Shown here: piece after piece, positions 1 to 64,000 of the stretch | How the letters are laid out: each line of letters opens with the position of its first letter | Numbering within the stretch: the first letter of the stretch is position 1 | Source of the DNA: a virus | IMG/VR virus record: IMGVR_UViG_3300016665_000824 | Coordinates: 70,297 to 134,296 of that record | Direction: 5' to 3' (one strand) | DNA: 64,000 nucleotides | Program-made: the position numbers and the translations under genes | Notes under the pieces: generated by a model | Told to the model about the DNA's origin: nothing | Database searches by the model: none | Seen by the model: only the letters and a program-made list of their open reading frames with translations

Positions 1-297
1 CAAGCTTTCGCCGCAACATCTACCCTAGCGAATGTGGCTAGTAGTGCGACATCAGTTAGCTTGTTAGCTGCCAACAATAACCGCAAAACAGCAATCATTC
101 TAAATGATTCGACTTCAGATTTATACGTTACTCTCAACGCAAGCGCCGCCAGTACGACGAATTATTCATTATTTTTAGCCGCTAAAGTTGGTAACACGCC
201 ATCATTTTTAGCTATAAATGGTGATGATTATTCGGGCGAAATTCGTGGAATTTGGAGTAGTGCTAATGGTTTCGCAAGAATTACGGAGGTCGTGTAA
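1..297 (+). CDS. virion structural protein, C-terminal part (5' end lies outside the window); tail-fibre-like
   Basis: Reading frame is open from nt 1 (no stop before the GTG at 34); Ser/Thr/Ala/Asn-rich low-complexity sequence typical of fibre proteins; stop at 295-297 overlaps start of next gene. Confidence 0.35.
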   Translation, partial: QAFAATSTLANVASSATSVSLLAANNNRKTAIILNDSTSDLYVTLNASAASTTNYSLFLAAKVGNTPSFLAINGDDYSGEIRGIWSSANGFARITEVV

Positions 298-1202
298 TGA
301 TTATTGTTAATAATTCCACTAGTGCTGCTGGCATTGGGAAAAACTATTTTAAGAATCCCAATTTTCAAGTAATCCAAGGCACTGCATCAGGGACGCTCGC
401 CAATTCCACAGCATTACCCACAGCATCACTAGGATACCTAGGTGAGACTGAATGGGGTATTGCGGCGGCGGGTGGCACTCCTGCTTATGCTTTTAGCTCA
501 GCGAATGAATCTGTTACCTTTACGGGTGCAGCATCAACTACCGCTATTTATTTGCTTCAAAGACTTGAAAGCAGAGATATTACTACTCTAGCCAACAAAC
601 TGGCGACAATTACTTTTAGTGCTGAGATATCTAATTCGCTGCTTACTTCGGTAATTTGGGAAGTATTTCGCCCTACTACCACTGCTGACACTCATGGCAC
701 AATTGGCACACCTACGCAGACATTGATTGCTAGTGGAACGTTCACCGTAAACTCAACGCTGACAAAGTATAGCGCCACATTTACCCTTCCTGCATTAGCT
801 GCTAATGGACTGGAGGTAAGACTAAGAGTAGGGGCGCAAACTTCTGGAACTTGGGTGGTGTCAAGGTTGCAATTAGAAGAAGGTAGTGTTGCTACTAACT
901 TCATTTGTGATGATTATTTGACTGAATTGAATCAATGTCAAAGATACTTTAGAAGATTATCAGATTATCTATATGTTTATTTTGGTACTACTGGTGTATT
1001 AAATAGTGAACGAATGCATTTAAATATGTTTGGTACTACTAGAATTAGAAATTTAATAGCACAAAATTCAATAGGTGGAACTGGAGTTACTATATCAGCA
1101 GGACTTAATGAAGATTCAACTAGAGCTAATTATATAAATAATGCTGGAGCTGGTTACTATGGTGGCAATCCATTATATACAGTGTCAGCACACATCCCTT
1201 AA
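297..1202 (+). CDS. putative tail fibre / receptor-binding protein
   Basis: 301 aa, Gly/Ala/Ser/Thr-rich N-terminal part; C-terminal third (about nt 900-1200) is strongly AT-rich with different codon usage; ATG overlaps previous stop (TAATGA). Confidence 0.4.
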
Positions 1203-1219
1203 AAATACAAATAAAAACA

Positions 1220-1600
1220 ATGGAATTTACATATAAACTAATACAAAATCAACCAAACTCCATCATAAGACTTGAAGATGGAGCAATTATCCCAGAAGGG
1301 CATAATGGTGATTGGCAACTTTACGAGGCATGGTTAGCTGAAGGAAATACGCCTGAAGCCGCTGATGCGCTGCCTATTGTAGTGCGGGAAATCGATGCTC
1401 GTAAACTGCGATTAGCTTTGCTTCAATTAGGGCATCTATCTACCGTCACTAGCGCTATTTCTAGCCTTGGTGAGGCTGCAATCATTGATTGGGAATATGC
1501 CACAATCATTCGCGAAGATTACCCTTTGGTACTGGCTTTGGCAAGCAATTTAAATTTGGATATTAAAGCAATATTTGATTTAGCGAATTCATTGGTGTAA
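1220..1600 (+). CDS. hypothetical protein (positionally fibre-associated, possible assembly chaperone)
   Basis: 126-aa ORF directly downstream of fibre-like gene; no recognisable motif. Confidence 0.35.
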
Positions 1601-1602
1601 TT

Positions 1603-2148
1603 GTGGCAGGAGATCTAATCCCAATCTTAAAGAGCTATTTTGATTTTGCGGTGATCGCGCAAATATCGGACAATAGAGGTACGGTTGGGATACCTTCTCA
1701 ATCAAATCCCCCCGACAGCAGCATCAGCCAGATCAGCACTGCTGCTGTCGGTAGTGCTGTCGTTGTTACTGCTCTTTTTAAATTGTTTGAAAAATTTGGA
1801 ACAAATGTAATTGATGGGCAAAAAAGCAGGCTTAGCCTTGATTTAAAGGCTAAAGAGCTAGAGCTAGAATTTGAAAAGGCTGAAAAGTTGGCAGCCAGAA
1901 AAGAGGAAGAGCGCAAAACTGAACTAATCGAACAAATACTGAATAACGCACTGTCACACGTTTACAGCACAGCCAAAGAAAACAAAGAAATTTACCATGA
2001 ATTGCTTGAAAAATTCCAAAAAAGTAACGAAATTAACGAGAAAGCTTGGAGCAAAATAGAAGAACAAAGCCAAGAAATCCATTTGTTAAACCAAACTTTA
2101 AAAGATGTTTTAGCGACGCTAAGTTTGAAAGATCGTCAAAAAACCTAA
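1603..2148 (+). CDS. hypothetical membrane-anchored coiled-coil protein
   Basis: One hydrophobic segment (AAVGSAVVVTALFKLF) followed by Lys/Glu-rich coiled-coil region. Confidence 0.35.
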   Translation: MAGDLIPILKSYFDFAVIAQISDNRGTVGIPSQSNPPDSSISQISTAAVGSAVVVTALFKLFEKFGTNVIDGQKSRLSLDLKAKELELEFEKAEKLAARKEEERKTELIEQILNNALSHVYSTAKENKEIYHELLEKFQKSNEINEKAWSKIEEQSQEIHLLNQTLKDVLATLSLKDRQKT

Positions 2149-2214
2149 AACAAAAGCCCAACTCAAGCTATGGCAAGAATTGGGCGTAGGTTACGGACAG
2201 GGGTGGCTATGGGG

Positions 2215-2634
2215 TCAGGCCATTCCTACTTGATCTTGACCAGATAACGTAGCGATCGCCAACCACTCCGCTAGTCCATCGGCAAATCCTTTGTCACTGT
2301 ATTCGTCAAGGCTGTAGATAGAGTCGATGCGATCACGCACCTCTTCTAGCGTCAAACCTTCTTTTTGCCATTGTTTTAGCTTTCGCCCAATCACTTGATT
2401 GAACTTCTCGATTTGTGGCGCTAGATTTTCTCTCGCCAACTCAGAAATGCGATCGCGCAAATCATTCTCTTCGATTTCGGAGATCTCATCGTCAAACCGT
2501 TGCAGATATTCGGGATTTTCTTGAGCAATGCGAACGCGGAGTAGCTGTATCGCATCATCGAACAGGATGTCGATTTCGTTAGGTGCGATCGCGTCAGTCC
2601 TATAGCCAAGCTTTTCTAATACTTCGAGTTTCAT
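2215..2634 (-). CDS. hypothetical protein
   Basis: 139-aa ORF, last gene of minus-strand structural block; stop overlaps start of upstream gene. Confidence 0.4.
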   Translation of the reverse strand: MKLEVLEKLGYRTDAIAPNEIDILFDDAIQLLRVRIAQENPEYLQRFDDEISEIEENDLRDRISELARENLAPQIEKFNQVIGRKLKQWQKEGLTLEEVRDRIDSIYSLDEYSDKGFADGLAEWLAIATLSGQDQVGMA

Positions 2635-3041
2635 ACCTCTACCGCCTTAACACCATAATCGAAACTGAGAAGCTTGATCAAAAAGCTTGGCAACTCATCT
2701 TCAAGTCTAGTAAATCCAGTCTCTGACTGCCCTTCAAGATACGTGTAAACGTAGTAGGGAGCTTCTTCTTGGAGTAAGAAATAAAATTGATATCCTTGAT
2801 GATCGTAAAAAACAATAGCTTCGTCAGGAAGTTCCTTTAAAAACCCATCCTCTTTGAGCAAAGATTTAAAAGCTGCTTTTACTTCGGAGCAAGAGTGAAC
2901 AAGCAGGGCTATCAACTTGTTGTTCTCGCCTAGTAGTAGTTCTGTACTCATAGACTGATGGAGTCGCTCAAACTCTTCGGTAGGAGCGTCGGAAAAATTT
3001 ATTCTTAGGAGATCCTGAACCTTATCGAAAACTATATACAT
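2631..3041 (-). CDS. hypothetical protein
   Basis: ORF 2631..3146; N-terminal 35 codons look non-coding (Arg/Gly-rich), so start moved to ATG at 3041 (MYIVFDK...). Confidence 0.4.
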   Translation of the reverse strand: MYIVFDKVQDLLRINFSDAPTEEFERLHQSMSTELLLGENNKLIALLVHSCSEVKAAFKSLLKEDGFLKELPDEAIVFYDHQGYQFYFLLQEEAPYYVYTYLEGQSETGFTRLEDELPSFLIKLLSFDYGVKAVEV

Positions 3042-3256
3042 TTTAATCCTAAATCCTTGGTGGCTTTGATAGCGTCCTTTTCTGAGTCGGCGGCGTACAG
3101 GCAAAACTTGTCGGCGATCGCCTGTACCTTCCATAGCCCTGCCCATCCCTGCTCGATCTCAACTGGTTCCTGTGTATTCACAATGTTGGTGGCACGAATC
3201 AAGGTGTTGCTGAGCAGGTGGGAGTTTTGAATATCTTCGAGTGTTAATTTTGCCAT
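3032..3256 (-). CDS. hypothetical small protein
   Basis: 74-aa ORF immediately downstream of putative portal gene; 10-nt overlap with next gene. Confidence 0.3.
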   Translation of the reverse strand: MAKLTLEDIQNSHLLSNTLIRATNIVNTQEPVEIEQGWAGLWKVQAIADKFCLYAADSEKDAIKATKDLGLKCI

Positions 3257-4912
3257 TTATTTGAGTCGTCCCTCAACCCACATCTTAGCAAAGGGAGAGT
3301 CCAAATCCTTAAACAACCGAGAAGCAATTTCTACAGCCGAAACGGAATCCTGTTTAACACCTTCTTCGGGAGGTGTATCTGCTTGACCCTGATCTGCACC
3401 TTGATCGCCAAAGTAGTCGCCACCTTGATCGCCGCCATATCCCTGTAGAGCTGCAAGCTCTTGTTGCTGCTTGGCTAATTCTTCATCCTGCTTCAGTTTT
3501 TCCCACGCTTCCTTATCGAGAGAGACCTCATAGGAGTACTCTGTTCCACCGTAGAGGCTAGCGCGAACTTCATCCTTAGTAATTGCTCCCGACTGGGTTT
3601 GCAGAGCGATAAGCATATTAGTGTGAGCAGTTTGGTTGGCTACTTCATCTTTGCGACTCTCTACATAGAGGGGTTTAAACTTATAAGACCATCCTTCAGG
3701 GATCTTACCCTTCGTAGGGCCATCTTGAGCGAGCCAAATATACTTGTAAAGCATATCCAACTTGCGGTGGCGATAATTCTGCTCTTGATAGGCAGCAACG
3801 GTCTTTGACCAAACCTGATCTTCGGTTTCTCCAGTACCACCTGCCGCTAACCCTTTTGGTCCACGCCCAAAGATCATTGTGTAAGGAATCCCCACCGCAG
3901 CAACCAAATCTTCTTGAAAGCTCGCTTTCATGTCGGACAAGCCTTGGTAGTTCCGCACTAGATAAGTAAGGTCATCTTCCGAGTCTACCGACACCGCCCC
4001 CAGCTTCCGCATCTGCATCTTCATGGCGCGAAACTGTTCTGAAAGAATGGTTAAAGCTTTTGGCACTCCATTGGTAGTGGCAGCTCCACCAGCAGCTTTT
4101 TCTTGGGCAAGATTTTGTTTGATCAGGTTTTGCAGGTTCTTCATCTTGTGGAGAAGAATCGTGTGATCTTGAATCATCTCCGCCATTGCGTCGGAGACTT
4201 TTGTGTAGCGAGCAATTTCTTTGAGTGCTGAGACGATTAGCGGATCGCCCCATCCACCCGTCGATCGCAACAATCTTGGAGGTAATCGAGAACCATCAAA
4301 TCGAATAATCCGCGATTTGTGAATTAAGTTGAACGAGGTGTAGTTTGAGCCTAACTTATCTATCTTGGATTTCGATTCTTGGGAGTAAAAGACCTGATAA
4401 AAGTCGGGGTCATCAGAGGGTGCATCAAGGTTTGGGAAATACGGGCGGATATCCTGCGGGTCAAGCTCGTAGATACCCTTGATGGTTTTAATTTTTGCCG
4501 TGTTAACTGGCTCGTTTGGGGGTAGCCCATCATCGATATTGACGAGAATAGCTGCGCCGCCATAAATATTCGCTAGCCAGTCAGCCTTATTAAATTTGTA
4601 TTTCGCTTCTATCCTTTCTTCGTACTGTTCAAAGGCTGTGGCAATCTTGCGATCAGTGTCCTTAACTAAGCTAATCTCAGTCCATTTTCTTGTTGCCTCG
4701 TCAGGAAACACCGAGACAATTTTCTTTCCTAGCCAGTCCCTAGATAGTTCTTCGAGGGCTTTGTAGCTTAGTCTGCGCCGATCGCCTGTGCTATTCATCC
4801 CCAGATCATTCTGAGCGAGCAGGTTGTTGTTGTACTCAGCCTCATAGAGCGCATCGATAATGGCTCCGTCTTGTCTCACATAGACTTCGGGATAATCTGT
4901 TTCTTTGGACAT
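3257..4912 (-). CDS. putative portal protein (large virion protein)
   Basis: 551 aa, acidic, C-terminal Gly/Asp/Gln-rich disordered tail, located in structural block; size and composition fit phage portals but no diagnostic motif verified. Confidence 0.4.
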   Translation of the reverse strand: MSKETDYPEVYVRQDGAIIDALYEAEYNNNLLAQNDLGMNSTGDRRRLSYKALEELSRDWLGKKIVSVFPDEATRKWTEISLVKDTDRKIATAFEQYEERIEAKYKFNKADWLANIYGGAAILVNIDDGLPPNEPVNTAKIKTIKGIYELDPQDIRPYFPNLDAPSDDPDFYQVFYSQESKSKIDKLGSNYTSFNLIHKSRIIRFDGSRLPPRLLRSTGGWGDPLIVSALKEIARYTKVSDAMAEMIQDHTILLHKMKNLQNLIKQNLAQEKAAGGAATTNGVPKALTILSEQFRAMKMQMRKLGAVSVDSEDDLTYLVRNYQGLSDMKASFQEDLVAAVGIPYTMIFGRGPKGLAAGGTGETEDQVWSKTVAAYQEQNYRHRKLDMLYKYIWLAQDGPTKGKIPEGWSYKFKPLYVESRKDEVANQTAHTNMLIALQTQSGAITKDEVRASLYGGTEYSYEVSLDKEAWEKLKQDEELAKQQQELAALQGYGGDQGGDYFGDQGADQGQADTPPEEGVKQDSVSAVEIASRLFKDLDSPFAKMWVEGRLK

Positions 4913-4961
4913 ATTCAGTGGCGATCGCGTATGTCCATCTGACAGGCGATCGCCACTGAAT
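4913..4961. repeat. perfect 16-bp inverted repeat (ATTCAGTG+HIP1 / HIP1+CACTGAAT) with 17-nt loop abutting the start codon of gene 3257..4912
   Basis: attcagtggcgatcgc ... gcgatcgccactgaat read directly from sequence. Confidence 0.6.
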
Positions 4962-4973
4962 CAGGAGTATTTG

Positions 4974-5013
4974 CTAAAAAAGCAAAACAGGACTGCGTTG
5001 GCAATCCTGTTTT
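4974..5013 (-). terminator. intrinsic terminator for minus-strand gene 5033..5767
   Basis: 9-bp perfect stem aaaacagga/tcctgtttt with 12-nt loop; on the minus strand it is followed by a U-run (plus-strand ctaaaaaag). Confidence 0.5.
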
Positions 5014-5032
5014 AGGTGATTCAGATCGGAAT

Positions 5033-5767
5033 CTATTCTGGGATGTCTATATCCCCAAGCGCTCTTATCTTCTCTCTAAACTCTATAAATGTCCTTACCA
5101 CGCCTATGTAGTCACTAAATCGAGTCTTAAGCTCAGAGACTTCTTTCTGGCTTAGCTGTAGAGACTCAATATAGTTTTGTTCTCGATCCTTGAGGTTCGC
5201 GTTCTCTTCCTTAAGATCCGCAATCTGTCTGCGTAGATCGGCGATCGCTATTAGGATCTGATCAATCTCCTCCTTTGTTATTGCGCTTGGAGGATCTTCA
5301 AACTCCCCATTCTGTAGGGCGATCGCGCCAATCTTCCGAATAGCTTCGCGGTACTGAAGTCTTTCTTTCTGGAGGTCGTAGGCACTTTTCTCGATCTTTG
5401 TATACTCTGCGTCAGTCACGTATGGAGGGGACTCCACTTCGACACACAGAAAGTTCGTGCCAATTCTTGCTAATCTATACCCAATCTCGGACTTAGCTCG
5501 ACGGATATGATTTATCTGGGATTCCAGCTTTGTATAGAACTCGTCGGTCTCAACGTCGGACGGAGAAAAACCTTCGTCTAGCAAGAGCCTGCCAAGATAA
5601 TCAATCTTTTTAGCGAATAGCTTCTTGGTTTCTACTGCTCGTTCGTAGTCTTCTAGCTGCTCAACATAGGTCTGTGCAAGCGTCTGAATACTCTCGTACT
5701 GCGATCGCGGAACGAACCACTTGGAAAGGATGTCGTTAATTAGATTCAAATCAATCCTCCAGCTCAT
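5033..5767 (-). CDS. hypothetical coiled-coil protein (possible scaffold/assembly protein)
   Basis: ORF 5033..5824; likely start at ATG 5767 (MSWRIDLN...); heptad-rich sequence. Confidence 0.4.
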   Translation of the reverse strand: MSWRIDLNLINDILSKWFVPRSQYESIQTLAQTYVEQLEDYERAVETKKLFAKKIDYLGRLLLDEGFSPSDVETDEFYTKLESQINHIRRAKSEIGYRLARIGTNFLCVEVESPPYVTDAEYTKIEKSAYDLQKERLQYREAIRKIGAIALQNGEFEDPPSAITKEEIDQILIAIADLRRQIADLKEENANLKDREQNYIESLQLSQKEVSELKTRFSDYIGVVRTFIEFREKIRALGDIDIPE

Positions 5768-6440
5768 CTGCGTCTGGGGGTGCGGGAGTGCTAACCACAG
5801 TAAGCCAATTAGCTTTTTGCTCAACTAAAGCCGCTTGATAGTCCTGCTCCTCAAGAGTGGAGAGATCGGGGCGCAACTCGGCTAGTTTTTCGTCAGGAAT
5901 GGCAATCAATTTTTCGGCAGTTTTGACTGCGGCGATTTCTTCGGGAGTTACTTGCTGCCCAGTGAGATCTTCTAGGGTTGGCGCTTCAGGAGTTTTTTCG
6001 CCGAAGCCTTTTTTCTTGCGAGATTTCTTTTCTGGTTGAGGCTCCTCCACTGCGGCTTCCGTATTTTGAGGTAACACCGCATTGATAAATTCAATCAGTT
6101 CAGTTGCACCCAAACTTGCTGGCAAGGTGGGGATTAGCTTTCTGAGATTATTCTCCAATGCTACGCGGGGATTCTTGGCGGGGTCTGGCTCGATTTCAGG
6201 GTCTAGGTTTAGAGAGAACAAGAAAGCCGAGTCGCGATCGCTAGATTGTGTTTCCACCATTAGATCCTGAAAGGCTTTTACGGGATCTTTGGTTGTTAGC
6301 GCCGACTCATAGGCTTTGGCGGACGAAATTTTTAAAAGCGACCAAATAATCTTGGTGGCAGGATCGATCGCGGCATCGCCAGAAACGAAGGGGTACTCAA
6401 CGCCGCGCACGGTGATAGTGTTACTCAACGAATTCTCCAT
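5751..6440 (-). CDS. hypothetical acidic protein
   Basis: 229-aa ORF, Glu/Pro-rich central region; tightly packed in structural block. Confidence 0.4.
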   Translation of the reverse strand: MENSLSNTITVRGVEYPFVSGDAAIDPATKIIWSLLKISSAKAYESALTTKDPVKAFQDLMVETQSSDRDSAFLFSLNLDPEIEPDPAKNPRVALENNLRKLIPTLPASLGATELIEFINAVLPQNTEAAVEEPQPEKKSRKKKGFGEKTPEAPTLEDLTGQQVTPEEIAAVKTAEKLIAIPDEKLAELRPDLSTLEEQDYQAALVEQKANWLTVVSTPAPPDADELED

Positions 6441-6951
6441 AAATATTTAGGTTTGACTGATATCGAAAAATCACGCCGAAGGGGATATCGACTATCCATG
6501 CAGGTGACTGCTCATACTGCGTCCTTATGGGCTGTCTTGGTACAGGGGTAATATCCCGTCCGTCCCATTCGACTCCTAAGAAGTTTTTGCTGGGGATTTT
6601 AAATCTGTTGTACTTCGCGATCGCGTGAGAGATGAACGCCAGTTCGACAGGAACTTTTTGTTTGTATTCAGTCTCGTTGGCATATCCTTTGATCGCCAAA
6701 ACCTCAATCCTTTGCATTCGATAAGCCCTGTTTGGGCTGTCGGGACGCTCAGAATCTTTGCCGTGGTCGCCAATTGAAGCTATGCCGACGGTCTCGCCTT
6801 CGATCACGTTGTAGTAATCCCCACTAGTGTCTAAGTGCAGCTCACTGATAATGTGTGCGACAAAGTGATTTATCGACTCGGTTATAAGCCCTTTGTAATA
6901 GTCTTCAAAGTTCATCGTGGCGATCGCAAAATATTGCCTTGATATTACCAC
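6421..6951 (-). CDS. hypothetical protein
   Basis: 176-aa ORF, overlaps downstream gene by 20 nt. Confidence 0.4.
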   Translation of the reverse strand: MVISRQYFAIATMNFEDYYKGLITESINHFVAHIISELHLDTSGDYYNVIEGETVGIASIGDHGKDSERPDSPNRAYRMQRIEVLAIKGYANETEYKQKVPVELAFISHAIAKYNRFKIPSKNFLGVEWDGRDITPVPRQPIRTQYEQSPAWIVDIPFGVIFRYQSNLNIYGEFVE

Positions 6952-7077
6952 AGAAATGCGTTATGGTTGTTATGCGATCGCCAAGTCTCAATTGGCAGGA
7001 AGAATGTCACTGGCGACAAACATAAGGATACGCGGCGAGATACTGGCGATCATCTTAAAAGAAATCGTAAAAACCAC

Positions 7078-7509
7078 ATGAAAGAACTTGAAAACAATAA
7101 AGATCTTGAATCTTTTCTAAAAGAGCTGCGAGAGCAGGCGGTTGCGGGTGACTTTGGTGTGGATGCTCTGCTTAACGAAGTAAGGAAAGCCGCAAAAAAG
7201 TGTGAAGAATTTAGGAATACAGAGTCTAGTCAGCCCAAGGATATTGAGTTTATTCAAGCTCTAATGCGATTTGCCGCTAACCAGCCCAGTCTTGCATTTC
7301 TAACCCCTTATTTTGGCAAACAAAAATCAGAAGAAGAAGTTCAGGCTATTTTTAAATCGTTGCTGCTTAGGGAGTTAGGAGAACTCAAACTCTCTGCTAA
7401 TCACCACAAAGCCAGTATTCAGTTCTATCAATATGAACTAAAAAGGAACGAGAGATATCGAGCAGACATAGAAGAAGCGATCTCCAGAAATTATCCAAAC
7501 CTAAAATAA
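7078..7509 (+). CDS. hypothetical protein
   Basis: ORF 6967..7509 begins at TTG; first ATG at 7078 (MKELENN...). Confidence 0.35.
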   Translation: MKELENNKDLESFLKELREQAVAGDFGVDALLNEVRKAAKKCEEFRNTESSQPKDIEFIQALMRFAANQPSLAFLTPYFGKQKSEEEVQAIFKSLLLRELGELKLSANHHKASIQFYQYELKRNERYRADIEEAISRNYPNLK

Positions 7510-7754
7510 TGAACTTGTATATTTCAATTCTGTCGTACCTATCCCTTGGAGTTGCCTATACTCTTCTGAGGTACAAATACCTTGAAGACAACTGTATTAG
7601 GGCTTTGCGAGACAATTTTTCTTATCTGGATTCACGAACTCAAAATCTTCTGCTAAAACAGGTTCTTTTCTCCGTCGTCTTGACTTATCCTCTGTTTATT
7701 CTTGGAGGCATTTGGGACTGGATATGCGATCGCTTTAATCCGCCCGAAGACTAA
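7509..7754 (+). CDS. small membrane protein
   Basis: 81 aa with two hydrophobic segments; ATG overlaps previous stop. Confidence 0.3.
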   Translation: MNLYISILSYLSLGVAYTLLRYKYLEDNCIRALRDNFSYLDSRTQNLLLKQVLFSVVLTYPLFILGGIWDWICDRFNPPED

Positions 7755-8485
7755 AACCCATCGGGGAAACAAACTCCCCGATCGCGCAGAATTCCCGCAA
7801 TATCATCCTTAACCCCTTCCCAGTATTCCCGATCAATCTTGCCGACTGCGACAGTCCGAGAAGTGGTCGGGAATTTTTGATCTTTCTCGGCATCTTTAGG
7901 ATCTCGCTGGAGGTTAGCAGCTTCCTCAAGAATATCCATGACCATGCCCATGCCAAAACTCTTAAGCACCGTATCGCCAGAGCCTTTGAAATTTAGATGT
8001 ACTGCGGCAATGATGCGAGCGTCCAAATTGCCTGTCGAGAGCGGTGCGGAAGGCTTGTCTTTGGACTGTTTGGGTTGACGACTTTGCTTGGCGGGATAGG
8101 TCAAACCCATCAACAATTGCAGTTGTGATAGACCAGGCATTTCCTGCTCGTAGCCAACGGGTTTAACTGGCTCGGTACAGAAGAAAAAGTTGTGGCGGGA
8201 CTTAGTGGTGAGATTGTCGATATTTAGGAGGCAGTCTGGCTGGGTGCGGCGAAATATCAGCGCGATCGCCTCTAAATGTTTGCGCGATCGATATACCAAG
8301 AACTGATGCACCGTAATTTCATCCTTTAATACTGCGTCGGGCGGATATACTGGTACACCCCTGATGAGTTCGAGCATGTCGTCGATAACAGGGATTAACT
8401 CGGAACGGGTATGAAAAGATGGTTCGCGAATAAATTCCCACGACTCGTCTTCATAGTTAATTTTCTGAGGATAAATTAAGGGCAC
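7751..8485 (-). CDS. hypothetical protein (structural block)
   Basis: 244-aa ORF. Confidence 0.4.
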   Translation of the reverse strand: MPLIYPQKINYEDESWEFIREPSFHTRSELIPVIDDMLELIRGVPVYPPDAVLKDEITVHQFLVYRSRKHLEAIALIFRRTQPDCLLNIDNLTTKSRHNFFFCTEPVKPVGYEQEMPGLSQLQLLMGLTYPAKQSRQPKQSKDKPSAPLSTGNLDARIIAAVHLNFKGSGDTVLKSFGMGMVMDILEEAANLQRDPKDAEKDQKFPTTSRTVAVGKIDREYWEGVKDDIAGILRDRGVCFPDGF

Positions 8486-9212
8486 TTACGGCTAAATTGT
8501 TGTTATCGAAAGCTAATCTCAAGGTGATGTTCTGCGCGTCGGCATCAAAAGCCTCAATTACGGGCAAAACATCCTTGATGACAACATGGTACGGCACTTC
8601 GCTTTTTATTGCCACAAGATTTAATTCGATGGGGGGTAAGGGCTGATTAGTGTTAACAACAACATCGTCCACCAAAACAACTGCCATTTGAGAGACGATC
8701 CGTTTGCCATAAAAGCTCCTGTTAACTTGAAAAGTACCATCGGGTGCGATCGCCACATCATTCCCATCGGTGTATTTGTCAGCAATCCGTAACGAAATAT
8801 TGTCGCAAAGAACTTTGGGCTGGTCGGTTGTATCGAGCTTATAGTTAGCCGTCAATCGCTGAGTTGGTTCTAGCCTGCCCGTACCATCTTGATTGACGTT
8901 GGCTTGAAACAAGTAGCGTTGGCGGTAGTTTTTGTGGACTTTGTAATCTGAGCCAGAGGCGATCGCCACAATCTCCGCGCTATTAACAGTCTCAAATGAC
9001 AATGCGACCACAGGCATTTTTACTGGCGTACTTTCCTGTGATCGCATCTTACCGAAAAACATTTTGTCCGAGCAGGCATCTCGAAAGATCTCCTGCTCGG
9101 AGATGGCGATCGCGCCCAAGGACGGATACGCCGAAACTACTCGGCTTGGCTCCAATACAAGCCAAGCGCGGTAGAACACCATATCGTCGAGACTAGACTC
9201 CACGGGCAGCAC
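8457..9212 (-). CDS. hypothetical protein (structural block)
   Basis: 251-aa ORF. Confidence 0.4.
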   Translation of the reverse strand: MLPVESSLDDMVFYRAWLVLEPSRVVSAYPSLGAIAISEQEIFRDACSDKMFFGKMRSQESTPVKMPVVALSFETVNSAEIVAIASGSDYKVHKNYRQRYLFQANVNQDGTGRLEPTQRLTANYKLDTTDQPKVLCDNISLRIADKYTDGNDVAIAPDGTFQVNRSFYGKRIVSQMAVVLVDDVVVNTNQPLPPIELNLVAIKSEVPYHVVIKDVLPVIEAFDADAQNITLRLAFDNNNLAVSALNLSSEN

Positions 9213-9906
9213 GTAAAGCCTTGATAGACTTGGCGTGTTTAGCAGGTGCTAGGGTAACAACACCACTAGCACTTGCGGCGGTGGGTTGAGCACCGTCGAA
9301 GGACTGGAAGTCCACGCTGACTTGGAAGTAAGCATCGGCATCACCAGAAACACCAGCATTGATATTGGTGGTAAAGATCTTGCCGTAGTTGGGTACACCG
9401 CTCGCAGCCGTCGCAACGGTCGTACTGGAAATTGTAAAAGATGTGCCAGTCTCGGTAACAGCGATCGTGTGGGCTTGACCAGGAACTACCGAGGTTACGG
9501 TAATCGTGTAAGGACTAGCGACAGAAGCGGTGCTGGCGTAGAGATAAGGATTGAGGTTGATTAGAGCCAAGACAATTTCGATTACATCAGCAAGGCTGTC
9601 GCCAGACTGAACCGTGTAAGTCAACTCGCGAGTCTTGGGAGATCCAGAACCGTCGGTTGCCGAGACAATAACAGTGTCGCCTGCGGTAGGAGATGTTGCG
9701 GCAATAGTAAAGGTGGAAACTTGAGCGATCGCGCTAGGGTTGAAAGATAGGTAGTGGTCAACTGTGTTGCGCTTGTTGGAGCCTACAAAGTTGACACTAG
9801 TTTGAGCGGTCAGAGGCAGTGTTGTAGGGGTCGAAGTGGTCGCGGTTTGACCGTAAGTAATCGAAGATACTGCTTGAGCCGAAGCTTCGGGGCTGTAGGA
9901 AGGCAT
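9193..9906 (-). CDS. Ser/Thr-rich virion surface protein (decoration or fibre-like)
   Basis: 237 aa, long Thr/Ser/Ala/Val tracts typical of beta-rich phage surface proteins; first gene of minus-strand block. Confidence 0.4.
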   Translation of the reverse strand: MPSYSPEASAQAVSSITYGQTATTSTPTTLPLTAQTSVNFVGSNKRNTVDHYLSFNPSAIAQVSTFTIAATSPTAGDTVIVSATDGSGSPKTRELTYTVQSGDSLADVIEIVLALINLNPYLYASTASVASPYTITVTSVVPGQAHTIAVTETGTSFTISSTTVATAASGVPNYGKIFTTNINAGVSGDADAYFQVSVDFQSFDGAQPTAASASGVVTLAPAKHAKSIKALRAARGV

Positions 9907-10055
9907 TGAAAGTAATCCTCATGAGGGAATCCCCCGATACTTTCAGTTAAATAAGAAGGCTGTTTTTTTTTAGAGGAATTAGCGAATGTTATTCCCTATT
10001 TACCCTCGTTCTTGAGGTAGAATTACTTCAATCGATAACAAGCAGGGGTCTTCAC

Positions 10056-10334
10056 TTGGTGATTACGCAACAACTACGGGGGCTAGAAAGCTTCCTGTCG
10101 GAACTATGCCCGTCACACGGATCTGGAATTGAATTAACTTCGATAGGCGATCGCGTCGTTAAAATTGCGTGTCAATACGAGGGTCACGCAAGAATTATTA
10201 GTGATCTGCTAAAGCTGCAAAAAAACATAGCCAAGCTCGAAGGGCTTGGCTATGAAAAAGCAATAATTGTCTTTGCCAGCGCGACAAAGAAAGAAGTTAT
10301 CTTGACCGTAGAGACCTGTGACTATCTTCCCTGA
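10056..10334 (+). CDS. hypothetical protein
   Basis: 92-aa ORF in divergent region; convergent overlap with 10297..11199. Confidence 0.3.
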   Translation: MVITQQLRGLESFLSELCPSHGSGIELTSIGDRVVKIACQYEGHARIISDLLKLQKNIAKLEGLGYEKAIIVFASATKKEVILTVETCDYLP

Positions 10335-11199
10335 TTGGCTCAAAGCCTAGTGGCGTTGCTAGCAGCTCCGCCACTGAATAGGGATCTCCATTCTCTTTCT
10401 TAAGGACTTCGAGCTTTGCTAGTTGCTTAACAATGCTCCTGATTTGTCCTAGATAAGAGCTTTCAGAGATTTTGTTTATGATCAGTTCTAGCTCCATCCT
10501 CACAAAGTTTTGTCCATCTTCGTTCATCTGATCGACTAGCGATCGCAGAACCCCGTCTTGAGTTATTCCTCTTAACGTCATTTGCTCTCTAACGTACTTA
10601 CTCAGCAAGTCAGAGATGGTTGTCTCGGATTCCATGCGGTTTTCTTTTGTAGGTATTGTCTTCGACTCTATAGCCTCGACCTTCTTCCGCGAGTCGGCGG
10701 AAGGCGCTTTACTGGCAACTATTAGCGGGATCTCCTTCCTTATCCACGCATTTTTGGGTAGTTTGCCATCATCATTCGTGTCTAAATAATCAAAAACGTT
10801 GTAATCCGAATCCACACTTCCCGTCATACAGAAGAGGAGGAATAATTTAGTCCAAGCTTCGTTCACTTTCGAGTCAGAATATCTTTGTTCTATTTCAAAT
10901 CCGCGAGCCATCTCAGTAAGCTCCCCCCGCAGCCTTTCCTGAGCGGAAAATCTGTCCTTAGCTGTCAAGTTTGTGCCGTCTAGTTTGAGCAGATAGATAA
11001 TAAACTGCTGCATGTAATTACCAAACTCCGCTTGGCTCATTACCATTACATCTTTACGATAGCGCGAGAACCATCTTGAAAATGCCTTAGATCGAATTTT
11101 TGTTCTAGGGTCGTCCTTCCCCTTCTTGAGACTGCCTTGCTTTTCTTTGTCTTTCACCATAGTTGCCGAAGGCATAATTTTCCTCTTGTTTTGCCACAA
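10297..11199 (-). CDS. hypothetical protein
   Basis: 300-aa ORF, Lys-rich N-terminus; isolated minus-strand gene between plus-strand blocks. Confidence 0.4.
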   Translation of the reverse strand: MWQNKRKIMPSATMVKDKEKQGSLKKGKDDPRTKIRSKAFSRWFSRYRKDVMVMSQAEFGNYMQQFIIYLLKLDGTNLTAKDRFSAQERLRGELTEMARGFEIEQRYSDSKVNEAWTKLFLLFCMTGSVDSDYNVFDYLDTNDDGKLPKNAWIRKEIPLIVASKAPSADSRKKVEAIESKTIPTKENRMESETTISDLLSKYVREQMTLRGITQDGVLRSLVDQMNEDGQNFVRMELELIINKISESSYLGQIRSIVKQLAKLEVLKKENGDPYSVAELLATPLGFEPIREDSHRSLRSR

Positions 11200-11226
11200 A
11201 ATTAAAACATTTTTACGTTATATATG

Positions 11227-11277
11227 GTATCCTTATGAGGTGTCCATATATTGGATCAAATCCTAGTATAAGGATAC
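11227..11277. promoter_or_regulatory. 10-bp perfect inverted repeat (gtatccttat / ataaggatac) in divergent intergenic region
   Basis: Read from sequence; lies between starts of 10297..11199 (-) and 11300.. (+), next to a TGCCACAAAATT motif at 11192. Confidence 0.4.
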
Positions 11278-11299
11278 ACCAAAAAACGGAAAAACGAGT

Positions 11300-11755
11300 A
11301 TGTCTAACTCTAGTTCTGCCACAAAATTGGCGATCGCAAGATTAAAAGGATCTGACCTGCCTATTTTTGTTCCAGTTTCAGTCTCTGAGAAAGTCGCAAC
11401 CCTAGTCAGGGAGTGTATTTTACAGTCCGACAGTTTAAAGATATTAAAAGTTACTACTACAGTTTACAACGAGCTTACTAAGCATTTAAAGCAGTACGAA
11501 AAGCCAAAATATACCATTCCTCAGTATCTTTTGATGCTCCTATATACGGTTTCTACTACTTCAGAATTGATCGAAAAACACAACAAGGGTTTAATTTCAG
11601 ATGACGAGTTTATTAACTGTATCAAAAACAACAAAAACGCAAACGGGACTAAAACCTCCCGCAAAATGGGTCGGAAGAAAGCAAGCGTTGATGCCAGCGA
11701 TCGCGCAGTACTTCCCCGCGAGGTTCACAAAAGAACCAGTTCCAAGGTTTCTTGA
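11300..11755 (+). CDS. hypothetical protein (3' end uncertain; overlaps MTase gene in another frame)
   Basis: 151-aa ORF; last ~40 codons look non-coding and overlap the Dam-like ORF. Confidence 0.3.
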   Translation: MSNSSSATKLAIARLKGSDLPIFVPVSVSEKVATLVRECILQSDSLKILKVTTTVYNELTKHLKQYEKPKYTIPQYLLMLLYTVSTTSELIEKHNKGLISDDEFINCIKNNKNANGTKTSRKMGRKKASVDASDRAVLPREVHKRTSSKVS

Positions 11756-12518
11756 TTTCAAAAAGGGTGTCGGCAATTTCCACGACCCTTTCGTTGGTAC
11801 TGGTAGTGCATTTTTGTATTTTGCGGATGGATTTCGAGGCGATCGCAAGATTTTTATTAGTGACAGTAATCCTGAACTCATTAATATTTGGCTGTGCATT
11901 CAAGCCGATCCTCTAAGGCTTTTAAGATCCTTGCTTGAATACAAGCGCCCTGTATTTAACAGCGCCGAATCGTACTATCACGAAAGGCAGATCTTCAATC
12001 AGCAGTTTAAAGGTTCTTACGACTACGAGCTAGCAGCAAGAATGATCTACTTAATTCAGGCTGGTTTCAATAGCCTATGGAGGGTTAACAGCGACGGTGA
12101 AATGAACACGCCTTTTGGCTCTCAGAAGCAAATTGCCCTTCTTACCGAGAATGATTTGACCGCGCTTTCGGTTCTCCTTCAAAAAGCGACAATCAAACAT
12201 CAGCCTTTTGAAGAGTCGCTAAAAGATGTACAACCCAATGATGTCGTCTATCTCGACCCGCCATACATTGAAGTCAAAAAGAATTCCTTCAATAAATACA
12301 CCACAAAAGGTTTTAGCAGAGAGCAGCAGATACTCCTCCGCCAAGAAGCCGATCGCCTGCACGATCTAGGCGCTTATGTATACGCCAGTAATAGCGATAC
12401 CCCCTTGAGTCGCGAAATTTGGTCGGGCTGGAAAATCGCAGAACTGACGAGATCGGGCTGCATGAACTCAGATGCAACCAAGCGTCAACGGGTTGGAGAG
12501 TTGTTATTTTATAAATAA
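11601..12518 (+). CDS. N6-adenine DNA methyltransferase, Dam family (D12 class)
   Basis: KWVGRK (cf. KWAGGK), FVGTGSAF SAM-binding motif, and DPPY catalytic motif (VVYLDPPYIE) in the translation. Confidence 0.8.
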   Translation: MTSLLTVSKTTKTQTGLKPPAKWVGRKQALMPAIAQYFPARFTKEPVPRFLDFKKGVGNFHDPFVGTGSAFLYFADGFRGDRKIFISDSNPELINIWLCIQADPLRLLRSLLEYKRPVFNSAESYYHERQIFNQQFKGSYDYELAARMIYLIQAGFNSLWRVNSDGEMNTPFGSQKQIALLTENDLTALSVLLQKATIKHQPFEESLKDVQPNDVVYLDPPYIEVKKNSFNKYTTKGFSREQQILLRQEADRLHDLGAYVYASNSDTPLSREIWSGWKIAELTRSGCMNSDATKRQRVGELLFYK

Positions 12519-12542
12519 AAAAAGCCAGTCGCGGGACTGGCT
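12516..12542 (-). terminator. hairpin with U-run on minus strand
   Basis: agccagtc-gcgg-gactggct preceded on plus strand by A7; would terminate minus-strand (antisense) transcripts inside a plus-strand gene block. Confidence 0.35.
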
Positions 12543-12618
12543 ACAGGTAAAACAACAAAAGACAACTAAGCGGAAATCAACATATACCGAGCATTTGTGG
12601 AGAACAGCTCAGGCACTT

Positions 12619-13122
12619 ATGGATATTAGCACAGAATTAAAACAAATCACTGTGAGATCGATGCGAGGAGGCAGCTTTTCGTTCGGTCCTCACGATATTC
12701 GAGTCGATCGCGGGTCGATCTTAGGCAATCCCTACGAGATGGCGAAAGATGAATCCAATCGCGATCGCGTATGCCTTGCCTACAAGCACTGGCTATTTGC
12801 AAATATTCGGTACTGGCTGGACATGAAAGAAAAAGGCATTGCAAAGGCTCTCTGGTGGCATATCGATCCAAAGAGCATAGCGATCGCCTCGGATTTAAGA
12901 ATTGCTCCGTCGTGGAAGCAGTTCACTGTTGCTCAGGTGGAGAGTGAATTTACTCGCCTCTGCTATGAAGCAACCCAGCACGATATCAACCTCATTTGCT
13001 GGTGCTTTCCAAAAGCTTGCCATGCGGATGTACTGCGAGCAGCCTTGATCTGGTACTACGAGGAGCATTACTTAAAGGAGTGCTCACGGATTGAAACGAC
13101 TATTAAAGAATTTTTTAGGTAA
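12619..13122 (+). CDS. DUF4326-family protein
   Basis: GNPY and CWCFPKACHADVL motifs resemble the DUF4326 signature as recalled (GNPF ... CWC.P..CH); start moved to ATG 12619 because upstream part of ORF 12472.. contains the hairpin. Confidence 0.45.
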   Translation: MDISTELKQITVRSMRGGSFSFGPHDIRVDRGSILGNPYEMAKDESNRDRVCLAYKHWLFANIRYWLDMKEKGIAKALWWHIDPKSIAIASDLRIAPSWKQFTVAQVESEFTRLCYEATQHDINLICWCFPKACHADVLRAALIWYYEEHYLKECSRIETTIKEFFR

Positions 13123-13127
13123 ACACT

Positions 13128-13394
13128 ATGAGAAAACAAGTCCACTATGCCGTTCGCGCCGTTAAAGCCTTGATGGATGGCGATGTTGTAACAATCGATG
13201 GGATGGATTATATCTATCAAGACGGGCAGATACTGATAAGGGCTACTCGCATTGAAGACGGCGTTGAGTCTGAAGTATGGCTGGGAGGAATGTGCTCCGA
13301 AATGAGTCTCGACTACTTTTTGAATTACTGCGCCAACAAAACTTTTGAAGATCAAGTTCTCGATTTTCCCGTAAAAATTCCATCACGGTACTAA
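13128..13394 (+). CDS. hypothetical protein
   Basis: 88-aa ORF. Confidence 0.4.
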   Translation: MRKQVHYAVRAVKALMDGDVVTIDGMDYIYQDGQILIRATRIEDGVESEVWLGGMCSEMSLDYFLNYCANKTFEDQVLDFPVKIPSRY

Positions 13395-13395
13395 T

Positions 13396-13605
13396 ATGAA
13401 TACACAAATTAAGCTCAGGCATTCCGTTGTTTTACCTACACCCCTAAAAGTTGGCGATCGCGTAGAAATCGCAGGTCCATCTCGCCACGTTGGAATTATT
13501 ACGGAGATTAAAGATAGTCCATATTCGGGGCTATCCTACAGCGTCAAGTTTGGCAGCAATATCCGTCTTGACCGTATCGCCCCAGAAGCCTTGACAAAGT
13601 TATGA
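13396..13605 (+). CDS. hypothetical protein
   Basis: 69-aa ORF, tightly spaced. Confidence 0.35.
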   Translation: MNTQIKLRHSVVLPTPLKVGDRVEIAGPSRHVGIITEIKDSPYSGLSYSVKFGSNIRLDRIAPEALTKL

Positions 13606-13934
13606 TTAAGAAGCGTCCAGCGATCGGGCGGCTAGTAAGGTTGCCAAGTAAAATCGTCACTGTTGTGGGGTATAAGGATGGGGTTTTTCTAGTCCGCGTC
13701 GGCACGGGAAAGACTCAGAAAATCACGGAATCGTTTCTTATGGCGCACGGCGTTCTTGTCGAGAAGGAGTGGCGCGAGGAGAAGAAGTCTGCACCCAAAC
13801 AGGAATACGTGAACCGAGAGTTTAAACGCTTCTTTGAGGAGCGAGCCGAAAGGGACTACCAAGAAAAAGTTCTTAAGGGCTTTAAGATTGAGGATGAAGT
13901 TATCGAAGGATTTGAGGCGATCGCGGAGGAATAA
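13602..13934 (+). CDS. hypothetical protein
   Basis: 110-aa Lys/Glu-rich ORF; ends in ...AIAEE with junction motif GCGATCGCGGAGGAATAAATG. Confidence 0.4.
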   Translation: MIKKRPAIGRLVRLPSKIVTVVGYKDGVFLVRVGTGKTQKITESFLMAHGVLVEKEWREEKKSAPKQEYVNREFKRFFEERAERDYQEKVLKGFKIEDEVIEGFEAIAEE

Positions 13935-14141
13935 ATGGATATCGAAGAACTTGTTGCCGCAGCATCCGTAAGTCGGCATATATATCTTGAGCGCGTCGGC
14001 AAAGGTAGGCTACCAAAAGGATTTCCCTGTGGTGAGCTAATGTGCGTTAATTCGGACGGCAACCGAACTTATTTATTTGATTCGGCGAAAGTCTTAAAGT
14101 GGTGTCGAAAGCAAAATAATCAGGCGATCGCGGAGGAATAA
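13935..14141 (+). CDS. hypothetical protein
   Basis: 68-aa ORF; ends ...AIAEE with same junction motif. Confidence 0.35.
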   Translation: MDIEELVAAASVSRHIYLERVGKGRLPKGFPCGELMCVNSDGNRTYLFDSAKVLKWCRKQNNQAIAEE

Positions 14142-14407
14142 TGCGAAAAATAGACAAGGACTACAGTTTTACAGAACGAGAGATTCAGGCGTTAATGTTG
14201 ATATGCACTATTGGACGAGAAGACTGGCTCACTAAAGAGGTGAAGGAGATATTGTCGCAATACATAAGCAGAAAGATGTATCACAGGACTGCTTCTCAAG
14301 TCTTTGCTCACAGAAAAAGAGTTCTGGGTTCTTTCCCTAGCAATGCGGGTAAATACTTACTTGAAAGGCGAACTAGCTTTATTGAGCGATCGCGGAGGAG
14401 TGAGTAA
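14141..14407 (+). CDS. hypothetical protein
   Basis: 88-aa ORF; ends ...RSRRSE within a third copy of GCGATCGCGGAGGA. Confidence 0.35.
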   Translation: MRKIDKDYSFTEREIQALMLICTIGREDWLTKEVKEILSQYISRKMYHRTASQVFAHRKRVLGSFPSNAGKYLLERRTSFIERSRRSE

Positions 14408-14413
14408 AAATAT

Positions 14414-14450
14414 AAAAAGACGATCCGACGTGAGATCGGATCGTCTTTTT
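14414..14450. terminator. bidirectional intrinsic terminator between convergent gene blocks
   Basis: Perfect 15-bp stem aaaaagacgatccga / tcggatcgtcttttt, 7-nt loop, A/T tracts on both sides. Confidence 0.7.
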
Positions 14451-14578
14451 ATATTTTGGTAGGCTGTGAAACAACTAATACAAAAGGGTTTTAGGGTATT
14501 GGAAGGAATTTTGGTAAGGTGTGAATCTCGCTGCTTTTTAATTACGCGAATACACGTAATTCATATTTACCAATACCT

Positions 14579-16336
14579 CTAGCTAGCGATCGCCATTAAT
14601 TTAGTCAACCCAGCCTTCCGCAACATCTCTTGCTGGAGCTTGGTTTGAAAATATGGCTTATCCTCAGCACTTGCTACTCGATACAGTTCCAGCCAGTATT
14701 TCTCCCGCTTCTCGCAGTGTATATGCTGAATCTTGGCGATCGCACGGTCAACCACTGCCTTGACATCGCCAGCGATCGCCTCTTGCATTGCGTAAGGTAT
14801 GTCCGAAAAGTCATCGTTCAGGAATTTATCCCACAGCGCACAGTGATCGTCATGGGCAAATTCGATCTCTTGAAGCAGGATATACCCCCGCAAATCGGGA
14901 TGATGGACAAAGGCTTTTAGTATCTGCATTTCGGCTAGTTGCAGAGCAGTATAACTGGGTTTTGCGGCAACCTGTGGTGATTCAGATCGGAATACCGATC
15001 GCGCAAGTCGATGTAAATCCTCCTCAATGCGTACGGCAAGGCGAGCATTTCCCTGAGCTAACTTCTGAGCACACTTATGGGTATAGTGGCTACGTCGGGC
15101 ATCCATCGGCAATGGGGCGAGTATTTGCGCGATCGCTTGATTAGCTCGCTGGAAGTCGGCAGAATTGTTAAGGTCTTTGCCCTTAATCTCAAGGTCAATT
15201 AACCAGTCAAGGTATAGCGGCGCTTCGCGGAGCAGCGATAAGTACGCTTCAGAACCATAAGTGGTTAGGTACTCGTCGGCATCTTTTTTGCCCTCAATGG
15301 TTAGTATCCGTAGATTTACCGTACCATCCAGAACTAGCTCTAGGACTTGACTTACGGCTTTTTTAGTTGCCGTAACACCTGCTTTGTCCGAGTCGAAGTT
15401 GCAAACTATACGCTTCGACTCAGTATGGCGTAAAACCTGTTTAATTTGAGCGGCGCTAAGCGCTGTGCCCATTGAGCCGACTGCATGGGTAATTCCATTT
15501 TGGTGCAGGGAAATCACGTCGAGGTGTCCTTCGACAATTACCGCCTCGTCGTTCTTGGCGATCGCCTCACAAGCTTTGTCTAGTCCAAACAGTAGTTCAC
15601 CCTTTTTGAACAACTCGGTTTCGGGCGAGTTGATATACTTTGCGCCGTCGTCCTCACCGCTTAGCGATCGCGCAGAAAATCCAACCACGCGACCACGGAT
15701 ATCGGCGATCGGGATAATCAGGCGATCGCGAAATCGGTCATAGTAGCCTTCGTTTTCTTTGCGAGGTATCGCCAACCCCAATTCTTCAAGAGTTTGAACG
15801 GGGATATTTAACTCGGCAAGGTTACTCCACCCCGCAGGCGCGTAACCGAGCTTGAACTTATTGCAGGTATCTCTGGTGATTTTGCGTTTTTCTAAGTAGG
15901 CAAGGGCTTTGGTGTTGAGCTGTTGCTGGTAGTAACGAGTGACTTTAGCTATTTGATCGAAGAGGTATTCCCTGTGCGATCGCTCCTTAACGATTTGCTC
16001 GGCATGTTCTGGCTCTTCGGTTCTTACTTCAACCCCGTAACGACCAGCCAAATCTAGTACGGCATCTGGGAACGATTTATGACCAATCTCCATCATAAAC
16101 TTGATCGCACCACCCGACGCACCGCAGTTATGGCAGTAATACATGCCTTTGCTGGGGTCTACCGAGAGGGCGCTGGGATTCGTGCCGTTGTGAAATGGGC
16201 AAGCGCCACGAAATGAGTGACCCGACCGCTTAAGTACGACGTTTTCGCTAACGACATCAACGATGTCGGCTTTGTCGTTTACTGCGGCGATCGTATCAGC
16301 ATGGATTCGGAATGATTTAGGTTTGGCGGATTGCAT
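14579..16336 (-). CDS. dnaG: DNA primase DnaG
   Basis: CHC2 zinc finger (CPFHNGTNPSALSV...YYCHNCGASGGAIKF) and TOPRIM-like EGHLDVISL segment. Confidence 0.85.
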   Translation of the reverse strand: MQSAKPKSFRIHADTIAAVNDKADIVDVVSENVVLKRSGHSFRGACPFHNGTNPSALSVDPSKGMYYCHNCGASGGAIKFMMEIGHKSFPDAVLDLAGRYGVEVRTEEPEHAEQIVKERSHREYLFDQIAKVTRYYQQQLNTKALAYLEKRKITRDTCNKFKLGYAPAGWSNLAELNIPVQTLEELGLAIPRKENEGYYDRFRDRLIIPIADIRGRVVGFSARSLSGEDDGAKYINSPETELFKKGELLFGLDKACEAIAKNDEAVIVEGHLDVISLHQNGITHAVGSMGTALSAAQIKQVLRHTESKRIVCNFDSDKAGVTATKKAVSQVLELVLDGTVNLRILTIEGKKDADEYLTTYGSEAYLSLLREAPLYLDWLIDLEIKGKDLNNSADFQRANQAIAQILAPLPMDARRSHYTHKCAQKLAQGNARLAVRIEEDLHRLARSVFRSESPQVAAKPSYTALQLAEMQILKAFVHHPDLRGYILLQEIEFAHDDHCALWDKFLNDDFSDIPYAMQEAIAGDVKAVVDRAIAKIQHIHCEKREKYWLELYRVASAEDKPYFQTKLQQEMLRKAGLTKLMAIAS

Positions 16337-16565
16337 CTTGATCTTCCCTATCTACGCGAGCTTCTCCCTCTAAAACTTTTTGCAGGTCTAAAACTCTGAA
16401 GCCGACTGGGTTGCACTGAGTTAACTTGGCTGCGTCATGGATGGCATGACCATACTCTTCGTAAATCTTTCCCTCTTCTACCCCCGCTTCGGCGCAGGCA
16501 GGGCCAGAATAAGGCTCGGAGGTGTAACGACTCGATTTATTGATGATGTACTTAGGCATATTCAC
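16317..16565 (-). CDS. hypothetical protein
   Basis: 82-aa ORF overlapping primase start by 20 nt. Confidence 0.35.
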   Translation of the reverse strand: MNMPKYIINKSSRYTSEPYSGPACAEAGVEEGKIYEEYGHAIHDAAKLTQCNPVGFRVLDLQKVLEGEARVDREDQDAIRQT

Positions 16566-16600
16566 CTCTTGAGAATCTTTTGTACGATCGCTTGTTGTCG

Positions 16601-16903
16601 TTAAACAAATAGGAAGGACTGAACTTCATCAGCCTTGGTTGCGACCAACGGCAAGTGCTGACGCAGTATCTTGTACCCTTGCATCTCCCAAGTCAAAGCA
16701 ATCCTCTCCGCTAGCTCTAAAGCGTCATAACAAGGATTTAATCGATGAAAAACACCGCTCAGTAATTCGTACCCACACTCAGGGGGGAGTTGCTCAAGAT
16801 CTTGGATTAGCTGAGTAATTTTAGTACTTACCGTGATACCACCTTGATTAACAAAAATAGTCGCGTCAAATGTTTTGCTTAGACCTTTCAAATTGATTGT
16901 CAT
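16601..16903 (-). CDS. hypothetical protein
   Basis: ORF 16601..16987; start moved to ATG 16903 (MTINLKG...). Confidence 0.35.
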   Translation of the reverse strand: MTINLKGLSKTFDATIFVNQGGITVSTKITQLIQDLEQLPPECGYELLSGVFHRLNPCYDALELAERIALTWEMQGYKILRQHLPLVATKADEVQSFLFV

Positions 16904-16913
16904 TTTGTTCTTC

Positions 16914-17378
16914 CTATATCTTTTGCGCGATCGCTTGCTTATGGATGCGATCGCTATGTGTTTGCACTGCCGCCAATTCCCGCTCAAGCTGATCGAATGT
17001 CACTCCATCCCTCTTGTCGCCGTCAACCACTGGGGTTAGTACGGGGTTGATAACTGGGGAGTAGACACACCAGCAGATAGCGATCATGTCGAACTCGGAA
17101 GACAATCCTTCAGCCTTAAAGACCTCTACCGAATCAACAACCCAATCGGACTTACGAGAATGTGTAGTCCCATCGTCACGCTGATGGGACTTGAGAGACT
17201 CGGTTACTGTTACTGGGTGGATAGGTCGATCGCCTTTCTTTGGCACGGGTTTTGATGAGTAGCTAAGAACCGTGTAGAGGATGTCGGTAAATAGATTGCA
17301 GTGAGTTAGCTTGCGATCGCTAGCACCCTCAGTTTGTCCCACTTTTGCCTTATAGATAATATATTTACTCACTGTCAT
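16914..17378 (-). CDS. hypothetical protein
   Basis: 154-aa ORF. Confidence 0.4.
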   Translation of the reverse strand: MTVSKYIIYKAKVGQTEGASDRKLTHCNLFTDILYTVLSYSSKPVPKKGDRPIHPVTVTESLKSHQRDDGTTHSRKSDWVVDSVEVFKAEGLSSEFDMIAICWCVYSPVINPVLTPVVDGDKRDGVTFDQLERELAAVQTHSDRIHKQAIAQKI

Positions 17379-17586
17379 TGTCTCCGTATGTTCTGGGGAA
17401 TTTTGCTTCGCCTTTGTAGAAGCAGTTGTGTGTCAGGATTGGATCTCTTGTCAGCTCGTAATGAGAGTAATCCCAATCGTATTTCTTAGCCATTTTTATA
17501 CATCTTTCTTCGCTTGACGCGCTGTGAGTTGTATAAAACTCCTGTTCTTCGTCGTCGTCATTCTGTGGCAAAATCTCGTTAGCCAT
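17365..17586 (-). CDS. hypothetical acidic protein
   Basis: 73-aa ORF, first gene of minus block divergent from XRE gene. Confidence 0.35.
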   Translation of the reverse strand: MANEILPQNDDDEEQEFYTTHSASSEERCIKMAKKYDWDYSHYELTRDPILTHNCFYKGEAKFPRTYGDNDSE

Positions 17587-17731
17587 TAGACCTCTCAGAT
17601 AGGTTTGTTTGGTTAGAGGTGATTGCTTGTTGAGAGCAGGCGATCGCCTCGATAGAAATATTATTGCAGAAGTATTGCCAAAACGTCAACTATTGTTTTA
17701 CACTTAGAGCATATTAATTCGGTGTAGCGAT

Positions 17732-17965
17732 ATGACTAGTTCTACTTTTGTTGTTGAAGTACCTGTAGAGGTCGGAGACCTACCCCAAAAAATATGGGAG
17801 GCTCGGAGACTTTGCCGACGCAATCATGTTGATTTGTGTAGGGATGCTGGCATAACCCGACAATATTGGACACAAATTGAGAAGGGGCAACGCAAATCAA
17901 TCCCTTTACACACACTAAGAAAAATAGAAAAAGCTTTAGGCGTTGATTTTGGTATTCAGGCTTAG
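17732..17965 (+). CDS. XRE-family helix-turn-helix transcriptional regulator (Cro/CI-like)
   Basis: ...LCRDAGITRQYWTQIEKGQRKSIPLHTLRKIEKALGV is a typical XRE HTH; divergent from minus-strand block. Confidence 0.6.
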   Translation: MTSSTFVVEVPVEVGDLPQKIWEARRLCRRNHVDLCRDAGITRQYWTQIEKGQRKSIPLHTLRKIEKALGVDFGIQA

Positions 17966-17970
17966 AAATT

Positions 17971-18327
17971 ATGAAAAAGTTAGACCCCGATGAAATTATC
18001 AACATCAGCTTTGGCTGGTGCTACTTACTTAAAAATGGCGATCGCGTCTGGGAGCAGGACGACGAAGCTATCTGGGCGCATGATGGTGAGGGTGAAATTC
18101 GGTGGGATCGTGTCAAGGATATTGAGGCGATCGCTGCTCAAGACCCCACCGCCAGATACTTGCTAGTTGTAGACGGAGCCATGTATTCGCGAATATACGA
18201 GCGCTTTGCAACTGGCTGGGTGCAGATTAGGCAGATGCTCGGATTTGCGGATGACTACAGCGCTGAGCTTTTTCAAGAAGAGTTGGAGCGGATTGTTCGT
18301 GAAAAGACATTGTGTTTTGTTGAATAG
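17971..18327 (+). CDS. hypothetical protein
   Basis: 118-aa ORF. Confidence 0.4.
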   Translation: MKKLDPDEIINISFGWCYLLKNGDRVWEQDDEAIWAHDGEGEIRWDRVKDIEAIAAQDPTARYLLVVDGAMYSRIYERFATGWVQIRQMLGFADDYSAELFQEELERIVREKTLCFVE

Positions 18328-18359
18328 GCTGCGATCGCATAAAAATCGAGGAGAAAACC

Positions 18360-18806
18360 ATGAGTTACGACGGGAACATTTACGAGGATGCTATGGAATC
18401 AATTTCACAGTTATCCTCAACGGAAAATCTTTTGTCTTGGGCTAAGAAACTGCGAGAGGCGGCTGAAGTCGAAACGTATCGCAGTCAGTTTTTGATAAAT
18501 ACAGCGTGGAATCTTGAGGAGTGCGCGTGGATGCCTGAGCTATTACAGCAGCTTGAGGATATGGGGATCAAAAGAAACACAATGTTTGGCGGCGCTCCGA
18601 CTGGGAGGGGGCAGACAGGATACTGGACCCATTTAGCCCCCAAGGACTGCGATTTCGATCCTTGTATCTCACCCGTGTTTGGTAAGACTGAGTATGAGTC
18701 ACTGAAAGAGGCGATCGCGCTGGAGGTACAAATCCGAGAGTATATGACTGGTTGGAGCAAAATACCCTTTGCTTGTTCTATACCTGCGGAAGTAGGCGAT
18801 CGCTAA
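18360..18806 (+). CDS. hypothetical protein
   Basis: 148-aa ORF. Confidence 0.4.
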   Translation: MSYDGNIYEDAMESISQLSSTENLLSWAKKLREAAEVETYRSQFLINTAWNLEECAWMPELLQQLEDMGIKRNTMFGGAPTGRGQTGYWTHLAPKDCDFDPCISPVFGKTEYESLKEAIALEVQIREYMTGWSKIPFACSIPAEVGDR

Positions 18807-19170
18807 TTTTTAATCCGCAACGTAATTTTGTTGTGCTATTGTTGTAATCACCAAAGAAGCAAATGAGAGACCCACCTGCTAAAAATAAGCAAAAAATAAA
18901 AGAGCCAACCGCCAAGTCGCTCTTTCATTCTTTGAAAATGATTGTTTGTTTCACTTCAGTTTCGGTTGTTCCTTCCACCTCGTCGTTTACACGCCTTGGC
19001 TGTTTGTGTTCAACACGACACTAATTTCCTGAATACTCTAACACATGGCGATCGCTTTGTGAAGGGGAATTTACGGAATTGGTGAAAAAACTGGAAGACA
19101 AGTGGTTTCTTGGGAATCTCAAGAACGCTTTGGTTGTTTTTTACACTTTAGTTTCGTAGGAAATTTAGTT

Positions 19171-19701
19171 ATGCTCTCAAGCGAAGAATACATACGCGAC
19201 AGACAAGACTTCGGTTGCTGGGAAGCCCGTATATTTTACTCCCCAGAATTAGATGCCGTTGTTGCGGCAGGTTTTATGGATGGGTTGATCTTCAACAAGG
19301 AAGAACTCTTCCAGCTAGGCTCATTACTCCTTGATGCCTCAATTAACGTTTCGGGTAAAGACATCTGCCACCTCAATAATCGGACATCGGCGAGAGGTCG
19401 TTCTGACAAGGATTTTTGGCTACAGCGCAAGAATAGATCTGGACTCGTGTATCTAATCAAGGCGATCGGGACTAACTACTACAAAATTGGTAGAACAAAA
19501 GATATTGAGACTAGATTAGAGACCCTGCAAAAGTCATCTCCATTCGACCTCTCGCTGATTCTTGCCATAGAAACATCAGACTCTTTGGCTCTAGAGAGGT
19601 ACTTCCACGATAAGTACAATGATTGTCGAGTTAGGGGTGAGTGGTTTGAGCTAGATGAGTATGCGATCGCTGAATTTATGAGCTACGAGGAGGTCGCGTG
19701 A
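19171..19701 (+). CDS. T5orf172-domain protein (GIY-YIG-like nuclease fold)
   Basis: C-terminal GLVYLIKAIGTNYYKIGRTKDIETRLETLQ ... ERYFHDKY...GEWFEL matches the T5orf172 pattern; start set at first ATG (ORF track starts at GTG 19102). Confidence 0.55.
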   Translation: MLSSEEYIRDRQDFGCWEARIFYSPELDAVVAAGFMDGLIFNKEELFQLGSLLLDASINVSGKDICHLNNRTSARGRSDKDFWLQRKNRSGLVYLIKAIGTNYYKIGRTKDIETRLETLQKSSPFDLSLILAIETSDSLALERYFHDKYNDCRVRGEWFELDEYAIAEFMSYEEVA

Positions 19702-20924
19702 TGAAAGGATACGAACAGACCTGCCCCAAAGTCGAAGCGATCGGGCAAATCAACTTTCACGGCGACGGTGTTTTTACGCCAAACAACTGGTATCACAACA
19801 TCTGTCACAAGAACGGTAAACCCTATCTCGAAGCAATAATTCTTCTTGCGGATATTGTTTCTTGGTATTTGCCCATCTACGAAAGAGATGAAGTCACTGG
19901 CAAGACGATTGGGGTCAGGAAAAAATTCAAGGCAGACAAACTCCAGCGAAACTACGACTCTTTTGCGGACCATTATGGCATGACCAAAGATCAAGCTAGA
20001 AATGCTCTGAAACACCTAGAAAGAGACGGACTCATAGACCTAGAGCTAAGAACAGTCGAAACTTCAGTACAAAAGCTTGGAAATGTTTTGTTTATCGGTG
20101 TTTACCCAGAAAAAATCAAGGATTACACTTTCACCCTCTCGCCAAAAGAACAGACCCCTGTGCTCACAGAAACCGATAGGGGTATCGACAGAAAAGCAGA
20201 GGGGTCTGCACAGAAACAGACAGCACTCCCCACAGAAGCCCAGACAAATACAGATCAATCTACAGATCTTTCTACTGATCAATCTACTAAAAATATAAGA
20301 GCGGATGAATTTTTTGCGATCGCTCCTTCGTCGCAAATCCAAGAAAATTCTTTTCCCGCACAAACAGAAAATCCGAGAATTGAAGAAACCCCAACACCCC
20401 CTACCCCCTCTTCCCCTTCCGCGCCCGAAAATATCGGCAAGGCGATCGCGCCCTCGGTAGCCACCTCAAAACAGGCAGAAGCGTATATGCAGTTTGAGCA
20501 GCGCTTTAGCCAACCAAAACCTCAAAACCGCCACGTACCCAAACTGCTTGTGGAGGCTGGCTATGCAGAATGGCACAACGGCAAACACCCGAACGACTGG
20601 CGCAAATCCTTGATAGATGTTTGCATCCAAAGGAAGAAAAAGCGTGGCGATGAAGCGACTGTAGGTGCAGCCACCGACTTTATTTTTAACGTAATGAAAG
20701 ACTGTATTTCCCTCGGATTCTGGGGTAAGTTCCAAGAGCTTGTTGATCAAGCCCTAAAGCTCGAAGCCGTCGAAGCGATCGCCGCACAACAAAAACAAAT
20801 TGAAGATCAGCGATTCGAGCAACAGCCAGTTGAATCTAACGCCCCCACAATGACTCTTGAACTTCGCAAGCAATATGCTGCCGAATTGAGACGTAAAGCC
20901 AACAACATGAGACTAATTGCTTAA
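19701..20924 (+). CDS. candidate replication initiation / helicase-loader protein
   Basis: 408 aa immediately upstream of and coupled to dnaB (TGATG overlap with previous stop); winged-helix-like N-terminus, low-complexity linker; function inferred from position only. Confidence 0.3.
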   Translation: MKGYEQTCPKVEAIGQINFHGDGVFTPNNWYHNICHKNGKPYLEAIILLADIVSWYLPIYERDEVTGKTIGVRKKFKADKLQRNYDSFADHYGMTKDQARNALKHLERDGLIDLELRTVETSVQKLGNVLFIGVYPEKIKDYTFTLSPKEQTPVLTETDRGIDRKAEGSAQKQTALPTEAQTNTDQSTDLSTDQSTKNIRADEFFAIAPSSQIQENSFPAQTENPRIEETPTPPTPSSPSAPENIGKAIAPSVATSKQAEAYMQFEQRFSQPKPQNRHVPKLLVEAGYAEWHNGKHPNDWRKSLIDVCIQRKKKRGDEATVGAATDFIFNVMKDCISLGFWGKFQELVDQALKLEAVEAIAAQQKQIEDQRFEQQPVESNAPTMTLELRKQYAAELRRKANNMRLIA

Positions 20925-20928
20925 AACT

Positions 20929-22656
20929 ATGAAAGACCCACAACAGATCCAAAGACTCAACGCTCAGATCGAACCTAGCAACGTTGAAGCCGAACAAACG
21001 ATCATTGCGGGGGTTTTTGAAGGTGGAAGCCTTCTTAGCCTAGTCGCCGACGCAATCACACCTGAGATGTTTTTTTCGAGCCTTCTAGGGGCATTTTTTA
21101 GGGCATCGTTGTTTTTGAGAAATAGCGATCGCGACATAAACACCCTAACCTTAGCCGCCGCGCTACAGGAGATGGGTTTTAAAGACTTTTACGGCTTTGA
21201 CAGTATCTCGGCGCTAGTCCACAACACCTATGCCGACATTATGGGCAGCACGTATATTCAAAGTCCAGCCCACTACGAATCTGCCGCCGCCCTAATCCGT
21301 GAAGCCTCCGTAAGGCGAGACCTGATTAAAGCTGGCAGAGCAGCGATCGCCGCAGCCTACGATCAAGAAATATCTGTGCTTGATGCCTGTACTAAAGCTC
21401 AAGATTTGATTGGGGATGCTATGACATCATCTCAGGTTCGTAGTACCGTGTTTGAGGTTGGTACAACCTACACAAACATGTGTGCGGAACTTCTCGATCC
21501 TCAAATTGGAGAGTTCAATCCCGTAATCCCCAGTGGTTATGCGGCGTGGGATGAAATGCTTGAAGGTGGTTTTCGGGGTGCTGAACTCGCGGTTATTGGT
21601 GGAGACTCGGCGATCGGTAAGTCGATGCTCTTGTTTGGTGCGGCATGGAATATGGCGAAATTCCTTTCGGATCAAGGTAGGGTGGGTTATATCGGCTCGA
21701 TGGAAATGTCCACTCGTAGCGTTGTGCATCGCTGGATTGCTTCCGAAGCGCAAGTGGCTTTATCTCGGATGCGTCGCCGAGAATTAAGCGAAGCCGATTG
21801 CGAAAGGATTATGAAGGCATCTAGCGCTGGCGAAATGTTGAATAACCTTGTAATTGACGAGGACAACAAGGCTACTATCCCCCAAATGCTTAACCGAGCC
21901 AAAGAATTTGCACGTAAACATGCTAGAAAATATGGCGGTAGCGGCGAGCTTGGCTTTATGGTTATCGACAACATCAAGATCGCCGAAAAAGGTGGTGACG
22001 ATTTCAACTTGGTTAACCGATACCTCAAAGATCTCAAGGGGATTGCAAAGGATTACAACATCCCGATAATCTCTTTGTCTCAGCTAACTAGAGAATCCCT
22101 GTTAAAAAGTTCTGACAAACGCCCTACTGTTGAGGGGTTGTATGGCGGCAAAGCGATTGAAGAAAATGCTGACGACATTTTTGGCTTGTATCGAGGTGTT
22201 AAGTACGACGATTTCTCTATCCCCACAAACCGAGCTGAGATTATTCGTCTGAAAGGTCGAAACTCAGACCAGTCAAAGGAAAATAGAACGATTTTGCTTG
22301 GCTTCAATGGCGCTCTTTCTACTTTTTACGACCTTGGCGAACCAAAACTAGCCCAAAAATCGGAGCAAAAACAAGCGATCGCCACACCAGTCACCGAAGA
22401 CATTAACTACTTCGGCGATCTCGAAGATGGATGTCAAGTTGTTCTGGATATTTCCTACTCAACACCTGAAGAAAAATCGGAGATCAGCGATCGTATCAAC
22501 GCAAAGCAGCTACCAAAGCCCAATGAAGTCTGTGGAGTAACCCGCCTAAGCGTTTGCGAAACTCCTGAAGTAGGTAAATTTGGGGTTGCCCACCTAATAC
22601 TGCCCGACAACTCCGAAATGAAGGTTGCAGTAGACGAATTGCGCCGAGTCAGTTAG
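20929..22656 (+). CDS. dnaB: replicative DNA helicase DnaB
   Basis: DnaB-like N-terminal domain (NVEAEQTIIAGVF), Walker A GGDSAIGKS, RecA-like core; start set at ATG 20929 (ORF track TTG 20917). Confidence 0.75.
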   Translation: MKDPQQIQRLNAQIEPSNVEAEQTIIAGVFEGGSLLSLVADAITPEMFFSSLLGAFFRASLFLRNSDRDINTLTLAAALQEMGFKDFYGFDSISALVHNTYADIMGSTYIQSPAHYESAAALIREASVRRDLIKAGRAAIAAAYDQEISVLDACTKAQDLIGDAMTSSQVRSTVFEVGTTYTNMCAELLDPQIGEFNPVIPSGYAAWDEMLEGGFRGAELAVIGGDSAIGKSMLLFGAAWNMAKFLSDQGRVGYIGSMEMSTRSVVHRWIASEAQVALSRMRRRELSEADCERIMKASSAGEMLNNLVIDEDNKATIPQMLNRAKEFARKHARKYGGSGELGFMVIDNIKIAEKGGDDFNLVNRYLKDLKGIAKDYNIPIISLSQLTRESLLKSSDKRPTVEGLYGGKAIEENADDIFGLYRGVKYDDFSIPTNRAEIIRLKGRNSDQSKENRTILLGFNGALSTFYDLGEPKLAQKSEQKQAIATPVTEDINYFGDLEDGCQVVLDISYSTPEEKSEISDRINAKQLPKPNEVCGVTRLSVCETPEVGKFGVAHLILPDNSEMKVAVDELRRVS

Positions 22657-22681
22657 TAAAAAGCCCACGAGACCCATTCTT

Positions 22682-23263
22682 GTGGGCAAAAACACACAAA
22701 ATTACAACAAAACTATGCAAGAAGAAATCTCACAACAGGAAATCGCTGCGATCGCAGCCGCAAAACTGAAAAGAATGCAGCGATCGCAACAACAAGAGCC
22801 GATAACGAAGGTCGAGCCAAAAACTCCAAGTCCCGCACCAGCAAAACAGTCAAAATCAGCAACAAACAGCTACTGGAACAAACCTCAAAGCAGCATCGAC
22901 ATCGTGAAAAACCCCAAGCACGTTGCCGATATTTACACCATGACCCCGTGGATACCCCAGCCACAGGTAGATGATATCTGCGCGATCGCCGAAAGACCCT
23001 ACGGCGACTGGATAGACCTCGAAGCGCAGCATATCGAAGGCAAGTGGGATAGGCAAAGATTCATTGAGTCAGCCTATAACTGGCCTTTCCGCGCCAAGAT
23101 GCGATGTGTTGAAATTTCTGAGGACGGACTGATGGCAACAGTATCCGTCTCAGGAGTCCGCAAACGATTACCACTAGTGTGTTTATGGGAGATGAATGAA
23201 ATAGTTGACACTATGACTAATAGTGAGTATGATGAATCTTGGTTTCAGGTAAGACAATTATGA
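22682..23263 (+). CDS. hypothetical protein
   Basis: 193-aa ORF; its 3' end contains an internal promoter-like element. Confidence 0.4.
   Translation: MGKNTQNYNKTMQEEISQQEIAAIAAAKLKRMQRSQQQEPITKVEPKTPSPAPAKQSKSATNSYWNKPQSSIDIVKNPKHVADIYTMTPWIPQPQVDDICAIAERPYGDWIDLEAQHIEGKWDRQRFIESAYNWPFRAKMRCVEISEDGLMATVSVSGVRKRLPLVCLWEMNEIVDTMTNSEYDESWFQVRQL
23205..23233 (+). promoter_or_regulatory. sigma70-type promoter (TTGACA-N17-TATGAT)
   Basis: Canonical -35 and -10 hexamers with 17-nt spacer about 27 nt upstream of ATG 23260. Confidence 0.45.
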
Positions 23264-23574
23264 CAAAGACTTTAATCTGTAGAGAGATTAAGTGCCTGTA
23301 TTTCGACGTTTCAGACCCAATGAGTTCTGGTTGTAAATTCTACGAAAGCGCTCGTCAATGTCACCTACTGTCTGGGATGCTTTCTACTGAAAAGACAGCA
23401 CTGGCGACTGACTACGAAATAATTGCTGAAGATTTGTATACGGCTGAAGACCTGATCAGGGTTGAAAACGATTTTTACATTAAATGTTCTGAAAAGTATT
23501 TACGCGATTGTGAGCTTCAGGGGCTTACACCTGAACCCGTAAGAGAAAATGTTCGAGCATGGTTTCGTAGATGA
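23260..23574 (+). CDS. hypothetical Cys-containing protein
   Basis: ORF 23239..23574; start at ATG 23260 downstream of promoter. Confidence 0.4.
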   Translation: MTKTLICREIKCLYFDVSDPMSSGCKFYESARQCHLLSGMLSTEKTALATDYEIIAEDLYTAEDLIRVENDFYIKCSEKYLRDCELQGLTPEPVRENVRAWFRR

Positions 23575-23661
23575 CTCCAGCAACTAAAGCAAGATTCACA
23601 AATAGGCGATCGCCTTCTCTGCCTCGTTTTTTAACATTTTGTGGCAGTTAAAAGAAAATGT

Positions 23662-23690
23662 TTGACAGTATGCCTAGTAGTGTGTATGAT
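23662..23690 (+). promoter_or_regulatory. sigma70-type promoter (TTGACA-N17-TATGAT), second copy
   Basis: Same hexamers and spacing as 23205-23233; about 80% identical 50-bp context; 26 nt upstream of ATG 23716. Confidence 0.45.
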
Positions 23691-23715
23691 GGTATTTAGT
23701 TTCAGGTAAAACAAT

Positions 23716-24234
23716 ATGACGAATAGCTTGGCTGTGACCTACCAATCGCTCCCACAGAAAGAACAGCTTGAGATACTAGCAGGAGTATCACACCTTATGA
23801 TAAAGGTAATGGCAGGTAAAATCCCAACAACAGAAGAGATGGACTTGGCTTCAAAAGCCCAGACCCATCCAAGCCTATTTTTAAAATGCTTCTCTGCCGA
23901 ACTTATGGGAGAGGAGTGGAGACCAAAGCTATTGCCTCAAGGCGGAGAAGGGTATATTATTCGCTGGAAATCCGATGAATACGAAGAGGTAGAGACCGAC
24001 TCCTATCCCTTTAAAAAGAGGGTTTACAAAGAAGAGGGCAATGGACTTGAAATCCAAAGCTACGAGCAGGCGATCGCCAATTGTGAATTTCTAAATAAGC
24101 AATACCCAGAGAGGACTTACTGGCACTTCTGGGTAAACCAAGACATCCTCAACAACGCAGAAAGCGAGGGTCTTCAACTCATAGACACTGTTGCTCAGCA
24201 TCTCTTTGAGGCTCTATCACAGGCTCATGGTTAG
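23716..24234 (+). CDS. hypothetical protein
   Basis: 172-aa ORF downstream of promoter copy 2. Confidence 0.4.
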   Translation: MTNSLAVTYQSLPQKEQLEILAGVSHLMIKVMAGKIPTTEEMDLASKAQTHPSLFLKCFSAELMGEEWRPKLLPQGGEGYIIRWKSDEYEEVETDSYPFKKRVYKEEGNGLEIQSYEQAIANCEFLNKQYPERTYWHFWVNQDILNNAESEGLQLIDTVAQHLFEALSQAHG

Positions 24235-24237
24235 TTT

Positions 24238-24528
24238 ATGACCCCAGAAACTAGAGCGCGATTCAAAGAATGGGCGATCGCCTACTGGAAGAAAAATCCA
24301 AAGTTACTGAAGCCACCCGATGACTTTCTCACGCAAGGACAGCAGTTGGCGATCGCTATCTACCATGCCATTCCCGCCGATGGGAAGTTTATTAAAGCTG
24401 ATGCGATCGCTACTAAGCTCAAACGCAAAACCAGACAAATAGAAGAGATTCTGGGGCTAATCAAAGAGCCGTGGCATCTCAAGTCAAGTAAAAACAACAA
24501 GGAAGGAGGATATACGAGAAATGAGTGA
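24238..24528 (+). CDS. hypothetical protein
   Basis: 96-aa ORF. Confidence 0.35.
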   Translation: MTPETRARFKEWAIAYWKKNPKLLKPPDDFLTQGQQLAIAIYHAIPADGKFIKADAIATKLKRKTRQIEEILGLIKEPWHLKSSKNNKEGGYTRNE

Positions 24529-24793
24529 CACAGTTGGTTTGATTTTTGGTAAGGAAGATAGCAGGACAGAGCAGGAAATCTCTGAGCTTGCGGAGGTCGT
24601 AAAAGCGGCTGGAATTAAGAGAAACCCTGCCATGTTTGCAAGATTTATTTACACACTCGACAAGACAAAAACCTGTCACCCGTCGATTGACCGTGAAGCC
24701 TTTCTGCTAACACTTCAAGAAGTATGGGAAGAGAAGGGACTCCAAGGACTTTCTCTCGCTGAAGAAATATATCAAAGAGGTTTTACAAGATGA
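24521..24793 (+). CDS. hypothetical protein
   Basis: 90-aa ORF. Confidence 0.35.
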   Translation: MSDTVGLIFGKEDSRTEQEISELAEVVKAAGIKRNPAMFARFIYTLDKTKTCHPSIDREAFLLTLQEVWEEKGLQGLSLAEEIYQRGFTR

Positions 24794-25527
24794 TTGAAAG
24801 GCAAGTTAAACTGCTGGTTCTAGACAAAGACGGTACACTCGTTCGCCCCAAATCTGGCAATACCTTCGTCCAGCACCCCGAAGATCAGGAGCTAATCGAA
24901 GGAGTGGCTGAAGCTATTCAGAGGTATGTTGCTGATGGATGGCAGTTGGCGATCGCGTCAAATCAGGGTGGATGCGAAGTGCGATGGTGTCACCCCGCCG
25001 AATTACCTGTAGGTAGTTACTGCAATGTAGATAACATTGCCATCAAGGTTGAATACCTTCAAGACACTGGTGAGTTTATACTCGTAAATGGGCATCACCC
25101 ACTACCAAAAACTAGGTTTGCGAAGTTCCAATACAAGACTCTCGGCATAGCGATCGCAGAGATGCAGTATGCGATGAAGCTGATCGGCATTCAGTATCAT
25201 GGTCTATTCTGTCCAGACATGCAAGGGAATGAATGCTACATGACTTCGGACTTTGCTGCTCCGCCATTACACAAGGTTGATAGATACAAACACTTAATAG
25301 GCTCGTTCCGTAAGCCCAGTGGTGGAATGTTGCTAGCATTAAAGCAGCACTTTGAAACACATCTTGATGATGTTGATCGGCTGCTCATGATCGGCGATCG
25401 TCCCGAAGATTTGGGATCGGCTCAAGCCGCAGGATTCGATTTTGTGTGGGCAGAAGACTGGCGAAATAACGAACTAGACAAAGTTCTGCCCTACAGGAGC
25501 GAAGAATGGATCGCTCTGAACTCCTAA
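24790..25527 (+). CDS. HAD-superfamily (subfamily IIIA-like) phosphatase
   Basis: Motif I LDKDGTL, motif II ASNQGG, conserved Lys in FRKPSGGML, motif IV MIGDRPED; same fold as polynucleotide 3'-phosphatases and GmhB. Confidence 0.6.
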   Translation: MIERQVKLLVLDKDGTLVRPKSGNTFVQHPEDQELIEGVAEAIQRYVADGWQLAIASNQGGCEVRWCHPAELPVGSYCNVDNIAIKVEYLQDTGEFILVNGHHPLPKTRFAKFQYKTLGIAIAEMQYAMKLIGIQYHGLFCPDMQGNECYMTSDFAAPPLHKVDRYKHLIGSFRKPSGGMLLALKQHFETHLDDVDRLLMIGDRPEDLGSAQAAGFDFVWAEDWRNNELDKVLPYRSEEWIALNS

Positions 25528-25805
25528 CTCGCATCCAAGTCCAGCGAATGTGGCTAGAGGACATCCGTGGCAAGTCTCTAGCTCCTCAGTTGGAGATTTG
25601 GAAGAACAAATACCTTGCCGCAAATAATCTCACGCATCTGGATGCTCAGGGGCTGGAGCAACTGCTTAAGGCTCTTGAGTCTATGACTAAGGCTACGGTG
25701 AGTAACGCCGAGGAATTGGATAGTCAGATGCGCGAGAGGATTAAGAGTGGCGACTACTCGATTCGATTTGTTGAAAAGATTGTTGAAGATGATGAATATT
25801 TTTAG
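25506..25805 (+). CDS. hypothetical protein
   Basis: 99-aa ORF; 3' end carries 29-bp repeat R1. Confidence 0.35.
   Translation: MDRSELLTRIQVQRMWLEDIRGKSLAPQLEIWKNKYLAANNLTHLDAQGLEQLLKALESMTKATVSNAEELDSQMRERIKSGDYSIRFVEKIVEDDEYF
25776..25804. repeat. 29-bp direct repeat R1 copy a (aagattgttgaagatgatgaatattttta)
   Basis: Identical copy at 26321-26349. Confidence 0.7.
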
Positions 25806-25824
25806 GAGGAGGTAAACCCCAACC

Positions 25825-26040
25825 ATGCGAAACGCCTACTTAACACTTTTTGTGATCAACACCCGTTCAGGACTCGCAGTTAATTATTCAATCAATACCG
25901 CAGCCGACCAGAAGGAGGCTAGAGCCGATGCTCTACTACTCATCGATGAGAGATATCGAGGTCAAAATATTCAGGTTCTAGAAACATCTATTATTCCAAA
26001 CGAAGTTATCGATCAGGTTTATGAGTCTCGACACGAGTAA
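25825..26040 (+). CDS. hypothetical protein
   Basis: 71-aa ORF. Confidence 0.35.
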   Translation: MRNAYLTLFVINTRSGLAVNYSINTAADQKEARADALLLIDERYRGQNIQVLETSIIPNEVIDQVYESRHE

Positions 26041-26059
26041 ACTCGATCGCCACTTTTTC

Positions 26060-26088
26060 AGATCTGAATTACCACAAAAGCACAATGA
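26060..26088. repeat. 29-bp direct repeat R2 copy a (agatctgaattaccacaaaagcacaatga)
   Basis: Identical copy at 26801-26829; both include a start codon. Confidence 0.7.
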
Positions 26089-26318
26089 TTTTAGAGGCCT
26101 ATTATGAAACGTGGGTATCTCGCCCCATTCAAAAGAGAGCTAAAGGTCGAGCCACCTATAGTAAGCCGCAGTGGGAGCATACCTCAGACACAGAAGAAGA
26201 GGCGATCGCTCACAACAAGATGCTTTCGGCTTACTACCCCGACTGGAAGATTGAAATCAGGGCTGTCGAACAAAAACGAGAATACTGGGATGTCAAGACT
26301 GCGGCAGTTCGAGATTAA
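26085..26318 (+). CDS. hypothetical protein
   Basis: 77-aa ORF starting inside R2 copy a. Confidence 0.35.
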   Translation: MILEAYYETWVSRPIQKRAKGRATYSKPQWEHTSDTEEEAIAHNKMLSAYYPDWKIEIRAVEQKREYWDVKTAAVRD

Positions 26319-26320
26319 AG

Positions 26321-26349
26321 AAGATTGTTGAAGATGATGAATATTTTTA
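26321..26349. repeat. 29-bp direct repeat R1 copy b
   Basis: Identical to 25776-25804. Confidence 0.7.
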
Positions 26350-26359
26350 AGAGGTTAAT

Positions 26360-26851
26360 ATGGCAAGTGTCAAGCATTATTTAAGTTGCCCAGCTAAGCC
26401 CTACGAAGAAGGGATACCCTTATACTCCGATCGCCTGAGAGAATGGTTTCACGATATCGGTGATGTCTGGGAATACTACGAAGATCAGATCGGAGAAGAT
26501 GAGGATATTGATCTTGAATGGGCGGAAGCCAAGCAATCGCCTCAAGGTATTTGTGAAATGGCTCGTCTTTTCTTAGGTAGACCAGTTTATTTGCCGTGGG
26601 CTGAGATTCCTGAATTTGATCTACCTGATGGTGTTGACGATATCTCGGAAATACTGCCGCCAAGCCACGAGATCAACATAAAACTTGCCGAGTTAAACAA
26701 GCTTATCGAAGAAACAAAGCTGGTTGTTTGCTACGAGGAGTCTAGCTACCGCCCAGATCCAGAAACCTTGGACTTTAAGTGCGCGATCGTCGCTTTTTTT
26801 AGATCTGAATTACCACAAAAGCACAATGAAAGCTCGACAGTTCGAGATTAA
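26360..26851 (+). CDS. hypothetical acidic protein
   Basis: 163-aa ORF; 3' end runs through R2 copy b. Confidence 0.35.
   Translation: MASVKHYLSCPAKPYEEGIPLYSDRLREWFHDIGDVWEYYEDQIGEDEDIDLEWAEAKQSPQGICEMARLFLGRPVYLPWAEIPEFDLPDGVDDISEILPPSHEINIKLAELNKLIEETKLVVCYEESSYRPDPETLDFKCAIVAFFRSELPQKHNESSTVRD
26801..26829. repeat. 29-bp direct repeat R2 copy b
   Basis: Identical to 26060-26088. Confidence 0.7.
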
Positions 26852-27080
26852 ATTTAGAAACCATCCAGAGTGCGATCGCCTAGTCGAAGCCACCAGTCAT
26901 GCCAAAGCCAAGATGAAGCTCGCCTACGAGTTGGTTGAGGCGGGAGTATTTAATACTTTTGGAGAGGCTTTACTGGCGATCGCCACCTGCCGAGTCTTAC
27001 AGCCAATGAAGCGAGGGAAACCCGAAGGGTGGTATCGGGTGAACCCTAAACGAAAAACAACAAGGAACAAAAAGCAGTGA
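26826..27080 (+). CDS. hypothetical basic protein
   Basis: ORF 26724..27080; start moved to ATG 26826 inside R2 copy b (MKARQFEIKF...). Confidence 0.35.
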   Translation: MKARQFEIKFRNHPECDRLVEATSHAKAKMKLAYELVEAGVFNTFGEALLAIATCRVLQPMKRGKPEGWYRVNPKRKTTRNKKQ

Positions 27081-27643
27081 TTGACAAAACAAGATTAGAA
27101 ATAGCGAACAAGGTCTTAGCAGTACTCAGTGAGTCTTATCGTAAGACTGAGTTTGTAGTTAGCGATCGCAACCGACTTTACCTGAACTGGTTCGATTATT
27201 ACGGCAAGGCATATAGTCGTCCTTGGGCAACAAGATGTGGCTCGGCGTATCCAAGCTGGAGCGACAAACTGTCTTGCGGCGGCACGATGATGACGGCGAT
27301 CGCGCAGTTGGCTTTATGGGTTCGCGGATTGCCTTGCTACCCCATTCAGACTTGGGAGTATTGGTGCGGAGAGACGGTTGGAATGAGAGGTGGGGAGAAA
27401 ATTCTTCCACTCTTAAGGGACAGTGGCTGTTATCCCGATGGACTTAGTTGTGCTTTTTGTGGGGCTAGGGATGTCGAGAGGGATTGGTATTGGTTCTCGC
27501 CTCACCCTAAGCACTCTGGGTTTGGATGCCAGCGCCCAGAATGCCAGCCAATTATAGATCTTAGGAATAGTTTGGACGTAAAACAACAAAATCGCGTCAA
27601 AAGAATTTTATCCTCGCAACGTATCCCTGCTTCCGTAAAATAG
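27077..27643 (+). CDS. hypothetical Cys/Trp-rich protein
   Basis: 188 aa with many Cys and Trp (CGSAYPSW, CAFCG, CQRPEC); GTG start. Confidence 0.4.
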   Translation: MIDKTRLEIANKVLAVLSESYRKTEFVVSDRNRLYLNWFDYYGKAYSRPWATRCGSAYPSWSDKLSCGGTMMTAIAQLALWVRGLPCYPIQTWEYWCGETVGMRGGEKILPLLRDSGCYPDGLSCAFCGARDVERDWYWFSPHPKHSGFGCQRPECQPIIDLRNSLDVKQQNRVKRILSSQRIPASVK

Positions 27644-27790
27644 TTTGATCGGTAACGTAAATTTGTGGCAATATTAACAGAAGCGTTTCAAGAACAATGA
27701 ACAAACTAATTGCCTATCTGGTAAACAAAATCGAATCTGCTTACCACACTGCAAGATTCCTGCTATCTATACTTAAATTGGAGTTTCCCC

Positions 27791-28105
27791 ATGCTAGACC
27801 CCATAGAGCTACAGGTCAGTATTTTCGAGATGGAGTTCACGCAGGCGATCGCGCACCAATCCCTCCCAGAAGCAAGAAAGGCAGTAGCCGATTATTTGCA
27901 GCTACTGGAGCACAAGAAGGACTCGACAATCAGGCTGAGACCCCAAGTGACATCCTTGGTTTCTGGGCTGGAGACCCTCTCGATAGATTTACTAATTCAA
28001 TCAACCGAAAGTCGGGAGGAACTCAAGGCGATCGCGGTAAGGATTTGCAGGATGTTGCTGAAACTAAACACGCTGCTCAAGGAAGCGGTGAGCGGGATCT
28101 GCTAA
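27791..28105 (+). CDS. hypothetical helical protein
   Basis: 104-aa ORF; overlapping 212-aa ORF 27697..28335 in another frame looks non-coding through this stretch. Confidence 0.35.
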   Translation: MLDPIELQVSIFEMEFTQAIAHQSLPEARKAVADYLQLLEHKKDSTIRLRPQVTSLVSGLETLSIDLLIQSTESREELKAIAVRICRMLLKLNTLLKEAVSGIC

Positions 28106-28331
28106 CCCAGCAGGACATTATCCTAGACAAGATGCGTCGGAAGCAATCGGAATTTGAAGACTACTACGTTTTTAGCACTCACGACATAGTGACCCTATGT
28201 GAGGACAGTCATCTGGACTGGGACTTGGCTTTTGACCAGCTAATAGCTTTAAACAAGAGGAATCTAGTTGCTATAAATCCGACATATTGCGATCGCACAG
28301 GCAAATTTATCGGATTGTTGTGGGGTTTAAA

Positions 28332-29276
28332 ATGAGTAAAACCGTAGCCACGATGTATTCTGGCTTTGGCGGAGTTGATCAGGGTTTCGTTTTGGCAGGG
28401 TATACGCCAGTCTTTGCGATCGATAACAATCCTGATGCAGTAGCGGTTTATATCGAGAATTTTGGCAACCACTGTCTAGAGAAGGACGTTTGTGAGTTTG
28501 ATTATTCAAGAGTTAAAGCAGATCACCTCCATGCTTCTCCAAGCTGCAAAGAGTTTAGTAGCGCCAATCACCGTAGTAGCGAAACCGATCTCGATATTCG
28601 ATGCGCCCAAGCTACGGTTAAGGCGATCGCACAGATAAACCCTCAAACATTTTCCCTCGAAAATGTAAAGCAGTACGCTAAGTCTAAGTCTTTTGATTTG
28701 ATTAGGCGATCGCTACGAGAAATGGGCTACGCCTGCAACGTAACCGTAGTCAACGCGAAGGATTTCGGTGTATCCCAATCACGAGAAAGGCTAATTCTTC
28801 GAGCATGGGTTAAATCCCGCAAACGCCCTAGACCTTTGGCGTTGTACAAACAGTGTTTAACAATGGGGTGGCATGACGCGATCGCCGATTTAATCCCCAC
28901 TCTCAAACCACAACCATTGAATAATTGGCAGCTAGCCTCTCTTGAGGAGCAGGGTATAGACCCCACCAACCTAACTGCACTGGTTAGCAAAGATGGGTCT
29001 CGCAAGAAAAAAGGCTTTAAAAATACTTTTGCCTTGGTAATCCCCTCGTCCAAGCCTTGCCCAACCCTCAAGGCAATGGGGCATAATCAGCACTGTCAGC
29101 AGTATTCGATTGTGGTTAACGGTGTTGGTTATCGGATTTCTACCGAGGCGATCGCGAGACTAATGAGCTTTCCCGACTCATTCAAATTCTCAGGAGTGAA
29201 TTATAAAGACTGTATGGGTTTAGGTAATGCAGTACCGCCATTATTGGTAAGAGCGATCGCGGAAAGTTTTGCTTAA
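28332..29276 (+). CDS. DNA (cytosine-5)-methyltransferase
   Basis: Motif I YSGFGG, motif IV PSCKEFS (Pro-Cys catalytic dipeptide), ENV, QSRER, GNAV; start at ATG 28332. Confidence 0.8.
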   Translation: MSKTVATMYSGFGGVDQGFVLAGYTPVFAIDNNPDAVAVYIENFGNHCLEKDVCEFDYSRVKADHLHASPSCKEFSSANHRSSETDLDIRCAQATVKAIAQINPQTFSLENVKQYAKSKSFDLIRRSLREMGYACNVTVVNAKDFGVSQSRERLILRAWVKSRKRPRPLALYKQCLTMGWHDAIADLIPTLKPQPLNNWQLASLEEQGIDPTNLTALVSKDGSRKKKGFKNTFALVIPSSKPCPTLKAMGHNQHCQQYSIVVNGVGYRISTEAIARLMSFPDSFKFSGVNYKDCMGLGNAVPPLLVRAIAESFA

Positions 29277-29309
29277 AAATCCATAAAACTACCACAAAAT
29301 CGAGTTATC

Positions 29310-29579
29310 ATGAAGGAATCTGATTTAGACAATGCGATCACGCAGGCAGAACAGTTTTTAATTCTCGCAAAAGAGCTAAAAGCTGGCTTTCAAGCTCAGA
29401 AGAAGGTGATCGCCGAGGCAGAAGCCGAGGTGATTCGCGAAAATCTATCTGAGACATACGCGGAAAATAAAATCTTTTTCGCCCGTTACAACAACAAGAT
29501 GGAGGGAACGAGACTAATGGGTGCAGTAAAGCATTCCTGTGTTACCCTCTCCCTCTTTTTAGCAAAGCTGAGGAAATAA
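29310..29579 (+). CDS. hypothetical protein
   Basis: 89-aa ORF. Confidence 0.35.
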   Translation: MKESDLDNAITQAEQFLILAKELKAGFQAQKKVIAEAEAEVIRENLSETYAENKIFFARYNNKMEGTRLMGAVKHSCVTLSLFLAKLRK

Positions 29580-29821
29580 TGACCCAGTATATACAGACCG
29601 AATTCTGCCTTGATTTAAGGCAAGGTGATACCGAATCACTGCCTACATGGATGAAAAGCGTAGGCGATCGCCCACCGATTCTCCCTTTAAAACCACTCTC
29701 AATTCAATTGCCACTATTCGATACAACACCCTATGCCTCAACCCAAGCTCCTGCTAAAACCAAAACCGCCAGAGGCGATCGCTATAAGCAAGTTGCTATT
29801 TCGACCCCGCAACACCTCTAG
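29579..29821 (+). CDS. hypothetical protein
   Basis: 80-aa ORF coupled to previous (stop/start overlap). Confidence 0.3.
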   Translation: MTQYIQTEFCLDLRQGDTESLPTWMKSVGDRPPILPLKPLSIQLPLFDTTPYASTQAPAKTKTARGDRYKQVAISTPQHL

Positions 29822-30179
29822 CCCCAACCAGTCCCGCAGATTGATGTCTGATGGTCTGGTTGCTCACTATCCCGTACACGCCGAAGCAAGCTTGGTAATT
29901 ACTGAATATACCTCCGAGATACTTCAGGAGCACCAGTCTTGCTTGGGTAAGGGTATTGATCACTTCGCGATCGCTATCTACTGGGGTAACAAAATCCGTA
30001 TTGAGGCTAAACCCCTTGAGTGATTGCGCTGGCTACAGGATTCTAATTGGCGTACTGCTTTTTGGAAAGAGTTAGGCGATCGGGCGGAGAGCTATAACCC
30101 CACCACCCATCTCAATATCGGGTACATCTCTGGAGATGGGTTGGGATGCACAAAATTACAGGCGATTTTGGAGGTGTGA

Positions 30180-30686
30180 TTGATACTTGTAGACAGGCAA
30201 ATAAGAAGGTTGTGCGAACAAGGAATGGTAACACCTTTCGACCCATCCCTTCTCAACTCTCACTCTATCGATGTCCGAATAGGCGATCGCGCCAAGATTG
30301 AAGACGGAGAAGATCTTAAGGATATTCACTTGGATTGGTACGACAAGGAGAACCCCTACAAGGTTAGACCCAACCAGTTCTTCCTATCCTGTACCCTAGA
30401 ACTTGTTGACATCCCCCCTAATATCGCGGCAGAGTTTCGACTCAAATCTACCAGAGCGAGAGAAGGTTGGGTTCATGCTCTGGCGGTATGGATAGATGGT
30501 GGGTTTAACGGCTCTATTACTCTTGAGTTGGGCAATGCTCGTCAACACAAAAGCCTACCCATATACACGGGTATGAAAATTGGTCAGTTGATATTTCACG
30601 AAACTGAGACCCCTGACGTTAGCTACGCAGAAGTCGGGAGGTATAACGGCTATACCACGGTGCAGGAGGCTAAGCCAGATGCCTAG
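30180..30686 (+). CDS. dcd: dCTP deaminase family protein (dUTPase superfamily)
   Basis: N-terminal LVDRQIRRL...VTPFDPSLLNSHSIDVRIG resembles Dcd; TTG start 6 nt after GGAGGT. Confidence 0.65.
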   Translation: MILVDRQIRRLCEQGMVTPFDPSLLNSHSIDVRIGDRAKIEDGEDLKDIHLDWYDKENPYKVRPNQFFLSCTLELVDIPPNIAAEFRLKSTRAREGWVHALAVWIDGGFNGSITLELGNARQHKSLPIYTGMKIGQLIFHETETPDVSYAEVGRYNGYTTVQEAKPDA

Positions 30687-31071
30687 ACGTAAAAACTACT
30701 CTGTTCCAGAACCACCACCGATCGCAACCGATGAACCCGCAATCATCGACCTAGCAATCGAGGATATTGAAACCTATGGTGGTGAATTTAAGATACTTAT
30801 TCCCCACCTGCGCGATCGCCTAGCTATGGGCATAGCTAAACATGGTACTCCCCTCCAGAAATCCAACGGGCGAAACCATAGGGTCGATGGATTTCAAGAG
30901 CTTGAAGACTTTATTGCTTACATGAAGCAAGGTCTTGAGCGAGGGGATGAGGAGATGAGGTGGTTTTATTATCAAGGGCTTATCCTTGCCACCGATTTCG
31001 CCAAGCTCCTAGAGGGCAAGCAATTTAACTACAACGTCAAGAAGAAAACCGTACTAAGACCAAACGAATAG
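30679..31071 (+). CDS. hypothetical protein
   Basis: 130-aa ORF. Confidence 0.4.
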   Translation: MPRRKNYSVPEPPPIATDEPAIIDLAIEDIETYGGEFKILIPHLRDRLAMGIAKHGTPLQKSNGRNHRVDGFQELEDFIAYMKQGLERGDEEMRWFYYQGLILATDFAKLLEGKQFNYNVKKKTVLRPNE

Positions 31072-31077
31072 GAGCCA

Positions 31078-31410
31078 GTGATGACCACAAAGAAGACAAT
31101 CCCGCAAGAGCCAAAGATTGATTTTGCCTTAATTGCAGAGGCGATCGCCTTTAAAACCCACGATGCTATACGAAGCGCCTTGAGATCTACCGATTCTCTA
31201 TATGTGGAGAAGGCTTCCGAGGTAGCGATCGGGGACTTGGTGGCAAATATTTCCGATCTAACCGTGGGTGCTAGCTGTCTAGATAGCGTCGGCACGGTAC
31301 TGGAGATTCGGGATGGCGAAATCGAAGTTCGCCGCATAGATGGAGTTACTTGGTGTGTGCTCCCTGCGATCGGTACTTATGTTGCGGCAAAAGGGGTTAG
31401 TAATGGTTGA
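31078..31410 (+). CDS. hypothetical protein
   Basis: 110-aa ORF. Confidence 0.4.
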   Translation: MMTTKKTIPQEPKIDFALIAEAIAFKTHDAIRSALRSTDSLYVEKASEVAIGDLVANISDLTVGASCLDSVGTVLEIRDGEIEVRRIDGVTWCVLPAIGTYVAAKGVSNG

Positions 31411-31615
31411 TTTTTTTGGCGTAGCGATCGGTAAATACTATCGCAATATTAAAACTGGAGACATATACCAAGTAGTTCTTCTTTCATTTTCATCTGAGTT
31501 GGGTACGGAACTTCTAGTTAGCTATAAGAAACAAGGAGACGCGCTTCCTTGGACTCGTCCCTTAGCTCTTTTTATTATTAAATTTGAGGAGGTCGGAAGT
31601 AATGTTCCAGCCTAA
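31403..31615 (+). CDS. DUF1653-like small protein
   Basis: GKYYRNIKTGDIYQVV ... LPWTRPLALF resembles the DUF1653 pattern; start at ATG 31403. Confidence 0.35.
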   Translation: MVDFFGVAIGKYYRNIKTGDIYQVVLLSFSSELGTELLVSYKKQGDALPWTRPLALFIIKFEEVGSNVPA

Positions 31616-32456
31616 AGTAACGATTATTGCCGACAGCGTAAATCCGTGGGGGACGAGGCTGACCTCCTTTGCTCTTACCTATCCACGGTTTATACATGCA
31701 GAAATGTTGCGGCACAGAGTCTTTTCTCGCTGTGTATCAAGTTCACGGGCTATTCCGATCGCCAAGATGATCAAAGCTGTCGAAGAAGCCGATCTGTATC
31801 CAGTCTTTTGGGGTGCAGCGCAAAAAGGCATGGCGGCTGACCACGAAATTAAAGAGGAAGATAAATGGTACGCGATCGCTATATGGGACGAACACAGAAA
31901 AGCGACCATAGAAGCGGTCAAAAAGCTCTCCGACTTGGAACTGCACAAGCAAATTCCGAATAGACTGCTAGAACCATTTGCGCCAGTAACCGAACTGGTC
32001 ACGGCAACTGAATATCAAAATTTCTTTGAGCTGCGAGATCACCCTGCGGCTCAGCCAGAAATTCAGGCGATCGCCAAGCTAATGCGTAAAGCATATACGG
32101 AAGGCAAACCCAAAGAGTGCGAGCTAGGTCAATGGCACATCCCGTTCATAGACCCAGAGAAAGACAAGGATTTAGATCCTGAAATTGTACTTAAGGTTGC
32201 GGTCGGTCGGTGCGCCAGAGTGAGCTATCTAACTCATGACGGCATTCGAGATCCACAGGAGGATGTCAGATTGTGCGATCGCCTATGGAATAGCAAGCCA
32301 AAGCACCTGTCTCCGTTTGAACACGTAGCAAGGGTCGCTCCTTGGAAAACCAAGAACGATAACTTTGATGAATGGGCTAGCCTACGCCATGAGCTAAAGG
32401 TTGGCGCATTAATTTATGAGAATGGAAAAATCAAGGAGGGTCGTCGTGCTAAATAA
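31602..32456 (+). CDS. thyX: FAD-dependent thymidylate synthase ThyX
   Basis: ThyX signature RHRxxSxxxxSxR present (LRHRVFSRCVSSSRAIP); GAGGAGG upstream of ATG 31602. Confidence 0.85.
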   Translation: MFQPKVTIIADSVNPWGTRLTSFALTYPRFIHAEMLRHRVFSRCVSSSRAIPIAKMIKAVEEADLYPVFWGAAQKGMAADHEIKEEDKWYAIAIWDEHRKATIEAVKKLSDLELHKQIPNRLLEPFAPVTELVTATEYQNFFELRDHPAAQPEIQAIAKLMRKAYTEGKPKECELGQWHIPFIDPEKDKDLDPEIVLKVAVGRCARVSYLTHDGIRDPQEDVRLCDRLWNSKPKHLSPFEHVARVAPWKTKNDNFDEWASLRHELKVGALIYENGKIKEGRRAK

Positions 32457-32895
32457 CGAACAGATTGAAGCGATCGCCGAATCTCTTTATTGTAAAACCA
32501 GTGACGGTTTTTGGGAAGACTCACCTCCCGAAAAGAAACAATCAGTCAAGGAGGGAATAGCTTTTATCGCAAACAGAGCGATCGCTATCCAATCAGAGCA
32601 AGACCGCCGCAGCTTCATCGCCGTCGGGAAGTATATCGGCGTTACATTCACCTCTGAGACCGACGTGGTTTCCGCAGTCTACGACAAGCTCGACGAAATC
32701 ATGACGGTGTTTAGAGAGCATAGTCAAGAGATTGCGATCGCGCAGCAAATTAAAACCTTGAACAATCTACTGGAGAAATATGTCAAGCAACAGGAAGCCT
32801 CGCCTATTTGTACAGGGGCAGTGGGTGAAGAAACGGGAAGATCCTTTTGTGCTGGAGAAGAGTGCGTCGGAGGCTCTGAGGATTCAAACCTCTAG
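32416..32895 (+). CDS. hypothetical protein
   Basis: 159-aa ORF; 3' portion overlaps next ORF. Confidence 0.3.
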   Translation: MRMEKSRRVVVLNNEQIEAIAESLYCKTSDGFWEDSPPEKKQSVKEGIAFIANRAIAIQSEQDRRSFIAVGKYIGVTFTSETDVVSAVYDKLDEIMTVFREHSQEIAIAQQIKTLNNLLEKYVKQQEASPICTGAVGEETGRSFCAGEECVGGSEDSNL

Positions 32896-33100
32896 GAGAG
32901 GTGAATCCAACTACGGCGTTGTTATTTCGTCAACAGAAAACAACAAAATTAACACAAAACTACGGATTTTATTTTACCCTCAAGGTAAGATAGAGGAGGT
33001 TGCAAAGAGTCGGCTAGACTTTGCGATCGCCCCTACTGATATCAATAGCGCTAGCCATAAATTTTTGGATACTTACAATGAACGAATTAGAACTGCTTAA
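32780..33100 (+). CDS. hypothetical protein
   Basis: 106-aa ORF, overlapping neighbours; true boundaries uncertain. Confidence 0.3.
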   Translation: MSSNRKPRLFVQGQWVKKREDPFVLEKSASEALRIQTSRRGESNYGVVISSTENNKINTKLRILFYPQGKIEEVAKSRLDFAIAPTDINSASHKFLDTYNERIRTA

Positions 33101-33515
33101 CCAAAAGGTCGCAGAAAAAGCTGGCTGGATTGACATTCACGAATGGAGTCCTAACCCTAAATACCCGCGTCCGCGAAAATCTTACAAAGGAACAAACCCT
33201 GCCCATCCTGAACTAGGGGCTTTTATCCCAAACTATGTCGAGGACTTGACCGCGATCGCAAAGGTATTCACCTCCCTAGGTATTGAATGGACTCTCTCCA
33301 GCATTGGACACGCAAACACCGTAGACCCAGAAGAGATAATAACTTCTGGACTGTGTGACAGTCCCGCGATCGCACTTTGCCAACTCCTAATAAACATTGA
33401 TCCCGAACCGATAAAACCCAAAGTCGAATGCGAAAAGTGTAAGACTGCTCCTAGAGACTTTCAGGCAGAAGCAGCGAAAAACAATTCTGGAGTTATCGAG
33501 GTGAGTTTTGGATGA
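33078..33515 (+). CDS. hypothetical protein
   Basis: ORF 33021..33515; start moved to ATG 33078 (MNELELLNQ...). Confidence 0.4.
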   Translation: MNELELLNQKVAEKAGWIDIHEWSPNPKYPRPRKSYKGTNPAHPELGAFIPNYVEDLTAIAKVFTSLGIEWTLSSIGHANTVDPEEIITSGLCDSPAIALCQLLINIDPEPIKPKVECEKCKTAPRDFQAEAAKNNSGVIEVSFG

Positions 33516-33769
33516 TGACTGTCGAGTATTCCATGCCCTGTCCACATTGCGGCGAACCTGCAACCCATAAGATTGGATTCACAAAGAAGACTGGTTATCG
33601 AAGATTCAGGTGTCCTACATGTGGCAAAAACTTTAGTAACTCTCCCCATCCCAAGGGTAGCCGCCCTCACGGAGAGGAGCCTAAGCCTAAGTCTGTAATT
33701 GCAATGCGATCGCGTCAAAAGAAAAAACAAGAAGCTCTGCTCGCAAAAGAAAATCATGAAATTAGCTAG
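33512..33769 (+). CDS. C4 zinc-ribbon protein
   Basis: CPHCGEPATH ... CPTCGKNF followed by basic tail. Confidence 0.4.
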   Translation: MMTVEYSMPCPHCGEPATHKIGFTKKTGYRRFRCPTCGKNFSNSPHPKGSRPHGEEPKPKSVIAMRSRQKKKQEALLAKENHEIS

Positions 33770-34043
33770 ACTACAAAAAATATTCGAGGAATTACAGACG
33801 GCTCAAAAGGAGGAGTGCGGGTTTGGGGATACCACTCCTTACTCACTCCTGATTGAGCGGATGCTTCAAGACGAAGATTCTGATTTCTGCCTAATGATTG
33901 TCGAGAGAGCGATCAACATCGGAAGAAAGAAAGAAGGGATCTTTGATCGCCAAAACCCTGAACCTGTTGTGCCAGTGATTGCTCCTGTTAAGAGAGGGCG
34001 GAAGCCCAAGGCTCAAGCAATATATGGAGCGACGGATGGCTAA
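33756..34043 (+). CDS. hypothetical protein
   Basis: ORF 33699..34043; start at ATG 33756. Confidence 0.35.
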   Translation: MKLARLQKIFEELQTAQKEECGFGDTTPYSLLIERMLQDEDSDFCLMIVERAINIGRKKEGIFDRQNPEPVVPVIAPVKRGRKPKAQAIYGATDG

Positions 34044-34503
34044 GCGATCGCAACCTCAACCACTTCTATCCGACGAAGAATTAAGGGACTATGCGATCGC
34101 CAAGTATATCGGGAACTTGCTTAAAGCGGAGAACGAGTCAATTGTTTTTCGCTTGCAAGGCTCGGTAGTACCCAAAGCACGACCAAGAGTGACTAAAACT
34201 GGTCAGGCATATATACCCCCGAACTATCGAGCATGGAAAGAAGAGGCGATCGCGTGTTTGAGAGGGATTAAGTTTCTCTACCCGCAGCACACTTTCCCGC
34301 TCGAACAAGCTAACGCCATGTTCACCCTTGACGGCAAGCATAGCCGAGGCAGTGACGGAGACAATATTTCTGGGGCATTAAATGATGCTCTAGTACAGGC
34401 AGGGATAATGAAGGAAGACAATCTACTCCATATTCCTGAGCAGGCGGTTATTTTGAATTATGACAAGACGCGATCGCCATCCACATTAATTGTTTTGTAC
34501 TAG
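34036..34503 (+). CDS. rusA: Holliday-junction resolvase RusA-like
   Basis: VPKARPRV ... DGDNISGALNDALVQAGIMKEDNLL resembles the RusA catalytic-core pattern (DxDN...K...D.L). Confidence 0.5.
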   Translation: MAKRSQPQPLLSDEELRDYAIAKYIGNLLKAENESIVFRLQGSVVPKARPRVTKTGQAYIPPNYRAWKEEAIACLRGIKFLYPQHTFPLEQANAMFTLDGKHSRGSDGDNISGALNDALVQAGIMKEDNLLHIPEQAVILNYDKTRSPSTLIVLY

Positions 34504-34507
34504 AACT

Positions 34508-34864
34508 ATGTCTATAAAAGTAAAAATCCTCCCAAAAGATGTTCTATGGCCACCCGAATTAGAGGGCTATGGTTTTGATGTTACTTCTGCCGACGTAGGT
34601 ATCTGTGGAAAGAATGCCTATTGCCGTCTTCGGCGCTCTAAAATGAAGGCTGTTGAAGCGCTGTTTAGGGCGATCAAAGGCCAACAGAATTGTTCCGCGA
34701 TATCAAGCGTGAATTTTGGCAGCTACTTTAGCGCTTCCTATAACGCGGACGGATCTATAACCTCAAGACCAAGAACAATGATGATCGATGGTGAGGAATA
34801 CCTTGAATCATACATAGAAATCAATTACAGCTATCCGATCGCGATCATTGATCCCGTCGATTAA
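34508..34864 (+). CDS. hypothetical protein
   Basis: ORF 34490..34864; start at ATG 34508. Confidence 0.35.
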   Translation: MSIKVKILPKDVLWPPELEGYGFDVTSADVGICGKNAYCRLRRSKMKAVEALFRAIKGQQNCSAISSVNFGSYFSASYNADGSITSRPRTMMIDGEEYLESYIEINYSYPIAIIDPVD

Positions 34865-34944
34865 CTGACGTATATTTGTGGTAGTATTATTTTATTAGGC
34901 GATCGCCACAAGAATCGCATTAAACTTTTATCAGGTGAATAAAT

Positions 34945-35301
34945 ATGAGTTATCCCCAAGACAGGGAGACTGCTAATGACTATCAAGAGTATGTCGTGAA
35001 GTATTCTAAGGGTTATGCTATCTATGGAACCGCAAATGCGTTGCCAGTCTATTCGCTCGGACTTGCTGGAGAAACTGGAGAAGTCTCAGAACTGTTGAAG
35101 CGGCATTTTAGAGGTGACGATGTTAGCCCTGAAGCCTTTAAGGAAAAACTAACGCTCGAACTGGGTGATGTAATTGCCTATGCAGCGCTAATTGCCCATT
35201 CTTTTGATATCCGCTTGGATGACGTGCTTCAGGCTAATCTGCACAAGGCGGCTAAACGAAACGCCGCAAATACTCAACTAGGATCGGGAAGCGATCGCTA
35301 A
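34945..35301 (+). CDS. MazG-like nucleotide pyrophosphohydrolase
   Basis: AGETGEVSELLKRH and ELGDVIAYAALIA motifs typical of the MazG/all-alpha NTP-PPase fold. Confidence 0.5.
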   Translation: MSYPQDRETANDYQEYVVKYSKGYAIYGTANALPVYSLGLAGETGEVSELLKRHFRGDDVSPEAFKEKLTLELGDVIAYAALIAHSFDIRLDDVLQANLHKAAKRNAANTQLGSGSDR

Positions 35302-35303
35302 CT

Positions 35304-35657
35304 ATGGCTACACAACTAGTCCACTATGAATATCTCTGTCACGGTAAGGCGTGGAAGATGCTCGCAGTAATTGGTGAACAGTTACTAAGCTACGATCAGC
35401 TATCAAGAAAGTACTTGGAGTTTGAGGGCGATTTCACTGGCGTTGTTACTACACCTGAAAAATGGGATATAGACACAACCTTGGAGGAGTTCACAAGGGC
35501 TGGAGCTATTTGTCAACGAAACACATTACTTGGAGTCAAATATTCACTCCCTCCTGAAGTCCTCGCCCTGAGCACTGACCCTCATTCTTACGAAGCTTGG
35601 GCGACCGTATTTAGCCGAGCCTCCTTTGACGACTGGAAGACGTTACCCAAAAACTAA
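35304..35657 (+). CDS. hypothetical protein
   Basis: 117-aa ORF. Confidence 0.4.
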   Translation: MATQLVHYEYLCHGKAWKMLAVIGEQLLSYDQLSRKYLEFEGDFTGVVTTPEKWDIDTTLEEFTRAGAICQRNTLLGVKYSLPPEVLALSTDPHSYEAWATVFSRASFDDWKTLPKN

Positions 35658-35663
35658 CTAACT

Positions 35664-36119
35664 ATGAACAAACTTATATTGTCGCCCCTGACGCTGTTGG
35701 AGGGGAGAGCATCTAACACTAAAGACTCTACCCGATTTGATGGCGTGGGGTCATTCCATGAAGCCTATGGCGATCGCGCAGTTCGCCAGATTCACATCCT
35801 TGCATTTGGCAAGACGGCTGAGCGATTGAAGGATATCGTGATCGGTAGCAAGCTGGAAACCTCTGGTGAATACCGTAGCGAGACAAGAGATCTTGGTAAT
35901 GGCAGAAAAGAATATCTGAATATATTCTTGATCAACAAAATCACTAGGGTTGGCAAACCATCTGAGGTTAGCGAAGCCATTGAAGTCGAACAAGAGGCGA
36001 TCGCGCCAGTAGTTGAGGCTAAGAAAGTGGCGCAGAAGACAAAGGTTGCTCCTGTTTATACACCACCCGCAGTAACAGACAGTACTGCCGACATAGATCT
36101 AGGGGACATCCCCTTTTAA
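35664..36119 (+). CDS. SSB-like protein (divergent OB-fold paralogue)
   Basis: Ends with the SSB-type C-terminal tail ...DLGDIPF; sits immediately upstream of canonical ssb. Confidence 0.4.
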   Translation: MNKLILSPLTLLEGRASNTKDSTRFDGVGSFHEAYGDRAVRQIHILAFGKTAERLKDIVIGSKLETSGEYRSETRDLGNGRKEYLNIFLINKITRVGKPSEVSEAIEVEQEAIAPVVEAKKVAQKTKVAPVYTPPAVTDSTADIDLGDIPF

Positions 36120-36133
36120 TTCAGGAGAATATA

Positions 36134-36496
36134 ATGATAAACGAAGCTATTTTTGTTGGCAGAGTAGGCAGAAATCCCGATATCAAATATTTTGAATCGG
36201 GCAAGTGTAACGCGACGTTATCGATCGCTGTTAATCGTAAAGGCAAAGACCTCCCTCCCGACTGGGTGAACCTTGTTGCATGGGAGAAGACCGCCGAAGT
36301 CTTTGCTCAGTACGTTCGTAAGGGCGACCTTATCGAGGTTGAAGCTAATCTAAAATTTGAGACATGGGAAGATCGCCAGACAGGGGAGCCTAGATCTAAA
36401 GCCGTGTTCCAAGTCGAGAGGTTAGGCTTGCTAGGTAAATCAAGAGGCAGTAGCCAGAATGATGCCGACTACGGAGACTATGACGACGACTTCTAG
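36134..36496 (+). CDS. ssb: single-stranded DNA-binding protein
   Basis: OB-fold N-terminus (AIFVGRVGRNPDIKYFESGK...), acidic tail ...DYGDYDDDF. Confidence 0.8.
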   Translation: MINEAIFVGRVGRNPDIKYFESGKCNATLSIAVNRKGKDLPPDWVNLVAWEKTAEVFAQYVRKGDLIEVEANLKFETWEDRQTGEPRSKAVFQVERLGLLGKSRGSSQNDADYGDYDDDF

Positions 36497-36677
36497 TCCA
36501 TGCGATCGCTGCCGACACAACAGCGATCGCTACTGCAAGATTCTTGATGTGGCGATCGCTGAATATCCTCCCTGCCAGTATTGGTATCACAAAGCCCCTC
36601 ATAGCAGGGGTATAGAATTACAACTAACAACAATTGAGGAGTTAATTAATGCACACAAAGCTAAAGCTCTCGCATGA
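36480..36677 (+). CDS. small Cys-rich protein
   Basis: ORF 36459..36677; CDRCRH...C...C pattern; overlaps ssb 3' end. Confidence 0.3.
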   Translation: MTTTSSPCDRCRHNSDRYCKILDVAIAEYPPCQYWYHKAPHSRGIELQLTTIEELINAHKAKALA

Positions 36678-36960
36678 TGAGATGGTGGTATTGGCGGCGA
36701 TCGCTGATCAGGAATTAATGTTCTCCGAAATAAAAGAAGAAATAGGCGAATCCTGTCAAGAGGTCTTTGGTGGCAGCAACCTAAATGGGATGGTTCTTCT
36801 TCAGGGATTGATTGACAAGGGACATGTACTAAGAACATCTCCATTCAGATCGTCTCTCTTCCGTCCCTACCCACACTATTACTATAAGATCGCACCAGAA
36901 ACCCTCTCGCTAAACCATCCGCCATATTCTTATGAAAGCTGGAGAAACTTAAGTGAGTAA
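36649..36960 (+). CDS. hypothetical protein
   Basis: 103-aa ORF. Confidence 0.35.
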   Translation: MHTKLKLSHDEMVVLAAIADQELMFSEIKEEIGESCQEVFGGSNLNGMVLLQGLIDKGHVLRTSPFRSSLFRPYPHYYYKIAPETLSLNHPPYSYESWRNLSE

Positions 36961-37183
36961 AAAGTCTGTCTACTGGCTAGATGAAGAATACTATCTTTAT
37001 GAACTGGAGGAGTGTGACTCTGACGAATATTTCGCCACTCTAGAAATAGACGAAGACTTTCTTCAAAAGTATCGTGACATCAAAAAGGAGTGTCTTGAGA
37101 TGCAAAACCAAATTTCAAGAATGATCTGCAAGCAACATCCGCAGGAATGCCCTATCGTGAATTACAAGCCCGAAGATGAATAA
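36953..37183 (+). CDS. hypothetical acidic protein
   Basis: 76-aa ORF. Confidence 0.35.
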   Translation: MSKKSVYWLDEEYYLYELEECDSDEYFATLEIDEDFLQKYRDIKKECLEMQNQISRMICKQHPQECPIVNYKPEDE

Positions 37184-38372
37184 AATTATTTGGAAAGGCG
37201 ATCGCTTTGAATGCAGTAGCCCCGAACTAGAAGGCGCAAAATGGCAAGTCCTAGCTTCTAACCATTTAAAGCTAAGGGATTTCATGGTTTGCTACGATTT
37301 GCGTCTCGACGAGTTTATATGCCACGCTGATCGCAGTATCACAATTCTTAAACTCAAGGAGGATCTGTCTTTTGCGGAGTTTCCGATCGCCGATGAAGGC
37401 GCAGGTTTTAATATTTGCTTTCACTTGGGAGCTTATGCGATCGCGTCAATGAATCTCGGTCAAAAGCTTGAGATCTGCGCGTACTCATTTAAGCCCTTAC
37501 TGCATCCAGTACTGTTTCAAGGTTTGGGTAAATGGTTTCGCGATCGCAGATCTTCTACTATTGATAGGAAATGTCCTTATTTTAGTGGCAGTTACGAGCT
37601 TAAGTGCGCGGTCAATCCTTCGTTGCCTTGTAATGAATGTGCCGAGGCTTCTGCAAGCTTCAGAGAGAATCTATTCGTATGGACTGCCGCCGATTTAGGC
37701 GATCGCATCCCTAGTGGCTTTGATTGGTTTAAAGCCATTGAGGATACCGTTAATCAAGGTCGAGGTTTCGACGAGATGAGACAAGCTTTTTGGGCAGCAC
37801 AAGAATCAATGCGATCGCAGATGGTAGAGATTCCTCGTATGGTCATAGGCGTAGATGAGGGTTCTGGGCAGGATACTACTGCGATCGCAATGGGACTCAC
37901 TACTGAAGATGGAACTATTCTTACTGACGGTCTTGAGATCCGAGCAAATATTTCCGAGGCTGAGGCAAAAATAGAGGTAGCGATTACCAAACTTCAAGTC
38001 GCGGCTCATAAACTTCTCGATCAAAGATTGTTGGATGTATGTCAGCACGGACTAAGCGATCACATTACACCTCTACCGCCCAGACTTGAGGAGGAACGTC
38101 AACGGTATACGGAGGAGAGGAAACGGGCGAGGATCTGGTCTCACTTTGAAGGAGTAGTGGTATATCCTCAGCCCCACAGAATGCCAACGCCTCAAGAACT
38201 TTATGGCTTGTCAACGAATACCGAGGAAGACCTCTCTAGTCGGCTAGGACTATCCCCAGAAGAGATGGCGGAGCATAAGGCTAACGGGACATTGTTTGCT
38301 GAATTGCATAGGCGATGGCTACTAAAAAGAAACAATAGGCTTGATATTCACGATGAAAATATTCAAGGATAA
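37176..38372 (+). CDS. hypothetical protein
   Basis: 398-aa ORF, Cys-containing N-terminal half; no motif recognised. Confidence 0.45.
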   Translation: MNKIIWKGDRFECSSPELEGAKWQVLASNHLKLRDFMVCYDLRLDEFICHADRSITILKLKEDLSFAEFPIADEGAGFNICFHLGAYAIASMNLGQKLEICAYSFKPLLHPVLFQGLGKWFRDRRSSTIDRKCPYFSGSYELKCAVNPSLPCNECAEASASFRENLFVWTAADLGDRIPSGFDWFKAIEDTVNQGRGFDEMRQAFWAAQESMRSQMVEIPRMVIGVDEGSGQDTTAIAMGLTTEDGTILTDGLEIRANISEAEAKIEVAITKLQVAAHKLLDQRLLDVCQHGLSDHITPLPPRLEEERQRYTEERKRARIWSHFEGVVVYPQPHRMPTPQELYGLSTNTEEDLSSRLGLSPEEMAEHKANGTLFAELHRRWLLKRNNRLDIHDENIQG

Positions 38373-38501
38373 AGAAACCTTTGGTGAACCTACGTGGATT
38401 TGTTTCCACGACTGTTACATGTACACAGATGCGACATTCTGGGGCTTGATCGCTCAGATGCTGCGTGAGTGGAATGACGGCAAAAATCTTATAGGGTAGA
38501 T

Positions 38502-38864
38502 ATGGGTACTTGGACTGCATTTGTATTTAACGCGGTAATCAAAGATGATTCTGCCGCTAGTAGTTGGTTCTTGATTGAGCTTGATAATAAATTAGAGCAA
38601 TTTCGCGATCGCCGAAGCTGTTACTTTCCTGCGGTAAAGCATTACGCCGTATTTAAGCAAGAGCCTACCGAGTGCTACGAAGTTGAGAATACTGTGTCGA
38701 TTTGCTGTTCGACTAAAAACTATCACAACAAAATTGAAGGCTTCTTGGATTGGATTAATCCCCATCTTGCGGAATGGCAAAAGCCGACTCAGTGTCTTGG
38801 CTATAAGCAGGTTATGGAGAACGAAAATCCGCCAGAGTTTATTTTTCGGAGGGTCTATGACTAG
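38502..38864 (+). CDS. hypothetical protein
   Basis: 120-aa ORF. Confidence 0.4.
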   Translation: MGTWTAFVFNAVIKDDSAASSWFLIELDNKLEQFRDRRSCYFPAVKHYAVFKQEPTECYEVENTVSICCSTKNYHNKIEGFLDWINPHLAEWQKPTQCLGYKQVMENENPPEFIFRRVYD

Positions 38865-39090
38865 AGAAGATGCTGAAGAATGCTTAGCTAAAAATCTAAA
38901 GGTTGTAACGCGCTATGGGCTAGGCGAAATTATTTCGATCGCCAAGAAAAGCGACCCAGTACAATGGGCAGAGATAAAACAACTTGACCGCGATCGCCAG
39001 TTTGAAGTACCCAGATGTCTATACCTATCGAGCATCAGCAGATATACTGCTGTTTTGGTTGAGCAAAGTGAAGTAGAAAGTATTTTTTAA
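38857..39090 (+). CDS. hypothetical protein
   Basis: ORF 38683..39090; start at ATG 38857 overlapping previous stop; last plus-strand gene before packaging block. Confidence 0.35.
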   Translation: MTREDAEECLAKNLKVVTRYGLGEIISIAKKSDPVQWAEIKQLDRDRQFEVPRCLYLSSISRYTAVLVEQSEVESIF

Positions 39091-40715
39091 TATCCCGATC
39101 GCCACACGATATCCATCAGAGTTTCCCTACCAGCGAAAGCAATAACACAAGCGTCACTACAATTAGGCGATCGCCCCAATCTACGAATAGTTTTAGAAGC
39201 CTTATCCTCAATGCGTAACTTCGCGTTGGGGGTTTCTTCGTAGTAGACGTTACTAAAGTCCGTCATCAGATATTCTTCCTCCTCTAGTGGTGCGATCGCC
39301 GATATATCGTCATTGCCATCGGCAGCAGCAAAGAATTCACGCAGTTTCCAATACCATTGAGCCTTCCAGTTCATATATAGCTGATCGAAGTCTTGGTTGG
39401 CATCTTCTTCTACCGCATCACCAAAGTTAGCTGCCCATACTTGCGCTCCCCATCCGCGATCGAGCAAGTAAGCTAATGTACCCGAACCAACACCCGTGGC
39501 ATCTATACCCACTTTACAGTTAGGATAGACGCGCAGATATTCTTCCTCAATGATTTGGGCAATACGAATAACGTCTTTGCGATCGCCTACACAGGGGATA
39601 ACCCTCGCGATCTTAAGCACATTACCTTGAAACCCACAAATAGCATGGTCATCACTCATGGAGCCGACATCTACACCAAAACTCCAAGGTGTATTGACAT
39701 TGATAATTGTTTCCCACAGATCGGGATTGAGATCGTATCTTGCCCGTGCCGCAACAAAGTAGCTCTTGGGAAGTATAGACGCGCCACCCGATTCCGAGAA
39801 CAAGCCCTCAATACGAGTCAGCCAGAAAGGTGAGTTTTCACCCTTCTTGATACGCATCCTTTCAATCCATGCGATCGAGATAGCACCCTTGATTACATCT
39901 CTGGGTAAGTCAGCATCCCATTCGGATTGAGGTTTGATTGGCTCGTCGCGAGAGTTGGGGTCATTAGGCGATCGCTTAATCTTTGCCTCGACCTCTGGTT
40001 TAAGTCGGTGCATCCCATCAAGATGCAGGTCGTAAGCCCATTCAACATTTGGGTGCTGCCATGCACTGCATCTGATATGGCTGAGGTTGCAAGCAGTATA
40101 GAAAGGGGAGTCACATCTGGTTGGGTTGCCAATACGAAGAATCTTATTTTGTTCCCCTGTAAGACAGCTTTCTAGGGAGGTATCTACGGCAGGACTGATA
40201 CCACAGGCTTCATCTTCAATAATAAGCATTCGTTCTGAGTGGATACCCTGCGCTGCCGAATCATTATGGTCACTACTGGAAAAGCCGTATGCCTCAACCC
40301 CTTCTTCGAGGAATACCCGCAGCTCATTTCTCTTGCCGCCGAGCTTCTTCTTGTGTTTGTCGTATAGACGACGGACAACGCCCCAAAGCAACTTAGTAAC
40401 CTGTCGGTGAGTTGGTGCGGTAGAGATAACAAGCGATCGCACAGCAAATACCGCCCAGAGGACTAACCACCCACTCAAGTATGTCTTGCCTAAACCGTGG
40501 CAGGCGGCAACATTGGTAACACGCTTGTTCTTGACCGATTCAAGAATGGTGATCTGTTGTCCCGTGATAACAATATCGGGTTCAAGGTATCGAATAAATC
40601 CTTCGGGGTCGTCGGCAAATCGGGTTAAGTCTTCACCGATCGCCACATCCCCCTCATTACCTGATACCAGCTTAATCTGCGTATTACAGCTCGTCTTCAG
40701 TCTCGCAAAGCCCAC
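39087..40715 (-). CDS. terminase large subunit
   Basis: Walker A ACHGLGKT, Walker B LIIEDEA, C-terminal RNase-H-like nuclease segment (FGVDVGSMSDD ... VGIDATGVGSG). Confidence 0.7.
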   Translation of the reverse strand: MGFARLKTSCNTQIKLVSGNEGDVAIGEDLTRFADDPEGFIRYLEPDIVITGQQITILESVKNKRVTNVAACHGLGKTYLSGWLVLWAVFAVRSLVISTAPTHRQVTKLLWGVVRRLYDKHKKKLGGKRNELRVFLEEGVEAYGFSSSDHNDSAAQGIHSERMLIIEDEACGISPAVDTSLESCLTGEQNKILRIGNPTRCDSPFYTACNLSHIRCSAWQHPNVEWAYDLHLDGMHRLKPEVEAKIKRSPNDPNSRDEPIKPQSEWDADLPRDVIKGAISIAWIERMRIKKGENSPFWLTRIEGLFSESGGASILPKSYFVAARARYDLNPDLWETIINVNTPWSFGVDVGSMSDDHAICGFQGNVLKIARVIPCVGDRKDVIRIAQIIEEEYLRVYPNCKVGIDATGVGSGTLAYLLDRGWGAQVWAANFGDAVEEDANQDFDQLYMNWKAQWYWKLREFFAAADGNDDISAIAPLEEEEYLMTDFSNVYYEETPNAKLRIEDKASKTIRRLGRSPNCSDACVIAFAGRETLMDIVWRSGY

Positions 40716-41271
40716 CGCTTAGTACCTCCCTGATAGTTGTTTGCGCTTGATCGGCGATCGCCATAATCGTCTCGGCTTTGGACTGCGGTAGTATTCCCTC
40801 GTTAGCCATTTGCGTCGCTAGTACATCGATTGTTGTCCGAGGTATCGCTGGCATAATCATCTCGATAATCTTGGGAGGGCAGCGCAGGATAACCTCGTTA
40901 GTAGTCTCTACCTCGTCAATGCAATCTAAGACTAATTCATCGGGCTTTTTCTTGTTTGGGACATACCGAGTCCTTTTAGTTCGAGAGGTGGTAGTCCTTG
41001 GAGACTTGTGGCAGGTTAAATAGTCTTCTACGCAAGCCTTAGCTAAGTTAATAAAGTAATCGGGCTGCGATCGCCTGTAGGCTAGTAGCGCGTCGTCAAT
41101 TTCTTCGCTCAGAGTTGGACACTCCTGTCTCAATCTGAGATACGTGTCTTTCGATAGAATACGAGGATCGTTTTTATAAATGGATTCGACCTCACCAGTT
41201 ATCCTGATGCGGTCTTTTATCTCCTTTATTAATGCGGGAGTTACCTGCTTGATTACGCCTTTCTTAGCCAT
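40684..41271 (-). CDS. candidate terminase small subunit
   Basis: 195-aa basic protein directly upstream of and overlapping the TerL gene; assignment by position only. Confidence 0.35.
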   Translation of the reverse strand: MAKKGVIKQVTPALIKEIKDRIRITGEVESIYKNDPRILSKDTYLRLRQECPTLSEEIDDALLAYRRSQPDYFINLAKACVEDYLTCHKSPRTTTSRTKRTRYVPNKKKPDELVLDCIDEVETTNEVILRCPPKIIEMIMPAIPRTTIDVLATQMANEGILPQSKAETIMAIADQAQTTIREVLSGGLCETEDEL

Positions 41272-41302
41272 TCATCGACGAAAGCATGTCCTAACGCAGA
41301 TT

Positions 41303-41551
41303 CTAGCCGATTTTGTGGTAATAGCGATCGCATTCTGCTAATTCTGACTCAATATACTTAAGATCGGACTCAAGATGAGGGGACAGAGGATTTAGATGGG
41401 CGTATCTCATCTCGGCGGAATATCTTCTATAGAGGATCTTAAGCTCTTCCTTTGTTGGCTCAGGTAGCGATCGCCTAGCTCTGTCCTTGATCATTACATC
41501 GGAATACTGTTCAAAAGCCAATTTATTCATTACTGATTCTGCTGATCGCAT
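41303..41551 (-). CDS. hypothetical protein
   Basis: 82-aa ORF. Confidence 0.35.
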   Translation of the reverse strand: MRSAESVMNKLAFEQYSDVMIKDRARRSLPEPTKEELKILYRRYSAEMRYAHLNPLSPHLESDLKYIESELAECDRYYHKIG

Positions 41552-41829
41552 AACACCACATTGTCAAAAGAAAATGGGACTAACTCCCCGTTGTCGAAGC
41601 GAATCCACACCCTCTCACAAGCGATCGCCACTGTCTCTACGGTTGCCTCAAGCCCATACTTGCCATTGCCAGGGTATAGGCATACTACGCGATCGCCTTC
41701 TTCGGGAGTATATCTTCCGAGGCGTTTTAGAACTGTCTTTAGCTTGTGTATCATATTTTGCTTATTACTAACGGCAAGCCTGTTAGGAGATCGCATATTA
41801 ACGACAAACTTCAAGCTATAGACTTTCAA
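41530..41829 (-). CDS. hypothetical protein
   Basis: 99-aa ORF. Confidence 0.35.
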   Translation of the reverse strand: MKVYSLKFVVNMRSPNRLAVSNKQNMIHKLKTVLKRLGRYTPEEGDRVVCLYPGNGKYGLEATVETVAIACERVWIRFDNGELVPFSFDNVVLCDQQNQ

Positions 41830-42169
41830 AAGTTACAGCTTGATTAGCAAACATCCTGATCTGCTGAATCAACATCATTTTGTTTTCAGGGTTCGATTCT
41901 GCTTTGAGTTGATCATGCAGATTTAAAATCCACTCAGTAACCTTGACTGTGGATTCTTTTGCGGGGCTATCAAACAACCCTATGATTTGTGCGATCGCCT
42001 CCTTAGAGATTTCGTCCCACCCCATAGAGTCAATACTGCTAGCCAAAACAAAACTCAGCCTATTAACCGCTTCGTGTTTAGCTTTTCTATCCTCGGTTGT
42101 GGGCGGATGATATTTAAACCAATCACTCAACGGGATACCTAGATATAGTGCTTCCATAATTCTCCTCAA
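41816..42169 (-). CDS. hypothetical protein
   Basis: 117-aa ORF; first gene after the 0.65-kb ORF-free region. Confidence 0.4.
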   Translation of the reverse strand: MRRIMEALYLGIPLSDWFKYHPPTTEDRKAKHEAVNRLSFVLASSIDSMGWDEISKEAIAQIIGLFDSPAKESTVKVTEWILNLHDQLKAESNPENKMMLIQQIRMFANQAVTFESL

Positions 42170-42186
42170 ATGCTTTATAAAGGTAG

Positions 42187-42287
42187 GTTAAAACCCATCA
42201 GTTAAACCTTCAAGCACTGCCTTCAACAATATACGCGGCGCGTGTATCTCTGGCTTAGCTCTATTGATTTAACTGATGGGTTTTGCA
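42187..42287. repeat. 17-bp perfect inverted repeat (AAAACCCATCAGTTAAA) with ~60-nt spacer in leader of minus-strand operon
   Basis: gttaaaacccatcagttaaacc at 42187-42208 and gatttaactgatgggttttgc at 42267-42287. Confidence 0.6.
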
Positions 42288-42826
42288 GAGAGTGGATTTT
42301 GCCTTTTTAGGAGCGCCAAGTAATTAGTTTTGGAAGAACAATTACTAACAAACTTTTATGCGATCGCACAACATGGCTTTTTCCTGATTCCTACATAGGC
42401 TTTTACCCTGTAATGCCATGAATTTATAGGTTCAGCGATCGCATGGTAGACAGATTACTCTGTCCGCACTTTCTCTGGACAAGAAAGTAGTGGGATAATC
42501 AACCGCCAGCACCATATCTGGCATTCGTCACCACGAGGGCTTAAGGTGTGTGTTGCCACAGTTGATTGTTTGCTAGCGTACTGGAAAGGCGATCACTATT
42601 GCCTCATGACCACCTAAAACTCGCTCATATATTAAGGTTAGGCTTCGAGCAAGGCTTAATCTCAGGTCTAGCACCCCCTGTTCGACACCTTACTGCCGCA
42701 GGGACGGTGCGATCGCCTACCAACTAGGGAAATTTATTCAATAACCACACGGAGAGACCCCGACGTTCATTGATAGTGCGATCGCAACATAATTCTAACA
42801 CAGTCTTGTGGTGGTTCAGATCGGAA

Positions 42827-43309
42827 TTAGTTGGCTGCTCGACCACCACATCTAGTACCATCTGCGGCAGTCTGCCATGAGTATTGACAGTTTCCAGAGT
42901 ATCCAGAAGTGTTTGAGGGTGGATTGTCTAGCAAATAAACAGGCTTTTGCTGACAAGTTAAAGAAGCACTATCAAAGGTTGAATCCGTCGGGCAGGGGGC
43001 AGTACAAAGAGTCCCATCCCCACGTCTGTCGATAGTTCCTTTTGGGCAAGCACTACCAACCAGAAACCCTTGACTTGGAGAAGTTTTTTGTGATGAGGTT
43101 GGGATGCTTCTTGATTCGCTAGTCGTATTGATAGAAGTCCCATTGTTGCCCGTACATAGATGGTCCAGATTTACCAGAACCCCTCGGCTGTTGACCATAT
43201 AACACAAGGGCAAGTTGCTGGGTAGCCCCTCAAAAGGATCTTTAGCGATCGCTAGTTGAGGCAAGGCAAAAATAGTAACAAGAGACAACAAGACACCGAT
43301 CTTTTTCAA
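42827..43309 (-). CDS. secreted Cys-rich protein
   Basis: N-terminal signal-peptide-like segment (MKKIGVLLSLVTIFALPQLAIA), many Cys; a 42-nt inverted repeat (gtggtggt / accaccac) spans its stop codon. Confidence 0.45.
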   Translation of the reverse strand: MKKIGVLLSLVTIFALPQLAIAKDPFEGLPSNLPLCYMVNSRGVLVNLDHLCTGNNGTSINTTSESRSIPTSSQKTSPSQGFLVGSACPKGTIDRRGDGTLCTAPCPTDSTFDSASLTCQQKPVYLLDNPPSNTSGYSGNCQYSWQTAADGTRCGGRAAN

Positions 43310-43375
43310 GATTTCTTCCTCTTTTTAGAATATATAAATGATTATTTCACTAAAGCCCGATCATTGGGTAGGCAT

Positions 43376-44035
43376 CTAGCCTCCGTAATAGTCAGCACAT
43401 AAATACTCAAGCGATCGCCCTATTTTAACCGAGTAATTCTCACCCTCGATACTAGCTTCCTGCATCACCTTTTCTAAAGCCGCTCTCACGATCTCCACAG
43501 CGTCCGTAGGAACACTAAAGATCATTCGAGTGAATTCATCACTGGCTTCGGGAGGAGCTTTCTCCTTGGCGGCTTCGAGCATCTTGGCGAGACTTTCCTT
43601 TGTGTGAGGTGTGGGGAGATAAGCGCGATCGCCTAATTTCTTTTCAACCCTTTTGAGGGAAACACTTAGCTTAACTGGATCTTCTTCGCCGTGAGCCTTG
43701 GATGCGGAGGTGTATAACTCGTATTCTTCATCCTGTAAGCCCGTAATGACATTGCAATAGTAGTATTCCAGCCCCTCTAAGTATCTATGTTCGCCATTTA
43801 CAATCTCGTACTCACCCTCAATATGCGGATGGGGGCGAACAACAAGCGGCTCAATTTGGGTAAACATCTTTAAGCTCTCCCCCAAAGCCTTTTGGTGGTG
43901 AGGCTGCAAAACGTTTGAGTTCCAAGAGTTCGGATGTATCTTTGAGGTCTCAATCTTTACATTCCACTCTTTCTGGATTCGTTGCGCGATCGGTAGCGAA
44001 TAATCAATCTTCTTCGTCATCTTCATCCTCTTCAA
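43376..44035 (-). CDS. ParB-like nuclease-domain protein
   Basis: N-terminal segment (IHPNSW ... QIEPLVVRP ... YEIVNGEHRY) resembles the ParB N-terminal domain. Confidence 0.4.
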   Translation of the reverse strand: MKRMKMTKKIDYSLPIAQRIQKEWNVKIETSKIHPNSWNSNVLQPHHQKALGESLKMFTQIEPLVVRPHPHIEGEYEIVNGEHRYLEGLEYYYCNVITGLQDEEYELYTSASKAHGEEDPVKLSVSLKRVEKKLGDRAYLPTPHTKESLAKMLEAAKEKAPPEASDEFTRMIFSVPTDAVEIVRAALEKVMQEASIEGENYSVKIGRSLEYLCADYYGG

Positions 44036-45185
44036 ATTTCTTGGGCATAATTACCGATGTCAGGAATGATTCCTGCTCTACTCCGTCGCAAGGGCTAACC
44101 ATTACTAGCGGTCGAGTTCCCTCGTATACCTCCAGCTTAATGTGTTTTGATTTTGTGGTATCCAAAATATGCTGCAAGTATTTTATGTTGAACCGAGCAG
44201 CAAATCCTGACACGCCAACATCGCATGGCAGTGATTCTTCCACCCTGCCAACACCCGCAACTTCAGCAACAAGTATCAACTCATCACCCTTGATAGTGAT
44301 GTCAACCAAGTAGCTAGTAATCTCACCCTCACACAACGAAGCAACGGTCTTCAAGCTGGTAATCAGCTCTTTGCGATCGCACTTTACCGACCCAGACATC
44401 TCTTTGAGCCGTACGTTAACGAGACTCGATCGTACTGGTGGAAATGGTTGAGCAATTAGTGGTGAGATGATGGTTAGCGCGTGGCTATAAAACCAAATAT
44501 GGTTACTGGCTAAACGCACTTCAGTCTCTGCTTGGGTGATGTGCAGAACCTCTTTGAGCGATCGCGCAGGTATTGTCGCATTAATCAGCTTTTCACTCAA
44601 TTCGGGGTGGACAAATCTGATACAAGATCCTCGACAGCCATCGGTTGCTGTGAAGGATAGGAATCTCGTCGGGTCATCTTCACCATCAATGATTTCGTCG
44701 TACTCCGCTAGGTTCACACCCGTAAGTGCAGGCTTAGTTTCGTCGTTAGATACGAGCTTTAAGGTAGCCACAATGCCGTCCCGCAGTATATCTGTGGCGA
44801 TCGCAAAGGTGTCAGCATCAGTAATCTTGGGGGTGCTTGGGTATGAGTCGGCGCTGATAGTTGGTAGTGAGATTTTACTCTTACCACACTTAATAGTGGC
44901 AATACCTTCGGATACCTTGATTAAAACCTCTTCACCGTTGAGGGACTTTACCGCGTCGGAGAATCGCTTGGCATTGAGCGCGATCGCGCCCTCTTCTTTG
45001 ATACTATCGGAATCCTCTCTGCGGATTAGCCAAAGCTTTAGGTCGGTAGCTGTGATGGTGAAGAGATCGTTCTTCGCTTCGAGTCGAAAGTTTGTTAAGA
45101 TTTCCTGCGGTGGAGACTTAGAAACAGCTTCCTTTACTGCGTCCACCATCGATTTCAACGTTTTGAGAGGGAGTGTTAGTTGCAT
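44004..45185 (-). CDS. dnaN: DNA polymerase III beta sliding clamp
   Basis: 393 aa; N-terminus (LKTLKSMVDAV ... FTITATDLKLWL) matches DnaN pattern and length. Confidence 0.75.
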   Translation of the reverse strand: MQLTLPLKTLKSMVDAVKEAVSKSPPQEILTNFRLEAKNDLFTITATDLKLWLIRREDSDSIKEEGAIALNAKRFSDAVKSLNGEEVLIKVSEGIATIKCGKSKISLPTISADSYPSTPKITDADTFAIATDILRDGIVATLKLVSNDETKPALTGVNLAEYDEIIDGEDDPTRFLSFTATDGCRGSCIRFVHPELSEKLINATIPARSLKEVLHITQAETEVRLASNHIWFYSHALTIISPLIAQPFPPVRSSLVNVRLKEMSGSVKCDRKELITSLKTVASLCEGEITSYLVDITIKGDELILVAEVAGVGRVEESLPCDVGVSGFAARFNIKYLQHILDTTKSKHIKLEVYEGTRPLVMVSPCDGVEQESFLTSVIMPKKFEEDEDDEED

Positions 45186-45210
45186 TTAGTATTATTACCA
45201 CAAGATTGCG

Positions 45211-45444
45211 TTACAAAAAGTTATCAATAACATTCTTCGCTCTGGCGATCGCCGCTCCAGAAGTTGTTTCTCCGCAGTCATGGGTATTGTCGCTGAGAAC
45301 CCCCTTAAAGGCGCGATCACATACAAACCAGAAGTAGTGCGGAGGGTATTGAGGTGAAGCCTGCTCCGTAATAACAATGCCTTTCTTTTTGTATTTTTCG
45401 ACGGCAACAACGTGGACGGATTTAAACAGGTCTGGCGGTTTCAT
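45211..45444 (-). CDS. hypothetical protein
   Basis: 77-aa ORF. Confidence 0.3.
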   Translation of the reverse strand: MKPPDLFKSVHVVAVEKYKKKGIVITEQASPQYPPHYFWFVCDRAFKGVLSDNTHDCGETTSGAAIARAKNVIDNFL

Positions 45445-45479
45445 TTTCTGCTCCTAAACTCTTTGGATGATTGTTATCG

Positions 45480-45983
45480 CTATTCAAAAACCGAGTGGCA
45501 AACGAGACATACATAAGCAGCGATCGCGTAGACATACTTATACTCCGATGGGAGGAATGTCGGTTGCAATAGGGCATATCCAAAGACTCCTGTGAAAACA
45601 AAGGCGATCGCTGCCACCATCTTTTTACCGATCAGTTTTGCCCATAGGTTGGCAAGACCTAAAACCAGCAACCAGAAAAGTAGTGACGGACGGAGCAACA
45701 GCCAGTTAACGAAGAATCTAACCGCATGGATGTCATGCCTGCGATGGAATAATCTAGAAACAGGGTGGACTATGCCGTGGTGAACGAAGTTACTTAAGGG
45801 TATGCAGTCTCGAAGTAGTAACTCGCGAGAAAGATTAGCGTAGGTCATGTGATGGGTCTGATTAGATTTTAGGAACGGGAATACAGCACACCTGTCGAAC
45901 ATAATGCTACGAAATTTTCGAGACTTCTGCTGCCAATCTTTTGAATGAATGTAGGCTTGATAATCTACTCTTACTTTTGTCAT
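45480..45983 (-). CDS. integral membrane protein with His-box-like motifs
   Basis: Hydrophobic C-terminal half; HHGIVH and HRRHDIH motifs; last gene of coupled operon. Confidence 0.4.
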   Translation of the reverse strand: MTKVRVDYQAYIHSKDWQQKSRKFRSIMFDRCAVFPFLKSNQTHHMTYANLSRELLLRDCIPLSNFVHHGIVHPVSRLFHRRHDIHAVRFFVNWLLLRPSLLFWLLVLGLANLWAKLIGKKMVAAIAFVFTGVFGYALLQPTFLPSEYKYVYAIAAYVCLVCHSVFE

Positions 45984-47128
45984 TGTTTTTTGAATCTCTT
46001 ATAAACAGTTTCTGTATACTCAGCAATACTGGGGTAGGAGTTTCCACCATAGGTTTGGGGACGAGTGTTGTTAAATAGAGCTGGATCTCCCGAATACCAA
46101 ATCGAAGCAGCCTTCCGAATTTGTTCTTCTTCGGATTTCGATGTTGGGGCGACCTGTTTTAGAGCTTCCTCTAACTTGCAGTCAATGATCTTGACCTGCT
46201 TAGTCTTGTCTTTAAGGAATTCCTGTTCGGTTAATGGAGAGCCGAGGCATTGAGTACTCCACGACTTGATGTTTTCAGGCATTATCTGCCCATAACCCAA
46301 TGCGCCGCTATCTGCATTGATAGCTTTATGGTCGTGGTTTGATTCTTGACCAGCGATCGCATTACGAAGTCTCTCAACGACAGGTTTGGCTGGAGCCTTG
46401 GTCGGCTCTGTCCCCTGCAATAACCACGAGACAATACCTCTTGGAGGATTAATCAACTCGCCCTTGAACTTAACTCCGACGTGCAGGTGTGGACCGCTAG
46501 ATGCTCCCGAATTTCCAGATTTGGCAATCATCGATCCGACGGGATGCCTACCTGAATAGCACTCGTTTAAGTGGAATAACTGGATTTCATATTCGGGTAG
46601 CAGAGGGCTGGTTACATAAGCTGCCACCCCTTCTGGCGGATTGAATGGGCTGAACGGGCAGGCAACATCTACAAAACCGTCATGAAATGCACTTTTAGAG
46701 CCTAATTTCCCGATCGCGTAAACAGGAGTTCCAACTGGAGTTGCGATGTCAACGCCTTTGTGGTCTTCGCTACATGATGGGCATGGTTTTTCTCTCTTAC
46801 CAAAGCCAGAAGTGACTTCATAGCCAAGTATTTTGTCCCCAACTTTAAGTGGCTCGTTAAAGTCCTCATCGGGCTTGAAGTTAACTTCAAGAGATGTCTT
46901 TGCGACTGTTGGTAGTCCCAGAAACCTGTAAGCCCACTTAACCGAATCGTTTGCTGGCTTGTAGAGGATCGCGATCGCAATTAACGCGATCGCGAATAAT
47001 TTACCGTTTCTCCAGCGAGTCTCCTTTGCTTCGAGCTTCTCGTGGTAAACGATCTGAAACTCTTTGCTGGTTTCCTCCAGTTTCGGTTTTGGTGGTAGAA
47101 GGGGTCTCTTCTGGTGGCTTAAAACCAT
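45980..47128 (-). CDS. membrane-anchored bifunctional peptidoglycan hydrolase (M23 peptidase + lytic transglycosylase)
   Basis: N-terminal TM segment (LFAIALIAIAILY); M23 motifs HKGVDIATPVGTPVYA and SGPHLHVGV; SLT-like segment GQESNHD ... GALGYGQIMPEN. Confidence 0.7.
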   Translation of the reverse strand: MVLSHQKRPLLPPKPKLEETSKEFQIVYHEKLEAKETRWRNGKLFAIALIAIAILYKPANDSVKWAYRFLGLPTVAKTSLEVNFKPDEDFNEPLKVGDKILGYEVTSGFGKREKPCPSCSEDHKGVDIATPVGTPVYAIGKLGSKSAFHDGFVDVACPFSPFNPPEGVAAYVTSPLLPEYEIQLFHLNECYSGRHPVGSMIAKSGNSGASSGPHLHVGVKFKGELINPPRGIVSWLLQGTEPTKAPAKPVVERLRNAIAGQESNHDHKAINADSGALGYGQIMPENIKSWSTQCLGSPLTEQEFLKDKTKQVKIIDCKLEEALKQVAPTSKSEEEQIRKAASIWYSGDPALFNNTRPQTYGGNSYPSIAEYTETVYKRFKKQ

Positions 47129-47567
47129 ATCTAATAGGCTCGTCTAGACCTTGATCGAGTTGCACGTAAAGTTGTTTGGTTGAGTTGGTAAGGAATTTAA
47201 GATAAGTAACCGATCCTTTCTTGCCTTCACAAAAATAGTTGGGGAATTCTTTGAGAACCTGTCTTGTTGTTTTACCTTCAAGCTTGAGGGCTTGACTCAT
47301 TGGTACAGGTATTGTCTGAGATGAAGTGGTAAGGCAATCTTCGGTGTTGCCATCGAGTACTTTTGCTAGCTGTGTCTCCGCGATCGGGCGGAGATCTACG
47401 AAGGCGAGATAGCCTTCTTCTGGAAGATTTAAAGAAATAGCGATAAGCGCACCTAGCAGCAATGCGTTTATCGCTATGTCACGTTTTTTCATTGGTTTAG
47501 CGACGCTCAGCCCTTGCTTGACGAGGAGAAAATGCCACATCGTCATTTTTTTTAGTGTTCTCGGCAA
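47001..47567 (-). CDS. hypothetical exported protein
   Basis: Signal/TM-like N-terminus; 3' part overlaps hydrolase gene in another frame (boundary uncertain). Confidence 0.35.
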   Translation of the reverse strand: MPRTLKKMTMWHFLLVKQGLSVAKPMKKRDIAINALLLGALIAISLNLPEEGYLAFVDLRPIAETQLAKVLDGNTEDCLTTSSQTIPVPMSQALKLEGKTTRQVLKEFPNYFCEGKKGSVTYLKFLTNSTKQLYVQLDQGLDEPIRYGFKPPEETPSTTKTETGGNQQRVSDRLPREARSKGDSLEKR

Positions 47568-48015
47568 CGATGTCGTTAACCTTTTTTTCTGCGATCACAC
47601 CAGTAAACTCTTTAACCGCAGAAACTCCGTTAAAAGCCCATGCGTTAGGCATTCCACCAGCTTCCGAGGTAGTGAGATAACGAGGCGTGGGATTGAAAAA
47701 ACTAAGAAGAGCCATAATGCCCATAGGAATAACCACGATCGCTGTGCATCCGTATAGAAGCGCCCATCGTTTGTTGCTCAAAACAGAGTCTATAAATGCT
47801 CTAGCGGAAACGATGATTGCCTGATGCTGATCTTTGTCGATCAAGTAAACTCTTTTACCTGATTCAAGTCCATCAACAAGACCATCACCGTTGATATCGC
47901 CACTAAAAGCCGTCTTACCTGCTTTCCCGTAAACAACAATATCGCATTCTGCTCGTTTCATTGTCATTGGTTTTCCTCCTCCACCGCCCTGTGGCGGCAT
48001 ATTTCCTGCGTTCAT
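47497..48015 (-). CDS. hypothetical membrane protein
   Basis: Gly-rich N-terminus and one TM segment (WALLYGCTAIVVIPMGIMALL). Confidence 0.4.
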   Translation of the reverse strand: MNAGNMPPQGGGGGKPMTMKRAECDIVVYGKAGKTAFSGDINGDGLVDGLESGKRVYLIDKDQHQAIIVSARAFIDSVLSNKRWALLYGCTAIVVIPMGIMALLSFFNPTPRYLTTSEAGGMPNAWAFNGVSAVKEFTGVIAEKKVNDIVAENTKKNDDVAFSPRQARAERR

Positions 48016-48018
48016 GTT

Positions 48019-49362
48019 TTAAGCCGTTCTTGGAAACAGCACTAGGTTGTCTTTACCGATCGCGAGGATTCTATCAAGAGCTTCCTCCACCGATTCTTCA
48101 GTGACTTCCGACTTCTCGGAATCAAACCTGAAGCCGTCCAGATGCTTGAGATCTGGCATTAATGCAATCTTGGGTATACCCATTGTGGTTAGCAATACTG
48201 GGCGATCGCCTTGCTTCTTAGCCATTGCGATCGCATCTCCAAGCATCCCCGCAAGAGATAATCTTTGCTGCTTATTAGGGAATAGTTTTGCATCGGCAAG
48301 AGCTGCTTCAATGGGCCTATAGCCAACATCATTCTTTTCACCCATGCGACCTAGCGCAAGAACTGAGAAGCAGCCTCGCACTGGGTCGCTGAAGCCAATT
48401 TGAGTACAAAGGTGAGTTTGCGCGACAAGAATAAGGCGAACACACATCTCTCTTCCCATAGCAACTATCTGATTGAGCATTCCAAAAAATTCTGCCTCTC
48501 TTTTTGAGGAAGCAATCATGTCTTGTAGTACCCACCACTCGTCAAGGATTAGATATTGAGGGGCAAAGACTGGGCGCTTCCCGCCTTCTCGTAATATCTT
48601 TTGTACTGCGCGAATCCTATTCTTCATGATCTTAAAGGCGCGGCTAATCTGCTCGGAAGCAGCATCAAGCTGCTCGTCTTGCGTGTCTTGATCTAAGTAG
48701 GTGACGATGCCATCTTCGCTTTGAAGCCCTAGCCAGTCCGTTGTCTTTGGATCGACAATACCGAATTTAGAAGCGGGGTTGATCTTCTTTATTCGCTGGA
48801 TAAGCGCCTTTAGCAAGGTAGACTTACCCGCGCCAGACTTGGTGGCAATCAGTACATGAAGATCTGTGTGAGCCACCTCGCCGATAATATCTCCAGTAAA
48901 CACTCCTTTCGAGTACTCGGTAACAGCTATAGGCTCTTCGTCCGTATAAGGCTCGTCATCAAACTGAGGAGGTCTAACTGCTGCTACTGGTTGAGGGCGA
49001 GGCGCGGATGTGCGCTGAACATTGGTATTGCGAATAATTACTGGGGCAGCAACTTGCTGTTGAGCGTGAGGCAGAGCTACTGGAGTCTCCTCGCCTTTGG
49101 GTTGTTCATCTTCAAGGTTGCTTGCCAAGCCGACACCTGACGCGATCGCCATGCCAAGAAAAGCCAAAGTAGCAATAGGATTATTGTAGGAACTGGGCTG
49201 AAGTACAGCCTGTTGCCCATGATCGTTAACACTTGAGTCTACCCTCCTGTATTCGTCTGCGGACTTAAATAGGACATCTCTCGGTAATACCGACCATCCA
49301 GCAGCTCCTAGCCATGCTGCACAGCTAATGCCTAATAGTAGGTTTACTGTTGACTTCTTCAT
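48019..49362 (-). CDS. membrane-anchored P-loop ATPase, FtsK/SpoIIIE/VirD4-like
   Basis: N-terminal TM segments, Pro/Gln-rich linker, Walker A TKSGAGKST, Walker B YLILDEWW. Confidence 0.55.
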   Translation of the reverse strand: MKKSTVNLLLGISCAAWLGAAGWSVLPRDVLFKSADEYRRVDSSVNDHGQQAVLQPSSYNNPIATLAFLGMAIASGVGLASNLEDEQPKGEETPVALPHAQQQVAAPVIIRNTNVQRTSAPRPQPVAAVRPPQFDDEPYTDEEPIAVTEYSKGVFTGDIIGEVAHTDLHVLIATKSGAGKSTLLKALIQRIKKINPASKFGIVDPKTTDWLGLQSEDGIVTYLDQDTQDEQLDAASEQISRAFKIMKNRIRAVQKILREGGKRPVFAPQYLILDEWWVLQDMIASSKREAEFFGMLNQIVAMGREMCVRLILVAQTHLCTQIGFSDPVRGCFSVLALGRMGEKNDVGYRPIEAALADAKLFPNKQQRLSLAGMLGDAIAMAKKQGDRPVLLTTMGIPKIALMPDLKHLDGFRFDSEKSEVTEESVEEALDRILAIGKDNLVLFPRTA

Positions 49363-50093
49363 AGCTTCTTGTTCAGTTTTCCAGCTTGGGCATTGGGGCT
49401 GGACTCGATTAGGTCTAGCCTTATTCTTTGAAGCTCGTCAAGATTGCTTCTTACTACTTCTGGAGCGGTTTCAACCAGTTCAACTCTTCCCTCGCGAGCC
49501 GCCTCAATAGCTAAAAGATTTGCGTTTGCGAGAATCATCTCCTTGGCATCTCTAGCGCGAGAAGCAGCTTGCTGGCGAGCTAGCCAAGCGTCTCGTTTTC
49601 TGTTTAGATCGCAGTCAATCCCTTTCTCGGATCGAAGGCAGTCTTTATCGTTTTTATCCTTGACCGCTTTGTTTGCGGCTTGGAGATAATCATTCGCTAG
49701 AATTTTTATTGCAGCGTCCGTGTCTTTGTCTAAGGCTGCTTTAGCACCAGCTTTCGCCTCGCTAAAACTAATCTTTTTGCCTTCTAAAGATTTTTGGAGC
49801 AACTCCTCGGATCTTTGGTCAAAGGATTTAGGAACGAAAGGATCTATTCTTTCTGCGGGTTTGGGTTGGCTGTTGACCACTGCCGCGATCGCAATAACAG
49901 TAGAGACAACGCCTAGCCCGATATATATTAAGTTTTTTGGAGTAGCCCAAGCGAGGTTCGACTGAGCGGGTGCTGTAGCTGCGGGTGTCGTGGGAGCAAG
50001 TCGGCTGGGCTGTCTTTCTGTGATTCGAGGGGTAGCGATTGGAGTATCCGCTACTTCCTCAAACTCATCTTGCATTGCGGCAGTGTCAAGCAT
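49359..50093 (-). CDS. membrane-anchored coiled-coil protein
   Basis: Pro-rich N-terminus, TM segment (IYIGLGVVSTVIAIAAVV), Lys/Ala-rich coiled coil. Confidence 0.4.
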   Translation of the reverse strand: MLDTAAMQDEFEEVADTPIATPRITERQPSRLAPTTPAATAPAQSNLAWATPKNLIYIGLGVVSTVIAIAAVVNSQPKPAERIDPFVPKSFDQRSEELLQKSLEGKKISFSEAKAGAKAALDKDTDAAIKILANDYLQAANKAVKDKNDKDCLRSEKGIDCDLNRKRDAWLARQQAASRARDAKEMILANANLLAIEAAREGRVELVETAPEVVRSNLDELQRIRLDLIESSPNAQAGKLNKKL

Positions 50094-50095
50094 AT

Positions 50096-50458
50096 CTACC
50101 TCCCCGCCGAAGGAAGAAATTGACTGATTGGGCGGTTCGTAGGAAGAAAAGGATTGTCTTCCGAGTTGTTCACGCCAGTAAAAAAATCACCGAGAACTTC
50201 TCCGCTATAGGCGATCGCGTCAGGGAGTTTTTGAATTACGTTGAGCGCAATCTGTTCTCCAACCGCAAAGGCGATCGTTCCTGCGATTTCATTGCCGACT
50301 TGAGTTCCGACTGTGCCAACCTGAGTGCGAACCTGCATTTGTACCTGTTCTGGGGTTAGAAGGGCGGACTGGGGAGCAGTAGCCCTAACATCTTCTACAG
50401 GAGTTACATCTAGCAAGGCTTGCTCTTCTTCGGTTAAATGAGCGTTATCTTTGGACAT
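50096..50458 (-). CDS. hypothetical protein
   Basis: 120-aa ORF, coupled. Confidence 0.35.
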   Translation of the reverse strand: MSKDNAHLTEEEQALLDVTPVEDVRATAPQSALLTPEQVQMQVRTQVGTVGTQVGNEIAGTIAFAVGEQIALNVIQKLPDAIAYSGEVLGDFFTGVNNSEDNPFLPTNRPISQFLPSAGR

Positions 50459-50720
50459 CTTCGTATGTACTCTCTAAAAAATCTGAACATTTTTGGTAAT
50501 TAGACAGGGCAGCTTTTTTTGTAAAACCTCTTGCTTTGAGGCTGGTCTCTTTTCCGATTGCGGCTATCTGTCTTGCAGTTTTAAGACCGCAAGGAGATTT
50601 GATTCTTACTCCTCTCTTCTTTAAAAGGCGGTATCCCCAATCCTTAAAAGTCCCAAAAGGTATGCCAATCTGCTCTGCCCACTCGTGAAGGTGGCGTTCT
50701 ACTTGGCTTGTTTGCGTCAT
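50445..50720 (-). CDS. hypothetical basic protein
   Basis: 91-aa ORF, coupled. Confidence 0.35.
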   Translation of the reverse strand: MTQTSQVERHLHEWAEQIGIPFGTFKDWGYRLLKKRGVRIKSPCGLKTARQIAAIGKETSLKARGFTKKAALSNYQKCSDFLESTYEDVQR

Positions 50721-50908
50721 AGGTCTTCAAAGTTTTCTGGAACAAGGTCGAACGAATCAAAGTTTGCGAGCTGAGATTCTACCTGTTCTAGTTCCAAGCT
50801 AAGATTCTGGGCATCTTCTCCTTGACTCTGTAACTCAGAGATAGACCTCTTAAGTTGATACTTTCTATTAAATAATGATCTAATCAACTCGTCTTGGGCG
50901 TTTTGCAT
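50717..50908 (-). CDS. hypothetical coiled-coil protein
   Basis: 63-aa ORF, first gene of coupled operon. Confidence 0.3.
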   Translation of the reverse strand: MQNAQDELIRSLFNRKYQLKRSISELQSQGEDAQNLSLELEQVESQLANFDSFDLVPENFEDL

Positions 50909-50930
50909 AAGCTTTATGGATAAATATTCG

Positions 50931-50986
50931 TCTGATTAGACTGTCCGATCACCTGTCCAATGGACATCTGATTAGACTGTCCGATC
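50931..50986. promoter_or_regulatory. two 20-bp direct repeats (TCTGATTAGACTGTCCGATC), candidate operator
   Basis: Copies at 50931-50950 and 50967-50986 in the divergent region between the operon start (50908) and RHH gene (51089). Confidence 0.45.
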
Positions 50987-51088
50987 AGAATAAAATTAGT
51001 GTACTTAAGTTATTCGCACTTGTCAACAAAATAGTAGAAACTCGTTTTGAATGCGCTAATATTGGGCAATTCAACCTATTAAGACCTT

Positions 51089-51352
51089 ATGAGCGTCACT
51101 CAGACTGCGCGTTTCCCCGATGATTTACATGCTGCATTGAAAGAACACTGCGATCGCACAGGAAATAGCGCCAACGCAGAAATAATCCTCGCAGTGCGAA
51201 AACATCTGGGTATGCCAACAGTCGAAGATCGTCTCGATAGTCTTGAAGAGGGATTGAGAAAATGTATTGATAGGTTGAATAGGCTAGAGGCTAGCGCGAT
51301 CGCCACTCAGCAATCTTCCGACACCGATATTCGGTCCAGTGCGGATGATTAG
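51089..51352 (+). CDS. ribbon-helix-helix (Arc/MetJ/CopG-type) transcriptional regulator
   Basis: N-terminal TARFPDDLHAALKEHCDRTGNSANAEIILAVRKHL fits beta-strand/helix/helix RHH pattern. Confidence 0.45.
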   Translation: MSVTQTARFPDDLHAALKEHCDRTGNSANAEIILAVRKHLGMPTVEDRLDSLEEGLRKCIDRLNRLEASAIATQQSSDTDIRSSADD

Positions 51353-51593
51353 TCGGCGTGTACCAATTTTCATATTTGTAAGTACCCTTTGACCTGTTGC
51401 AAGGCGTACAAGCTGGTACGGTATTTGCAAAGTCGTCGCTACCCGAATCATGGCGCGGAATGATATGGTCTAGTCCGTTTGCCTCGTTACCGCAGTAGGC
51501 ACATTTATAGTCAAACTCTTGGAACGTATAATCTCTAATCTTTTGCAAAACATCTTTTTTCCTAATGCAGTCAGATAGGGATATATAGAGCAT
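51291..51593 (-). CDS. HNH endonuclease
   Basis: CAYCG ... LDHIIP ... ACTPCNRSKG HNH motif; start set at ATG 51593 (ORF track 51638). Confidence 0.7.
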   Translation of the reverse strand: MLYISLSDCIRKKDVLQKIRDYTFQEFDYKCAYCGNEANGLDHIIPRHDSGSDDFANTVPACTPCNRSKGTYKYENWYTPTNHPHWTEYRCRKIAEWRSR

Positions 51594-51709
51594 ATTCAAT
51601 ACCCATGTTTTGACAATGCTGCCACAAAATTGAAACAAGTGCGGCGATCGCTACAGATTTGGCGAACCAAATATCGCTATACTGACACAAGAAGATTTTT
51701 AAAAACTAA

Positions 51710-51916
51710 ATGCTTAAGTACAAACAAGCTGAAGTGGCGATCGCTCCCAACGGTTCGTGCGAAATTCTTTGGGGAAATAACCACCCCACAATGGCTGGAA
51801 TGAAGCAAGATGTACATCTGCCTGAAGAGATCAAGGGCCACCTTGTTGCAGTAAATCAGTACGTCAGTCAGTACATTGATATCGTGACGGAGCCAGCAGA
51901 TGTCTTGGACTTATAG
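51710..51916 (+). CDS. hypothetical protein
   Basis: 68-aa ORF. Confidence 0.35.
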   Translation: MLKYKQAEVAIAPNGSCEILWGNNHPTMAGMKQDVHLPEEIKGHLVAVNQYVSQYIDIVTEPADVLDL

Positions 51917-52145
51917 AGTCTGCCGTGATTTTGAACCTAATGGGGAAGAGTTCCTCAGTATTCGCGAATGCTGGGTTAGAGAGGGCGCTTCCCCTCCCTA
52001 TAAAGACGAGGACTATACTTCTTGGTCTGCCGAGCCTATTTCTGTGGTCGGAGATAATCTTGAAGAGCTGGCATGGAAGCTAGAGAAGATGGCGATCGCT
52101 CTGAAGAAAAACATTCTTGATATACCACGCGATCGCCCTGAGTAA
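51900..52145 (+). CDS. hypothetical protein
   Basis: 81-aa ORF. Confidence 0.35.
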   Translation: MSWTYRVCRDFEPNGEEFLSIRECWVREGASPPYKDEDYTSWSAEPISVVGDNLEELAWKLEKMAIALKKNILDIPRDRPE

Positions 52146-52188
52146 ATGCACAAGAAATCCCGAAATCGTGTGCATGTTTATTCAATAT

Positions 52189-52241
52189 ACACAAGCAACC
52201 CGCCAAGCCTCTCTACGATGCTGAAACTGGCGGGTTGCTTG
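52189..52241. terminator. stem-loop between convergent genes
   Basis: cacaagcaacccgcc ... ggcgggttgcttgtg, ~14-bp stem with ~23-nt loop, followed by T-rich tgttgtg. Confidence 0.45.
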
Positions 52242-52249
52242 TGTTGTGA

Positions 52250-52633
52250 TTATACCTGAGTGGCGAAGTATTTAGAGGCGATCGCGATAAGCCTTAATTG
52301 TTCGCTGGGATAAATCCCTGAAGGTCCAACTGCCTCATATAGTCTCTTTAGCACCTCAGCTTTGCCGTACTCGGAAATCAGTAAAGCCCATCCAAGTACA
52401 TGTAGCTGGAACAAAAGCTCTTTCTGGAGCCGTTCCTTATGAGCTGTACTCTTACCCTTAAACGTCGGATGTCGAACCTCTCGTACTCGCAGCTTGTTTT
52501 TCGGGAAGGAAATGTAGAGACTTGAGGTTAGGTATTCATCTATCAGAACGAGAAGTTCTTGGCGATCTTTTTGTAAGAGTTCTGCTTGCATAGACATACT
52601 CAAAAACCTTTGTATTTCTGCCAAGAAGTCCAA
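52250..52633 (-). CDS. hypothetical protein
   Basis: 127-aa ORF. Confidence 0.4.
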   Translation of the reverse strand: MDFLAEIQRFLSMSMQAELLQKDRQELLVLIDEYLTSSLYISFPKNKLRVREVRHPTFKGKSTAHKERLQKELLFQLHVLGWALLISEYGKAEVLKRLYEAVGPSGIYPSEQLRLIAIASKYFATQV

Positions 52634-53190
52634 AGGTTTTTTACTTCAATACCCTTTTTCTTGGCATATTTCACACAGTTAGCCGTACCACCTCTCGACC
52701 CGTCCCATAGTGCGAGCATTCTGTTAGCCCGATCGCACATCCACTCATTCCTAATCTGCATCGCCGCAGCCGAGTATGGCACATCAGGGCAATGCACGGC
52801 GATCGCCTTGTCGCAGATATACTGCCATTGGTCTTGCTGCGACTGACTCCACTTAAATGAGTGGTTTAAGCAAGGTACTGCGGCGACGAGAGGTATTTCT
52901 AATTCGATCGCTGCTAATGCGATCGCGGTGTCCCATCCCAAAGCCATGCCAGAAATAACAATTACAGGTCTTTCTTGCATCAAGGCATTCTTAGCAAGGG
53001 TAGTAAGTCTGGGCAGGGTTAAGGATTCGTATTGACTCCACGTACTTTGCAGCTTCTGGGGGCGATGTCCTGTGCCAGCAACGACTAATTGCCCGTCGGT
53101 AAGATCGAGTTTAATGTCGGAGGAGTCTGATTCGCTACCTATAGGAATATTAACTTGGAGCCAGTGATCGGTGATTGATATTGTTTTCAT
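52600..53190 (-). CDS. SLOG-superfamily protein (DUF1273/YpsA- or DprA-like Rossmann fold)
   Basis: VVAGTGHRP, VIVISGMALGWDTAIALAA and GSRGGTANCV motifs. Confidence 0.4.
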   Translation of the reverse strand: MKTISITDHWLQVNIPIGSESDSSDIKLDLTDGQLVVAGTGHRPQKLQSTWSQYESLTLPRLTTLAKNALMQERPVIVISGMALGWDTAIALAAIELEIPLVAAVPCLNHSFKWSQSQQDQWQYICDKAIAVHCPDVPYSAAAMQIRNEWMCDRANRMLALWDGSRGGTANCVKYAKKKGIEVKNLWTSWQKYKGF

Positions 53191-53465
53191 TCTAAAATCC
53201 CTGCGCTTACTAGGTCTGGTTTTAGATCTCTGACGGCTTCGCTCATGGTTTTTACGATTTTATTTCGTTTCACCAAGAGGGATCTAATCTCGCCTGCTTT
53301 GGTTGTTGAGTCGTATAGAGCGAACCTCCCCCCTTGCAAGAGTTCGTCAGCGATCGCTTCAAATTCTGCGGACAAAACCCTGAAGTCCTCAGCTAAAAGC
53401 TTTGCCTCGGCAACAGCTTCTAGAAACTCGTCAAGTCTCTCAAGCCTCCAGTCTTTTTGTGTCAT
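53187..53465 (-). CDS. hypothetical protein
   Basis: 92-aa ORF. Confidence 0.35.
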   Translation of the reverse strand: MTQKDWRLERLDEFLEAVAEAKLLAEDFRVLSAEFEAIADELLQGGRFALYDSTTKAGEIRSLLVKRNKIVKTMSEAVRDLKPDLVSAGILE

Positions 53466-53836
53466 TGCTTCTTAAAACCTTCAAAAGGGATATAAGGCTC
53501 TTGCTCCATCCACTGCTTAAGGCGATCGCGGGCAAAAGCTTCTCGATATTGCGGTGGAACAAGACTAACTTCCTGTGCTGCTGCTTCGTACTTGTCTAAC
53601 TCGGCGATCGCATCATCAGCCGACATTCTCCCAAACAGTACTTCCTGATTAAGTAACGCATACTGAAGTTCGTACATTAATTCAGGATCTGTGGGCGTAT
53701 ATTCGGGAACAAGCTTGGACAGGTCTTCAATCGCACTGCACCAGTGTTGGTCGCTGGAGCAAGGTGCATCATCGGCTTTGACTCGTGACCATAACAAGTT
53801 GACAAGGATTAATTCGAGTTGTTTAGGATCTGCCAT
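53462..53836 (-). CDS. hypothetical protein
   Basis: 124-aa ORF. Confidence 0.4.
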   Translation of the reverse strand: MADPKQLELILVNLLWSRVKADDAPCSSDQHWCSAIEDLSKLVPEYTPTDPELMYELQYALLNQEVLFGRMSADDAIAELDKYEAAAQEVSLVPPQYREAFARDRLKQWMEQEPYIPFEGFKKQ

Positions 53837-54344
53837 GTGGGTAATACGAAAAACTATTGGGGAATATAGAACCTATTAGCAAGGAAATACCTGTATCGAC
53901 GTAGTTGCAAATAGCAAATACTTCTTTCTTATTTAGGTCTAAGAATGGCAAGTCTTCCTTGAGAAACGCCTCAATACGCTTGGTAAAGATTACGCAGTTA
54001 TCGGGGCAAAAACGCTCAATATTGCCTGCGTCTACTGCTATATATCTTTTATGGTCGGCAAAGAAGAAGCTTTGGGCGTTATAAGCGCTACCAAAGTCAA
54101 TAACCGTCCAGTGCGTCGGGATTATCTTGGATAAGTAGTAGTAAGTATCGACAAACCCAAGAAAGCTTGGTTCGATATCGACGTATTCTTGGTTGAACAC
54201 GCGATCGCCCTGCTCTTTAGGCAGCAAAGCCAACAGTTTGGCATTGATCGATTCAGCTTCTTGCCAGCGAAGGGCATTGTCATTAGGTATTATCATCGTC
54301 ATACTCCTCACGATCGCGTGCTTCTTGTTCTTGGTAGCCACCAA
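53823..54344 (-). CDS. hypothetical protein
   Basis: 173-aa ORF. Confidence 0.4.
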   Translation of the reverse strand: MVATKNKKHAIVRSMTMIIPNDNALRWQEAESINAKLLALLPKEQGDRVFNQEYVDIEPSFLGFVDTYYYLSKIIPTHWTVIDFGSAYNAQSFFFADHKRYIAVDAGNIERFCPDNCVIFTKRIEAFLKEDLPFLDLNKKEVFAICNYVDTGISLLIGSIFPNSFSYYPHGRS

Positions 54345-54522
54345 AAGTCAGCAACATCCCACGGATTACGGACAGATTAACTTCATTGGATGAATACTTT
54401 TTAGTCGGGAGGGATTCTTCTAAGTGATCAAGGGTGTCCCGAACCCTGTAAATTAGCCGCAGCCACTCAGGAATTTCTAGAATTATTGCTGACGCGATCG
54501 CGTAAAGGACTATTAGGTTCAT
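54283..54522 (-). CDS. hypothetical protein
   Basis: 79-aa ORF, overlaps neighbour. Confidence 0.3.
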   Translation of the reverse strand: MNLIVLYAIASAIILEIPEWLRLIYRVRDTLDHLEESLPTKKYSSNEVNLSVIRGMLLTFGGYQEQEARDREEYDDDNT

Positions 54523-54942
54523 TTACAGAAGCTCCTTAGAGAAGAAAGTTGTTTCTTTAGCCACGTCGATATCGACAGGATGAAGACCAACCGCCAACGA
54601 CTCTAAAGCCTCACTCGCGTTACTAGGATCTACTACCCACGTTTTTGCGTCAACTTCGGGCACTTGAGACCAGTATCTTTGCAACCACTTTAACCAGCCG
54701 TTGCGAGAAAACGGTTTAGGCGGATCGATTGCCGCCAATTTTTCAACAGCTTCTTTTACAAGGATCGCATCCTCTTCTAGGCTTGCTGAGTCAATCCAGA
54801 AACCGCATTTTTTGCAGTAAACAATATAGTTGCCACTGCGCTTTGAGATCTGAATCCCCAAAGAAATGGTCTTGCGAGCAAATCCTTGACTAACTTTTCC
54901 GTAGTTAGGATCGATCGCTTTCCGTCTTTTAGCTTCACCCAT
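54523..54942 (-). CDS. hypothetical protein
   Basis: 139-aa ORF with CKKCG pattern. Confidence 0.4.
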   Translation of the reverse strand: MGEAKRRKAIDPNYGKVSQGFARKTISLGIQISKRSGNYIVYCKKCGFWIDSASLEEDAILVKEAVEKLAAIDPPKPFSRNGWLKWLQRYWSQVPEVDAKTWVVDPSNASEALESLAVGLHPVDIDVAKETTFFSKELL

Positions 54943-55192
54943 TAAATTTCTCCCTTGATGTTAATTCGTATAGTCCCATCTCTTCAGTTATCCTAACCAA
55001 CTCACTCAAAGCGTCCATCCTCGCAACCTTCTCCTTGGCTCGCTCAACTTCTTCAAGCATTTCACCATAGGCGAATGGTTCGTATTGCTCAATCGCCTTT
55101 GCGAGGCGATCGCGATCTAATTCATCCAAGGCAGACTTAAATTTGAGATAGGCGATCGCCTCGTTTAGATTGCTTGGTAGTTGGGTTCTCAT
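54935..55192 (-). CDS. hypothetical protein
   Basis: 85-aa ORF. Confidence 0.35.
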   Translation of the reverse strand: MRTQLPSNLNEAIAYLKFKSALDELDRDRLAKAIEQYEPFAYGEMLEEVERAKEKVARMDALSELVRITEEMGLYELTSREKFNG

Positions 55193-55295
55193 TGCGATAC
55201 CACTTATTTATTATTAAAAAATACATAGAAGAAATGCGGCAATTCATATTAAATGAATTACGCTCAACTCCTGAAAAGTGCAAGATATTTCGTAG

Positions 55296-56387
55296 TTAAT
55301 TATGTGTTAAGGGGGTTATCTTGGAGGTTTTAGCACCCTCCTCAGAAAGCCTTGCTAGGTAAGCAGACACCCGCCGTCGCAAACTTTTTTTCGACAGTAA
55401 ATCATACTCTTTTTCAAAGATACAGCAAAGTGATTTGTAAAACAAGTTTTTATACTTGAAATAATGAGTATTCACCCTTTCTGCATCAGCAAAATGTCGA
55501 GACAGATAATAGGAATAGTTTACTTCCGCATTGGAGTCTGTTTGACAAATATGTACTCGTCTCAATCTACTGAGAGACCTGCGATCGCGTACTTCTTCGT
55601 CAATGGCTCGAATCGCATCAAGGATCTCAAGGTCATCGCTAAATGGTTCGGCGGCTTGATGGATCTCTTTTAAGTAGGAGTCCCATCGCCGAGTTAGCGA
55701 TCGCTCCTTGAGATGATTTGATATGGTTCGAGCTGTGACTCCCAATGACTTAGCTATTTCTAGCTGAGAAGCGCCATAAGGTACGAAGTTCTCGTTAGTA
55801 TAAATCCTGTCCTTAGATACTGCCTCAACACCCTCAATCCCCATAGAACATAATTCAGAGGCTTGGAGTTTTAGCAAGTCCTTTGCAGGTACTAACCTGA
55901 GTTTTTTCTTTACTTTGCGCTGCTTGTTTTTTTCTTTTTCTGCCAGTCCAGCAGCAAATTTAGAACGAGCTTGTTTTGCAAGTAATTCGGCGCGAGTACA
56001 GTGATACTTAACTTGAGTGATCTGAATCGGACTTAGTTCGACTATCGACCCAAGTTTGGCAACATCATGTTGTTTGCAGACCTTGCCAATACTTGTGTAT
56101 CGCACCCATGCTCGACCTTCTGGTAGCCACCGATAATCGATAAGCAATCCAGCTTTGTGAGACTCCCTAATCCATTTTTTGAGTGTGTCGGGTTTTACGC
56201 CGCAATCACTCGCCAAATGACTGATATTGAATTTAACCCAGCCTTTCCCGCGATCGCTTCTAGATGAAAACTGATCTAGCCCACGCACGACATGCCAAAT
56301 ATTTACTGCGCCGATCGCATGATTTTTGATCACGGCGTAGAGAATATTTGTGTAAGTTGTGGCAATTATGGGGTAATATAGTTTCAT
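55296..56387 (-). CDS. winged-helix/HTH DNA-binding protein, candidate plasmid-type replication initiator
   Basis: 363 aa with two HTH-like segments (IWHVVRGLDQFSS... and SQLEIAKSLGVTARTISNHL); Rep role inferred from neighbourhood (par genes, tandem repeats). Confidence 0.3.
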   Translation of the reverse strand: MKLYYPIIATTYTNILYAVIKNHAIGAVNIWHVVRGLDQFSSRSDRGKGWVKFNISHLASDCGVKPDTLKKWIRESHKAGLLIDYRWLPEGRAWVRYTSIGKVCKQHDVAKLGSIVELSPIQITQVKYHCTRAELLAKQARSKFAAGLAEKEKNKQRKVKKKLRLVPAKDLLKLQASELCSMGIEGVEAVSKDRIYTNENFVPYGASQLEIAKSLGVTARTISNHLKERSLTRRWDSYLKEIHQAAEPFSDDLEILDAIRAIDEEVRDRRSLSRLRRVHICQTDSNAEVNYSYYLSRHFADAERVNTHYFKYKNLFYKSLCCIFEKEYDLLSKKSLRRRVSAYLARLSEEGAKTSKITPLTHN

Positions 56388-56526
56388 CTGAGCGCTACTA
56401 TCGCTTGGGTCTGCATCTCATCAGGTTGATTAAGGAATTGAGCCTCCTTAGCCAACTGGCAGTAAAAACAATATAACACAAAACCCCCGCAAACAACTTA
56501 TTCTTGTGGGGGTTTTGTTGTAAAAT

Positions 56527-57237
56527 ATGTTTATGCGATCGCGTATCTCACTACCGATCGCTGACCATCCAACCATACTGGACAGTAAAAATATTATGTC
56601 ATACATAGACAGCCTGAAAGTAACTGCGAAGAAACATGCAATAATACAGGATATTATTTCTAGGTGCTGGAATTACTGTGTTCAACCACCCAAGAGACTC
56701 AATTCTGAGATACTTAACCATCCTGACATCATCAGCCTTATTGACCATAGCTGGGATAGCAGTATTGTTGGGCTAAACGAGTACCAAAAGCTTGTATTTT
56801 CCCTTGTCAGTGAAGGGGTAAGCGTTAGAAGCGAGTACCCTCTTTGTTTTCACGACATCTTTGTTAGGTTTCTATCGGAGATGTGCCCACTAAGCCAAAG
56901 GATTTCGATAGAGGAGAACTCTATCGACGAGATACACTTAAAATTTCCAGCCAAAAGAGGGATTTATTTTTGCTTGCGTACGGTTATTGGCTTTCGCCTT
57001 GACGGTTTTAAAAACGAAGTTTGGTATGTCGGGAAGTCGGGAAATTTTAGAGAGAGGTGGAAAAGTCACCACAAGTTTGAGGCTTTAAAGGCTATCAAGA
57101 ACGTTGCAGTGTGTTGGCTGCCCCTCGAAGATTACTCTGATGAGCAGCTAAGCTACGCAGAAGAAGTATATATTTACATGCTTCAACCCGTATTTAATGG
57201 CACTTCCAAGCCTGAAAGGTGTCTAGTGGTTAACTAA
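56527..57237 (+). CDS. GIY-YIG nuclease-domain protein
   Basis: C-terminal KRGIYFCL ... VWYVGKSGNFRERWKSHH ... EEVYIYMLQPVFN fits GIY-YIG. Confidence 0.5.
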   Translation: MFMRSRISLPIADHPTILDSKNIMSYIDSLKVTAKKHAIIQDIISRCWNYCVQPPKRLNSEILNHPDIISLIDHSWDSSIVGLNEYQKLVFSLVSEGVSVRSEYPLCFHDIFVRFLSEMCPLSQRISIEENSIDEIHLKFPAKRGIYFCLRTVIGFRLDGFKNEVWYVGKSGNFRERWKSHHKFEALKAIKNVAVCWLPLEDYSDEQLSYAEEVYIYMLQPVFNGTSKPERCLVVN

Positions 57238-57250
57238 CAAACAGTCTAAT

Positions 57251-57296
57251 AGCCAGACAAAAAAAGATCCGAAACTGGATCTTTTTTTGTCTGGCT
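57251..57296. terminator. bidirectional intrinsic terminator
   Basis: Perfect 20-bp stem agccagacaaaaaaagatcc / ggatctttttttgtctggct with 6-nt loop, between convergent genes. Confidence 0.7.
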
Positions 57297-57342
57297 TGGT
57301 TTTCAACAAAAAAGCACCCCGCCTAAACGAGATGCTTTTCAC

Positions 57343-57912
57343 TTACCTTGGCAGATCCCTCACGATCGCCCTAACAATCCCCTCGAACTCTCGTTCTATA
57401 AGCATGAAAGACTCCTGCCTCGACTCCGCTCGCCTAGCCATAACGGCATCAAATATCTCCGCGTCGCGTTGCTTCAATACTAATGCTGGCTCAGTATTCG
57501 GCGAGAAGCCCCTAACGTAATACGGGAAATAATCAACCCTCCAGTACCGCACTAAGCCATCGTCGGGATTGAGGAAATCTACAGGCGCGATCACCGTGTA
57601 AATAAAGTCCAAATTAATCCCGTCTAGCTCGACCTCCTCCTCGCATTGAGGGCAGATCCATCCCCGTTGAATGGTTGCATTGTCAGGTATTGAGGTGACT
57701 GGGGCTTCAGAACAGATGTGATAGACCAAATACTTGCGGGTAAACCTTCTAGGGTAATCCTTTACAAAGCTATCTAGTAATGCGATCGCCTCTACTCTTT
57801 TTAATCCCAATCTTTGGGCTGCGACATGCGGCTGAGTCCAATCTCCCACCGAACGGAAGATATCTTGGAGGGCGCTCCTCTGGCTATCGGTCAAGCTGGT
57901 TTCGATATACAT
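57343..57912 (-). CDS. hypothetical protein
   Basis: 189-aa ORF with CPQCEEE pattern. Confidence 0.4.
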   Translation of the reverse strand: MYIETSLTDSQRSALQDIFRSVGDWTQPHVAAQRLGLKRVEAIALLDSFVKDYPRRFTRKYLVYHICSEAPVTSIPDNATIQRGWICPQCEEEVELDGINLDFIYTVIAPVDFLNPDDGLVRYWRVDYFPYYVRGFSPNTEPALVLKQRDAEIFDAVMARRAESRQESFMLIEREFEGIVRAIVRDLPR

Positions 57913-57985
57913 AAAATTTTGCTACAGTGAATACATAAAATTGCCACAAATCTGCGATAATTCGACATCGTTTCAAAATAAACCC

Positions 57986-58195
57986 ATGTCAATTTGCGGA
58001 ATCTGTGGCGCGGAAGAAGATAACGGCAACATTTCTTTGGAGTTCGATCGCAAGCGAGGTCTCATCACCTCCAACAGAGATGTTCACTTTACGAAATGCT
58101 GCCAACACGCGATCGCCAAGGGTCGAACAGGATGCCCAAATAAAAAGGGCAAAGTCCTTGACCTGCCCTATCTACGTGTCCGACCTATTGTTTAG
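57986..58195 (+). CDS. small Cys-rich protein
   Basis: ORF 57941..58195 starts at TTG; first ATG at 57986 (MSICGICGAEED...); TGCCACAAA motif upstream. Confidence 0.35.
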   Translation: MSICGICGAEEDNGNISLEFDRKRGLITSNRDVHFTKCCQHAIAKGRTGCPNKKGKVLDLPYLRVRPIV

Positions 58196-58440
58196 CTCCA
58201 CGCCAGCTTGTAGCCACAACCCTTGGCGATCGCTCCAGCTTGGTCAAGAGTATCAAAGCCACAAACATTGCGAATGTTCAAATCTGTGTGACTGATCAAG
58301 CCGACTAAATAGTAGCGATCGTCTGGTCCTAGTTCGTAGTTCAAAGTCCCTTGCATAGCCTCCTCCTCGCGAATATCACGCGCTTTTGTGCTAAATTTAT
58401 GGCAATACTAACACAATAGGCGGAATACTGCCACAAAAAA

Positions 58441-58692
58441 ATGCCAAAAGGGATTAAGAAAATTAAAAGAGGGGTGGGGCAGCCTCGGAAGTACAGAAAG
58501 TCGAAGTGTCCACACTGCAAGTCGCACTGGCATACCAGTAATGGAGGCGGGCGCGAAAAGTGTAATGACTGCGGCAAGACATGGGCTAAGAGGAAGGGTG
58601 ATGACGAGCTATTGGCAGCACCACCCGCATCCGTCACCACAAAGAAAAAGGAAGCCCCCGTCAGTATCGCAGATCAAAGACCTGCTGCTTGA
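58441..58692 (+). CDS. C4 zinc-ribbon protein
   Basis: CPHCKSHW ... CNDCGKTW; CTGCCACAAAAAA directly before the ATG. Confidence 0.4.
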   Translation: MPKGIKKIKRGVGQPRKYRKSKCPHCKSHWHTSNGGGREKCNDCGKTWAKRKGDDELLAAPPASVTTKKKEAPVSIADQRPAA

Positions 58693-58757
58693 AAACCACG
58701 ATATTGTCGCTGAGGCGATCACACAAATAACTATTGAAGAAGGTCAAGTAAAAGGCT

Positions 58758-59033
58758 ATGTCAAGGAAGAAGGCAGGTGGTACAAGTTCACCATCTATAA
58801 GTGTTGATCCACTCCGCGCTGAGTTGGACGAGATTTTTAGCGAGTTTCCGAGCGGGGCGGCGATCGCCTATGGATTCCTAAAAACAGAAAGCTCTAGCCC
58901 GTTTATCCAGATTGGTGATGGGGTGAATGTCTGGAGGGTGCGAAGAAATGCCGTCGATTTCTATATTAATGGTGTTAGCGATCGCGTAGAACTCAAATGG
59001 ACGAAGAACAGCAACCAGAACATCGAACCATAA
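58758..59033 (+). CDS. hypothetical protein
   Basis: 91-aa ORF; overlaps next ORF. Confidence 0.3.
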   Translation: MSRKKAGGTSSPSISVDPLRAELDEIFSEFPSGAAIAYGFLKTESSSPFIQIGDGVNVWRVRRNAVDFYINGVSDRVELKWTKNSNQNIEP

Positions 59034-59575
59034 CGCAGATGTGGAATACCCTTCTTGAACAAGACCCAAGGTTCAAGATGGTAGTGGACTTAGCAACCCC
59101 ACGAGGTAATCGCAAAAATGTGATGCCCCTCACCCGCGAGAATGTTCGGATTGCCTTCGCCGCATTTAATGACGGTATTGCTGAGCAGTTAACCGACTTG
59201 GCGATCGCCTGTTTTAACCGTTCCCACTCTCCTCGATTCGTCACCACCGATGAAGGTGATGAATTTATTGAAACTAGCGAAGAAGAAATCTATTATCAAT
59301 GGGAGCCTGAAGCGGCTTTGAGGATCTGCAACCAACGCCTTGATGGGTTTCTAATTGAGATCAGCGATCGTGGCACTATTACCAAATTTAAGTACGAGCG
59401 ACCACCTTTCCTGTATCCTCACGGCTGGGCCTATCAACCAACCATGCCCGAAGTTCCCGACGATCCTGAATGCTGCACGTTATTTGATCGAAGAAGCCAT
59501 GCTCGTCGCCGTCGAAGATTTGGGAATGTCGGCGACAAGTATGACCTGCATGGTAAAGCGTGGAAGAAGGGTTAA
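58997..59575 (+). CDS. hypothetical protein
   Basis: 192-aa ORF. Confidence 0.35.
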   Translation: MDEEQQPEHRTITQMWNTLLEQDPRFKMVVDLATPRGNRKNVMPLTRENVRIAFAAFNDGIAEQLTDLAIACFNRSHSPRFVTTDEGDEFIETSEEEIYYQWEPEAALRICNQRLDGFLIEISDRGTITKFKYERPPFLYPHGWAYQPTMPEVPDDPECCTLFDRRSHARRRRRFGNVGDKYDLHGKAWKKG

Positions 59576-59823
59576 GGCAGTATCCTGTCCAGCAGGTAGA
59601 TAATTAAGTGCATAGCCTTAACATTCCTGTTCGCGCAGTATATCTTCAGGCGAGTATGCAGTGAAGCAGGTAGATCAACCGTGATCCGCACAGTCCGCTC
59701 CTTCTCCCCTTCCACGGGCAACCCATCCAAAATATTTCCCGCAGTATTGTTTGTGTTCAGATCGGAATTAGCCTTGATAAAATTCTGCTCAATTGTTTCG
59801 GTAAGAGGTATACGCTTAGACAC
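59572..59823 (-). CDS. ParG-like ribbon-helix-helix protein (candidate centromere-binding partner of ParA)
   Basis: C-terminal RITVDLPASLHTRLKIYCANRNVKAMHLIIYLLDRIL is RHH-like; immediately downstream of and overlapping parA. Confidence 0.45.
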   Translation of the reverse strand: MSKRIPLTETIEQNFIKANSDLNTNNTAGNILDGLPVEGEKERTVRITVDLPASLHTRLKIYCANRNVKAMHLIIYLLDRILP

Positions 59824-60448
59824 AGCTCAGCACCTCCTCAAATAAAGCTTCGTACTCTGCCGCCGAATCTTGGGCGGCTTTGCTGTTTAATCCCCAGACA
59901 GTTGTGCGTTGACCAGACGAGTCGGCGATCGCCTGTTTCTGGTGAATCACTGTTTCTAACAATGGGATAACCGATATGGCTTTTAAGGTGGCGATCGCCT
60001 CTTCCTTGAGCATGGTTCGAGGGACTGCGCGGTTTAAAAAGAATGCGGCTCTGGGTAAACCCCCTCGCACTGACTGAGCTTGCAGTATTAGCTTTACTGA
60101 GTCCATTGCCGAGTTGAGGTCTAACCTTGTTGGTTGACATGGAACAATTGCTAGATCAGTTCTTAGTAGGATTGCGCGAGTTACCTCCGACAAGTTGGCG
60201 GGACCATCGAGGATTAAGTAGTCGCTCTTTAGGGCTGGTATTTTGTCGAGAATGCTGTCGGAATCGGACATGATTGTATATGCGATCGGAGTGGCGATCG
60301 TGCCTGCCCATTTACTTGAAGATTGCTGACCATCGGCATCGACCAGGATTACGTCTTTATCGTGGCGGCGCAGATACTCTGCCAAGTGGACTGAAGTGGT
60401 GGACTTGCCACAACCACCTTTTTGATTGACCAACGAGATTACAGTCAT
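59816..60448 (-). CDS. parA: partition ATPase ParA (small, type Ib-like)
   Basis: Deviant Walker A NQKGGCGKST, 210 aa. Confidence 0.8.
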   Translation of the reverse strand: MTVISLVNQKGGCGKSTTSVHLAEYLRRHDKDVILVDADGQQSSSKWAGTIATPIAYTIMSDSDSILDKIPALKSDYLILDGPANLSEVTRAILLRTDLAIVPCQPTRLDLNSAMDSVKLILQAQSVRGGLPRAAFFLNRAVPRTMLKEEAIATLKAISVIPLLETVIHQKQAIADSSGQRTTVWGLNSKAAQDSAAEYEALFEEVLSCV

Positions 60449-60597
60449 AGTTATTCGTGGGAGTATTACCTCCGCGCATTAAACCATGATCGTTGCGATA
60501 CTGCAATCAGTAAGTACTGAAGGTGTCCGCGCAAACGTTATTTGTGATGCTGGAAGCTTTACTGGGAAAGGGTTTTAGAATGTCCTTGCAAATAAGA

Positions 60598-60798
60598 TTA
60601 GTTGACTGACCTTATTTTAAAATGCTTGCAATTCACTGGGCAGCGATCGCCTAACCAAGATGCTTCGGTATGGACGTGGAGATCGCTAGTTTTCCAGATT
60701 TGTGGGTTATAGCAATGGTCGGCGCAATCGGGGCTGTACGACTCCCACTTCGGATTAACCCCGTTCCAGTAACAGTCGAGTCGGGTTTCGGTGTGCAT
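60598..60798 (-). CDS. hypothetical Cys-rich protein
   Basis: 66-aa ORF. Confidence 0.3.
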   Translation of the reverse strand: MHTETRLDCYWNGVNPKWESYSPDCADHCYNPQIWKTSDLHVHTEASWLGDRCPVNCKHFKIRSVN

Positions 60799-60801
60799 GT
60801 C

Positions 60802-61050
60802 CTACCAGAACCAATTATCGTAGAAAGTTATAGTCAAGCAAAAAGCAAGTAGTTCAAGCCCAAACTGGATCTCTCCAGTATCGTCATAACAAAATATCCT
60901 AAGCCATGTCTCTGGATAGGAATGTGTGATTTGAAAATCTAGCTTAACCAACGGGATCTGACTAGGCTCAATCAGTATCCAAGCATTGTCCTGATATGGC
61001 AGCTCGTATGGATTGTTGTGGTCGTATTCAAATTTTTTGATTTTGAACAT
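60802..61050 (-). CDS. hypothetical protein
   Basis: 82-aa ORF. Confidence 0.3.
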   Translation of the reverse strand: MFKIKKFEYDHNNPYELPYQDNAWILIEPSQIPLVKLDFQITHSYPETWLRIFCYDDTGEIQFGLELLAFCLTITFYDNWFW

Positions 61051-61250
61051 AAATATTAAAAAGCGATCGCCAATAGGCTATGTGATTTTTACGATTCTAA
61101 ACTTGATATCTCGATATGTCCGACGCAAAGATGACAGCTCCACCTTGGCTTCTTTCTTGTCGTACTGATACTTATTTTGTCTAACCCATACGTTAGGCTG
61201 CTCAAACTTTGTTACTAACTTTTCAATTGCGTACATCGTTGTAACTGGTT

Positions 61251-61440
61251 TAAAAAGCGATCGCTATCCTGAAGAGAGGTGGATAGGCGATCGCAAAATG
61301 TACATCATGAAAAATCCTCTCCCCACAATCTTAACTTGGATTCGCATTAAAAAGCGATCGCTATCCTGAAGAGAGGTGGACAGGCGATCGCTAAAATGAT
61401 TATCTAACATGACCTCTCCCCACAATTTTAACTTGATTTT
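61251..61440. repeat. two tandem ~97-bp repeats, each with a pair of HIP1 sites
   Basis: taaaaagcgatcgctatcctgaagagaggtgga(t/c)aggcgatcgc ... cctctccccacaat(c/t)ttaacttg at 61251 and 61348; ORF-free region upstream of the par operon. Confidence 0.6.
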
Positions 61441-61594
61441 GTGGCAAAAAAATACCGACGTCCTGTGGAGTGGTGGACGACGGGCTATGTAATCTCGATG
61501 GTCTGGAAATATTCTACGCGGTTTTGTGGCGCTTTTATTATCGAATCCCGCATTTAATCGATAATAACGAGAAAATTATTCCTAGATATTATCA

Positions 61595-62068
61595 GTGCCA
61601 ATAACAACCACCATGACTCTCGACTACACCCTCGGATATCTCACGGCAACCTTTGACTCCAACGATTCCCACGGCAAGAGTAGCTCGCCCGAATATGCCG
61701 TGTGGAAATCAATGGTGAACCGATGTACCAATAAGTCGAATAACAACTACGTCAACTATGGCGGTAAGGGTGTCACGGTATCAAAGGAGTGGCGAGACTT
61801 CGAGCAGTTCTACAAGGACATGGGGAAGAAGCCTGCGGGGGCATCGCTGGATAGAATTGACCCGAAGAAGGGCTACAGCAAAGGTAATTGCCGATGGGCT
61901 GAAGCTGGCGATGCTGGCGCGAGGACAAACGATGTGTATATCAAGGTGGGCGGGAAGAAAAAACGGCTCAAGGATGTTGCTGCGGCGAAGGGGTTGAAGG
62001 AGGATACCCTGCGGAAGCGGGTTAATCGAGGGATGGACATGAAGACTGCGGTGACGAAGAAGGCGTAA
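61595..62068 (+). CDS. phage-family DNA-binding protein (HNH_3/AP2-like fold)
   Basis: YAVWKSMVNRC ... YGGKGVTVSKEW ... SLDRIDPKKGYSKGNCRWA motif common in phage genes; G-rich codon usage and no HIP1, unlike surroundings. Confidence 0.4.
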   Translation: MPITTTMTLDYTLGYLTATFDSNDSHGKSSSPEYAVWKSMVNRCTNKSNNNYVNYGGKGVTVSKEWRDFEQFYKDMGKKPAGASLDRIDPKKGYSKGNCRWAEAGDAGARTNDVYIKVGGKKKRLKDVAAAKGLKEDTLRKRVNRGMDMKTAVTKKA

Positions 62069-62892
62069 ATACGTTTTAAATCTCAAGAAAGCTCTCATTT
62101 GTTAACAGTAACTGGAAGATTTCTTTGTAAAAGACCTAATAAAAAAGACCTAGCTCGATCCGTGATCCAGAGATCCAAAATCTCCACGTCCAAAACAGTT
62201 AACTTTTTGAGTGATTCAGGGGGTTGCTATTGGGAATTTTCGCGCGTGTGCATAGAAATAGCAAATTTGACCGTCAAAAAAATAAGCTTTATAGTGTCAT
62301 CACTTAGCTGTGTGACAGGCATCTAAGTAAGGGCTTTACAGTTCTCTAGTCACTTATATATGGCTAGCAAGCGTAAACAAAGGAATAGTAAAGACAGCTA
62401 ACAAGCTGTTTGTAACTAGGGTAGAAATTCGGTTAAGTAGCTACGAAGAAACATAGCTACTTTGAACTTAAGAAAGAGTTTTTTGTTTGCGGGTTTTAAT
62501 GCCTCACTTGCAAGGTAGATAGGATGAACAAAGAGATTAAACAGTGAATTAACACGGTATAGGCTGTAACTAGTAGATAAAGCACTCTAAGCTCAAACAA
62601 CGATCGCACTAAGTTAAACGGTTACTTAGTAAAGCGATCGCACTCATTCCCATTGCTTACGAGATAGGCAAAAAGTGAGGGAATAAAGCGATCGGCGATC
62701 GGGTAGTTCGATCCCGTCATGGGTAAGGACTACAGCACTTAGGAATAGCTCTAAAGTAGCTAGGGTTAAGTGAGTTAGTAGCTATTTGCGAGTAATAGCT
62801 TAAGCGTAGGTACTAATCACTTCATACGCAAATTAGATCAAAGAGATAAACCGTTAAAACTATTCACACTATATTTTTTGAGGGTTAAAACC

Positions 62893-63405
62893 ATGTCTAA
62901 TCTTAATACTGAGTTTTCCGAATTGATTGCGATCGCTGATTTTCACGGTGTAAGCATTGATGAAGCAGTTGCGCTAAAAACTGCTAGCGAAAGCGCTAGT
63001 AAAAAGCTTACTCGTAATCTTTCTACAGCGATCGCTGATCGTCTTGTTGCGACAATCGAAAATGATTGGAGCGCTACTAACTCTAATTATCTTGATGTGC
63101 TAACTCGTAGAATGCAACGCGCTAACCGTAAAGAACGCTTAGCCGATCCTGTTGCAAAACTTGAAGCACCCGTTGAAGTAGTAGTTGAAGCACCCGTTGA
63201 GACTGAAAAAGTTACCGTTGAAGCACCCGTTGAAGTAGTAGTTGAAGCACCCGTTGAGACAGCTATCGACAGATCACCAACGCAGGCACGCCGCAAACGT
63301 GGCGCTACAGTTGCAACGGTTGAAGCACTCGCACCCGTTGAGACTGAAAAAGTTACCGTTGAAGCACCCGTTGCGAGAAAAACTAGATCACGTAGAGCTA
63401 AGTAA
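62893..63405 (+). CDS. protein with tandem EAPVE(V/T) peptide repeats
   Basis: ORF 62878..63405; start at ATG 62893; nucleotide tandem repeats at about 63166-63380 encode repeated EAPVEVVVEAPVETEKVTV units. Confidence 0.45.
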   Translation: MSNLNTEFSELIAIADFHGVSIDEAVALKTASESASKKLTRNLSTAIADRLVATIENDWSATNSNYLDVLTRRMQRANRKERLADPVAKLEAPVEVVVEAPVETEKVTVEAPVEVVVEAPVETAIDRSPTQARRKRGATVATVEALAPVETEKVTVEAPVARKTRSRRAK

Positions 63406-63414
63406 AGCTCTTAG

Positions 63415-63455
63415 CACCCCGATCGCTTATCCTATGGCGATCGGGGTGTTTTTTT
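63415..63455 (+). terminator. intrinsic terminator
   Basis: 12-bp stem caccccgatcgc / gcgatcggggtg, 10-nt loop, followed by T7. Confidence 0.75.
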
Positions 63456-63479
63456 GTTAGCCCCTACCCTATTAATCCA

Positions 63480-63980
63480 ATGAGAAACAAAGCAAAAGAA
63501 ATTAACTCTCTGAAGTCACAAGGCTTTACACTTCACACCGATCGCAAGTTTTCTAAACACCAGCTCCCCGATCGCTCTGATGTCTCTCTATCTCAAAACA
63601 GCAAAAAATCATCACACAATAAACCCGTCCATGCTAACGAAATTTCTACGGTAGTAGACAGCTTTAATACCTCCATAGGTCAGTTTGTGATCCTGCGATC
63701 AGGCAGGATCTCTTTCTATATCAAGGGGATATCTAGGGATGTAACAGTCATTATGTCATCTCTAAGAGATGAAGAAAGCGCTATTGCTGAATACAAAGGA
63801 TTGCCAATTACTCCTATACATATAGGAGGAAAACTTAGAATTAACCCTAGCAAGGTAGTAGAGCGTTACAACCACGCGATCGCTAGATGTCAAGAGTCAT
63901 ATTTCCTTTACTTAGCAAGTATAGGAAAACAAGTTAACCCAGAAAGGGAATTACTAAGATCTTTGATGAGATTAGGGTAA
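63480..63980 (+). CDS. hypothetical protein
   Basis: 166-aa ORF. Confidence 0.4.
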   Translation: MRNKAKEINSLKSQGFTLHTDRKFSKHQLPDRSDVSLSQNSKKSSHNKPVHANEISTVVDSFNTSIGQFVILRSGRISFYIKGISRDVTVIMSSLRDEESAIAEYKGLPITPIHIGGKLRINPSKVVERYNHAIARCQESYFLYLASIGKQVNPERELLRSLMRLG

Positions 63981-64000
63981 ACAAGGCAATAAAAAAAGCA

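What the first reader, a model, noticed from the sequence alone, without database searches (positions are those of the whole stretch)
35664..36496. Tandem SSB genes: a divergent paralogue upstream of canonical ssb
ORF 35664-36119 ends in the SSB-type acidic tail (...DLGDIPF) but has a divergent body. The next gene is a canonical SSB ending ...DYDDDF. Two SSB-like proteins with different tails could recruit different partners, or one could act as an inhibitor or decoy of host SSB-interacting proteins.
Basis: partly seen in the sequence, partly recalled or inferred. Interest (0 to 1): 0.45.

Follow-up and report, generated by a model that had tools for sequence, protein, structure and literature searches.

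The report
Cyanophage tandem pair of SSB genes
An uncultured cyanobacterial phage carries two adjacent single-stranded-DNA-binding genes, a very diverged copy that keeps the host-type "DDIPF" docking tail and a standard short copy with a different tail; it is a modest curiosity, not a new kind of system.

Summary
ORF A (35664-36119, 151 aa) ends in DLGDIPF. ORF B (36134-36496, 120 aa) ends in DYDDDF and is a clear Pfam SSB.

A matches no curated family above threshold, but it is a real, very diverged SSB relative.
- AlphaFold2 gives a five-strand OB barrel followed by a roughly 55-residue disordered tail.
- Profile-profile comparison with SSBs gives 95% probability.
- All 20 intact family members end in IPF, although the linker before it varies.
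- dN/dS is about 0.04-0.17.

The A-then-B order recurs in all six related metagenomic loci. One of them has an extra ORF between the two genes.

The window is an uncultured cyanosiphovirus. Cyanobacteria themselves carry two SSB classes: a long Ycf41/All4779 type that always ends in D(D/E)IPF, and a short type. B belongs to the short class, and A copies the architecture and tip of the long class.

The most likely function of A is a second ssDNA-binding adaptor that recruits host SSB-interacting proteins. That function was not tested. I rate it a new member of a known kind, of modest interest.

The parts
35664..36119 (+). Gene A: diverged SSB-superfamily protein, 151 aa (OB domain, disordered linker, host-type C-terminal tip)
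35664..35957 (+). A, residues 1-98: OB-fold core. Strands at 9-18, 23-32, 40-48, helix at 50-56, strands at 63-76 and 82-96. It is basic (pI 9.75) and has no Trp.
   Evidence: The most conserved part of the family is here, with an invariant MNKL..SPLTLL N-terminus and an A-F-G-K-x-A-E motif.
35958..36098 (+). A, residues 99-145: disordered linker rich in A, V, E, P and K
   Evidence: pLDDT is 39-59. The sequence varies across the family.
36036..36068 (+). A, residues 125-135: conserved motif KTKVAPVYTPP inside the otherwise variable linker; function unexplained
   Evidence: T126, K127, V128, A129, P130, V131 and P135 are nearly invariant, and Y132 is invariant.
36099..36116 (+). A, residues 146-151: C-terminal tip LGDIPF (family consensus D-[DS]-I-P-F), the canonical bacterial and cyanobacterial SSB-Ct type
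   Evidence: I149, P150 and F151 are invariant in 20 of 20 homologues. All 119 full-length cyanobacterial long SSBs examined end in D[DE]IPF-type tips.
36123..36127 (+). AGGAG ribosome-binding site for gene B, in the 14-nt spacer between A and B
   Evidence: Read directly from the sequence.
36134..36496 (+). Gene B: canonical short SSB, 120 aa (OB core at residues 1-104, 16-residue tail ending DYGDYDDDF)
   Evidence: PF00436 E 2.6e-23, best NCBIfam hit NF005674/PRK07459 at 1.4e-39, PHROG 44. AlphaFold2 pLDDT 82.5 with residues 106-120 disordered. The nearest cellular relatives are short SSBs of Cyanobacteriota. dN/dS is 0.02-0.07.

Best explanation
The window is part of an uncultured cyanobacterial siphovirus. 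Inside a long plus-strand replication and nucleotide-metabolism operon, it encodes two SSB-superfamily proteins in tandem.

B is the phage's ordinary ssDNA-coating protein. It is a member of the short SSB class typical of Cyanobacteriota, with an OB core and a roughly 16-residue acidic/aromatic tail.

A is a second, very diverged SSB homologue. It keeps the complete SSB architecture: a basic OB fold, a roughly 50-residue disordered linker, and the canonical C-terminal tip D-(D/S)-I-P-F. The same tip ends the host-type long cyanobacterial SSB (Ycf41/All4779). The phage pair therefore mirrors the two-class SSB set of its hosts.

Proposed mechanism (inferred, not shown):
- A binds phage ssDNA or ssDNA-containing intermediates through its OB domain. 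It would use a partly remodelled surface that is more basic and less aromatic.
- A's tip docks host SSB-interacting proteins, that is repair, recombination and restart enzymes that recognise the ...DDIPF tip. This brings them to phage DNA or competes with host SSB for them.
- B, with its different tip, coats ssDNA and serves other partners, possibly phage-encoded ones such as the primase, DnaB helicase or clamp.

Shown here: the gene pair, the fold, remote homology, tip conservation, purifying selection, synteny, and identity of A's tip with the host tip.

Inferred: DNA binding by A, its oligomeric state, and which partners each tip binds.
For: Fold
- The AlphaFold2 model of A shows b1-b2-b3-helix-b4-b5 followed by a disordered tail. 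B has the same element order.
- Foldseek against PDB returns almost only SSB and PriB at the top, with E from 2.6e-4 and target-normalised TM 0.56-0.70.
- The BFVD top hits are phage SSBs.

Homology
- hhalign of the A family against SSBs gives 94.9% probability and E 4.4e-8 over A residues 37-104.
- A profile search of 1.84 billion representatives finds one outside SSB-like protein, P0023, at E 3.9e-4.
- Three independent sub-threshold hits all point to SSB or PriB models.

Real, constrained gene
- There are 21 homologues with an invariant IPF end.
- dN/dS of the OB region is 0.04-0.16 with saturated dS.
- The OB domain has pI 9.75.

Synteny
- A is followed by B in the window and in L001, L002, L004, L005, L006 and L007.

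Host mirror
- 119 of 119 full-length cyanobacterial long SSBs end in D[DE]IPF. That family is Ycf41/3koj.
- All4779 has a tail described as nearly identical to that of E. coli SSB, and both SSB classes occur across cyanobacteria (PMC3976300).
- B's nearest cellular relatives are 111-122-aa SSBs of Cyanobacteriota, including Spirulina at 53% identity.

Phage context
- The window encodes a portal, large terminase, primase, DnaD-like initiator, DnaB helicase, beta clamp, RusA, MazG, ThyX and dCTP deaminase.
- The HIP1 octamer occurs 186 times against 0.65 expected.

Precedent
- A phage SSB-like protein with a host-type FDDDIPF tip has been linked to the host ExoI pathway (bioRxiv 10.64898/2026.04.29.721553).
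Against: - No experiment or complex prediction shows that A binds ssDNA or any partner.
- A lacks Trp entirely. In the hhalign register, the positions equivalent to E. coli W54 and W88 are Q/E42 and R/K75. Only the F60 equivalent (F48) is kept (plus the B-to-E. coli register taken from my own knowledge of the EcoSSB sequence). The classical base-stacking surface is therefore not conserved.
- A is below threshold for every curated SSB model and gives no HMMER hit to any PDB SSB sequence.
- The alignment behind the model is shallow, with 21 close sequences and a mean pLDDT of 70.
- The identity of the host, and hence its actual SSB tips, is inferred from HIP1 density and distant phage relatives, not observed.
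- The partners of the two tips are pure inference.
Confidence: 0.55

Rival explanations
1. A is a decoy or inhibitor. It does not coat DNA. It presents a host-type SSB tip, possibly on an oligomeric scaffold, to titrate host SSB-interacting enzymes such as nucleases, helicases or recombination mediators away from host SSB or from phage DNA.
For: - A's tip is identical in type to the host long-SSB tip.
- Two of the three aromatic stacking positions covered by the alignment are lost, and A has no Trp.
- The phage already has a canonical SSB, B.
- For the phage SSB-like protein Bas52_0087, whose tip is FDDDIPF, competition with host ExoI has been proposed.
Against: - A decoy needs only the tail, yet the OB core is the most conserved part of A. 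Its dN/dS is 0.04-0.16, its N-terminus is invariant, and the A-F-G-K-x-A-E motif is kept.
- The core is basic, with pI 9.75, as expected for a nucleic-acid binder.
- The lysine equivalent to E. coli K62 is kept (K50).
Confidence: 0.2
2. A and B assemble into one hetero-oligomeric SSB, as an SSB-type dimer or tetramer of mixed subunits. The complex would carry two kinds of tails on a single ssDNA-binding particle.
For: - The genes are adjacent, 14 nt apart, on the same strand, and co-conserved in every locus with enough flank.
- Both models have the same OB topology.
- A keeps an SSB-like N-terminal strand (MNKLIL...). In SSBs this strand forms the dimer interface; that point is from my own knowledge.
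Against: - In L004 a 155-aa ORF sits between A and B, so tight coupling is not obligatory.
- No multimer prediction could be run.
- Anabaena SSB-like proteins were reported as monomers or dimers (PMC3976300).
- The two genes evolve at different rates.
Confidence: 0.12
3. A is a PriB-like primosome or helicase-loading accessory protein. It would be an SSB-derived OB protein that works with the phage DnaD-like initiator and DnaB helicase rather than as a general SSB.
For: - There is a weak hit to TIGR04418 PriB_gamma (E 0.064).
- Replacement of Trp by basic residues is PriB-like; this point is from my own knowledge.
- The phage encodes a DnaD-like initiator, a DnaB helicase and a primase.
Against: - The PriB score is 13.4 bits against a cutoff of 72.
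- PriB has no disordered tail or SSB tip (PMC8509808 abstract), whereas A's tail and tip are conserved.
- A lies next to ssb, RusA and MazG, about 13 kb from the helicase genes.
Confidence: 0.1
4. The resemblance is coincidental. On this reading A is an unrelated small protein that happens to end in IPF.
For: There is no above-threshold hit in Pfam, PHROGs or NCBIfam.
Against: Several independent lines all point the same way:
- fold;
- profile-profile homology;
- an invariant tip in 20 of 20 homologues;
- conserved adjacency to ssb.
Confidence: 0.02

Closest known systems
Bacterial homotetrameric SSB (E. coli SSB type; Pfam PF00436, TIGR00621)
   Same: B is a member, at 82.5 bits against a cutoff of 26. 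A shares the OB topology, a disordered linker and the canonical ...D-D-I-P-F tip, and aligns to SSBs at 94.9% hhalign probability. The A-F-G-K-x-A-E motif is in register with SSB's (V/L)-(F/W)-G-K-x-A-E.
   Different: A scores below every curated threshold. It has no Trp and keeps only the F60-equivalent aromatic residue. B has a very short linker and ends in DDDF without the Pro-Phe.
Cyanobacterial dual SSB set: long Ycf41/All4779 type plus short Alr0088/Alr7579 type (Kirti et al. 2014, PMC3976300; PDB 3koj)
   Same: The host long class has an OB domain, a P/A-rich linker and a D(D/E)IPF end (119 of 119). This matches A's architecture and tip. B is closest to the short class of Cyanobacteriota (41-53% identity, 111-122 aa, short acidic/aromatic tails such as ...SDYDD). 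The phage therefore carries one protein of each architectural class.
   Different: A is not detectably derived from Ycf41. hhalign gives only 67% probability, lower than against generic SSBs, and HMMER finds nothing. A's linker is richer in E, V and K. B ends in F, whereas most host short SSBs do not.
Phage SSB-like protein Bas52_0087 (trigger of the DRT10 defence system; bioRxiv 10.64898/2026.04.29.721553)
   Same: It is a phage-encoded, sequence-divergent SSB-like protein recognised by predicted structure. It carries a conserved host-type C-terminal tip (FDDDIPF) and is proposed to interface with host SSB-interacting enzymes.
   Different: Bas52_0087 has two OB folds and comes from a coliphage. 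A has one OB fold, comes from a cyanophage, and is paired with a canonical ssb. No link to a defence system is known for A.
PriB (primosomal protein N)
   Same: PriB is an SSB-derived single OB fold with reduced aromatic and increased basic DNA-binding surface. It is among A's best structural matches.
   Different: PriB lacks the linker and tip. A fails the PriB model threshold by a wide margin.
Paralogous SSB pairs in bacteria (B. subtilis and S. aureus SsbA/SsbB; Streptomyces SsbA/SsbB)
   Same: Two SSB paralogues in one genome, with different tails and a division of labour: one has a full tail for partner recruitment, and the other is short.
   Different: Those pairs are cellular, both members are readily recognisable as PF00436, and they are not usually adjacent. 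Here the member with the full tail is the divergent one.
T7 gp2.5 (own knowledge, not tested here)
   Same: It is a phage SSB whose acidic tail ends in an essential Phe without the Pro-Phe motif. That tail binds phage replisome proteins. B's ...DDDF end looks similar.
   Different: gp2.5 belongs to a different OB family. B's tail is better explained as a variant of the cyanobacterial short-SSB tail.

Membership tests
Bacterial SSB family (PF00436 / TIGR00621), protein B | Profile match above the curated threshold | tested here: met
   PF00436 scores 82.5 bits against a cutoff of 26, and TIGR00621 scores 88.5 against 53.95. The best PDB SSB hit has E 6e-15.
Bacterial SSB family (PF00436 / TIGR00621), protein A | Profile match above the curated threshold | tested here: not met
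   A has no PF00436 hit. PF22657 SSB_1 scores 13.5 bits against 27, and PRK07274 scores 12.6 against 169. There is no PHROG hit and no PDB sequence hit.
Bacterial SSB family, protein A | SSB-type OB fold (b1-b2-b3-helix-b4-b5) | tested here: met
Bacterial SSB family, protein A | Detectable remote homology to SSB profiles | tested here: met
   hhalign gives 94.9% probability and E 4.4e-8. hmmsearch finds the SSB-like protein P0023 at E 3.9e-4 among 1.84 billion representatives.
Bacterial SSB family, protein A | Disordered linker plus acidic C-terminal tip ending in hydrophobic-Pro-Phe | tested here: met
   Residues 97-151 have pLDDT below 60. D-[DS]-I-P-F is conserved, and IPF is invariant in 20 of 20 homologues.
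Bacterial SSB family, protein B | Acidic tip ending in hydrophobic-Pro-Phe | tested here: not met
   B ends in DYGDYDDDF, with no Pro, after a linker of about 16 residues.
Bacterial SSB family, protein A | Conserved aromatic base-stacking residues (E. coli W40, W54, F60, W88) | tested here: not met
   In the hhalign register, W54 maps to Q/E42, F60 to F48 (kept) and W88 to R/K75. A has no Trp. The W40 equivalent lies outside the aligned region; the invariant Y35 in loop L23 is a possible substitute, but this is inference.
Bacterial SSB family, proteins A and B | ssDNA binding and homo-oligomerisation | not testable with these tools
   This needs biochemistry or multimer prediction.
PriB (TIGR04418) | Profile match above threshold, and absence of a C-terminal tail | tested here: not met
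   A scores 13.4 bits against a cutoff of 72. A also has a conserved 55-residue tail with an SSB tip.
Cyanobacterial long SSB (Ycf41/All4779), protein A | Architecture: OB domain, long disordered linker, D(D/E)IPF end | tested here: met
Cyanobacterial long SSB (Ycf41/All4779), protein A | Sequence-level membership | tested here: inconclusive
   hhalign gives 67% probability and E 5e-5, weaker than against generic SSBs. The A profile does not hit the 3koj sequence.
Cyanobacterial short SSB (NCBIfam NF005674 / PRK07459), protein B | Equivalog-level profile score | tested here: not met
   This is B's best NCBIfam hit, at 134.8 bits, but it is below the cutoff of 161. The nearest genomic relatives are nevertheless Cyanobacteriota short SSBs at 41-53% identity. 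B is therefore a relative, not an equivalog.

The most novel reading that the evidence does not exclude
The phage deliberately reproduces the poorly understood two-class SSB system of cyanobacteria, using functionally specialised proteins. A would be a remodelled, Trp-free OB protein that carries the host long-SSB tip and an additional conserved linker motif (KTKVAPVYTPP). It would hijack or out-compete the host SSB interactome on phage DNA. B, possibly in a mixed A/B oligomer, would serve the phage's own primase, helicase and clamp. This would give a natural system for dissecting which functions depend on which SSB tip in cyanobacteria.
Probability: 0.2. Interest if true: 0.55.

Novelty: new member of a known kind. 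Interest (0 to 1): 0.3.

Why it matters
SSB tips are the hub through which bacteria recruit replication, repair and recombination enzymes. Phages that carry their own tip-bearing SSB-like proteins can redirect or perturb that hub, and such proteins have recently been implicated as triggers of anti-phage defence. This locus adds a sequence family unknown to Pfam, PHROGs and NCBIfam. It has 21 metagenomic members and is absent from deposited phages, IMG/VR and GTDB genomes.

The family shows how far an SSB core can drift while the tip stays invariant. It also shows a phage carrying one protein of each of the two cyanobacterial SSB architectures. In practice, A should be annotated as an "SSB-like OB-fold protein with SSB-Ct tip" rather than as a hypothetical protein. 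It is not a new mechanism class.

Tried and rejected
Searches that found nothing
- A relatives were sought in INPHARED phages (tblastn), GTDB species genomes, IMG/VR and the JGI metagenome contig collection. None was found, so the family is known only from the 21 proteins.
- A profile search of 1.84 billion representatives found only the family's own cluster, the SSB-like protein P0023, and a spurious repeat protein, P0022. P0022 matches only through FGETAERLRDI repeats.
- A HMMER search of PDB sequences with A or with its profile gave nothing meaningful.
- The afdb50 fold library was unavailable.

Ideas rejected
- I tested whether A's conserved linker motif mimics a general [YF]xP motif of host SSB linkers. 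It does not: 96 of 119 host linkers have none.
- I tested whether A is a recent derivative of host Ycf41. This is not supported: hhalign gives 67%, lower than against generic SSBs.
- I tested whether cultured distant relatives share the pair. Aphanizomenon phage CL131 and Planktothrix phage PaV-LD encode no SSB of either type.
- I looked for a single-strand annealing protein or exonuclease next to the pair, as in many siphovirus recombination modules. No PHROG or Pfam hit was found for the flanking ORFs.
- The promoter and terminator scan around the pair gave no more sites than shuffled sequence.
- An ungapped identity check of A against canonical SSBs stayed below 15% over the first 100 residues. 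The visible N-terminal resemblance (MNKLIL...) is therefore not used as evidence.

Full report
**1. Observation**

The two ORFs are exactly as described.
- A is at 35664-36119 on the + strand. It is 151 aa and ends ...DIDLGDIPF.
- B is at 36134-36496 on the + strand. It is 120 aa and ends ...DADYGDYDDDF. It starts 14 nt after A's stop, behind an AGGAG sequence.

B is an unambiguous SSB. Pfam PF00436 gives E 2.6e-23, TIGR00621 gives 5.8e-25, and PHROG 44 gives 3.4e-30. The best NCBIfam hit is the 121-residue model NF005674/PRK07459 at 1.4e-39.

A has only sub-threshold hits, but all of them are to SSB or PriB models: PF22657 SSB_1 at 0.084, TIGR04418 PriB at 0.064, and PRK07274 SSB at 0.081. 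It has no PHROG hit.

Of 723 six-frame ORFs of at least 40 aa in the window, only three end in an acidic stretch plus Phe. Two of them are A and B.

**2. Is A real, and is the tip meaningful?**

A has 21 homologues among 5.8 billion proteins. All are metagenomic, at 61-100% identity. Twenty are intact.
- M1-L4, S7-L12 and G14 at the N-terminus are invariant, as are many core residues.
- I149, P150 and F151 are invariant. The 10-15 residues before the tip and much of the linker vary freely.
- A second island of conservation, KTKVAPVY(T/S)PP at residues 125-135, sits inside the linker. I could not explain it.
- Pairwise dN/dS between loci is 0.04-0.16 for A's OB region and 0.02-0.07 for B, with saturated dS. 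Both are constrained coding genes.

**3. Fold and homology of A**

AlphaFold2 gives strands at 9-18, 23-32 and 40-48, a helix at 50-56, and strands at 63-76 and 82-96. The alignment had 21 sequences, mean pLDDT is 70, and the core blocks score 82-89. Residues 97-151 are disordered. The element order is the same as in the model of B.

Structure searches agree.
- Foldseek against PDB returns almost exclusively bacterial SSBs and PriB (E from 2.6e-4, target-normalised TM 0.56-0.70).
- The BFVD viral library returns phage SSBs (E about 1e-5).

Sequence-based methods also support a link.
- Profile-profile comparison of the A family with an SSB alignment gives 94.9% probability and E 4.4e-8 over A residues 37-104.
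- An exhaustive profile search of 1.84 billion representatives finds one protein outside the family with real similarity. P0023 (E 3.9e-4) looks like a short SSB and ends in NDDLVF.

**4. How A differs from a standard SSB**

In the hhalign register, and using the offset-10 register between B and E. coli SSB (my own knowledge of the EcoSSB sequence):
- E. coli W54 corresponds to A Q/E42.
- F60 corresponds to A F48, which is kept.
- K62 corresponds to A K50, which is kept.
- W88 corresponds to A R/K75.

A has no tryptophan, but its OB domain is basic (pI 9.75). The DNA-binding face is thus remodelled towards a more basic, less aromatic surface, as in PriB. Whether A still binds ssDNA cannot be decided here.

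**5. Context**

The window is phage DNA. It encodes:
- a tail fibre and a portal (3257-4912);
- a large terminase (39087-40715);
- a primase (14579-16336);
- a DnaD-like initiator (19698-20924) and a DnaB helicase (20917-22656);
- a beta sliding clamp (44004-45185);
- two DNA methyltransferases, a dCTP deaminase, ThyX, RusA and MazG.

The HIP1 octamer GCGATCGC occurs 186 times in 64 kb against 0.65 expected, which is a cyanobacterial signature. The portal is about 30% identical to those of the cyanosiphoviruses S-CBS4, Aphanizomenon phage CL131 and Planktothrix phage PaV-LD.

The order RusA - (MazG) - A - B recurs in all six related loci recovered (L001, L002, L004-L007). In L004 an extra 155-aa ORF lies between A and B.

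A is absent from all deposited phage genomes, IMG/VR and GTDB genomes. CL131 and PaV-LD encode no SSB of either kind. The pair is therefore specific to this uncultured lineage.

**6. Comparison with host SSBs**

Kirti et al. (PMC3976300) showed that Anabaena has two short, apparently tail-less SSBs (Alr0088, Alr7579). It also has a low-similarity long one, All4779, with an OB domain, a P-rich linker and a tail nearly identical to that of E. coli SSB. Homologues of both classes occur across cyanobacteria.

It is the Ycf41/3koj family (E 2.5e-25). All 119 full-length members examined end in D(D/E)IPF-type tips. A's tip (family consensus DDIPF or DSIPF) is therefore the host long-SSB tip.

B's nearest cellular relatives are 111-122-residue SSBs of Cyanobacteriota. 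Spirulina is closest at 53% identity, and Melainabacteria and Obscuribacterales are at about 42%. Their tails are short acidic/aromatic stubs such as ...SDYDD...QDFA and ...SDFR. B's DYGDYDDDF is a variant of this, kept in its phage homologues.

The phage therefore carries one protein of each host architectural class. A is not demonstrably derived from Ycf41: hhalign gives 67%, weaker than against generic SSBs. Its origin is open. It could be a tandem duplicate of B that diverged and gained a long tail, or an independent acquisition.

**7. Mechanism**

The most likely reading (confidence about 0.55 for the mechanism, about 0.85-0.9 for the identity) is as follows. B is the bulk ssDNA-coating protein. 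A is a second ssDNA-binding adaptor whose host-type tip recruits host SSB-interacting proteins, or competes for them.

A recent preprint gives a precedent. It describes a divergent phage SSB-like protein with an FDDDIPF tip that is required to trigger the DRT10 defence system and is proposed to interfere with host ExoI (10.64898/2026.04.29.721553).

Three rivals remain.
- A pure decoy (0.2). This is disfavoured by the strongly conserved, basic OB core.
- An A/B hetero-oligomer (0.12). This could not be tested.
- A PriB-like primosome accessory (0.1). The PriB model score is far below threshold, and PriB has no tail.

**8. Novelty and verdict**

A defines a small family without Pfam, PHROG or NCBIfam membership. 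By fold, architecture and tip it is still an SSB-superfamily protein. Paralogous SSB pairs and tip-bearing phage SSB-like proteins are already known. I therefore rate it a new member of a known kind, of modest interest (0.3). Three details are worth recording: the canonical tip sits on the divergent body, the pair mirrors the host's two SSB classes, and the linker contains an unexplained conserved motif.

Noticed in passing
window 52199-52235 (+): There is an Rfam abiF RNA motif (RF03085) at 46.9 bits against a gathering score of 37, E 1.7e-5. It lies in an intergenic gap between + ORF 51900-52145 and - ORF 52250-52633. No abiF-like gene is evident downstream.
   Followed up: partly
L003 6001-6453 (ENA ERZ19025685, GROS21-1 scaffold_5602), protein P0020: This is an in-frame fusion of gene A nt 1-319 to gene B nt 233-end. 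The product has A's OB core plus B's last strand and DYGDYDDDF tail. It sits 17 nt from the contig end, so it is either a natural deletion variant or an assembly artefact.
   Followed up: partly
window 36036-36068 (A residues 125-135): The motif KTKVAPVY(T/S)PP is nearly invariant inside an otherwise variable disordered linker. It is not a general feature of host SSB linkers, and its function is unknown.
   Followed up: partly
L004 4404-4871 (Logan SRR21892046): In one related phage a 155-aa ORF with no Pfam hit is inserted between the A and B genes.
   Followed up: no
window 25506-25805 (+): This 99-aa ORF is the only other ORF in the window that ends in an acidic stretch plus Phe (...IVEDDEYF). 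It lies just after a PNK3P/HAD phosphatase gene and has no family assignment.
   Followed up: no
whole window: The HIP1 octamer GCGATCGC occurs 186 times in 64 kb against 0.65 expected from base composition. GC content is 45.4%.
   Followed up: yes
window 36101-36114 (+): The small hairpin AGGGGACATCCCCT, followed by TTTAATTC, overlaps the last codons of A (G-D-I-P-F-stop). It is terminator-like, but the scan found no more such sites than in shuffled sequence.
   Followed up: no
window 52600-53190 (-) and 48019-49362 (-), 43376-44035 (-): Accessory genes lie in the minus-strand block. They are a protein with a GTP-binding-domain PHROG match and a weak DprA-like match (PHROG 289 at 3e-19, PHROG 768 at 3e-4), an FtsK/SpoIIIE-like ATPase, and a ParB-like protein next to the phage beta clamp.
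   Followed up: no
L002 889-2070: The related 140-kb contig carries an IS605 OrfB/TnpB (Cas12f-like) gene upstream of the methylase - dCTP deaminase - ThyX - RusA - MazG - A - B block.
   Followed up: no
window 37176-38372 (+): This 398-aa protein downstream of the SSB pair has a short match to DUF6464 (25.3 bits against a cutoff of 25). It is conserved in related loci as a 398-aa ORF.
   Followed up: no

What the first reader, a model, noticed from the sequence alone, without database searches (positions are those of the whole stretch)
42170..42826. 0.65-kb ORF-free region with a 17-bp perfect inverted repeat next to the packaging block
No ORF of 60 aa or more covers 42170-42826. It contains a perfect 17-bp inverted repeat (AAAACCCATCAGTTAAA) with a ~60-nt spacer right in front of the first gene of the block that includes the terminase genes, plus smaller palindromes and a TGCCACAG variant. 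The region could hold a pac or cos site, an origin, or a structured non-coding RNA.
Basis: seen in the sequence. Interest (0 to 1): 0.45.

Follow-up and report, generated by a model that had tools for sequence, protein, structure and literature searches.

The report
Structured non-coding leader before terminase genes
The ORF-free stretch is most likely a transcribed, non-coding control region in front of the DNA-packaging genes of an uncultured cyanobacterial phage-like element, and the 17-bp inverted repeat is the stem of a conserved RNA hairpin, not a packaging site or a replication origin.

Summary
42170-42826 is the longest ORF-free stretch in the window, and the perfect 17-bp inverted repeat (42190-42206 / 42268-42284) exceeds chance. 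All flanking genes are on the minus strand. The repeat is the stem of a ~97-nt hairpin (B2) ending 31 nt before the ATG of the first gene of the operon that ends in the large terminase.

Across six related lineages the gap is a mosaic. A promoter-like motif P (TGnTAGAAT plus a palindrome) opens it in all six. Exchangeable structured modules follow (A1, A2, B1, C in the window; a tRNA-like gene in one relative). A long terminal hairpin closes it: B2 in four lineages, an unrelated terminator-like hairpin H2 in two. Modules are conserved as well as or better than most flanking coding DNA, and spacers are unalignable. Stem substitutions keep pairing on the minus strand, and two small hairpins in the A modules keep GNRA loops.

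The hairpin is absent from two relatives with similar terminases and does not co-vary with the TerS-position protein. No iterons or AT-rich segment are present. No Rfam family matches.

Best reading: a late-operon leader with an RNA-level gate, comparable to lambda PR'-6S-tR'. Covariation is not statistically significant with four sequences, and function is untested. Interest is moderate to low.

The parts
42776..42838 (-). Module P: promoter-like element. It has a palindrome TTCnGATCnGAA (42815-42826, directly after the stop codon of the upstream ORF at 42827-42829) and an invariant GTGTTAGAATT (42791-42801) that fits an extended -10 (TGnTAGAAT, hexamer 42792-42797). The predicted transcription start on the minus strand is near 42785.
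   Evidence: nhmmer finds it once per locus in all six lineages. The alignment shows invariant GTGTTAGAATT and GATC. It is single-copy in the window. The promoter function is inferred from the consensus match and the position. The two-hexamer sigma-70 scan did not call it because there is no -35.
42708..42789 (-). Module C: conserved segment with a small hairpin CGGGG-UCU-CUCCG (42750-42762) followed by a U-rich tail. L071 carries the same module at a different position, between A2 and B1.
   Evidence: 79.7% identity to L071 817-892. The G-C to A-U double change in the hairpin is read from alignment A3. The hairpin is flagged as terminator-like.
42494..42570 (-). Module A1: 77-nt multi-stem element. 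P1 is AAUCAAC/GUUGAUU. It encloses a GUG-GNRA-CAC hairpin and a GCCAG-8nt-CUGGC hairpin.
   Evidence: Present in the four lineages that have B2, at 87-93% identity. GNRA loop variants are GCAA/GUAA/GUAA/GCGA, with a G-C to A-U compensatory change in L077. It is single-copy by covariance model (104 bits; next hit 13.7 bits, E=0.37).
42436..42493 (-). Module A2: two hairpins. One is CUUUCU-7nt-AGAAAG. The other is GACAGA-GUAA-UCUGUC, which has a GNRA loop.
   Evidence: Present in the window, L020 and L071. The stem shows C-G to U-A compensation, and the loop varies GUAA/GAAA/GGAA.
42368..42435 (-). Variable spacer bounded by HIP1 sites. It does not align between lineages.
   Evidence: Alignments A1 and A3.
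42307..42367 (-). Module B1: nearly invariant 49-nt core with the inverted repeat AGTAATT-N14-AATTACT (42319-42346). It folds as a hairpin in RNA, or it could be a protein operator.
   Evidence: Conserved in the window, L020 and L071. It is unique in the window. Three one-sided changes all keep pairing.
42189..42286 (-). It is a ~97-nt hairpin with a 19-20-bp lower stem (AAAACCC...GGGUUUU), a conserved structured apical domain, and an invariant UUUUA at the 3' end.
   Evidence: Window to L077 identity is 93% where flanking genes are 71-84%. 97.9% of cells are paired. At variable stem positions, 7 one-sided changes give G.U on the minus strand against 1 giving A.C, with 2 double changes. The minus-strand fold is better than the plus-strand fold (-45.6 against -37.3 kcal/mol).
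42158..42188 (-). Ribosome-binding region. SD GAGGAG is at 42162-42167. A 5-bp mini-hairpin CUUUA...UGAGG overlaps the SD.
   Evidence: Read from the sequence. The predicted pairing shows an A-U to G-C double change in L071.
41816..42157 (-). First gene after the leader (113 aa). It is a mobile cassette gene with YHPP..RKAKHE..IQQxRMFANQ motifs.
   Evidence: In other genomic contexts homology begins exactly at the ATG.
40684..41271 (-). 195-aa gene in the small-terminase position, overlapping the start of TerL.
   Evidence: It has no Pfam or PHROG family hit.
39087..40715 (-). Large terminase subunit, the last gene of the minus-strand operon.
   Evidence: phrog_2 E=8e-28. tblastn gives 25-29% identity over about 90% of the length to annotated phage terminases.
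42827..43309 (-). Upstream 160-aa ORF (signal-peptide-like N-terminus). It is cargo, absent in L071, where P follows the ParB-like gene directly.

Best explanation
The gap is a transcribed, non-coding leader on the minus strand. It lies between the replication/partition genes (DnaN-like, ParB-like, cargo) and the small operon that ends in the terminase genes.

Transcription is proposed to start at the conserved promoter-like element P, which has an extended -10 (TGnTAGAAT) and a palindromic operator-like site. The transcript runs through a set of exchangeable structured-RNA modules (C, A1, A2, B1 in the window). It ends in, or passes through, the long hairpin B2, whose stem is the 17-bp inverted repeat. 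B2 lies 31 nt before the first start codon.

B2 most likely acts at the RNA level as a terminator-type gate (attenuator) that limits entry of RNA polymerase into the packaging genes. Its strongly conserved apical domain suggests sequence-specific recognition on top of that. Module A1 accompanies B2 in all four lineages that have B2, even where everything between them is deleted. A1 is therefore the candidate cis-acting partner, for example an antiterminator-type RNA.

Shown here: the modular conservation, the folds, the strand bias of the stem substitutions, and the shared architecture (P, then non-coding modules, then a long hairpin, then the first ORF) in six lineages.

Inferred: promoter activity, termination, any antitermination, and the timing of expression.
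For: (1) Discrete non-coding modules are conserved as well as or better than most flanking coding DNA, while spacers do not align. Window to L071: A1+A2 93% against 78-83% in genes. Window to L077: B2 93% and A1 87% against 71-84%.

(2) P is present once per locus in all six lineages, always at the 5' edge of the ORF-poor stretch and directly after whichever gene lies upstream. Its core GTGTTAGAATT is invariant.

(3) Every lineage ends the leader with a long, near-perfect hairpin about 22-75 nt before the first ORF. This is B2 in four lineages and the unrelated H2 in two. H2 is built like the window's own hairpins between convergent genes at 14407-14457 and 57251-57296, with an A-tract, a GC core and a U-tract. 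The base of B2 shares this build: AAAACCC...GGGUUUUA, with UUUUA invariant.

(4) Strand-specific structure. For block B the minus-strand alifold is -45.6 kcal/mol against -37.3 for the plus strand, and the same substitutions become A.C mismatches on the plus strand. In B2, 7 one-sided changes give G.U against 1 giving A.C, plus 2 double changes, and 97.9% of cells are paired against 33-44% when partners are slid.

(5) Two small hairpins in the A modules keep a GNRA tetraloop while the loop letters and a stem pair change, and the unrelated H2 hairpin of L080/L081 also has a GUAA loop. These are GNRA only on the minus strand.

(6) In L080 the same slot, in the same orientation, holds a tRNA-Glu-like gene (ARAGORN; Rfam tRNA 34.6 bits against a gathering score of 29). 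This indicates that the slot is expressed as RNA.

(7) A1 and B2 co-occur in 4 of 4 lineages and stay adjacent in L077, where A2, the spacer and B1 are missing.
Against: There are no expression data.

Formal covariation tests are not significant with only four distinct sequences: 69/500 and 128/500 shuffles reach the observed values.

G.T wobbles are also tolerated in single-stranded DNA hairpins, so the strand bias alone does not prove RNA.

P has no recognisable -35 and was not called by the two-hexamer promoter scan.

B2 is not a canonical intrinsic terminator. It has a 61-nt structured apical region and only 4-5 U after the stem, and the terminator scan did not flag it.

No Q-type or other antiterminator protein family was found among the neighbouring proteins scanned.

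Block A alone does not discriminate between strands by folding energy.

The A1-B2 co-occurrence could be simple co-inheritance among related lineages.
Confidence: 0.5

Rival explanations
1. Stand-alone small RNA gene. P to B2 is an independent non-coding transcription unit, about 600 nt in the window and about 250 nt in L077. Its product (core A1 plus the apical domain of B2) acts in trans on host or phage targets. B2 is simply its terminator, and control of the downstream genes is incidental.
For: The evidence for transcription and structure is the same as above. The unit can carry a tRNA-like gene in L080, as independent RNA genes do. Long invariant single-stranded stretches in the apical domain of B2, such as GAAGGCAGTGCTT, would suit a seed or a protein-binding site.
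Against: In L077 and L081 no obvious promoter separates the hairpin from the next ORF, which starts 22-75 nt later. Downstream genes therefore seem to depend on read-through. No target can be proposed. This reading cannot be distinguished computationally from the leader model.
Confidence: 0.2
2. RNA processing or stability element. B2 and H2 are RNase III-type cleavage sites, or protective 5' hairpins, that mature or stabilise the packaging-operon mRNA and tune translation of the first gene. This would resemble the RNase III hairpin in the lambda N leader or the T7 inter-genic processing sites.
For: B2 has about 20 consecutive base pairs in its lower stem, and H2 has 20-21 bp of perfect stem. 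That is long enough for RNase III. Both hairpins sit 22-75 nt upstream of a start codon. A mini-hairpin overlaps the SD and shows a compensatory change.
Against: This reading does not explain why two unrelated hairpins both place an A-tract and a U-tract at the stem base, as terminators do. Cyanobacterial RNase III specificity is not assessed here. There are no data on cleavage.
Confidence: 0.12
3. DNA-level site. The inverted repeat, or the conserved P motif, is a recognition site on DNA: a pac or cos site for the terminase, an origin or oriT-type hairpin, a partition (ParB) site, or a protein operator with no RNA function.
For: The region lies between a ParB-like gene and the terminase genes. 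P is conserved wherever the terminase is conserved and contains a palindrome. B1 has a symmetric AGTAATT-N14-AATTACT repeat. G.T wobbles are tolerated in ssDNA hairpins.
Against: B2 is absent in two of six lineages with similar terminase genes and is replaced there by an unrelated hairpin. The hairpin type does not co-vary with the N-terminus of the TerS-position protein: window (B2) is 82% identical to L081 (H2), and L071 (B2) is 77% identical to L069 (H2). There are no iterons, no AT-rich dip and no skew change. One-arm substitutions break DNA symmetry but keep RNA pairing. The distance from P to the terminase genes varies from about 400 to about 1570 nt.
Confidence: 0.1
4. No function. The gap is decayed coding sequence or neutral recombination scars between cargo genes, and the inverted repeat is a leftover.
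For: The slot between ParB and the 195-aa gene is a cargo hot-spot with different genes in each lineage. HIP1 sites lie at several module boundaries.
Against: Modules are 84-93% identical where adjacent spacers are unalignable and genes are 71-86% identical. No reading frame is conserved. The 92-aa ORF of L020 is frame-broken in the window, and an ATG-ORF across B2 exists only in L077. Pairing is retained in 95-98% of cells.
Confidence: 0.03

Closest known systems
Lambda-type late-gene leader (PR' promoter, 6S RNA, tR' terminator, read through by Q)
   Same: A single promoter directly upstream of the late and packaging genes. It is followed by a few hundred nucleotides of non-coding transcript that ends in a terminator hairpin, and then by the late genes. 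There is a DNA element at the promoter that could load a regulator. The lambda layout is stated from established knowledge; Q and qut are summarised in PMC11658703.
   Different: No Q-family protein was found among the scanned neighbours. The leader is longer (about 600 nt) and modular. The terminal hairpin has a large conserved apical domain. Promoter and terminator activities are untested.
HK022 put RNAs (cis-acting processive antiterminator RNAs)
   Same: A short structured RNA (about 70 nt, two stem-loops), encoded downstream of a phage promoter and acting on terminators further downstream without needing close spacing (PMC9378689). A1 is 77 nt, multi-stem, promoter-distal, and lies at a variable distance (7 to about 205 nt) upstream of the terminator-like B2.
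   Different: No sequence or structural homology was demonstrated. A1 has an enclosing helix with two inner hairpins, not two side-by-side stems. The host is a cyanobacterium. Activity is untested.
Tn916 canT, Bacillus EAR and pLS20 conAn2 (RNA antiterminators of mobile-element or long operons)
   Same: Large multi-stem non-coding regions (canT is 452 nt) at the head of a long operon of a mobile element. They are needed to pass internal terminators and are orientation-specific (PMC11658703).
   Different: EAR is in Rfam and did not match. There is no evidence here for downstream terminators being bypassed, and none for function.
Phage tRNA or small-RNA slots, and bidirectional intrinsic terminators
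   Same: One relative carries a tRNA-like gene in the slot. H2 and the window's hairpins between convergent genes share the build of a bidirectional terminator: an A-tract, a GC core and a U-tract.
   Different: The window itself has no tRNA. The 61-nt apical domain of B2 is atypical for a simple terminator.

Membership tests
Intrinsic (Rho-independent) terminator | Stable stem-loop with G+C-rich pairs at the stem base | tested here: met
   B2 has a 19-20-bp lower stem closed by CCC/GGG, about -41 kcal/mol, z about -4.6.
Intrinsic (Rho-independent) terminator | Short loop (about 3-8 nt) | tested here: not met
   B2 has 61 nt between the arms, folded into an apical domain, and the consensus scan did not flag it. 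The analogous H2 in L069, L080 and L081 does have a 4-nt loop.
Intrinsic (Rho-independent) terminator | U-tract immediately 3' of the stem | tested here: inconclusive
   UUUUA is invariant in four lineages, but it is only 4-5 U long and pairs with the 5' AAAA.
Intrinsic (Rho-independent) terminator | Transcript 3' ends or RNA polymerase release at the site | not testable with these tools
   This needs Term-seq or in vitro transcription.
HK022 put-type antiterminator RNA | About 70-nt RNA with two stem-loops downstream of a phage promoter | tested here: inconclusive
   A1 is 77 nt with an enclosing helix and two inner hairpins. The topology differs from the V-shaped two-stem put (PMC9378689).
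HK022 put-type antiterminator RNA | Sequence or structure homology to putL or putR | not tested
   No put sequences were available for direct comparison. No Rfam family matched the region at E up to 10.
HK022 put-type antiterminator RNA | Cis read-through of downstream terminators, dependent on the RNAP beta' zinc-binding domain | not testable with these tools
   This needs a reporter or in vitro assay.
EAR and other Rfam RNA families, including riboswitches, tRNA and tmRNA | Covariance-model match | tested here: not met
   No hit in the gap at gathering scores. At E up to 10 the only hit was a chance-level IS009 match outside the gap. There is no tRNA or tmRNA.
Lambda-type Q-dependent late leader | Promoter, then a non-coding leader, then a terminator, directly upstream of the late or packaging genes | tested here: inconclusive
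   The architecture is present in six lineages, but promoter and terminator activity are inferred from sequence only.
Lambda-type Q-dependent late leader | Q-family antiterminator gene in the element | tested here: not met
   No antiterminator family was found among the 59 distinct window proteins scanned with Pfam or PHROGs. Many ORFs have no family hit at all, so absence is not proven.
pac or cos packaging site | Conserved together with the terminase across relatives | tested here: not met
   B2 is absent from the L069 and L080-82 lineages although the TerS-position protein is 69-83% identical to the window's. P is conserved everywhere, so P cannot be excluded on this criterion.
pac or cos packaging site | Co-variation of the site with the DNA-binding part of the small terminase | tested here: not met
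   N-terminal identities cut across hairpin type: window (B2) to L081 (H2) 82%, L071 (B2) to L069 (H2) 77%.
pac or cos packaging site | Virion DNA termini at the site | not testable with these tools
   This needs read-start analysis of virion DNA.
Replication origin | Iterons or initiator boxes, an AT-rich unwinding segment, a skew switch | tested here: not met
   The only direct repeats are built on HIP1. GC is 0.447 in the gap against 0.454 in the window, and there is no skew inflection.
MITE or IS end | Multiple copies, terminal inverted repeats with target-site duplication | tested here: not met
   The arm and the whole B2 element are single-copy in the window and in every locus. No duplication flanks the arms.
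RNase III substrate | About 20 bp of uninterrupted dsRNA | tested here: met
   There are 20 consecutive pairs in the window's B2 fold and 20-21 in H2. Cleavage itself is not testable here.
Riboswitch (aptamer plus overlapping expression platform) | Fixed juxtaposition of the aptamer with a competing terminator or anti-terminator pairing | tested here: not met
   The A1-B2 distance ranges from 7 nt (L077) to about 205 nt (window), with unalignable DNA in between.

The most novel reading that the evidence does not exclude
Module A1, with or without A2, is a previously undescribed cis-acting RNA that makes RNA polymerase resistant to the B2 hairpin terminator. This would be a put/EAR/canT-type processive antiterminator, so that only transcripts started at the dedicated promoter P reach the terminase genes of a cyanobacterial phage-plasmid-like element. 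It would be an example of RNA-only antitermination in cyanobacteria or their phages, for which my literature searches found no report.
Probability: 0.15. Interest if true: 0.6.

Novelty: new member of a known kind. Interest (0 to 1): 0.35.

Why it matters
If the reading is right, this region is the control point that decides when an uncultured cyanobacterial phage-like element expresses its DNA-packaging enzyme. It would also add several structured RNA modules (A1, A2, B2) that match no Rfam family. It shows that such leaders evolve by swapping self-contained RNA modules, often at HIP1 sites, around a fixed promoter and a terminal hairpin. For annotation, it warns against labelling a long inverted repeat next to terminase genes as a pac or cos site without comparative evidence. 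The practical value is modest until transcription data exist.

Tried and rejected
- Known RNA families: an Rfam gathering scan of the whole window, a permissive scan of 41800-43400, and ARAGORN found nothing in the gap.
- Cultured relatives: blastn of the gap against the phage and plasmid collections gave no match.
- Chance 17-mers: the exact 17-mer arm in IMG/VR gave 18 single, unrelated hits (two show only a 21-nt match).
- Hidden coding: the 92-aa ORF across block A in L020 is not conserved, because a 5-nt indel and a stop break it in the window. An ATG-ORF across B2 exists only in L077. A short ORF beginning ATGGTGCTGGCGGTTGA is 27-28 aa in three lineages but 14 aa in L077. It has no SD and mostly non-synonymous differences, read.
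- Cassette idea: I tested whether the hairpin belongs to the 113-aa gene cassette. This is rejected, because in six other contexts homology starts exactly at the ATG, and L077 has B2 without the gene.
- MITE or IS end: rejected, because the element is single-copy.
- Divergent copies: covariance models R1 and R2 with filters off, and nhmmer, found no divergent copies of A1 or B2 in the window or other loci.
Only six lineages were found, and pattern scans for P, the A1 core and the B2 core in IMG/VR returned only the L020 lineage.
- A1-B2 competing pairing: a possible 7-bp alternative pairing in the window is not conserved in L077 (my reading), so I dropped it.
- Acb2/Tad1 identity of the 113-aa protein: only a sub-threshold Pfam hit and no PDB sequence match.
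Full report

Yes. No ORF of 60 aa or more overlaps 42170-42826. This is the longest such stretch in the window: 657 nt, against 551 and 544 for the next two. The inverted repeat is exactly as described, with arms at 42190-42206 and 42268-42284, 17 nt, 100% complementary, 61 nt apart. The arm occurs nowhere else in the window. In 40 simulated windows the longest perfect arm was 15 bp.

The 'smaller palindromes' are four copies of GCGATCGC, the cyanobacterial HIP1 octamer. HIP1 occurs 186 times in the window, about one per 344 bp, so these copies say nothing specific about the gap. Exact TGCCACAG occurs three times in 64 kb, which is about chance.

**2. Setting**

The window is part of a 134-kb metagenome contig. 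All genes flanking the gap are on the minus strand.
- **Upstream of the gap:** an FtsK-like ATPase, an M23/SLT peptidase, a DnaN-like clamp, a ParB-like protein and a 160-aa cargo ORF.
- **Downstream of the gap:** a 113-aa gene (ATG 42157, SD GAGGAG), two small genes, a 195-aa gene in the small-terminase position, and the large terminase at 39087-40715.
- **Beyond the terminase:** the terminase operon converges on a plus-strand replication and nucleotide-metabolism block. The portal gene is about 35 kb away at 3257-4912, and a ParA gene is at 59816-60448.

So the 'packaging block' contains only the terminase genes and a few small ORFs. On the minus strand the inverted repeat ends 31 nt before the first start codon of that block.

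**3. Relatives**

The 113-aa gene is a mobile cassette found in many contexts, and there homology starts exactly at its ATG. The repeat is therefore not part of that cassette.

Anchoring on the 113-aa gene, the ParB-like gene, the 195-aa gene and TerL recovered six lineages of the same element family:
- the window;
- L020 (several IMG/VR contigs);
- L071;
- L077/L078;
- L080/L081/L082/L079;
- L069/L075.

The interval between the ParB-like gene and the 195-aa gene is a cargo slot with different genes in each lineage.

**4. Anatomy of the gap**

Alignments and nhmmer mapping show that the gap is a mosaic of sharply bounded modules separated by unalignable DNA. Read 5' to 3' on the sense strand:

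| Lineage | Module order |
|---|---|
| window | P-C-A1-A2-spacer-B1-B2-[113 aa] |
| L020 | P-D-...-A1-A2-spacer-B1-B2-[113 aa] |
| L071 | P-E-A1-A2-...-C-B1-B2-[113 aa] |
| L077/78 | P-A1-B2-[99 aa] |
| L080-82 | P-hairpin-tRNA-like-D-H2-[196 aa] |
| L069 | P-E-...-H2-[next gene] |

Module identities equal or exceed those of most flanking coding DNA. A1+A2 is 93% identical between the window and L071, where genes are 78-83%. B2 is 93% and A1 87% between the window and L077, where genes are 71-84%.

*Module P (42776-42838).* P is present once in every lineage, directly after whichever gene lies upstream. It has the palindrome TTCnGATCnGAA and an invariant GTGTTAGAATT, which fits an extended -10 promoter (TGnTAGAAT). 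L071 has an 11-bp deletion between the two parts, about one helical turn. P is single-copy in the window.

*Terminal hairpin.* Every lineage ends the ORF-free stretch with a long, near-perfect hairpin about 22-75 nt before the first ORF. In four lineages this is B2. In two it is an unrelated hairpin, H2, with a 20-21-bp stem and a 4-nt loop.

**5. RNA or DNA, and which strand?**

*Folding energy.* For block B (B1 plus B2 plus the ribosome-binding region) the consensus fold is better on the minus strand: -45.6 against -37.3 kcal/mol. The substitutions seen in relatives become A.C mismatches on the plus strand.

*Stem substitutions.* In the four-lineage B2 alignment 97.9% of cells are paired, against 33-44% when partners are slid. 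Seven one-sided changes give G.U on the minus strand against one giving A.C, and there are two double changes.

*GNRA loops.* The small A1 hairpin reads GUG-GCAA-CAC, GUG-GUAA-CAC (twice) and GUA-GCGA-UAC. That is a compensatory pair change with the loop staying GNRA. The last A2 hairpin reads GACAGA-GUAA-UCUGUC, GAUAGA-GAAA-UCUAUC and GAUAGA-GGAA-UCUAUC. H2 in L080/L081 also has a GUAA loop. These loops are GNRA only on the minus strand.

*tRNA-like gene.* In L080 the slot carries a tRNA-Glu-like gene in the same orientation.

*Caveats.* Taken together this favours a sense-strand transcript with folded modules. But with four distinct sequences the shuffle controls are not significant (69/500 and 128/500). 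Block A alone does not discriminate between strands by energy. G.T wobbles are also tolerated in single-stranded DNA.

**6. What the inverted repeat probably does**

H2 is built like the window's own hairpins between convergent genes (14407-14457 and 57251-57296): an A-tract, a GC core and a U-tract, all fully paired. This is the form of a bidirectional intrinsic terminator. The base of B2 has the same form (AAAACCC...GGGUUUUA, with UUUUA invariant). B2 also carries a 57-61-nt apical domain with long invariant stretches, which a plain terminator would not need.

Two unrelated hairpins occupy the same position and share this base architecture. The most economical reading is an RNA-level gate between P and the packaging genes. 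This is comparable to the lambda late leader (PR', 6S RNA, tR'), stated from established knowledge. A1 accompanies B2 in all four lineages that have B2 and abuts it in L077. A1 is therefore the candidate cis partner, in the manner of HK022 put (PMC9378689) or Tn916 canT, EAR and conAn2 (PMC11658703). These steps are inferred, not shown.

**7. Rivals**

- **Stand-alone trans-acting sRNA.** It cannot be separated computationally from the leader model.
- **RNase III processing or stabilising hairpin.** It fits the 20-bp stems but not the shared A/U-tract base.
- **pac or cos role for the repeat.** This is disfavoured. B2 is absent from two lineages whose TerS-position protein is 69-83% identical to the window's, and the hairpin type cuts across the similarity of that protein's N-terminus. 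P is conserved everywhere, so a DNA-site role for P cannot be excluded on this criterion.
- **Origin.** This is disfavoured: no iterons, no AT-rich dip and no skew change.
- **MITE or IS end.** This is rejected, because the element is single-copy.
- **Coding.** This is unlikely, because no frame is conserved.

**8. Comparison with known systems, and novelty**

No Rfam family, tRNA or tmRNA matches the gap, and no Q-type antiterminator family was found among the scanned neighbours. The region works most like a phage late-operon leader with a promoter-proximal terminator. It is not a demonstrated member of any named RNA family. I rate it a new member of a known kind, with moderate to low interest. 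The most novel reading still open, a new RNA-only antiterminator in a cyanobacterial phage-like element, has a probability of about 0.15.

Noticed in passing
window 52199-52235 (+), inside the 17-bp inverted repeat 52189-52244: Rfam abiF RNA motif at 46.9 bits (gathering score 37). No plus-strand ORF of 100 aa or more follows it. It lies just past the end of the minus-strand gene 52250-52633, so it may simply serve as that gene's terminator hairpin.
   Followed up: no
window 41816-42157 (-); P0001-P0014: The 113-aa gene belongs to a small family with invariant YHPP..RKAKHE..IQQxRMFANQ motifs. It behaves as a mobile cassette, sitting after Mu-F, HU and other genes in different phage-like contigs. 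The Pfam Acb2/Tad1 hairpin-domain hit is below threshold (17.5 against 27 bits). Two distant homologues carry that domain in precomputed annotation. No PDB sequence match was found.
   Followed up: partly
L080 1976-2045 (+); degenerate in L081 about 1285-1355: A tRNA-Glu(UUC)-like gene (ARAGORN; Rfam tRNA 34.6 bits) sits in the equivalent leader of a sister lineage, with mismatches in the acceptor stem. The copy in L081 has a mutated T-arm and is no longer detected.
   Followed up: partly
whole window; module boundaries at about 42360-42367, 42435-42442, 42709-42716 and 42778-42785: HIP1 (GCGATCGC) occurs 186 times in 64 kb against about 1 expected, across both phage-like and replication genes. 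This points to long residence in a HIP1-rich cyanobacterium. HIP1 sites sit at several boundaries of the conserved leader modules, which hints at recombination there.
   Followed up: partly
window 14407-14457 and 57251-57296: Perfect 22-bp and 20-bp inverted repeats with A-tract, GC core and T-tract lie between convergent genes (13602-13934 + / 14579-16336 -, and 56527-57237 + / 57343-57912 -). They are likely bidirectional terminators, and I used them as internal comparators.
   Followed up: partly
window 3257-4912 (-), 39087-40715 (-), 43376-44035 (-), 59816-60448 (-): The layout is unusual. The large terminase is about 35 kb from the portal gene and is separated from it by a replication and nucleotide-metabolism block. 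The element also encodes a ParA ATPase and a ParB-like protein, which suggests a phage-plasmid-like lifestyle.
   Followed up: partly
window about 41272-41344 (-), and the equivalent segment in all six lineages: About 60 nt directly upstream of the 195-aa gene (…GCGATCGCTAYTACCACAAAAYMGGCTAGAATCTGCGTTAGR…) are conserved in every lineage. This holds whether the segment is the 3' end of the 82-aa ORF (window, L077) or non-coding (L080-82). It contains two TAGAAT/TTAGA-like motifs.
   Followed up: no
window 42815-42826 (-), 11601-12518 (+), 28287-29276 (+): The palindrome in P has an invariant GATC at its centre, and the element encodes two DNA methyltransferases. Methylation-sensitive control of P is conceivable.
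   Followed up: no
window 42441-42524 (-): A short ORF (MVLAVDYPTTFLSRESADRVICLPCDR) overlaps A1 and A2. It is present as a 27-28-aa ORF in three lineages but is truncated to 14 aa in L077. It has no SD and mostly non-synonymous differences, so it is probably not coding (read).
   Followed up: partly
L069 9157-9202; L080 2174-2217; L081 1479-1522: Hairpin H2 keeps its basal 13 bp (CAACAAAAUACCG/CGGUAUUUUGUUG) in both lineages, but the upper stem is entirely different. That amounts to multiple compensatory replacements.
   Followed up: partly

Follow-up and report, generated by a model that had tools for sequence, protein, structure and literature searches.

A derived sliding clamp and an overlapping ParB-fold gene in uncultured cyanosiphoviruses: a candidate clamp-tethered accessory factor

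Introduction

Why would a tailed cyanophage carry a sliding clamp gene that runs directly into a gene for a ParB-like protein, and what could the second protein be doing there? Orphan phage proteins of the ParB-CTPase fold are abundant and widespread (PMC12704722), and they have only lately begun to be understood, DpdB in 2023 and ParB176 in 2026, as proteins that activate DNA-modifying enzymes. As the present locus illustrates, a 'ParB' annotation in a phage genome should not be taken as a sign of plasmid-like partition.

The locus studied here lies in a 64-kb window (the whole stretch of DNA that was analysed), which was read together with 10 kb on each side, making 84 kb of a metagenomic contig of ~134 kb. 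The preliminary description had referred to the source as an element; with its portal, terminase, DnaG, DnaB and SSB genes it is instead a tailed cyanophage of ~134 kb, and a plasmid or an ICE is ruled out. The contig carries 186 HIP1 sites. Nucleotide searches with the 43.0-46.0 kb region against phage and plasmid collections gave zero matches, an exact 43-nt pattern did not occur in JGI metagenome contigs, and a scan of GTDB genomes recovered no relative of the clade, just weak C-terminal matches in Firmicutes, so that this route yielded neither a prophage copy nor a host assignment.

Results

A true but strongly remodelled sliding clamp

The dnaN gene (44004-45185, minus strand) encodes a divergent phage beta sliding clamp of 393 aa. 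Its product scores 179.3 bits against TIGR00663 over residues 1-381, above the cutoff of 137.65, and all three Pfam clamp domains are found above gathering (PF00712, 2.5e-22; PF02767, 1.7e-15; PF02768, 1.1e-09). It also matches PHROG 947, 'DNA polymerase processivity factor' (6.6e-54), and solved beta clamps with values as low as 1.7e-21, and an identical protein (P0010) is encoded on a contig of 134,398 bp (ENA ERZ27292652 k141_20893). The product is a true beta sliding clamp, highly derived, and the proposal that the clamp is encoded by the mobile DNA itself was therefore sound.

The derived character resides in three places. An acidic insert of 10 aa, IDGEDDPTRF, is located in domain II (44661-44690, minus strand), immediately before the cleft strand at 44625-44648; an insert of this type is present in 12/12 clamps of the clade and in 0/6 canonical clamps in our alignment. 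The cleft strand itself, ATDGHRL in canonical clamps, reads ATDG(x)RGS in the clade, with the Leu replaced by Gly. Finally, the six canonical clamps compared terminate at MPxR, whereas the cyanophage protein has a degenerate version of this motif, IMPKKF (44034-44051, minus strand), followed by an acidic tail, EEDEDDEED (44007-44033, minus strand). The C-terminus before the tail varies across the clade (IMPKKF, VVKPKP, AKAVVD and others), and 4-9 Asp or Glu residues end all 12 clade clamps, including those of relatives in which the overlap with a ParB-like gene is missing. The two cleft features conserved in clamps, the ATDGHRL strand and the C-terminal hhMPxR, are thus not retained in the clade. 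Because these motifs are altered, our confidence in binding of the canonical partners is lowered, while confidence in the clamp fold is unaffected. The derived clamp may be insulated from host partners.

Which polymerase would such a clamp serve? In the 84 kb read of the 134-kb contig, the phage supplies an initiator, DnaB, DnaG, SSB and RusA, and neither a DNA polymerase gene nor a clamp loader gene was found in that portion. In CL131, a distant relative that has been cultured, the complete genome encodes a clamp but no polymerase (PMC6293099), which favours use of the host polymerase. On the other hand, a remodelled cleft gives no assurance of docking of the canonical type, and whether host Pol III and the host loader are used is uncertain.

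Start codon and fold of the ParB-like protein

The longer ORF for the ParB-like protein (43376-44035, minus strand) uses TTG 44035 as its start. The nine close homologues are all 212-214 aa long, the gene as publicly called on the identical contig encodes 214 aa, and the alignment of homologues begins at MTKKIDY. Since these three observations agree, the true start is ATG 44020, and the gene spans 43376-44020 (minus strand, 214 aa). The two genes do overlap, as had been noted, but by 17 nt (44004-44020) and not by 32. Scans for promoters and terminators around the pair gave matches at chance level.

Alone, the protein scores 22.7 bits against Pfam ParB_N (PF02195), below the gathering threshold of 26.3, and it matches ParB-like PHROGs at best at 1.4e-10. 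Most members of its family do carry PF02195, and a family profile of 100 sequences matches solved ParB, Noc and Spo0J proteins at 5e-19 to 2e-17, with Caulobacter ParB at 5e-19. An AlphaFold2 (AF2) model built from the 100 sequences has a pLDDT of 88.9 and was used in place of an earlier one from 10 sequences (pLDDT 56.8), which was unusable. Foldseek searches with this model returned Noc, ParB, KorB, PadC and Srx, with 7nfu, 6t1f, 6sdk and 8qa9 at the top. As judged from the profile and the model, the protein has a ParB/Srx (CTPase-type) fold, and both genes of the pair are real and carry the identities first given to them.

The predicted nucleotide-binding domain covers residues 16-106 (43703-43975, minus strand) and contains the motifs IHPNSWNSN, VRPHP and NGEHRY, which align to the QPR, GERR and EN motifs of ParB. 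Residues N34, R62, G76 and R79 are invariant in the 100 family sequences, and R62, G76, E77 and R79 (GxxR in the form GEHR) are the nucleotide-binding residues kept. The first phosphate-binding Arg is lost, QPR having become NxN with N36 at the position of the Arg, and the Box III Asn, present in the wider family (LN), is replaced by A106-S107 in the cyanophage clade, whose nucleotide pocket thus lacks two residues used by ParB CTPases. According to the model and the family conservation, residues 115-154 form a helix-loop-helix linker, which is followed by a loop and then by two helices that make up the C-terminal domain (residues 172-212, with the pattern G..LE.L.A.Y). These parts are encoded at 43385-43678 on the minus strand, and the two-helix domain is probably a dimerisation module. 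The linker aligns to the HTH region of ParB, with LPxT in place of GKSRS, and Pfam reports neither an RHH nor an HTH in the linker and C-terminal region. An RHH-like C-terminal domain, suspected by eye from a strand, two helices and a G-x-S turn, was rejected after Pfam found no RHH in ten C-termini of the family.

A separate partition-like pair

A classical partition role would make the ParB-like protein the partner of a distant ParA, acting on the direct repeats at 61.25-61.48 kb. Its fold is ParB-like, and the same genome does contain both parA (59816-60448, minus strand; PHROG 164 ParA, 2.5e-43, and CbiA/ParA Pfam matches) and, upstream of it, ~2.2 copies of a 97-nt direct repeat (61250-61478), found by TRF and a repeat search. 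However, parA is 16 kb away and already accompanied by an overlapping gene of RHH type (59572-59823, minus strand, 83 aa; 56B_RHH, 2e-5, and RHH_10, 5e-5, both below cutoffs). The ParB-like protein reaches 29.3 bits against TIGR00180, for which the cutoff is 58.45; Pfam finds no HTH_ParB in it, and its N-terminus, MTKKIDYSLPIAQRI, has no LG[KR]GL peptide for ParA binding. Its family adjoins terminases and modification genes in phages, and parA gave no signal in the census of neighbours described below. With the RHH gene, whose RHH matches are weak, parA forms a separate partition-like pair of type-Ib-like organisation, and the repeats would be candidates for a centromere or iteron bound by the RHH protein rather than by the ParB-like one. 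A partition function for the ParB-like protein is consequently very unlikely, with scarcely any probability left to it, in keeping with the view of the preliminary description that this protein, far from parA, is more likely to be something else than a partition protein.

Gene neighbourhood in the clade and in the wider family

In all six dereplicated clusters of the clade, in which the ParB-like proteins share 46-89% identity, dnaN is located directly upstream of the ParB-like gene, and the 17-nt overlap is kept in most of them. A pairing shared by all six of these dereplicated relatives is not due to chance. Tight coupling is not obligatory, because an 80-aa ORF is inserted between the two genes in one sub-lineage (L001, L002 and L022). 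Further upstream are a gene for a 167-aa protein and an M23+SLT peptidase gene, and downstream comes a gene for a Cys-rich protein of 160 aa with a signal-peptide-like N-terminus (42827-43309, minus strand), so that the flanks are as originally described. In relatives the position of the Cys-rich gene is occupied by a different gene of 93-97 aa, with or without DUF3850, and it is variable cargo between the ParB-like gene and the terminase, outside the conserved module. Next comes a gene for a 195-aa protein that overlaps TerL (40684-41271, minus strand). All close relatives keep this gene, 0.5-2.2 kb downstream of their ParB-like gene; its product has no family match and, judging from the position, is probably the small terminase subunit. 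It is followed by the gene for the large terminase subunit, TerL (39087-40715, minus strand; PHROG 2, 8e-28), which starts 2.7 kb downstream of the ParB-like gene in the window, on the same strand.

The wider family, of ~215 aa, comprises 979 representatives at E<=1e-3, many of them full-length; the nearest PHROG, 723, covers residues 27-199 of the ParB-like protein, and the family motifs hPNxWNxN, VRPHP, (Y/F)(E/Q)I(I/V)DGEHR and a C-terminal G..LE.L.A.YL are all present in it. In a census of 64 dereplicated distant loci, 43/64 clusters had TerL within 3 kb downstream, against 6/6 close ones, and none of the 64 had dnaN within +-8 kb of the ParB-like gene. Directly upstream, a DpdA-like gene is located in 26/64 and a QueD-like gene in 23/64 (49/64 together), and a gene of 7-deazaguanine metabolism of any kind is found in 52/64. 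An iterated QueD profile raised the number of its matches from 23 to 47; the extra ones keep the CxxxHGH PTPS signature and are counted as QueD-like, which falls short of proven QueD. Elsewhere the upstream gene is a D12 methylase (L080 and L105) or, in Vibrio phage VH2_2019, a glycosyltransferase, and in one locus (L041) the ParB-like protein is fused to an N6_N4 methylase. By homology and synteny, the protein thus belongs to a terminase-proximal phage family associated with DpdA, QueD or methylases. In the window the slot directly upstream is occupied by dnaN and contains no gene for DNA base modification. HMMs for DpdA and Que proteins have no match in the window or in its 10-kb flanks, no 5mYOX/TET-JBP gene was found among the scanned ORFs of the window, and the Dam-type and C5 methylases of the phage are encoded 15-32 kb from the pair.

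These neighbourhoods bear on two alternatives. The first takes the ParB-like protein for a nuclease, or for a DNase regulated by NTP, that degrades host DNA or nicks concatemers for the terminase. Public annotations give 'ParB-like nuclease domain', nicking or NTPase activity is known for the ParB/Srx domains of Osa, a ParB-methylase and GmrS (PMC5512222), and in most family members the gene is just upstream of TerS/TerL. We consider a nuclease role distinctly unlikely nevertheless, as no catalytic metal-binding motif beyond a generic DGxHR was identified in the protein, DpdB and ParB176, the closest analogues to have been characterised, act as accessory factors without cutting DNA (PMC10164549, PMC13229309), and the family is coupled to base-modifying enzymes rather than to nuclease partners.

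The second is that the two genes are adjacent but functionally uncoupled, dnaN ending a block of DNA-metabolism genes, the ParB-like gene sitting in its usual place before the terminase, and the N-terminal peptide presented below being used otherwise or idle. The terminase is indeed the steadiest neighbour of the family, the 80-aa ORF does split the pair in one sub-lineage, and the cultured dnaN-bearing cyanophages CL131 and Nodularia phage 2AV2 have no ParB-like gene adjoining. What makes simple adjacency rather unlikely in our opinion is that dnaN has stayed upstream in every cluster of the clade, down to 46% identity, though other neighbours vary, that the overlap is mostly kept with it, and that a clade-specific N-terminal motif is confined to the dnaN-adjacent members.

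A clade-specific N-terminal peptide

That motif, IDYSLPIA (residues 5-12; 43985-44008, minus strand), is located in the N-terminal peptide KKIDYSLPIAQRI, a stretch of low pLDDT in the AF2 model. In the alignment of the clade L9 and P10 are invariant, and the consensus is (K/R)xIDYSLPIA. The pattern [ST]LP[ILVMT] occurs within the first 40 aa of 9/9 dnaN-linked clade members and of 1/254 distant family members; the one exception, P0247, was discarded as independent support, having a D12 methylase upstream and not dnaN. Codons inside the motif show synonymous changes between relatives, a pattern indicating that it is under selection at the peptide level. The motif was recognised post hoc. It resembles QLSLPL, the clamp-binding motif of Hda (peptide PAQLSLPLYL), which is likewise in a disordered N-terminus and in which the Gln is not strictly required (PMC11139829); the usual Gln is absent from the phage peptides (DYSLPI and RISLPI). 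We therefore regard IDYSLPIA as a candidate clamp-binding motif.

Only one other real gene of the window has SLPIA near its N-terminus. It encodes a GIY-YIG-like protein of 236 aa (56527-57237, plus strand; a weak GIY-YIG match, E=0.0022) with ISLPIA at 56545-56562, and its N-terminal 25 aa are conserved in relatives (L009/L010), in which the downstream sequence diverges. The search for clamp-binding motifs that had been suggested for this DNA was thus rewarded in the ParB-like protein itself; with the canonical terminal motifs (QLxLF, QLxLxL) the scan of all window proteins gave only matches of low specificity, including the clamp's own MQLTLPL strand.

A conserved N-terminal peptide common to two unrelated proteins could also be a signal for capsid targeting, processing or ejection, the ParB-like and GIY-YIG-like proteins being packaged in the virion and injected as early effectors. 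ParB-like domains, including that of P1 DdrB, are known to be packaged in heads (PMC5512222), and late and packaging genes are close to the ParB-like gene. Yet the motif follows dnaN adjacency and no capsid gene, it resembles a known clamp-binding peptide, and in our judgement the family is a ParB/Noc-like and not a DdrB-like branch. We give a capsid signal only a slight chance.

Discussion

We propose, tentatively and with somewhat less than even confidence, that the phage uses a private clamp to hold a ParB-fold accessory factor on replicated phage DNA. The identities of the genes, the fold, the family, the synteny and the distribution of the motif are what the data show; the contact between clamp and peptide, the use of the host polymerase and the biochemical output are inferred. 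In one clade of uncultured cyanosiphoviruses of ~134 kb, dnaN and the ParB-like gene would form a translationally coupled module. The derived clamp would encircle phage DNA and most likely serve host Pol III at replication forks that the phage establishes with its own initiator, DnaB, DnaG and SSB. The ParB-like protein would be a small dimeric accessory protein in which a helix-loop-helix linker joins the nucleotide-binding domain to the C-terminal one and no HTH can be recognised. Its relatives elsewhere are coupled to base modifiers (DpdA transglycosylase, QueD-like proteins, and Dam-type, N6 and N4 methylases), and in the cyanophage clade the partner slot of the base-modifying enzyme is taken by the clamp. 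The ParB-like protein of the clade has gained the disordered N-terminal (K/R)xIDYSLPIA, through which the clamp could dock the dimer on freshly replicated phage DNA; the GIY-YIG-like nuclease, bearing the same peptide, might dock on the clamp too. Such docking would serve post-replicative processing, probably modification or maturation ahead of packaging.

A more far-reaching form of this proposal, which we regard as doubtful, is that the acidic, insulated clamp is the centre of a private clamp-client network, recruiting proteins with xSLPIA and so coupling the modification or maturation of an extremely HIP1-dense genome to the fork. In such a network the ParB-fold factor would be delivered by the replication clamp and not by a loading site, and its partner enzymes might be the Dam-type and C5 methylases of the phage. 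More boldly still, the ParB-fold protein might be an NTPase that assists in loading or unloading the clamp. Delivery by a clamp would be one possible answer to the question of how orphan ParB-fold proteins reach DNA when they have no parS-type site or HTH. Should the peptide fail to bind the clamp, the locus would come down to an ordinary phage clamp beside an ordinary orphan ParB-like gene. The locus also adds a strongly derived phage clamp, with its acidic insert, acidic tail and altered cleft.

Comparison with known systems

As regards the clamp, the cyanophage protein resembles those of other mobile elements (PHROG 947, and the dnaN copies of cyanobacterial plasmids) in being a three-domain DnaN, often encoded by elements that have no polymerase. 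It shares just 23-28% identity with p081 of Rhizobium phage 16-3, gp179 of Nodularia phage 2AV2 and ORF145 of Aphanizomenon phage CL131, and it differs from other mobile clamps in the acidic insert, the acidic tail and the degenerate MPxR; in no group but its clade was a ParB-like gene found coupled downstream. Clamps acting as platforms for proteins other than polymerases are known in phages, as in T4, in which gp45 acts in late transcription, and Mu, in which MuC acts with the host clamp (PMC2988020 and PMC12867686, respectively), though the analogy is conceptual only, no transcription factor being implicated here. With Hda the ParB-like protein shares a short motif with an SLP(L/I) core in a disordered N-terminus; unlike in Hda, the Gln is missing and the cleft of the clamp concerned is remodelled, and docking on the clamp is a candidate interaction.

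The canonical CTP-dependent DNA clamps ParB, Noc and KorB are related to the ParB-like protein by the profile and Foldseek matches and by the GxxR and VR(P) motifs. It differs from canonical ParB in its length of 214 aa, in lacking both HTH_ParB and a peptide for ParA binding, in being encoded away from parA, and in the changes from QPR to NxN and from GERR to GEHR, to which the loss of the Box III Asn is added in the cyanophage clade.

A closer parallel may be offered by the accessory factors of DNA modification. DpdB is an ATPase required by DpdA (PMC10164549), and a DpdB-like ORF1 has been described beside DpdA-like genes in cluster B mycobacteriophages (PMC6392294), an arrangement recalling that of the distant family loci, in which the ParB-like gene is downstream of DpdA-like, queC/D/E and folE genes and upstream of the terminase. 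DpdB shares the ParB/Srx fold and a motif of DGxxR type with the ParB-like protein. At ~400 aa, DpdB is roughly double the length of the cyanophage protein; it carries the motif DGQQR and, at its C-terminus, a helical domain of SspE type, and it is encoded with dpdA and dpdC. The cyanophage protein has a motif of DGEHR type and its C-terminus differs, and the 84 kb contain neither DpdA nor que genes. A functional analogy is possible. Phage ParB176, compared here by domain plan and not by sequence, activates the thymine dioxygenase 5mYOX on dsDNA and consists of an NBD, a helix-helix region and a CTD (PMC13229309). DpdB and this phage ParB thus both assist a partner enzyme in acting on dsDNA. 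The partner gene in the window is a sliding clamp and not a 5mYOX/TET-JBP gene. In other respects the two proteins are alike: both are small orphan phage proteins of the ParB-CTPase fold in which a short helix-helix linker and a disordered stretch connect an N-terminal nucleotide-binding domain to a C-terminal domain for dimerisation, both have no obvious DNA-binding HTH and find their closest structural homologues among chromosomal ParBs, and both are encoded beside a partner that acts on DNA.

Two overlapping genes and their products

Both genes named in the preliminary description are indeed present as minus-strand ORFs, namely dnaN (44004-45185, 393 aa) and a ParB-like ORF whose longest form (43376-44035) is 219 aa counted from a TTG. 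The dnaN product is a beta sliding clamp, on which every test agrees: all three Pfam clamp domains are matched, NCBIfam TIGR00663 is hit over residues 1-381 with 179.3 bits (cutoff 137.65), PHROG 947 is matched at 6.6e-54, and there are matches to solved clamps of many bacteria. As a single sequence the ParB-like protein scores 22.7 bits against Pfam ParB_N, below the gathering score of 26.3, and it matches ParB-like PHROGs down to 1.4e-10. The overlap of 32 nt initially claimed has to be shortened. Since all nine close ParB-like homologues (46-89% identity) are 212-214 aa long, and the gene is called as 214 aa on a public contig with the same sequence, the start is placed at ATG 44020 (MTKKIDY...), which gives an overlap with dnaN of 17 nt. 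An overlap of this length is found in most clusters of the close clade, and in one sub-lineage an 80-aa ORF sits between the two genes. The flanking genes are variable, a conserved 93-97 aa gene and a DUF3850 gene of the relatives being replaced in the window by that of a Cys-rich secreted protein. No ParB-like neighbour of dnaN is present in the cultured cyanophages Nodularia 2AV2 and CL131.

The block upstream of dnaN (45211-50093, minus strand) is kept in relatives and encodes an FtsK/HerA-like P-loop ATPase (48019-49362, minus), an M23 peptidase that also has an SLT lytic transglycosylase (45980-47128, minus), and a number of small hydrophobic proteins. The block could serve as an apparatus for ejection or for crossing the cell wall, or function in exclusion.

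A derived clamp and a candidate docking peptide

The clamp belongs to a clade that departs from canonical clamps in three features, each found in 12 of 12 members: a 10-aa acidic insert, (I/L)(D/E)GEDDPT(H/R)F, immediately ahead of the cleft strand; ATDGxRGS in place of ATDGHRL; and a variable C-terminus that lacks hhMPxR, after which come 4-9 consecutive Asp/Glu. This acidic tail persists even without the ParB-like overlap and is thus not a by-product of overlapping coding.

The search for clamp-binding motifs that had been proposed yielded a candidate SLPIA-type peptide in the ParB-like protein and in one further protein. The dnaN-linked ParB-like proteins carry an N-terminal extension, MTKKIDYSLPIAQRI, in which L9 and P10 are invariant. 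A motif [ST]LP[ILVMT] lies within the first 40 residues in 9 of 9 dnaN-linked proteins versus 1 of 254 distant family members, and the gene upstream of that sole distant member is a methylase, not a clamp. Synonymous codon variation between relatives is seen inside the motif. The motif resembles the disordered N-terminal clamp-binding peptide of Hda, PAQLSLPLYL, whose Gln, according to the review, matters without being indispensable (PMC11139829). The only other real gene of the window with the same xSLPIA peptide near its N-terminus encodes a 236-aa protein with a weak GIY-YIG match (56527-57237, plus strand; MFMRSRISLPIADHP); its residues 1-25 are kept in a relative in which the adjoining sequence has diverged. 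Judging from sequence, the basic residues ahead of both peptides would suit an acidic clamp surface. The first strand of the clamp itself, MQLTLPL, also fits the QLxLxL consensus for clamp binding and is similar to the SLPIA peptide; this strand is probably structural and the likeness coincidental.

A ParB fold outside partition

Searching 1.8 billion representatives with a profile retrieved 979 relatives of the ParB-like protein at E<=1e-3, many of them ~215 aa long and matched over the full length, with the family motifs hPNPWNPN, VRPHP, YEIIDGEHR, LNxxxGExD and a C-terminal G..LE.L.A.YLAG. An AlphaFold2 model built from a 100-sequence alignment (pLDDT 88.9, the N-terminal 15 residues being of low confidence) consists of a ParB-type N-terminal domain (residues 16-106), two linker helices (115-154) followed by a loop, and a C-terminal two-helix domain (172-212). 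Its best Foldseek matches are Noc, ParB, KorB and PadC, followed by SerK, SbnI and sulfiredoxin, and the family profile matches solved ParB, Noc and Spo0J at 5e-19 to 2e-17. In the profile alignments QPR of ParB corresponds to NxN and GERR to GEHR, the HTH segment aligns with a helix-loop-helix bearing LPxT rather than GKSRS, and the Box III Asn, retained across the wider family, is Ala-Ser in the window's clade. The protein thus has the ParB-CTPase fold, with a pocket that is degenerate in part, and an HTH cannot be recognised in it.

Could this protein be the partner of ParA? It fails TIGR00180, the ParA-binding peptide is absent, and the context of its family is not one of partition. Moreover, parA (59816-60448, minus; PHROG 164 at 2.5e-43) is overlapped by an 83-aa gene of its own with weak RHH matches (59572-59823, minus), and the two form a type-Ib-like pair, with 97-nt direct repeats (61250-61478) ~0.8 kb upstream of parA. 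The earlier view, by which the ParB-like protein is more likely a nuclease or NTPase than a partition protein, is therefore upheld in part: it is not a partition ParB, and a nuclease or NTPase activity is hypothetical. A type-Ib-like partition cassette within a tailed-phage genome is suggestive of a plasmid-prophage or a carrier state; among the scanned ORFs no integrase was noticed.

Genomic context of the ParB-like family

Six-frame translations of 80 IMG/VR loci with family members, and of other loci, were searched using purpose-built HMMs, and dereplication at 90% ParB-like identity left 64 distant and 6 close-clade clusters. A dnaN gene lies directly upstream in all 6 close-clade clusters and within ±8 kb in 0/64 distant ones. 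The distant clusters instead have a DpdA-like (PHROG 887; 26/64) or a QueD-like gene with CxxxHGH kept (23/64) directly upstream, one or the other in 49/64, and any 7-deazaguanine gene in the locus in 52/64, all four counts being 0/6 for the close clade. A large terminase gene follows within 3 kb downstream in 43/64 distant and 6/6 close clusters. Several of the remaining distant loci carry a D12 adenine methylase upstream (L080, L105) or a ParB-N6_N4 methylase fusion (L041), and a cluster of glycosyltransferase, methyltransferase and deacetylase lies upstream of the ParB-like gene of Vibrio phage VH2_2019. Outside the close clade the family works alongside enzymes that modify DNA bases, before packaging. 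This context agrees with published reports on DpdB, a ParB-like ATPase that DpdA requires (PMC10164549), on cluster B mycobacteriophages, with the gene order ParB-like, DpdA, queCDE and then TerS and TerL (PMC6392294), and on the widespread orphan ParB folds of phages (PMC12704722).

A stand-alone QueD/PTPS-like gene of 115-120 aa (CxxxHGH) overlaps the ParB-like start in L038, L042, L048, L057 and ~20 other IMG/VR loci, where small and large terminase genes follow the ParB-like gene and DpdA was not found within 8 kb. We found no description of this arrangement in the literature consulted.

The phage and its replication

The window is phage DNA, with genes for a portal (3257-4912), a large terminase (39087-40715) and a tail fibre. 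A distance of ~35 kb, which includes the replication module, separates the portal gene from that of the large terminase; in cyanophage CL131 terminase and portal have been noted to be similarly separated (PMC6293099). The portal shares ~30% identity with its counterparts in the cyanosiphoviruses S-CBS4, CL131 and PaV-LD. The clamp is 100% identical to a copy on a 134,398-bp metagenomic contig, on which the window occupies ~50.5-114.5 kb, and a 74%-identical relative is carried by a 140,681-bp scaffold. The phage and plasmid collections, and one-per-species bacterial genomes, contain no close relative. The window has 186 copies of the cyanobacterial HIP1 octamer GCGATCGC (~1 per 344 bp) versus 1.1 expected from shuffles, and the D12 Dam-type (11601-12518) and C5 cytosine (28287-29276) methylases of the phage could act on its GATC/CGATCG core. 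A cluster of genes of nucleotide metabolism encodes an HAD/PNK-phosphatase (24790-25527), a dCTP deaminase (30180-30686), a ThyX-like protein (31584-32456), MazG (34945-35301) and a DUF4326 protein (12472-13122), and no hypermodification enzyme was identified; relatives encode PhoH and an RNR with a LAGLIDADG intein.

Several further features were observed. An Rfam abiF RNA motif (52199-52235, plus; 46.9 bits, gathering score 37) lies within the block of minus-strand genes, upstream of a DprA/SLOG-like gene (52600-53190). Weak sub-threshold matches to an Acb2/Tad1 hairpin domain (41816-42169, minus; E=0.005), a possible anti-CBASS/Thoeris sponge, and to PglZ (32416-32895, plus; E=9e-4) may both be due to chance. 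In an ORF at 62878-63405 (plus), a 12-nt tandem repeat (63161-63257) codes for reiterated EAPVE(V/T) units.

For replication the phage encodes a DnaD-like initiator and DnaB helicase (19698-22656), DnaG primase (14579-16336), SSB, RusA and the clamp. No DNA polymerase or clamp loader was seen in the window plus 10 kb on each side (84 of 134 kb). The complete CL131 genome likewise encodes DnaB, DnaD, a clamp, RusA, PNK and dCTP deaminase and is without a polymerase, from which its authors infer the use of host enzymes (PMC6293099). The 84 kb read, together with this precedent, favours use of host Pol III, although the altered clamp cleft makes such use uncertain.

In the mechanism with the best support, the phage clamp is expressed together with an accessory factor of ParB fold and probably tethers this factor to DNA that has been replicated; both the contact between the two proteins and its output we infer. 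The ParB-like protein shares its plan, a nucleotide-binding domain, helix-helix and C-terminal domain, with the phage ParBs described in 2026 as activators of thymine dioxygenases (PMC13229309). Both components are of kinds already known, and what is new lies in the way they are coupled, in the motif and in the derived character of the clamp.
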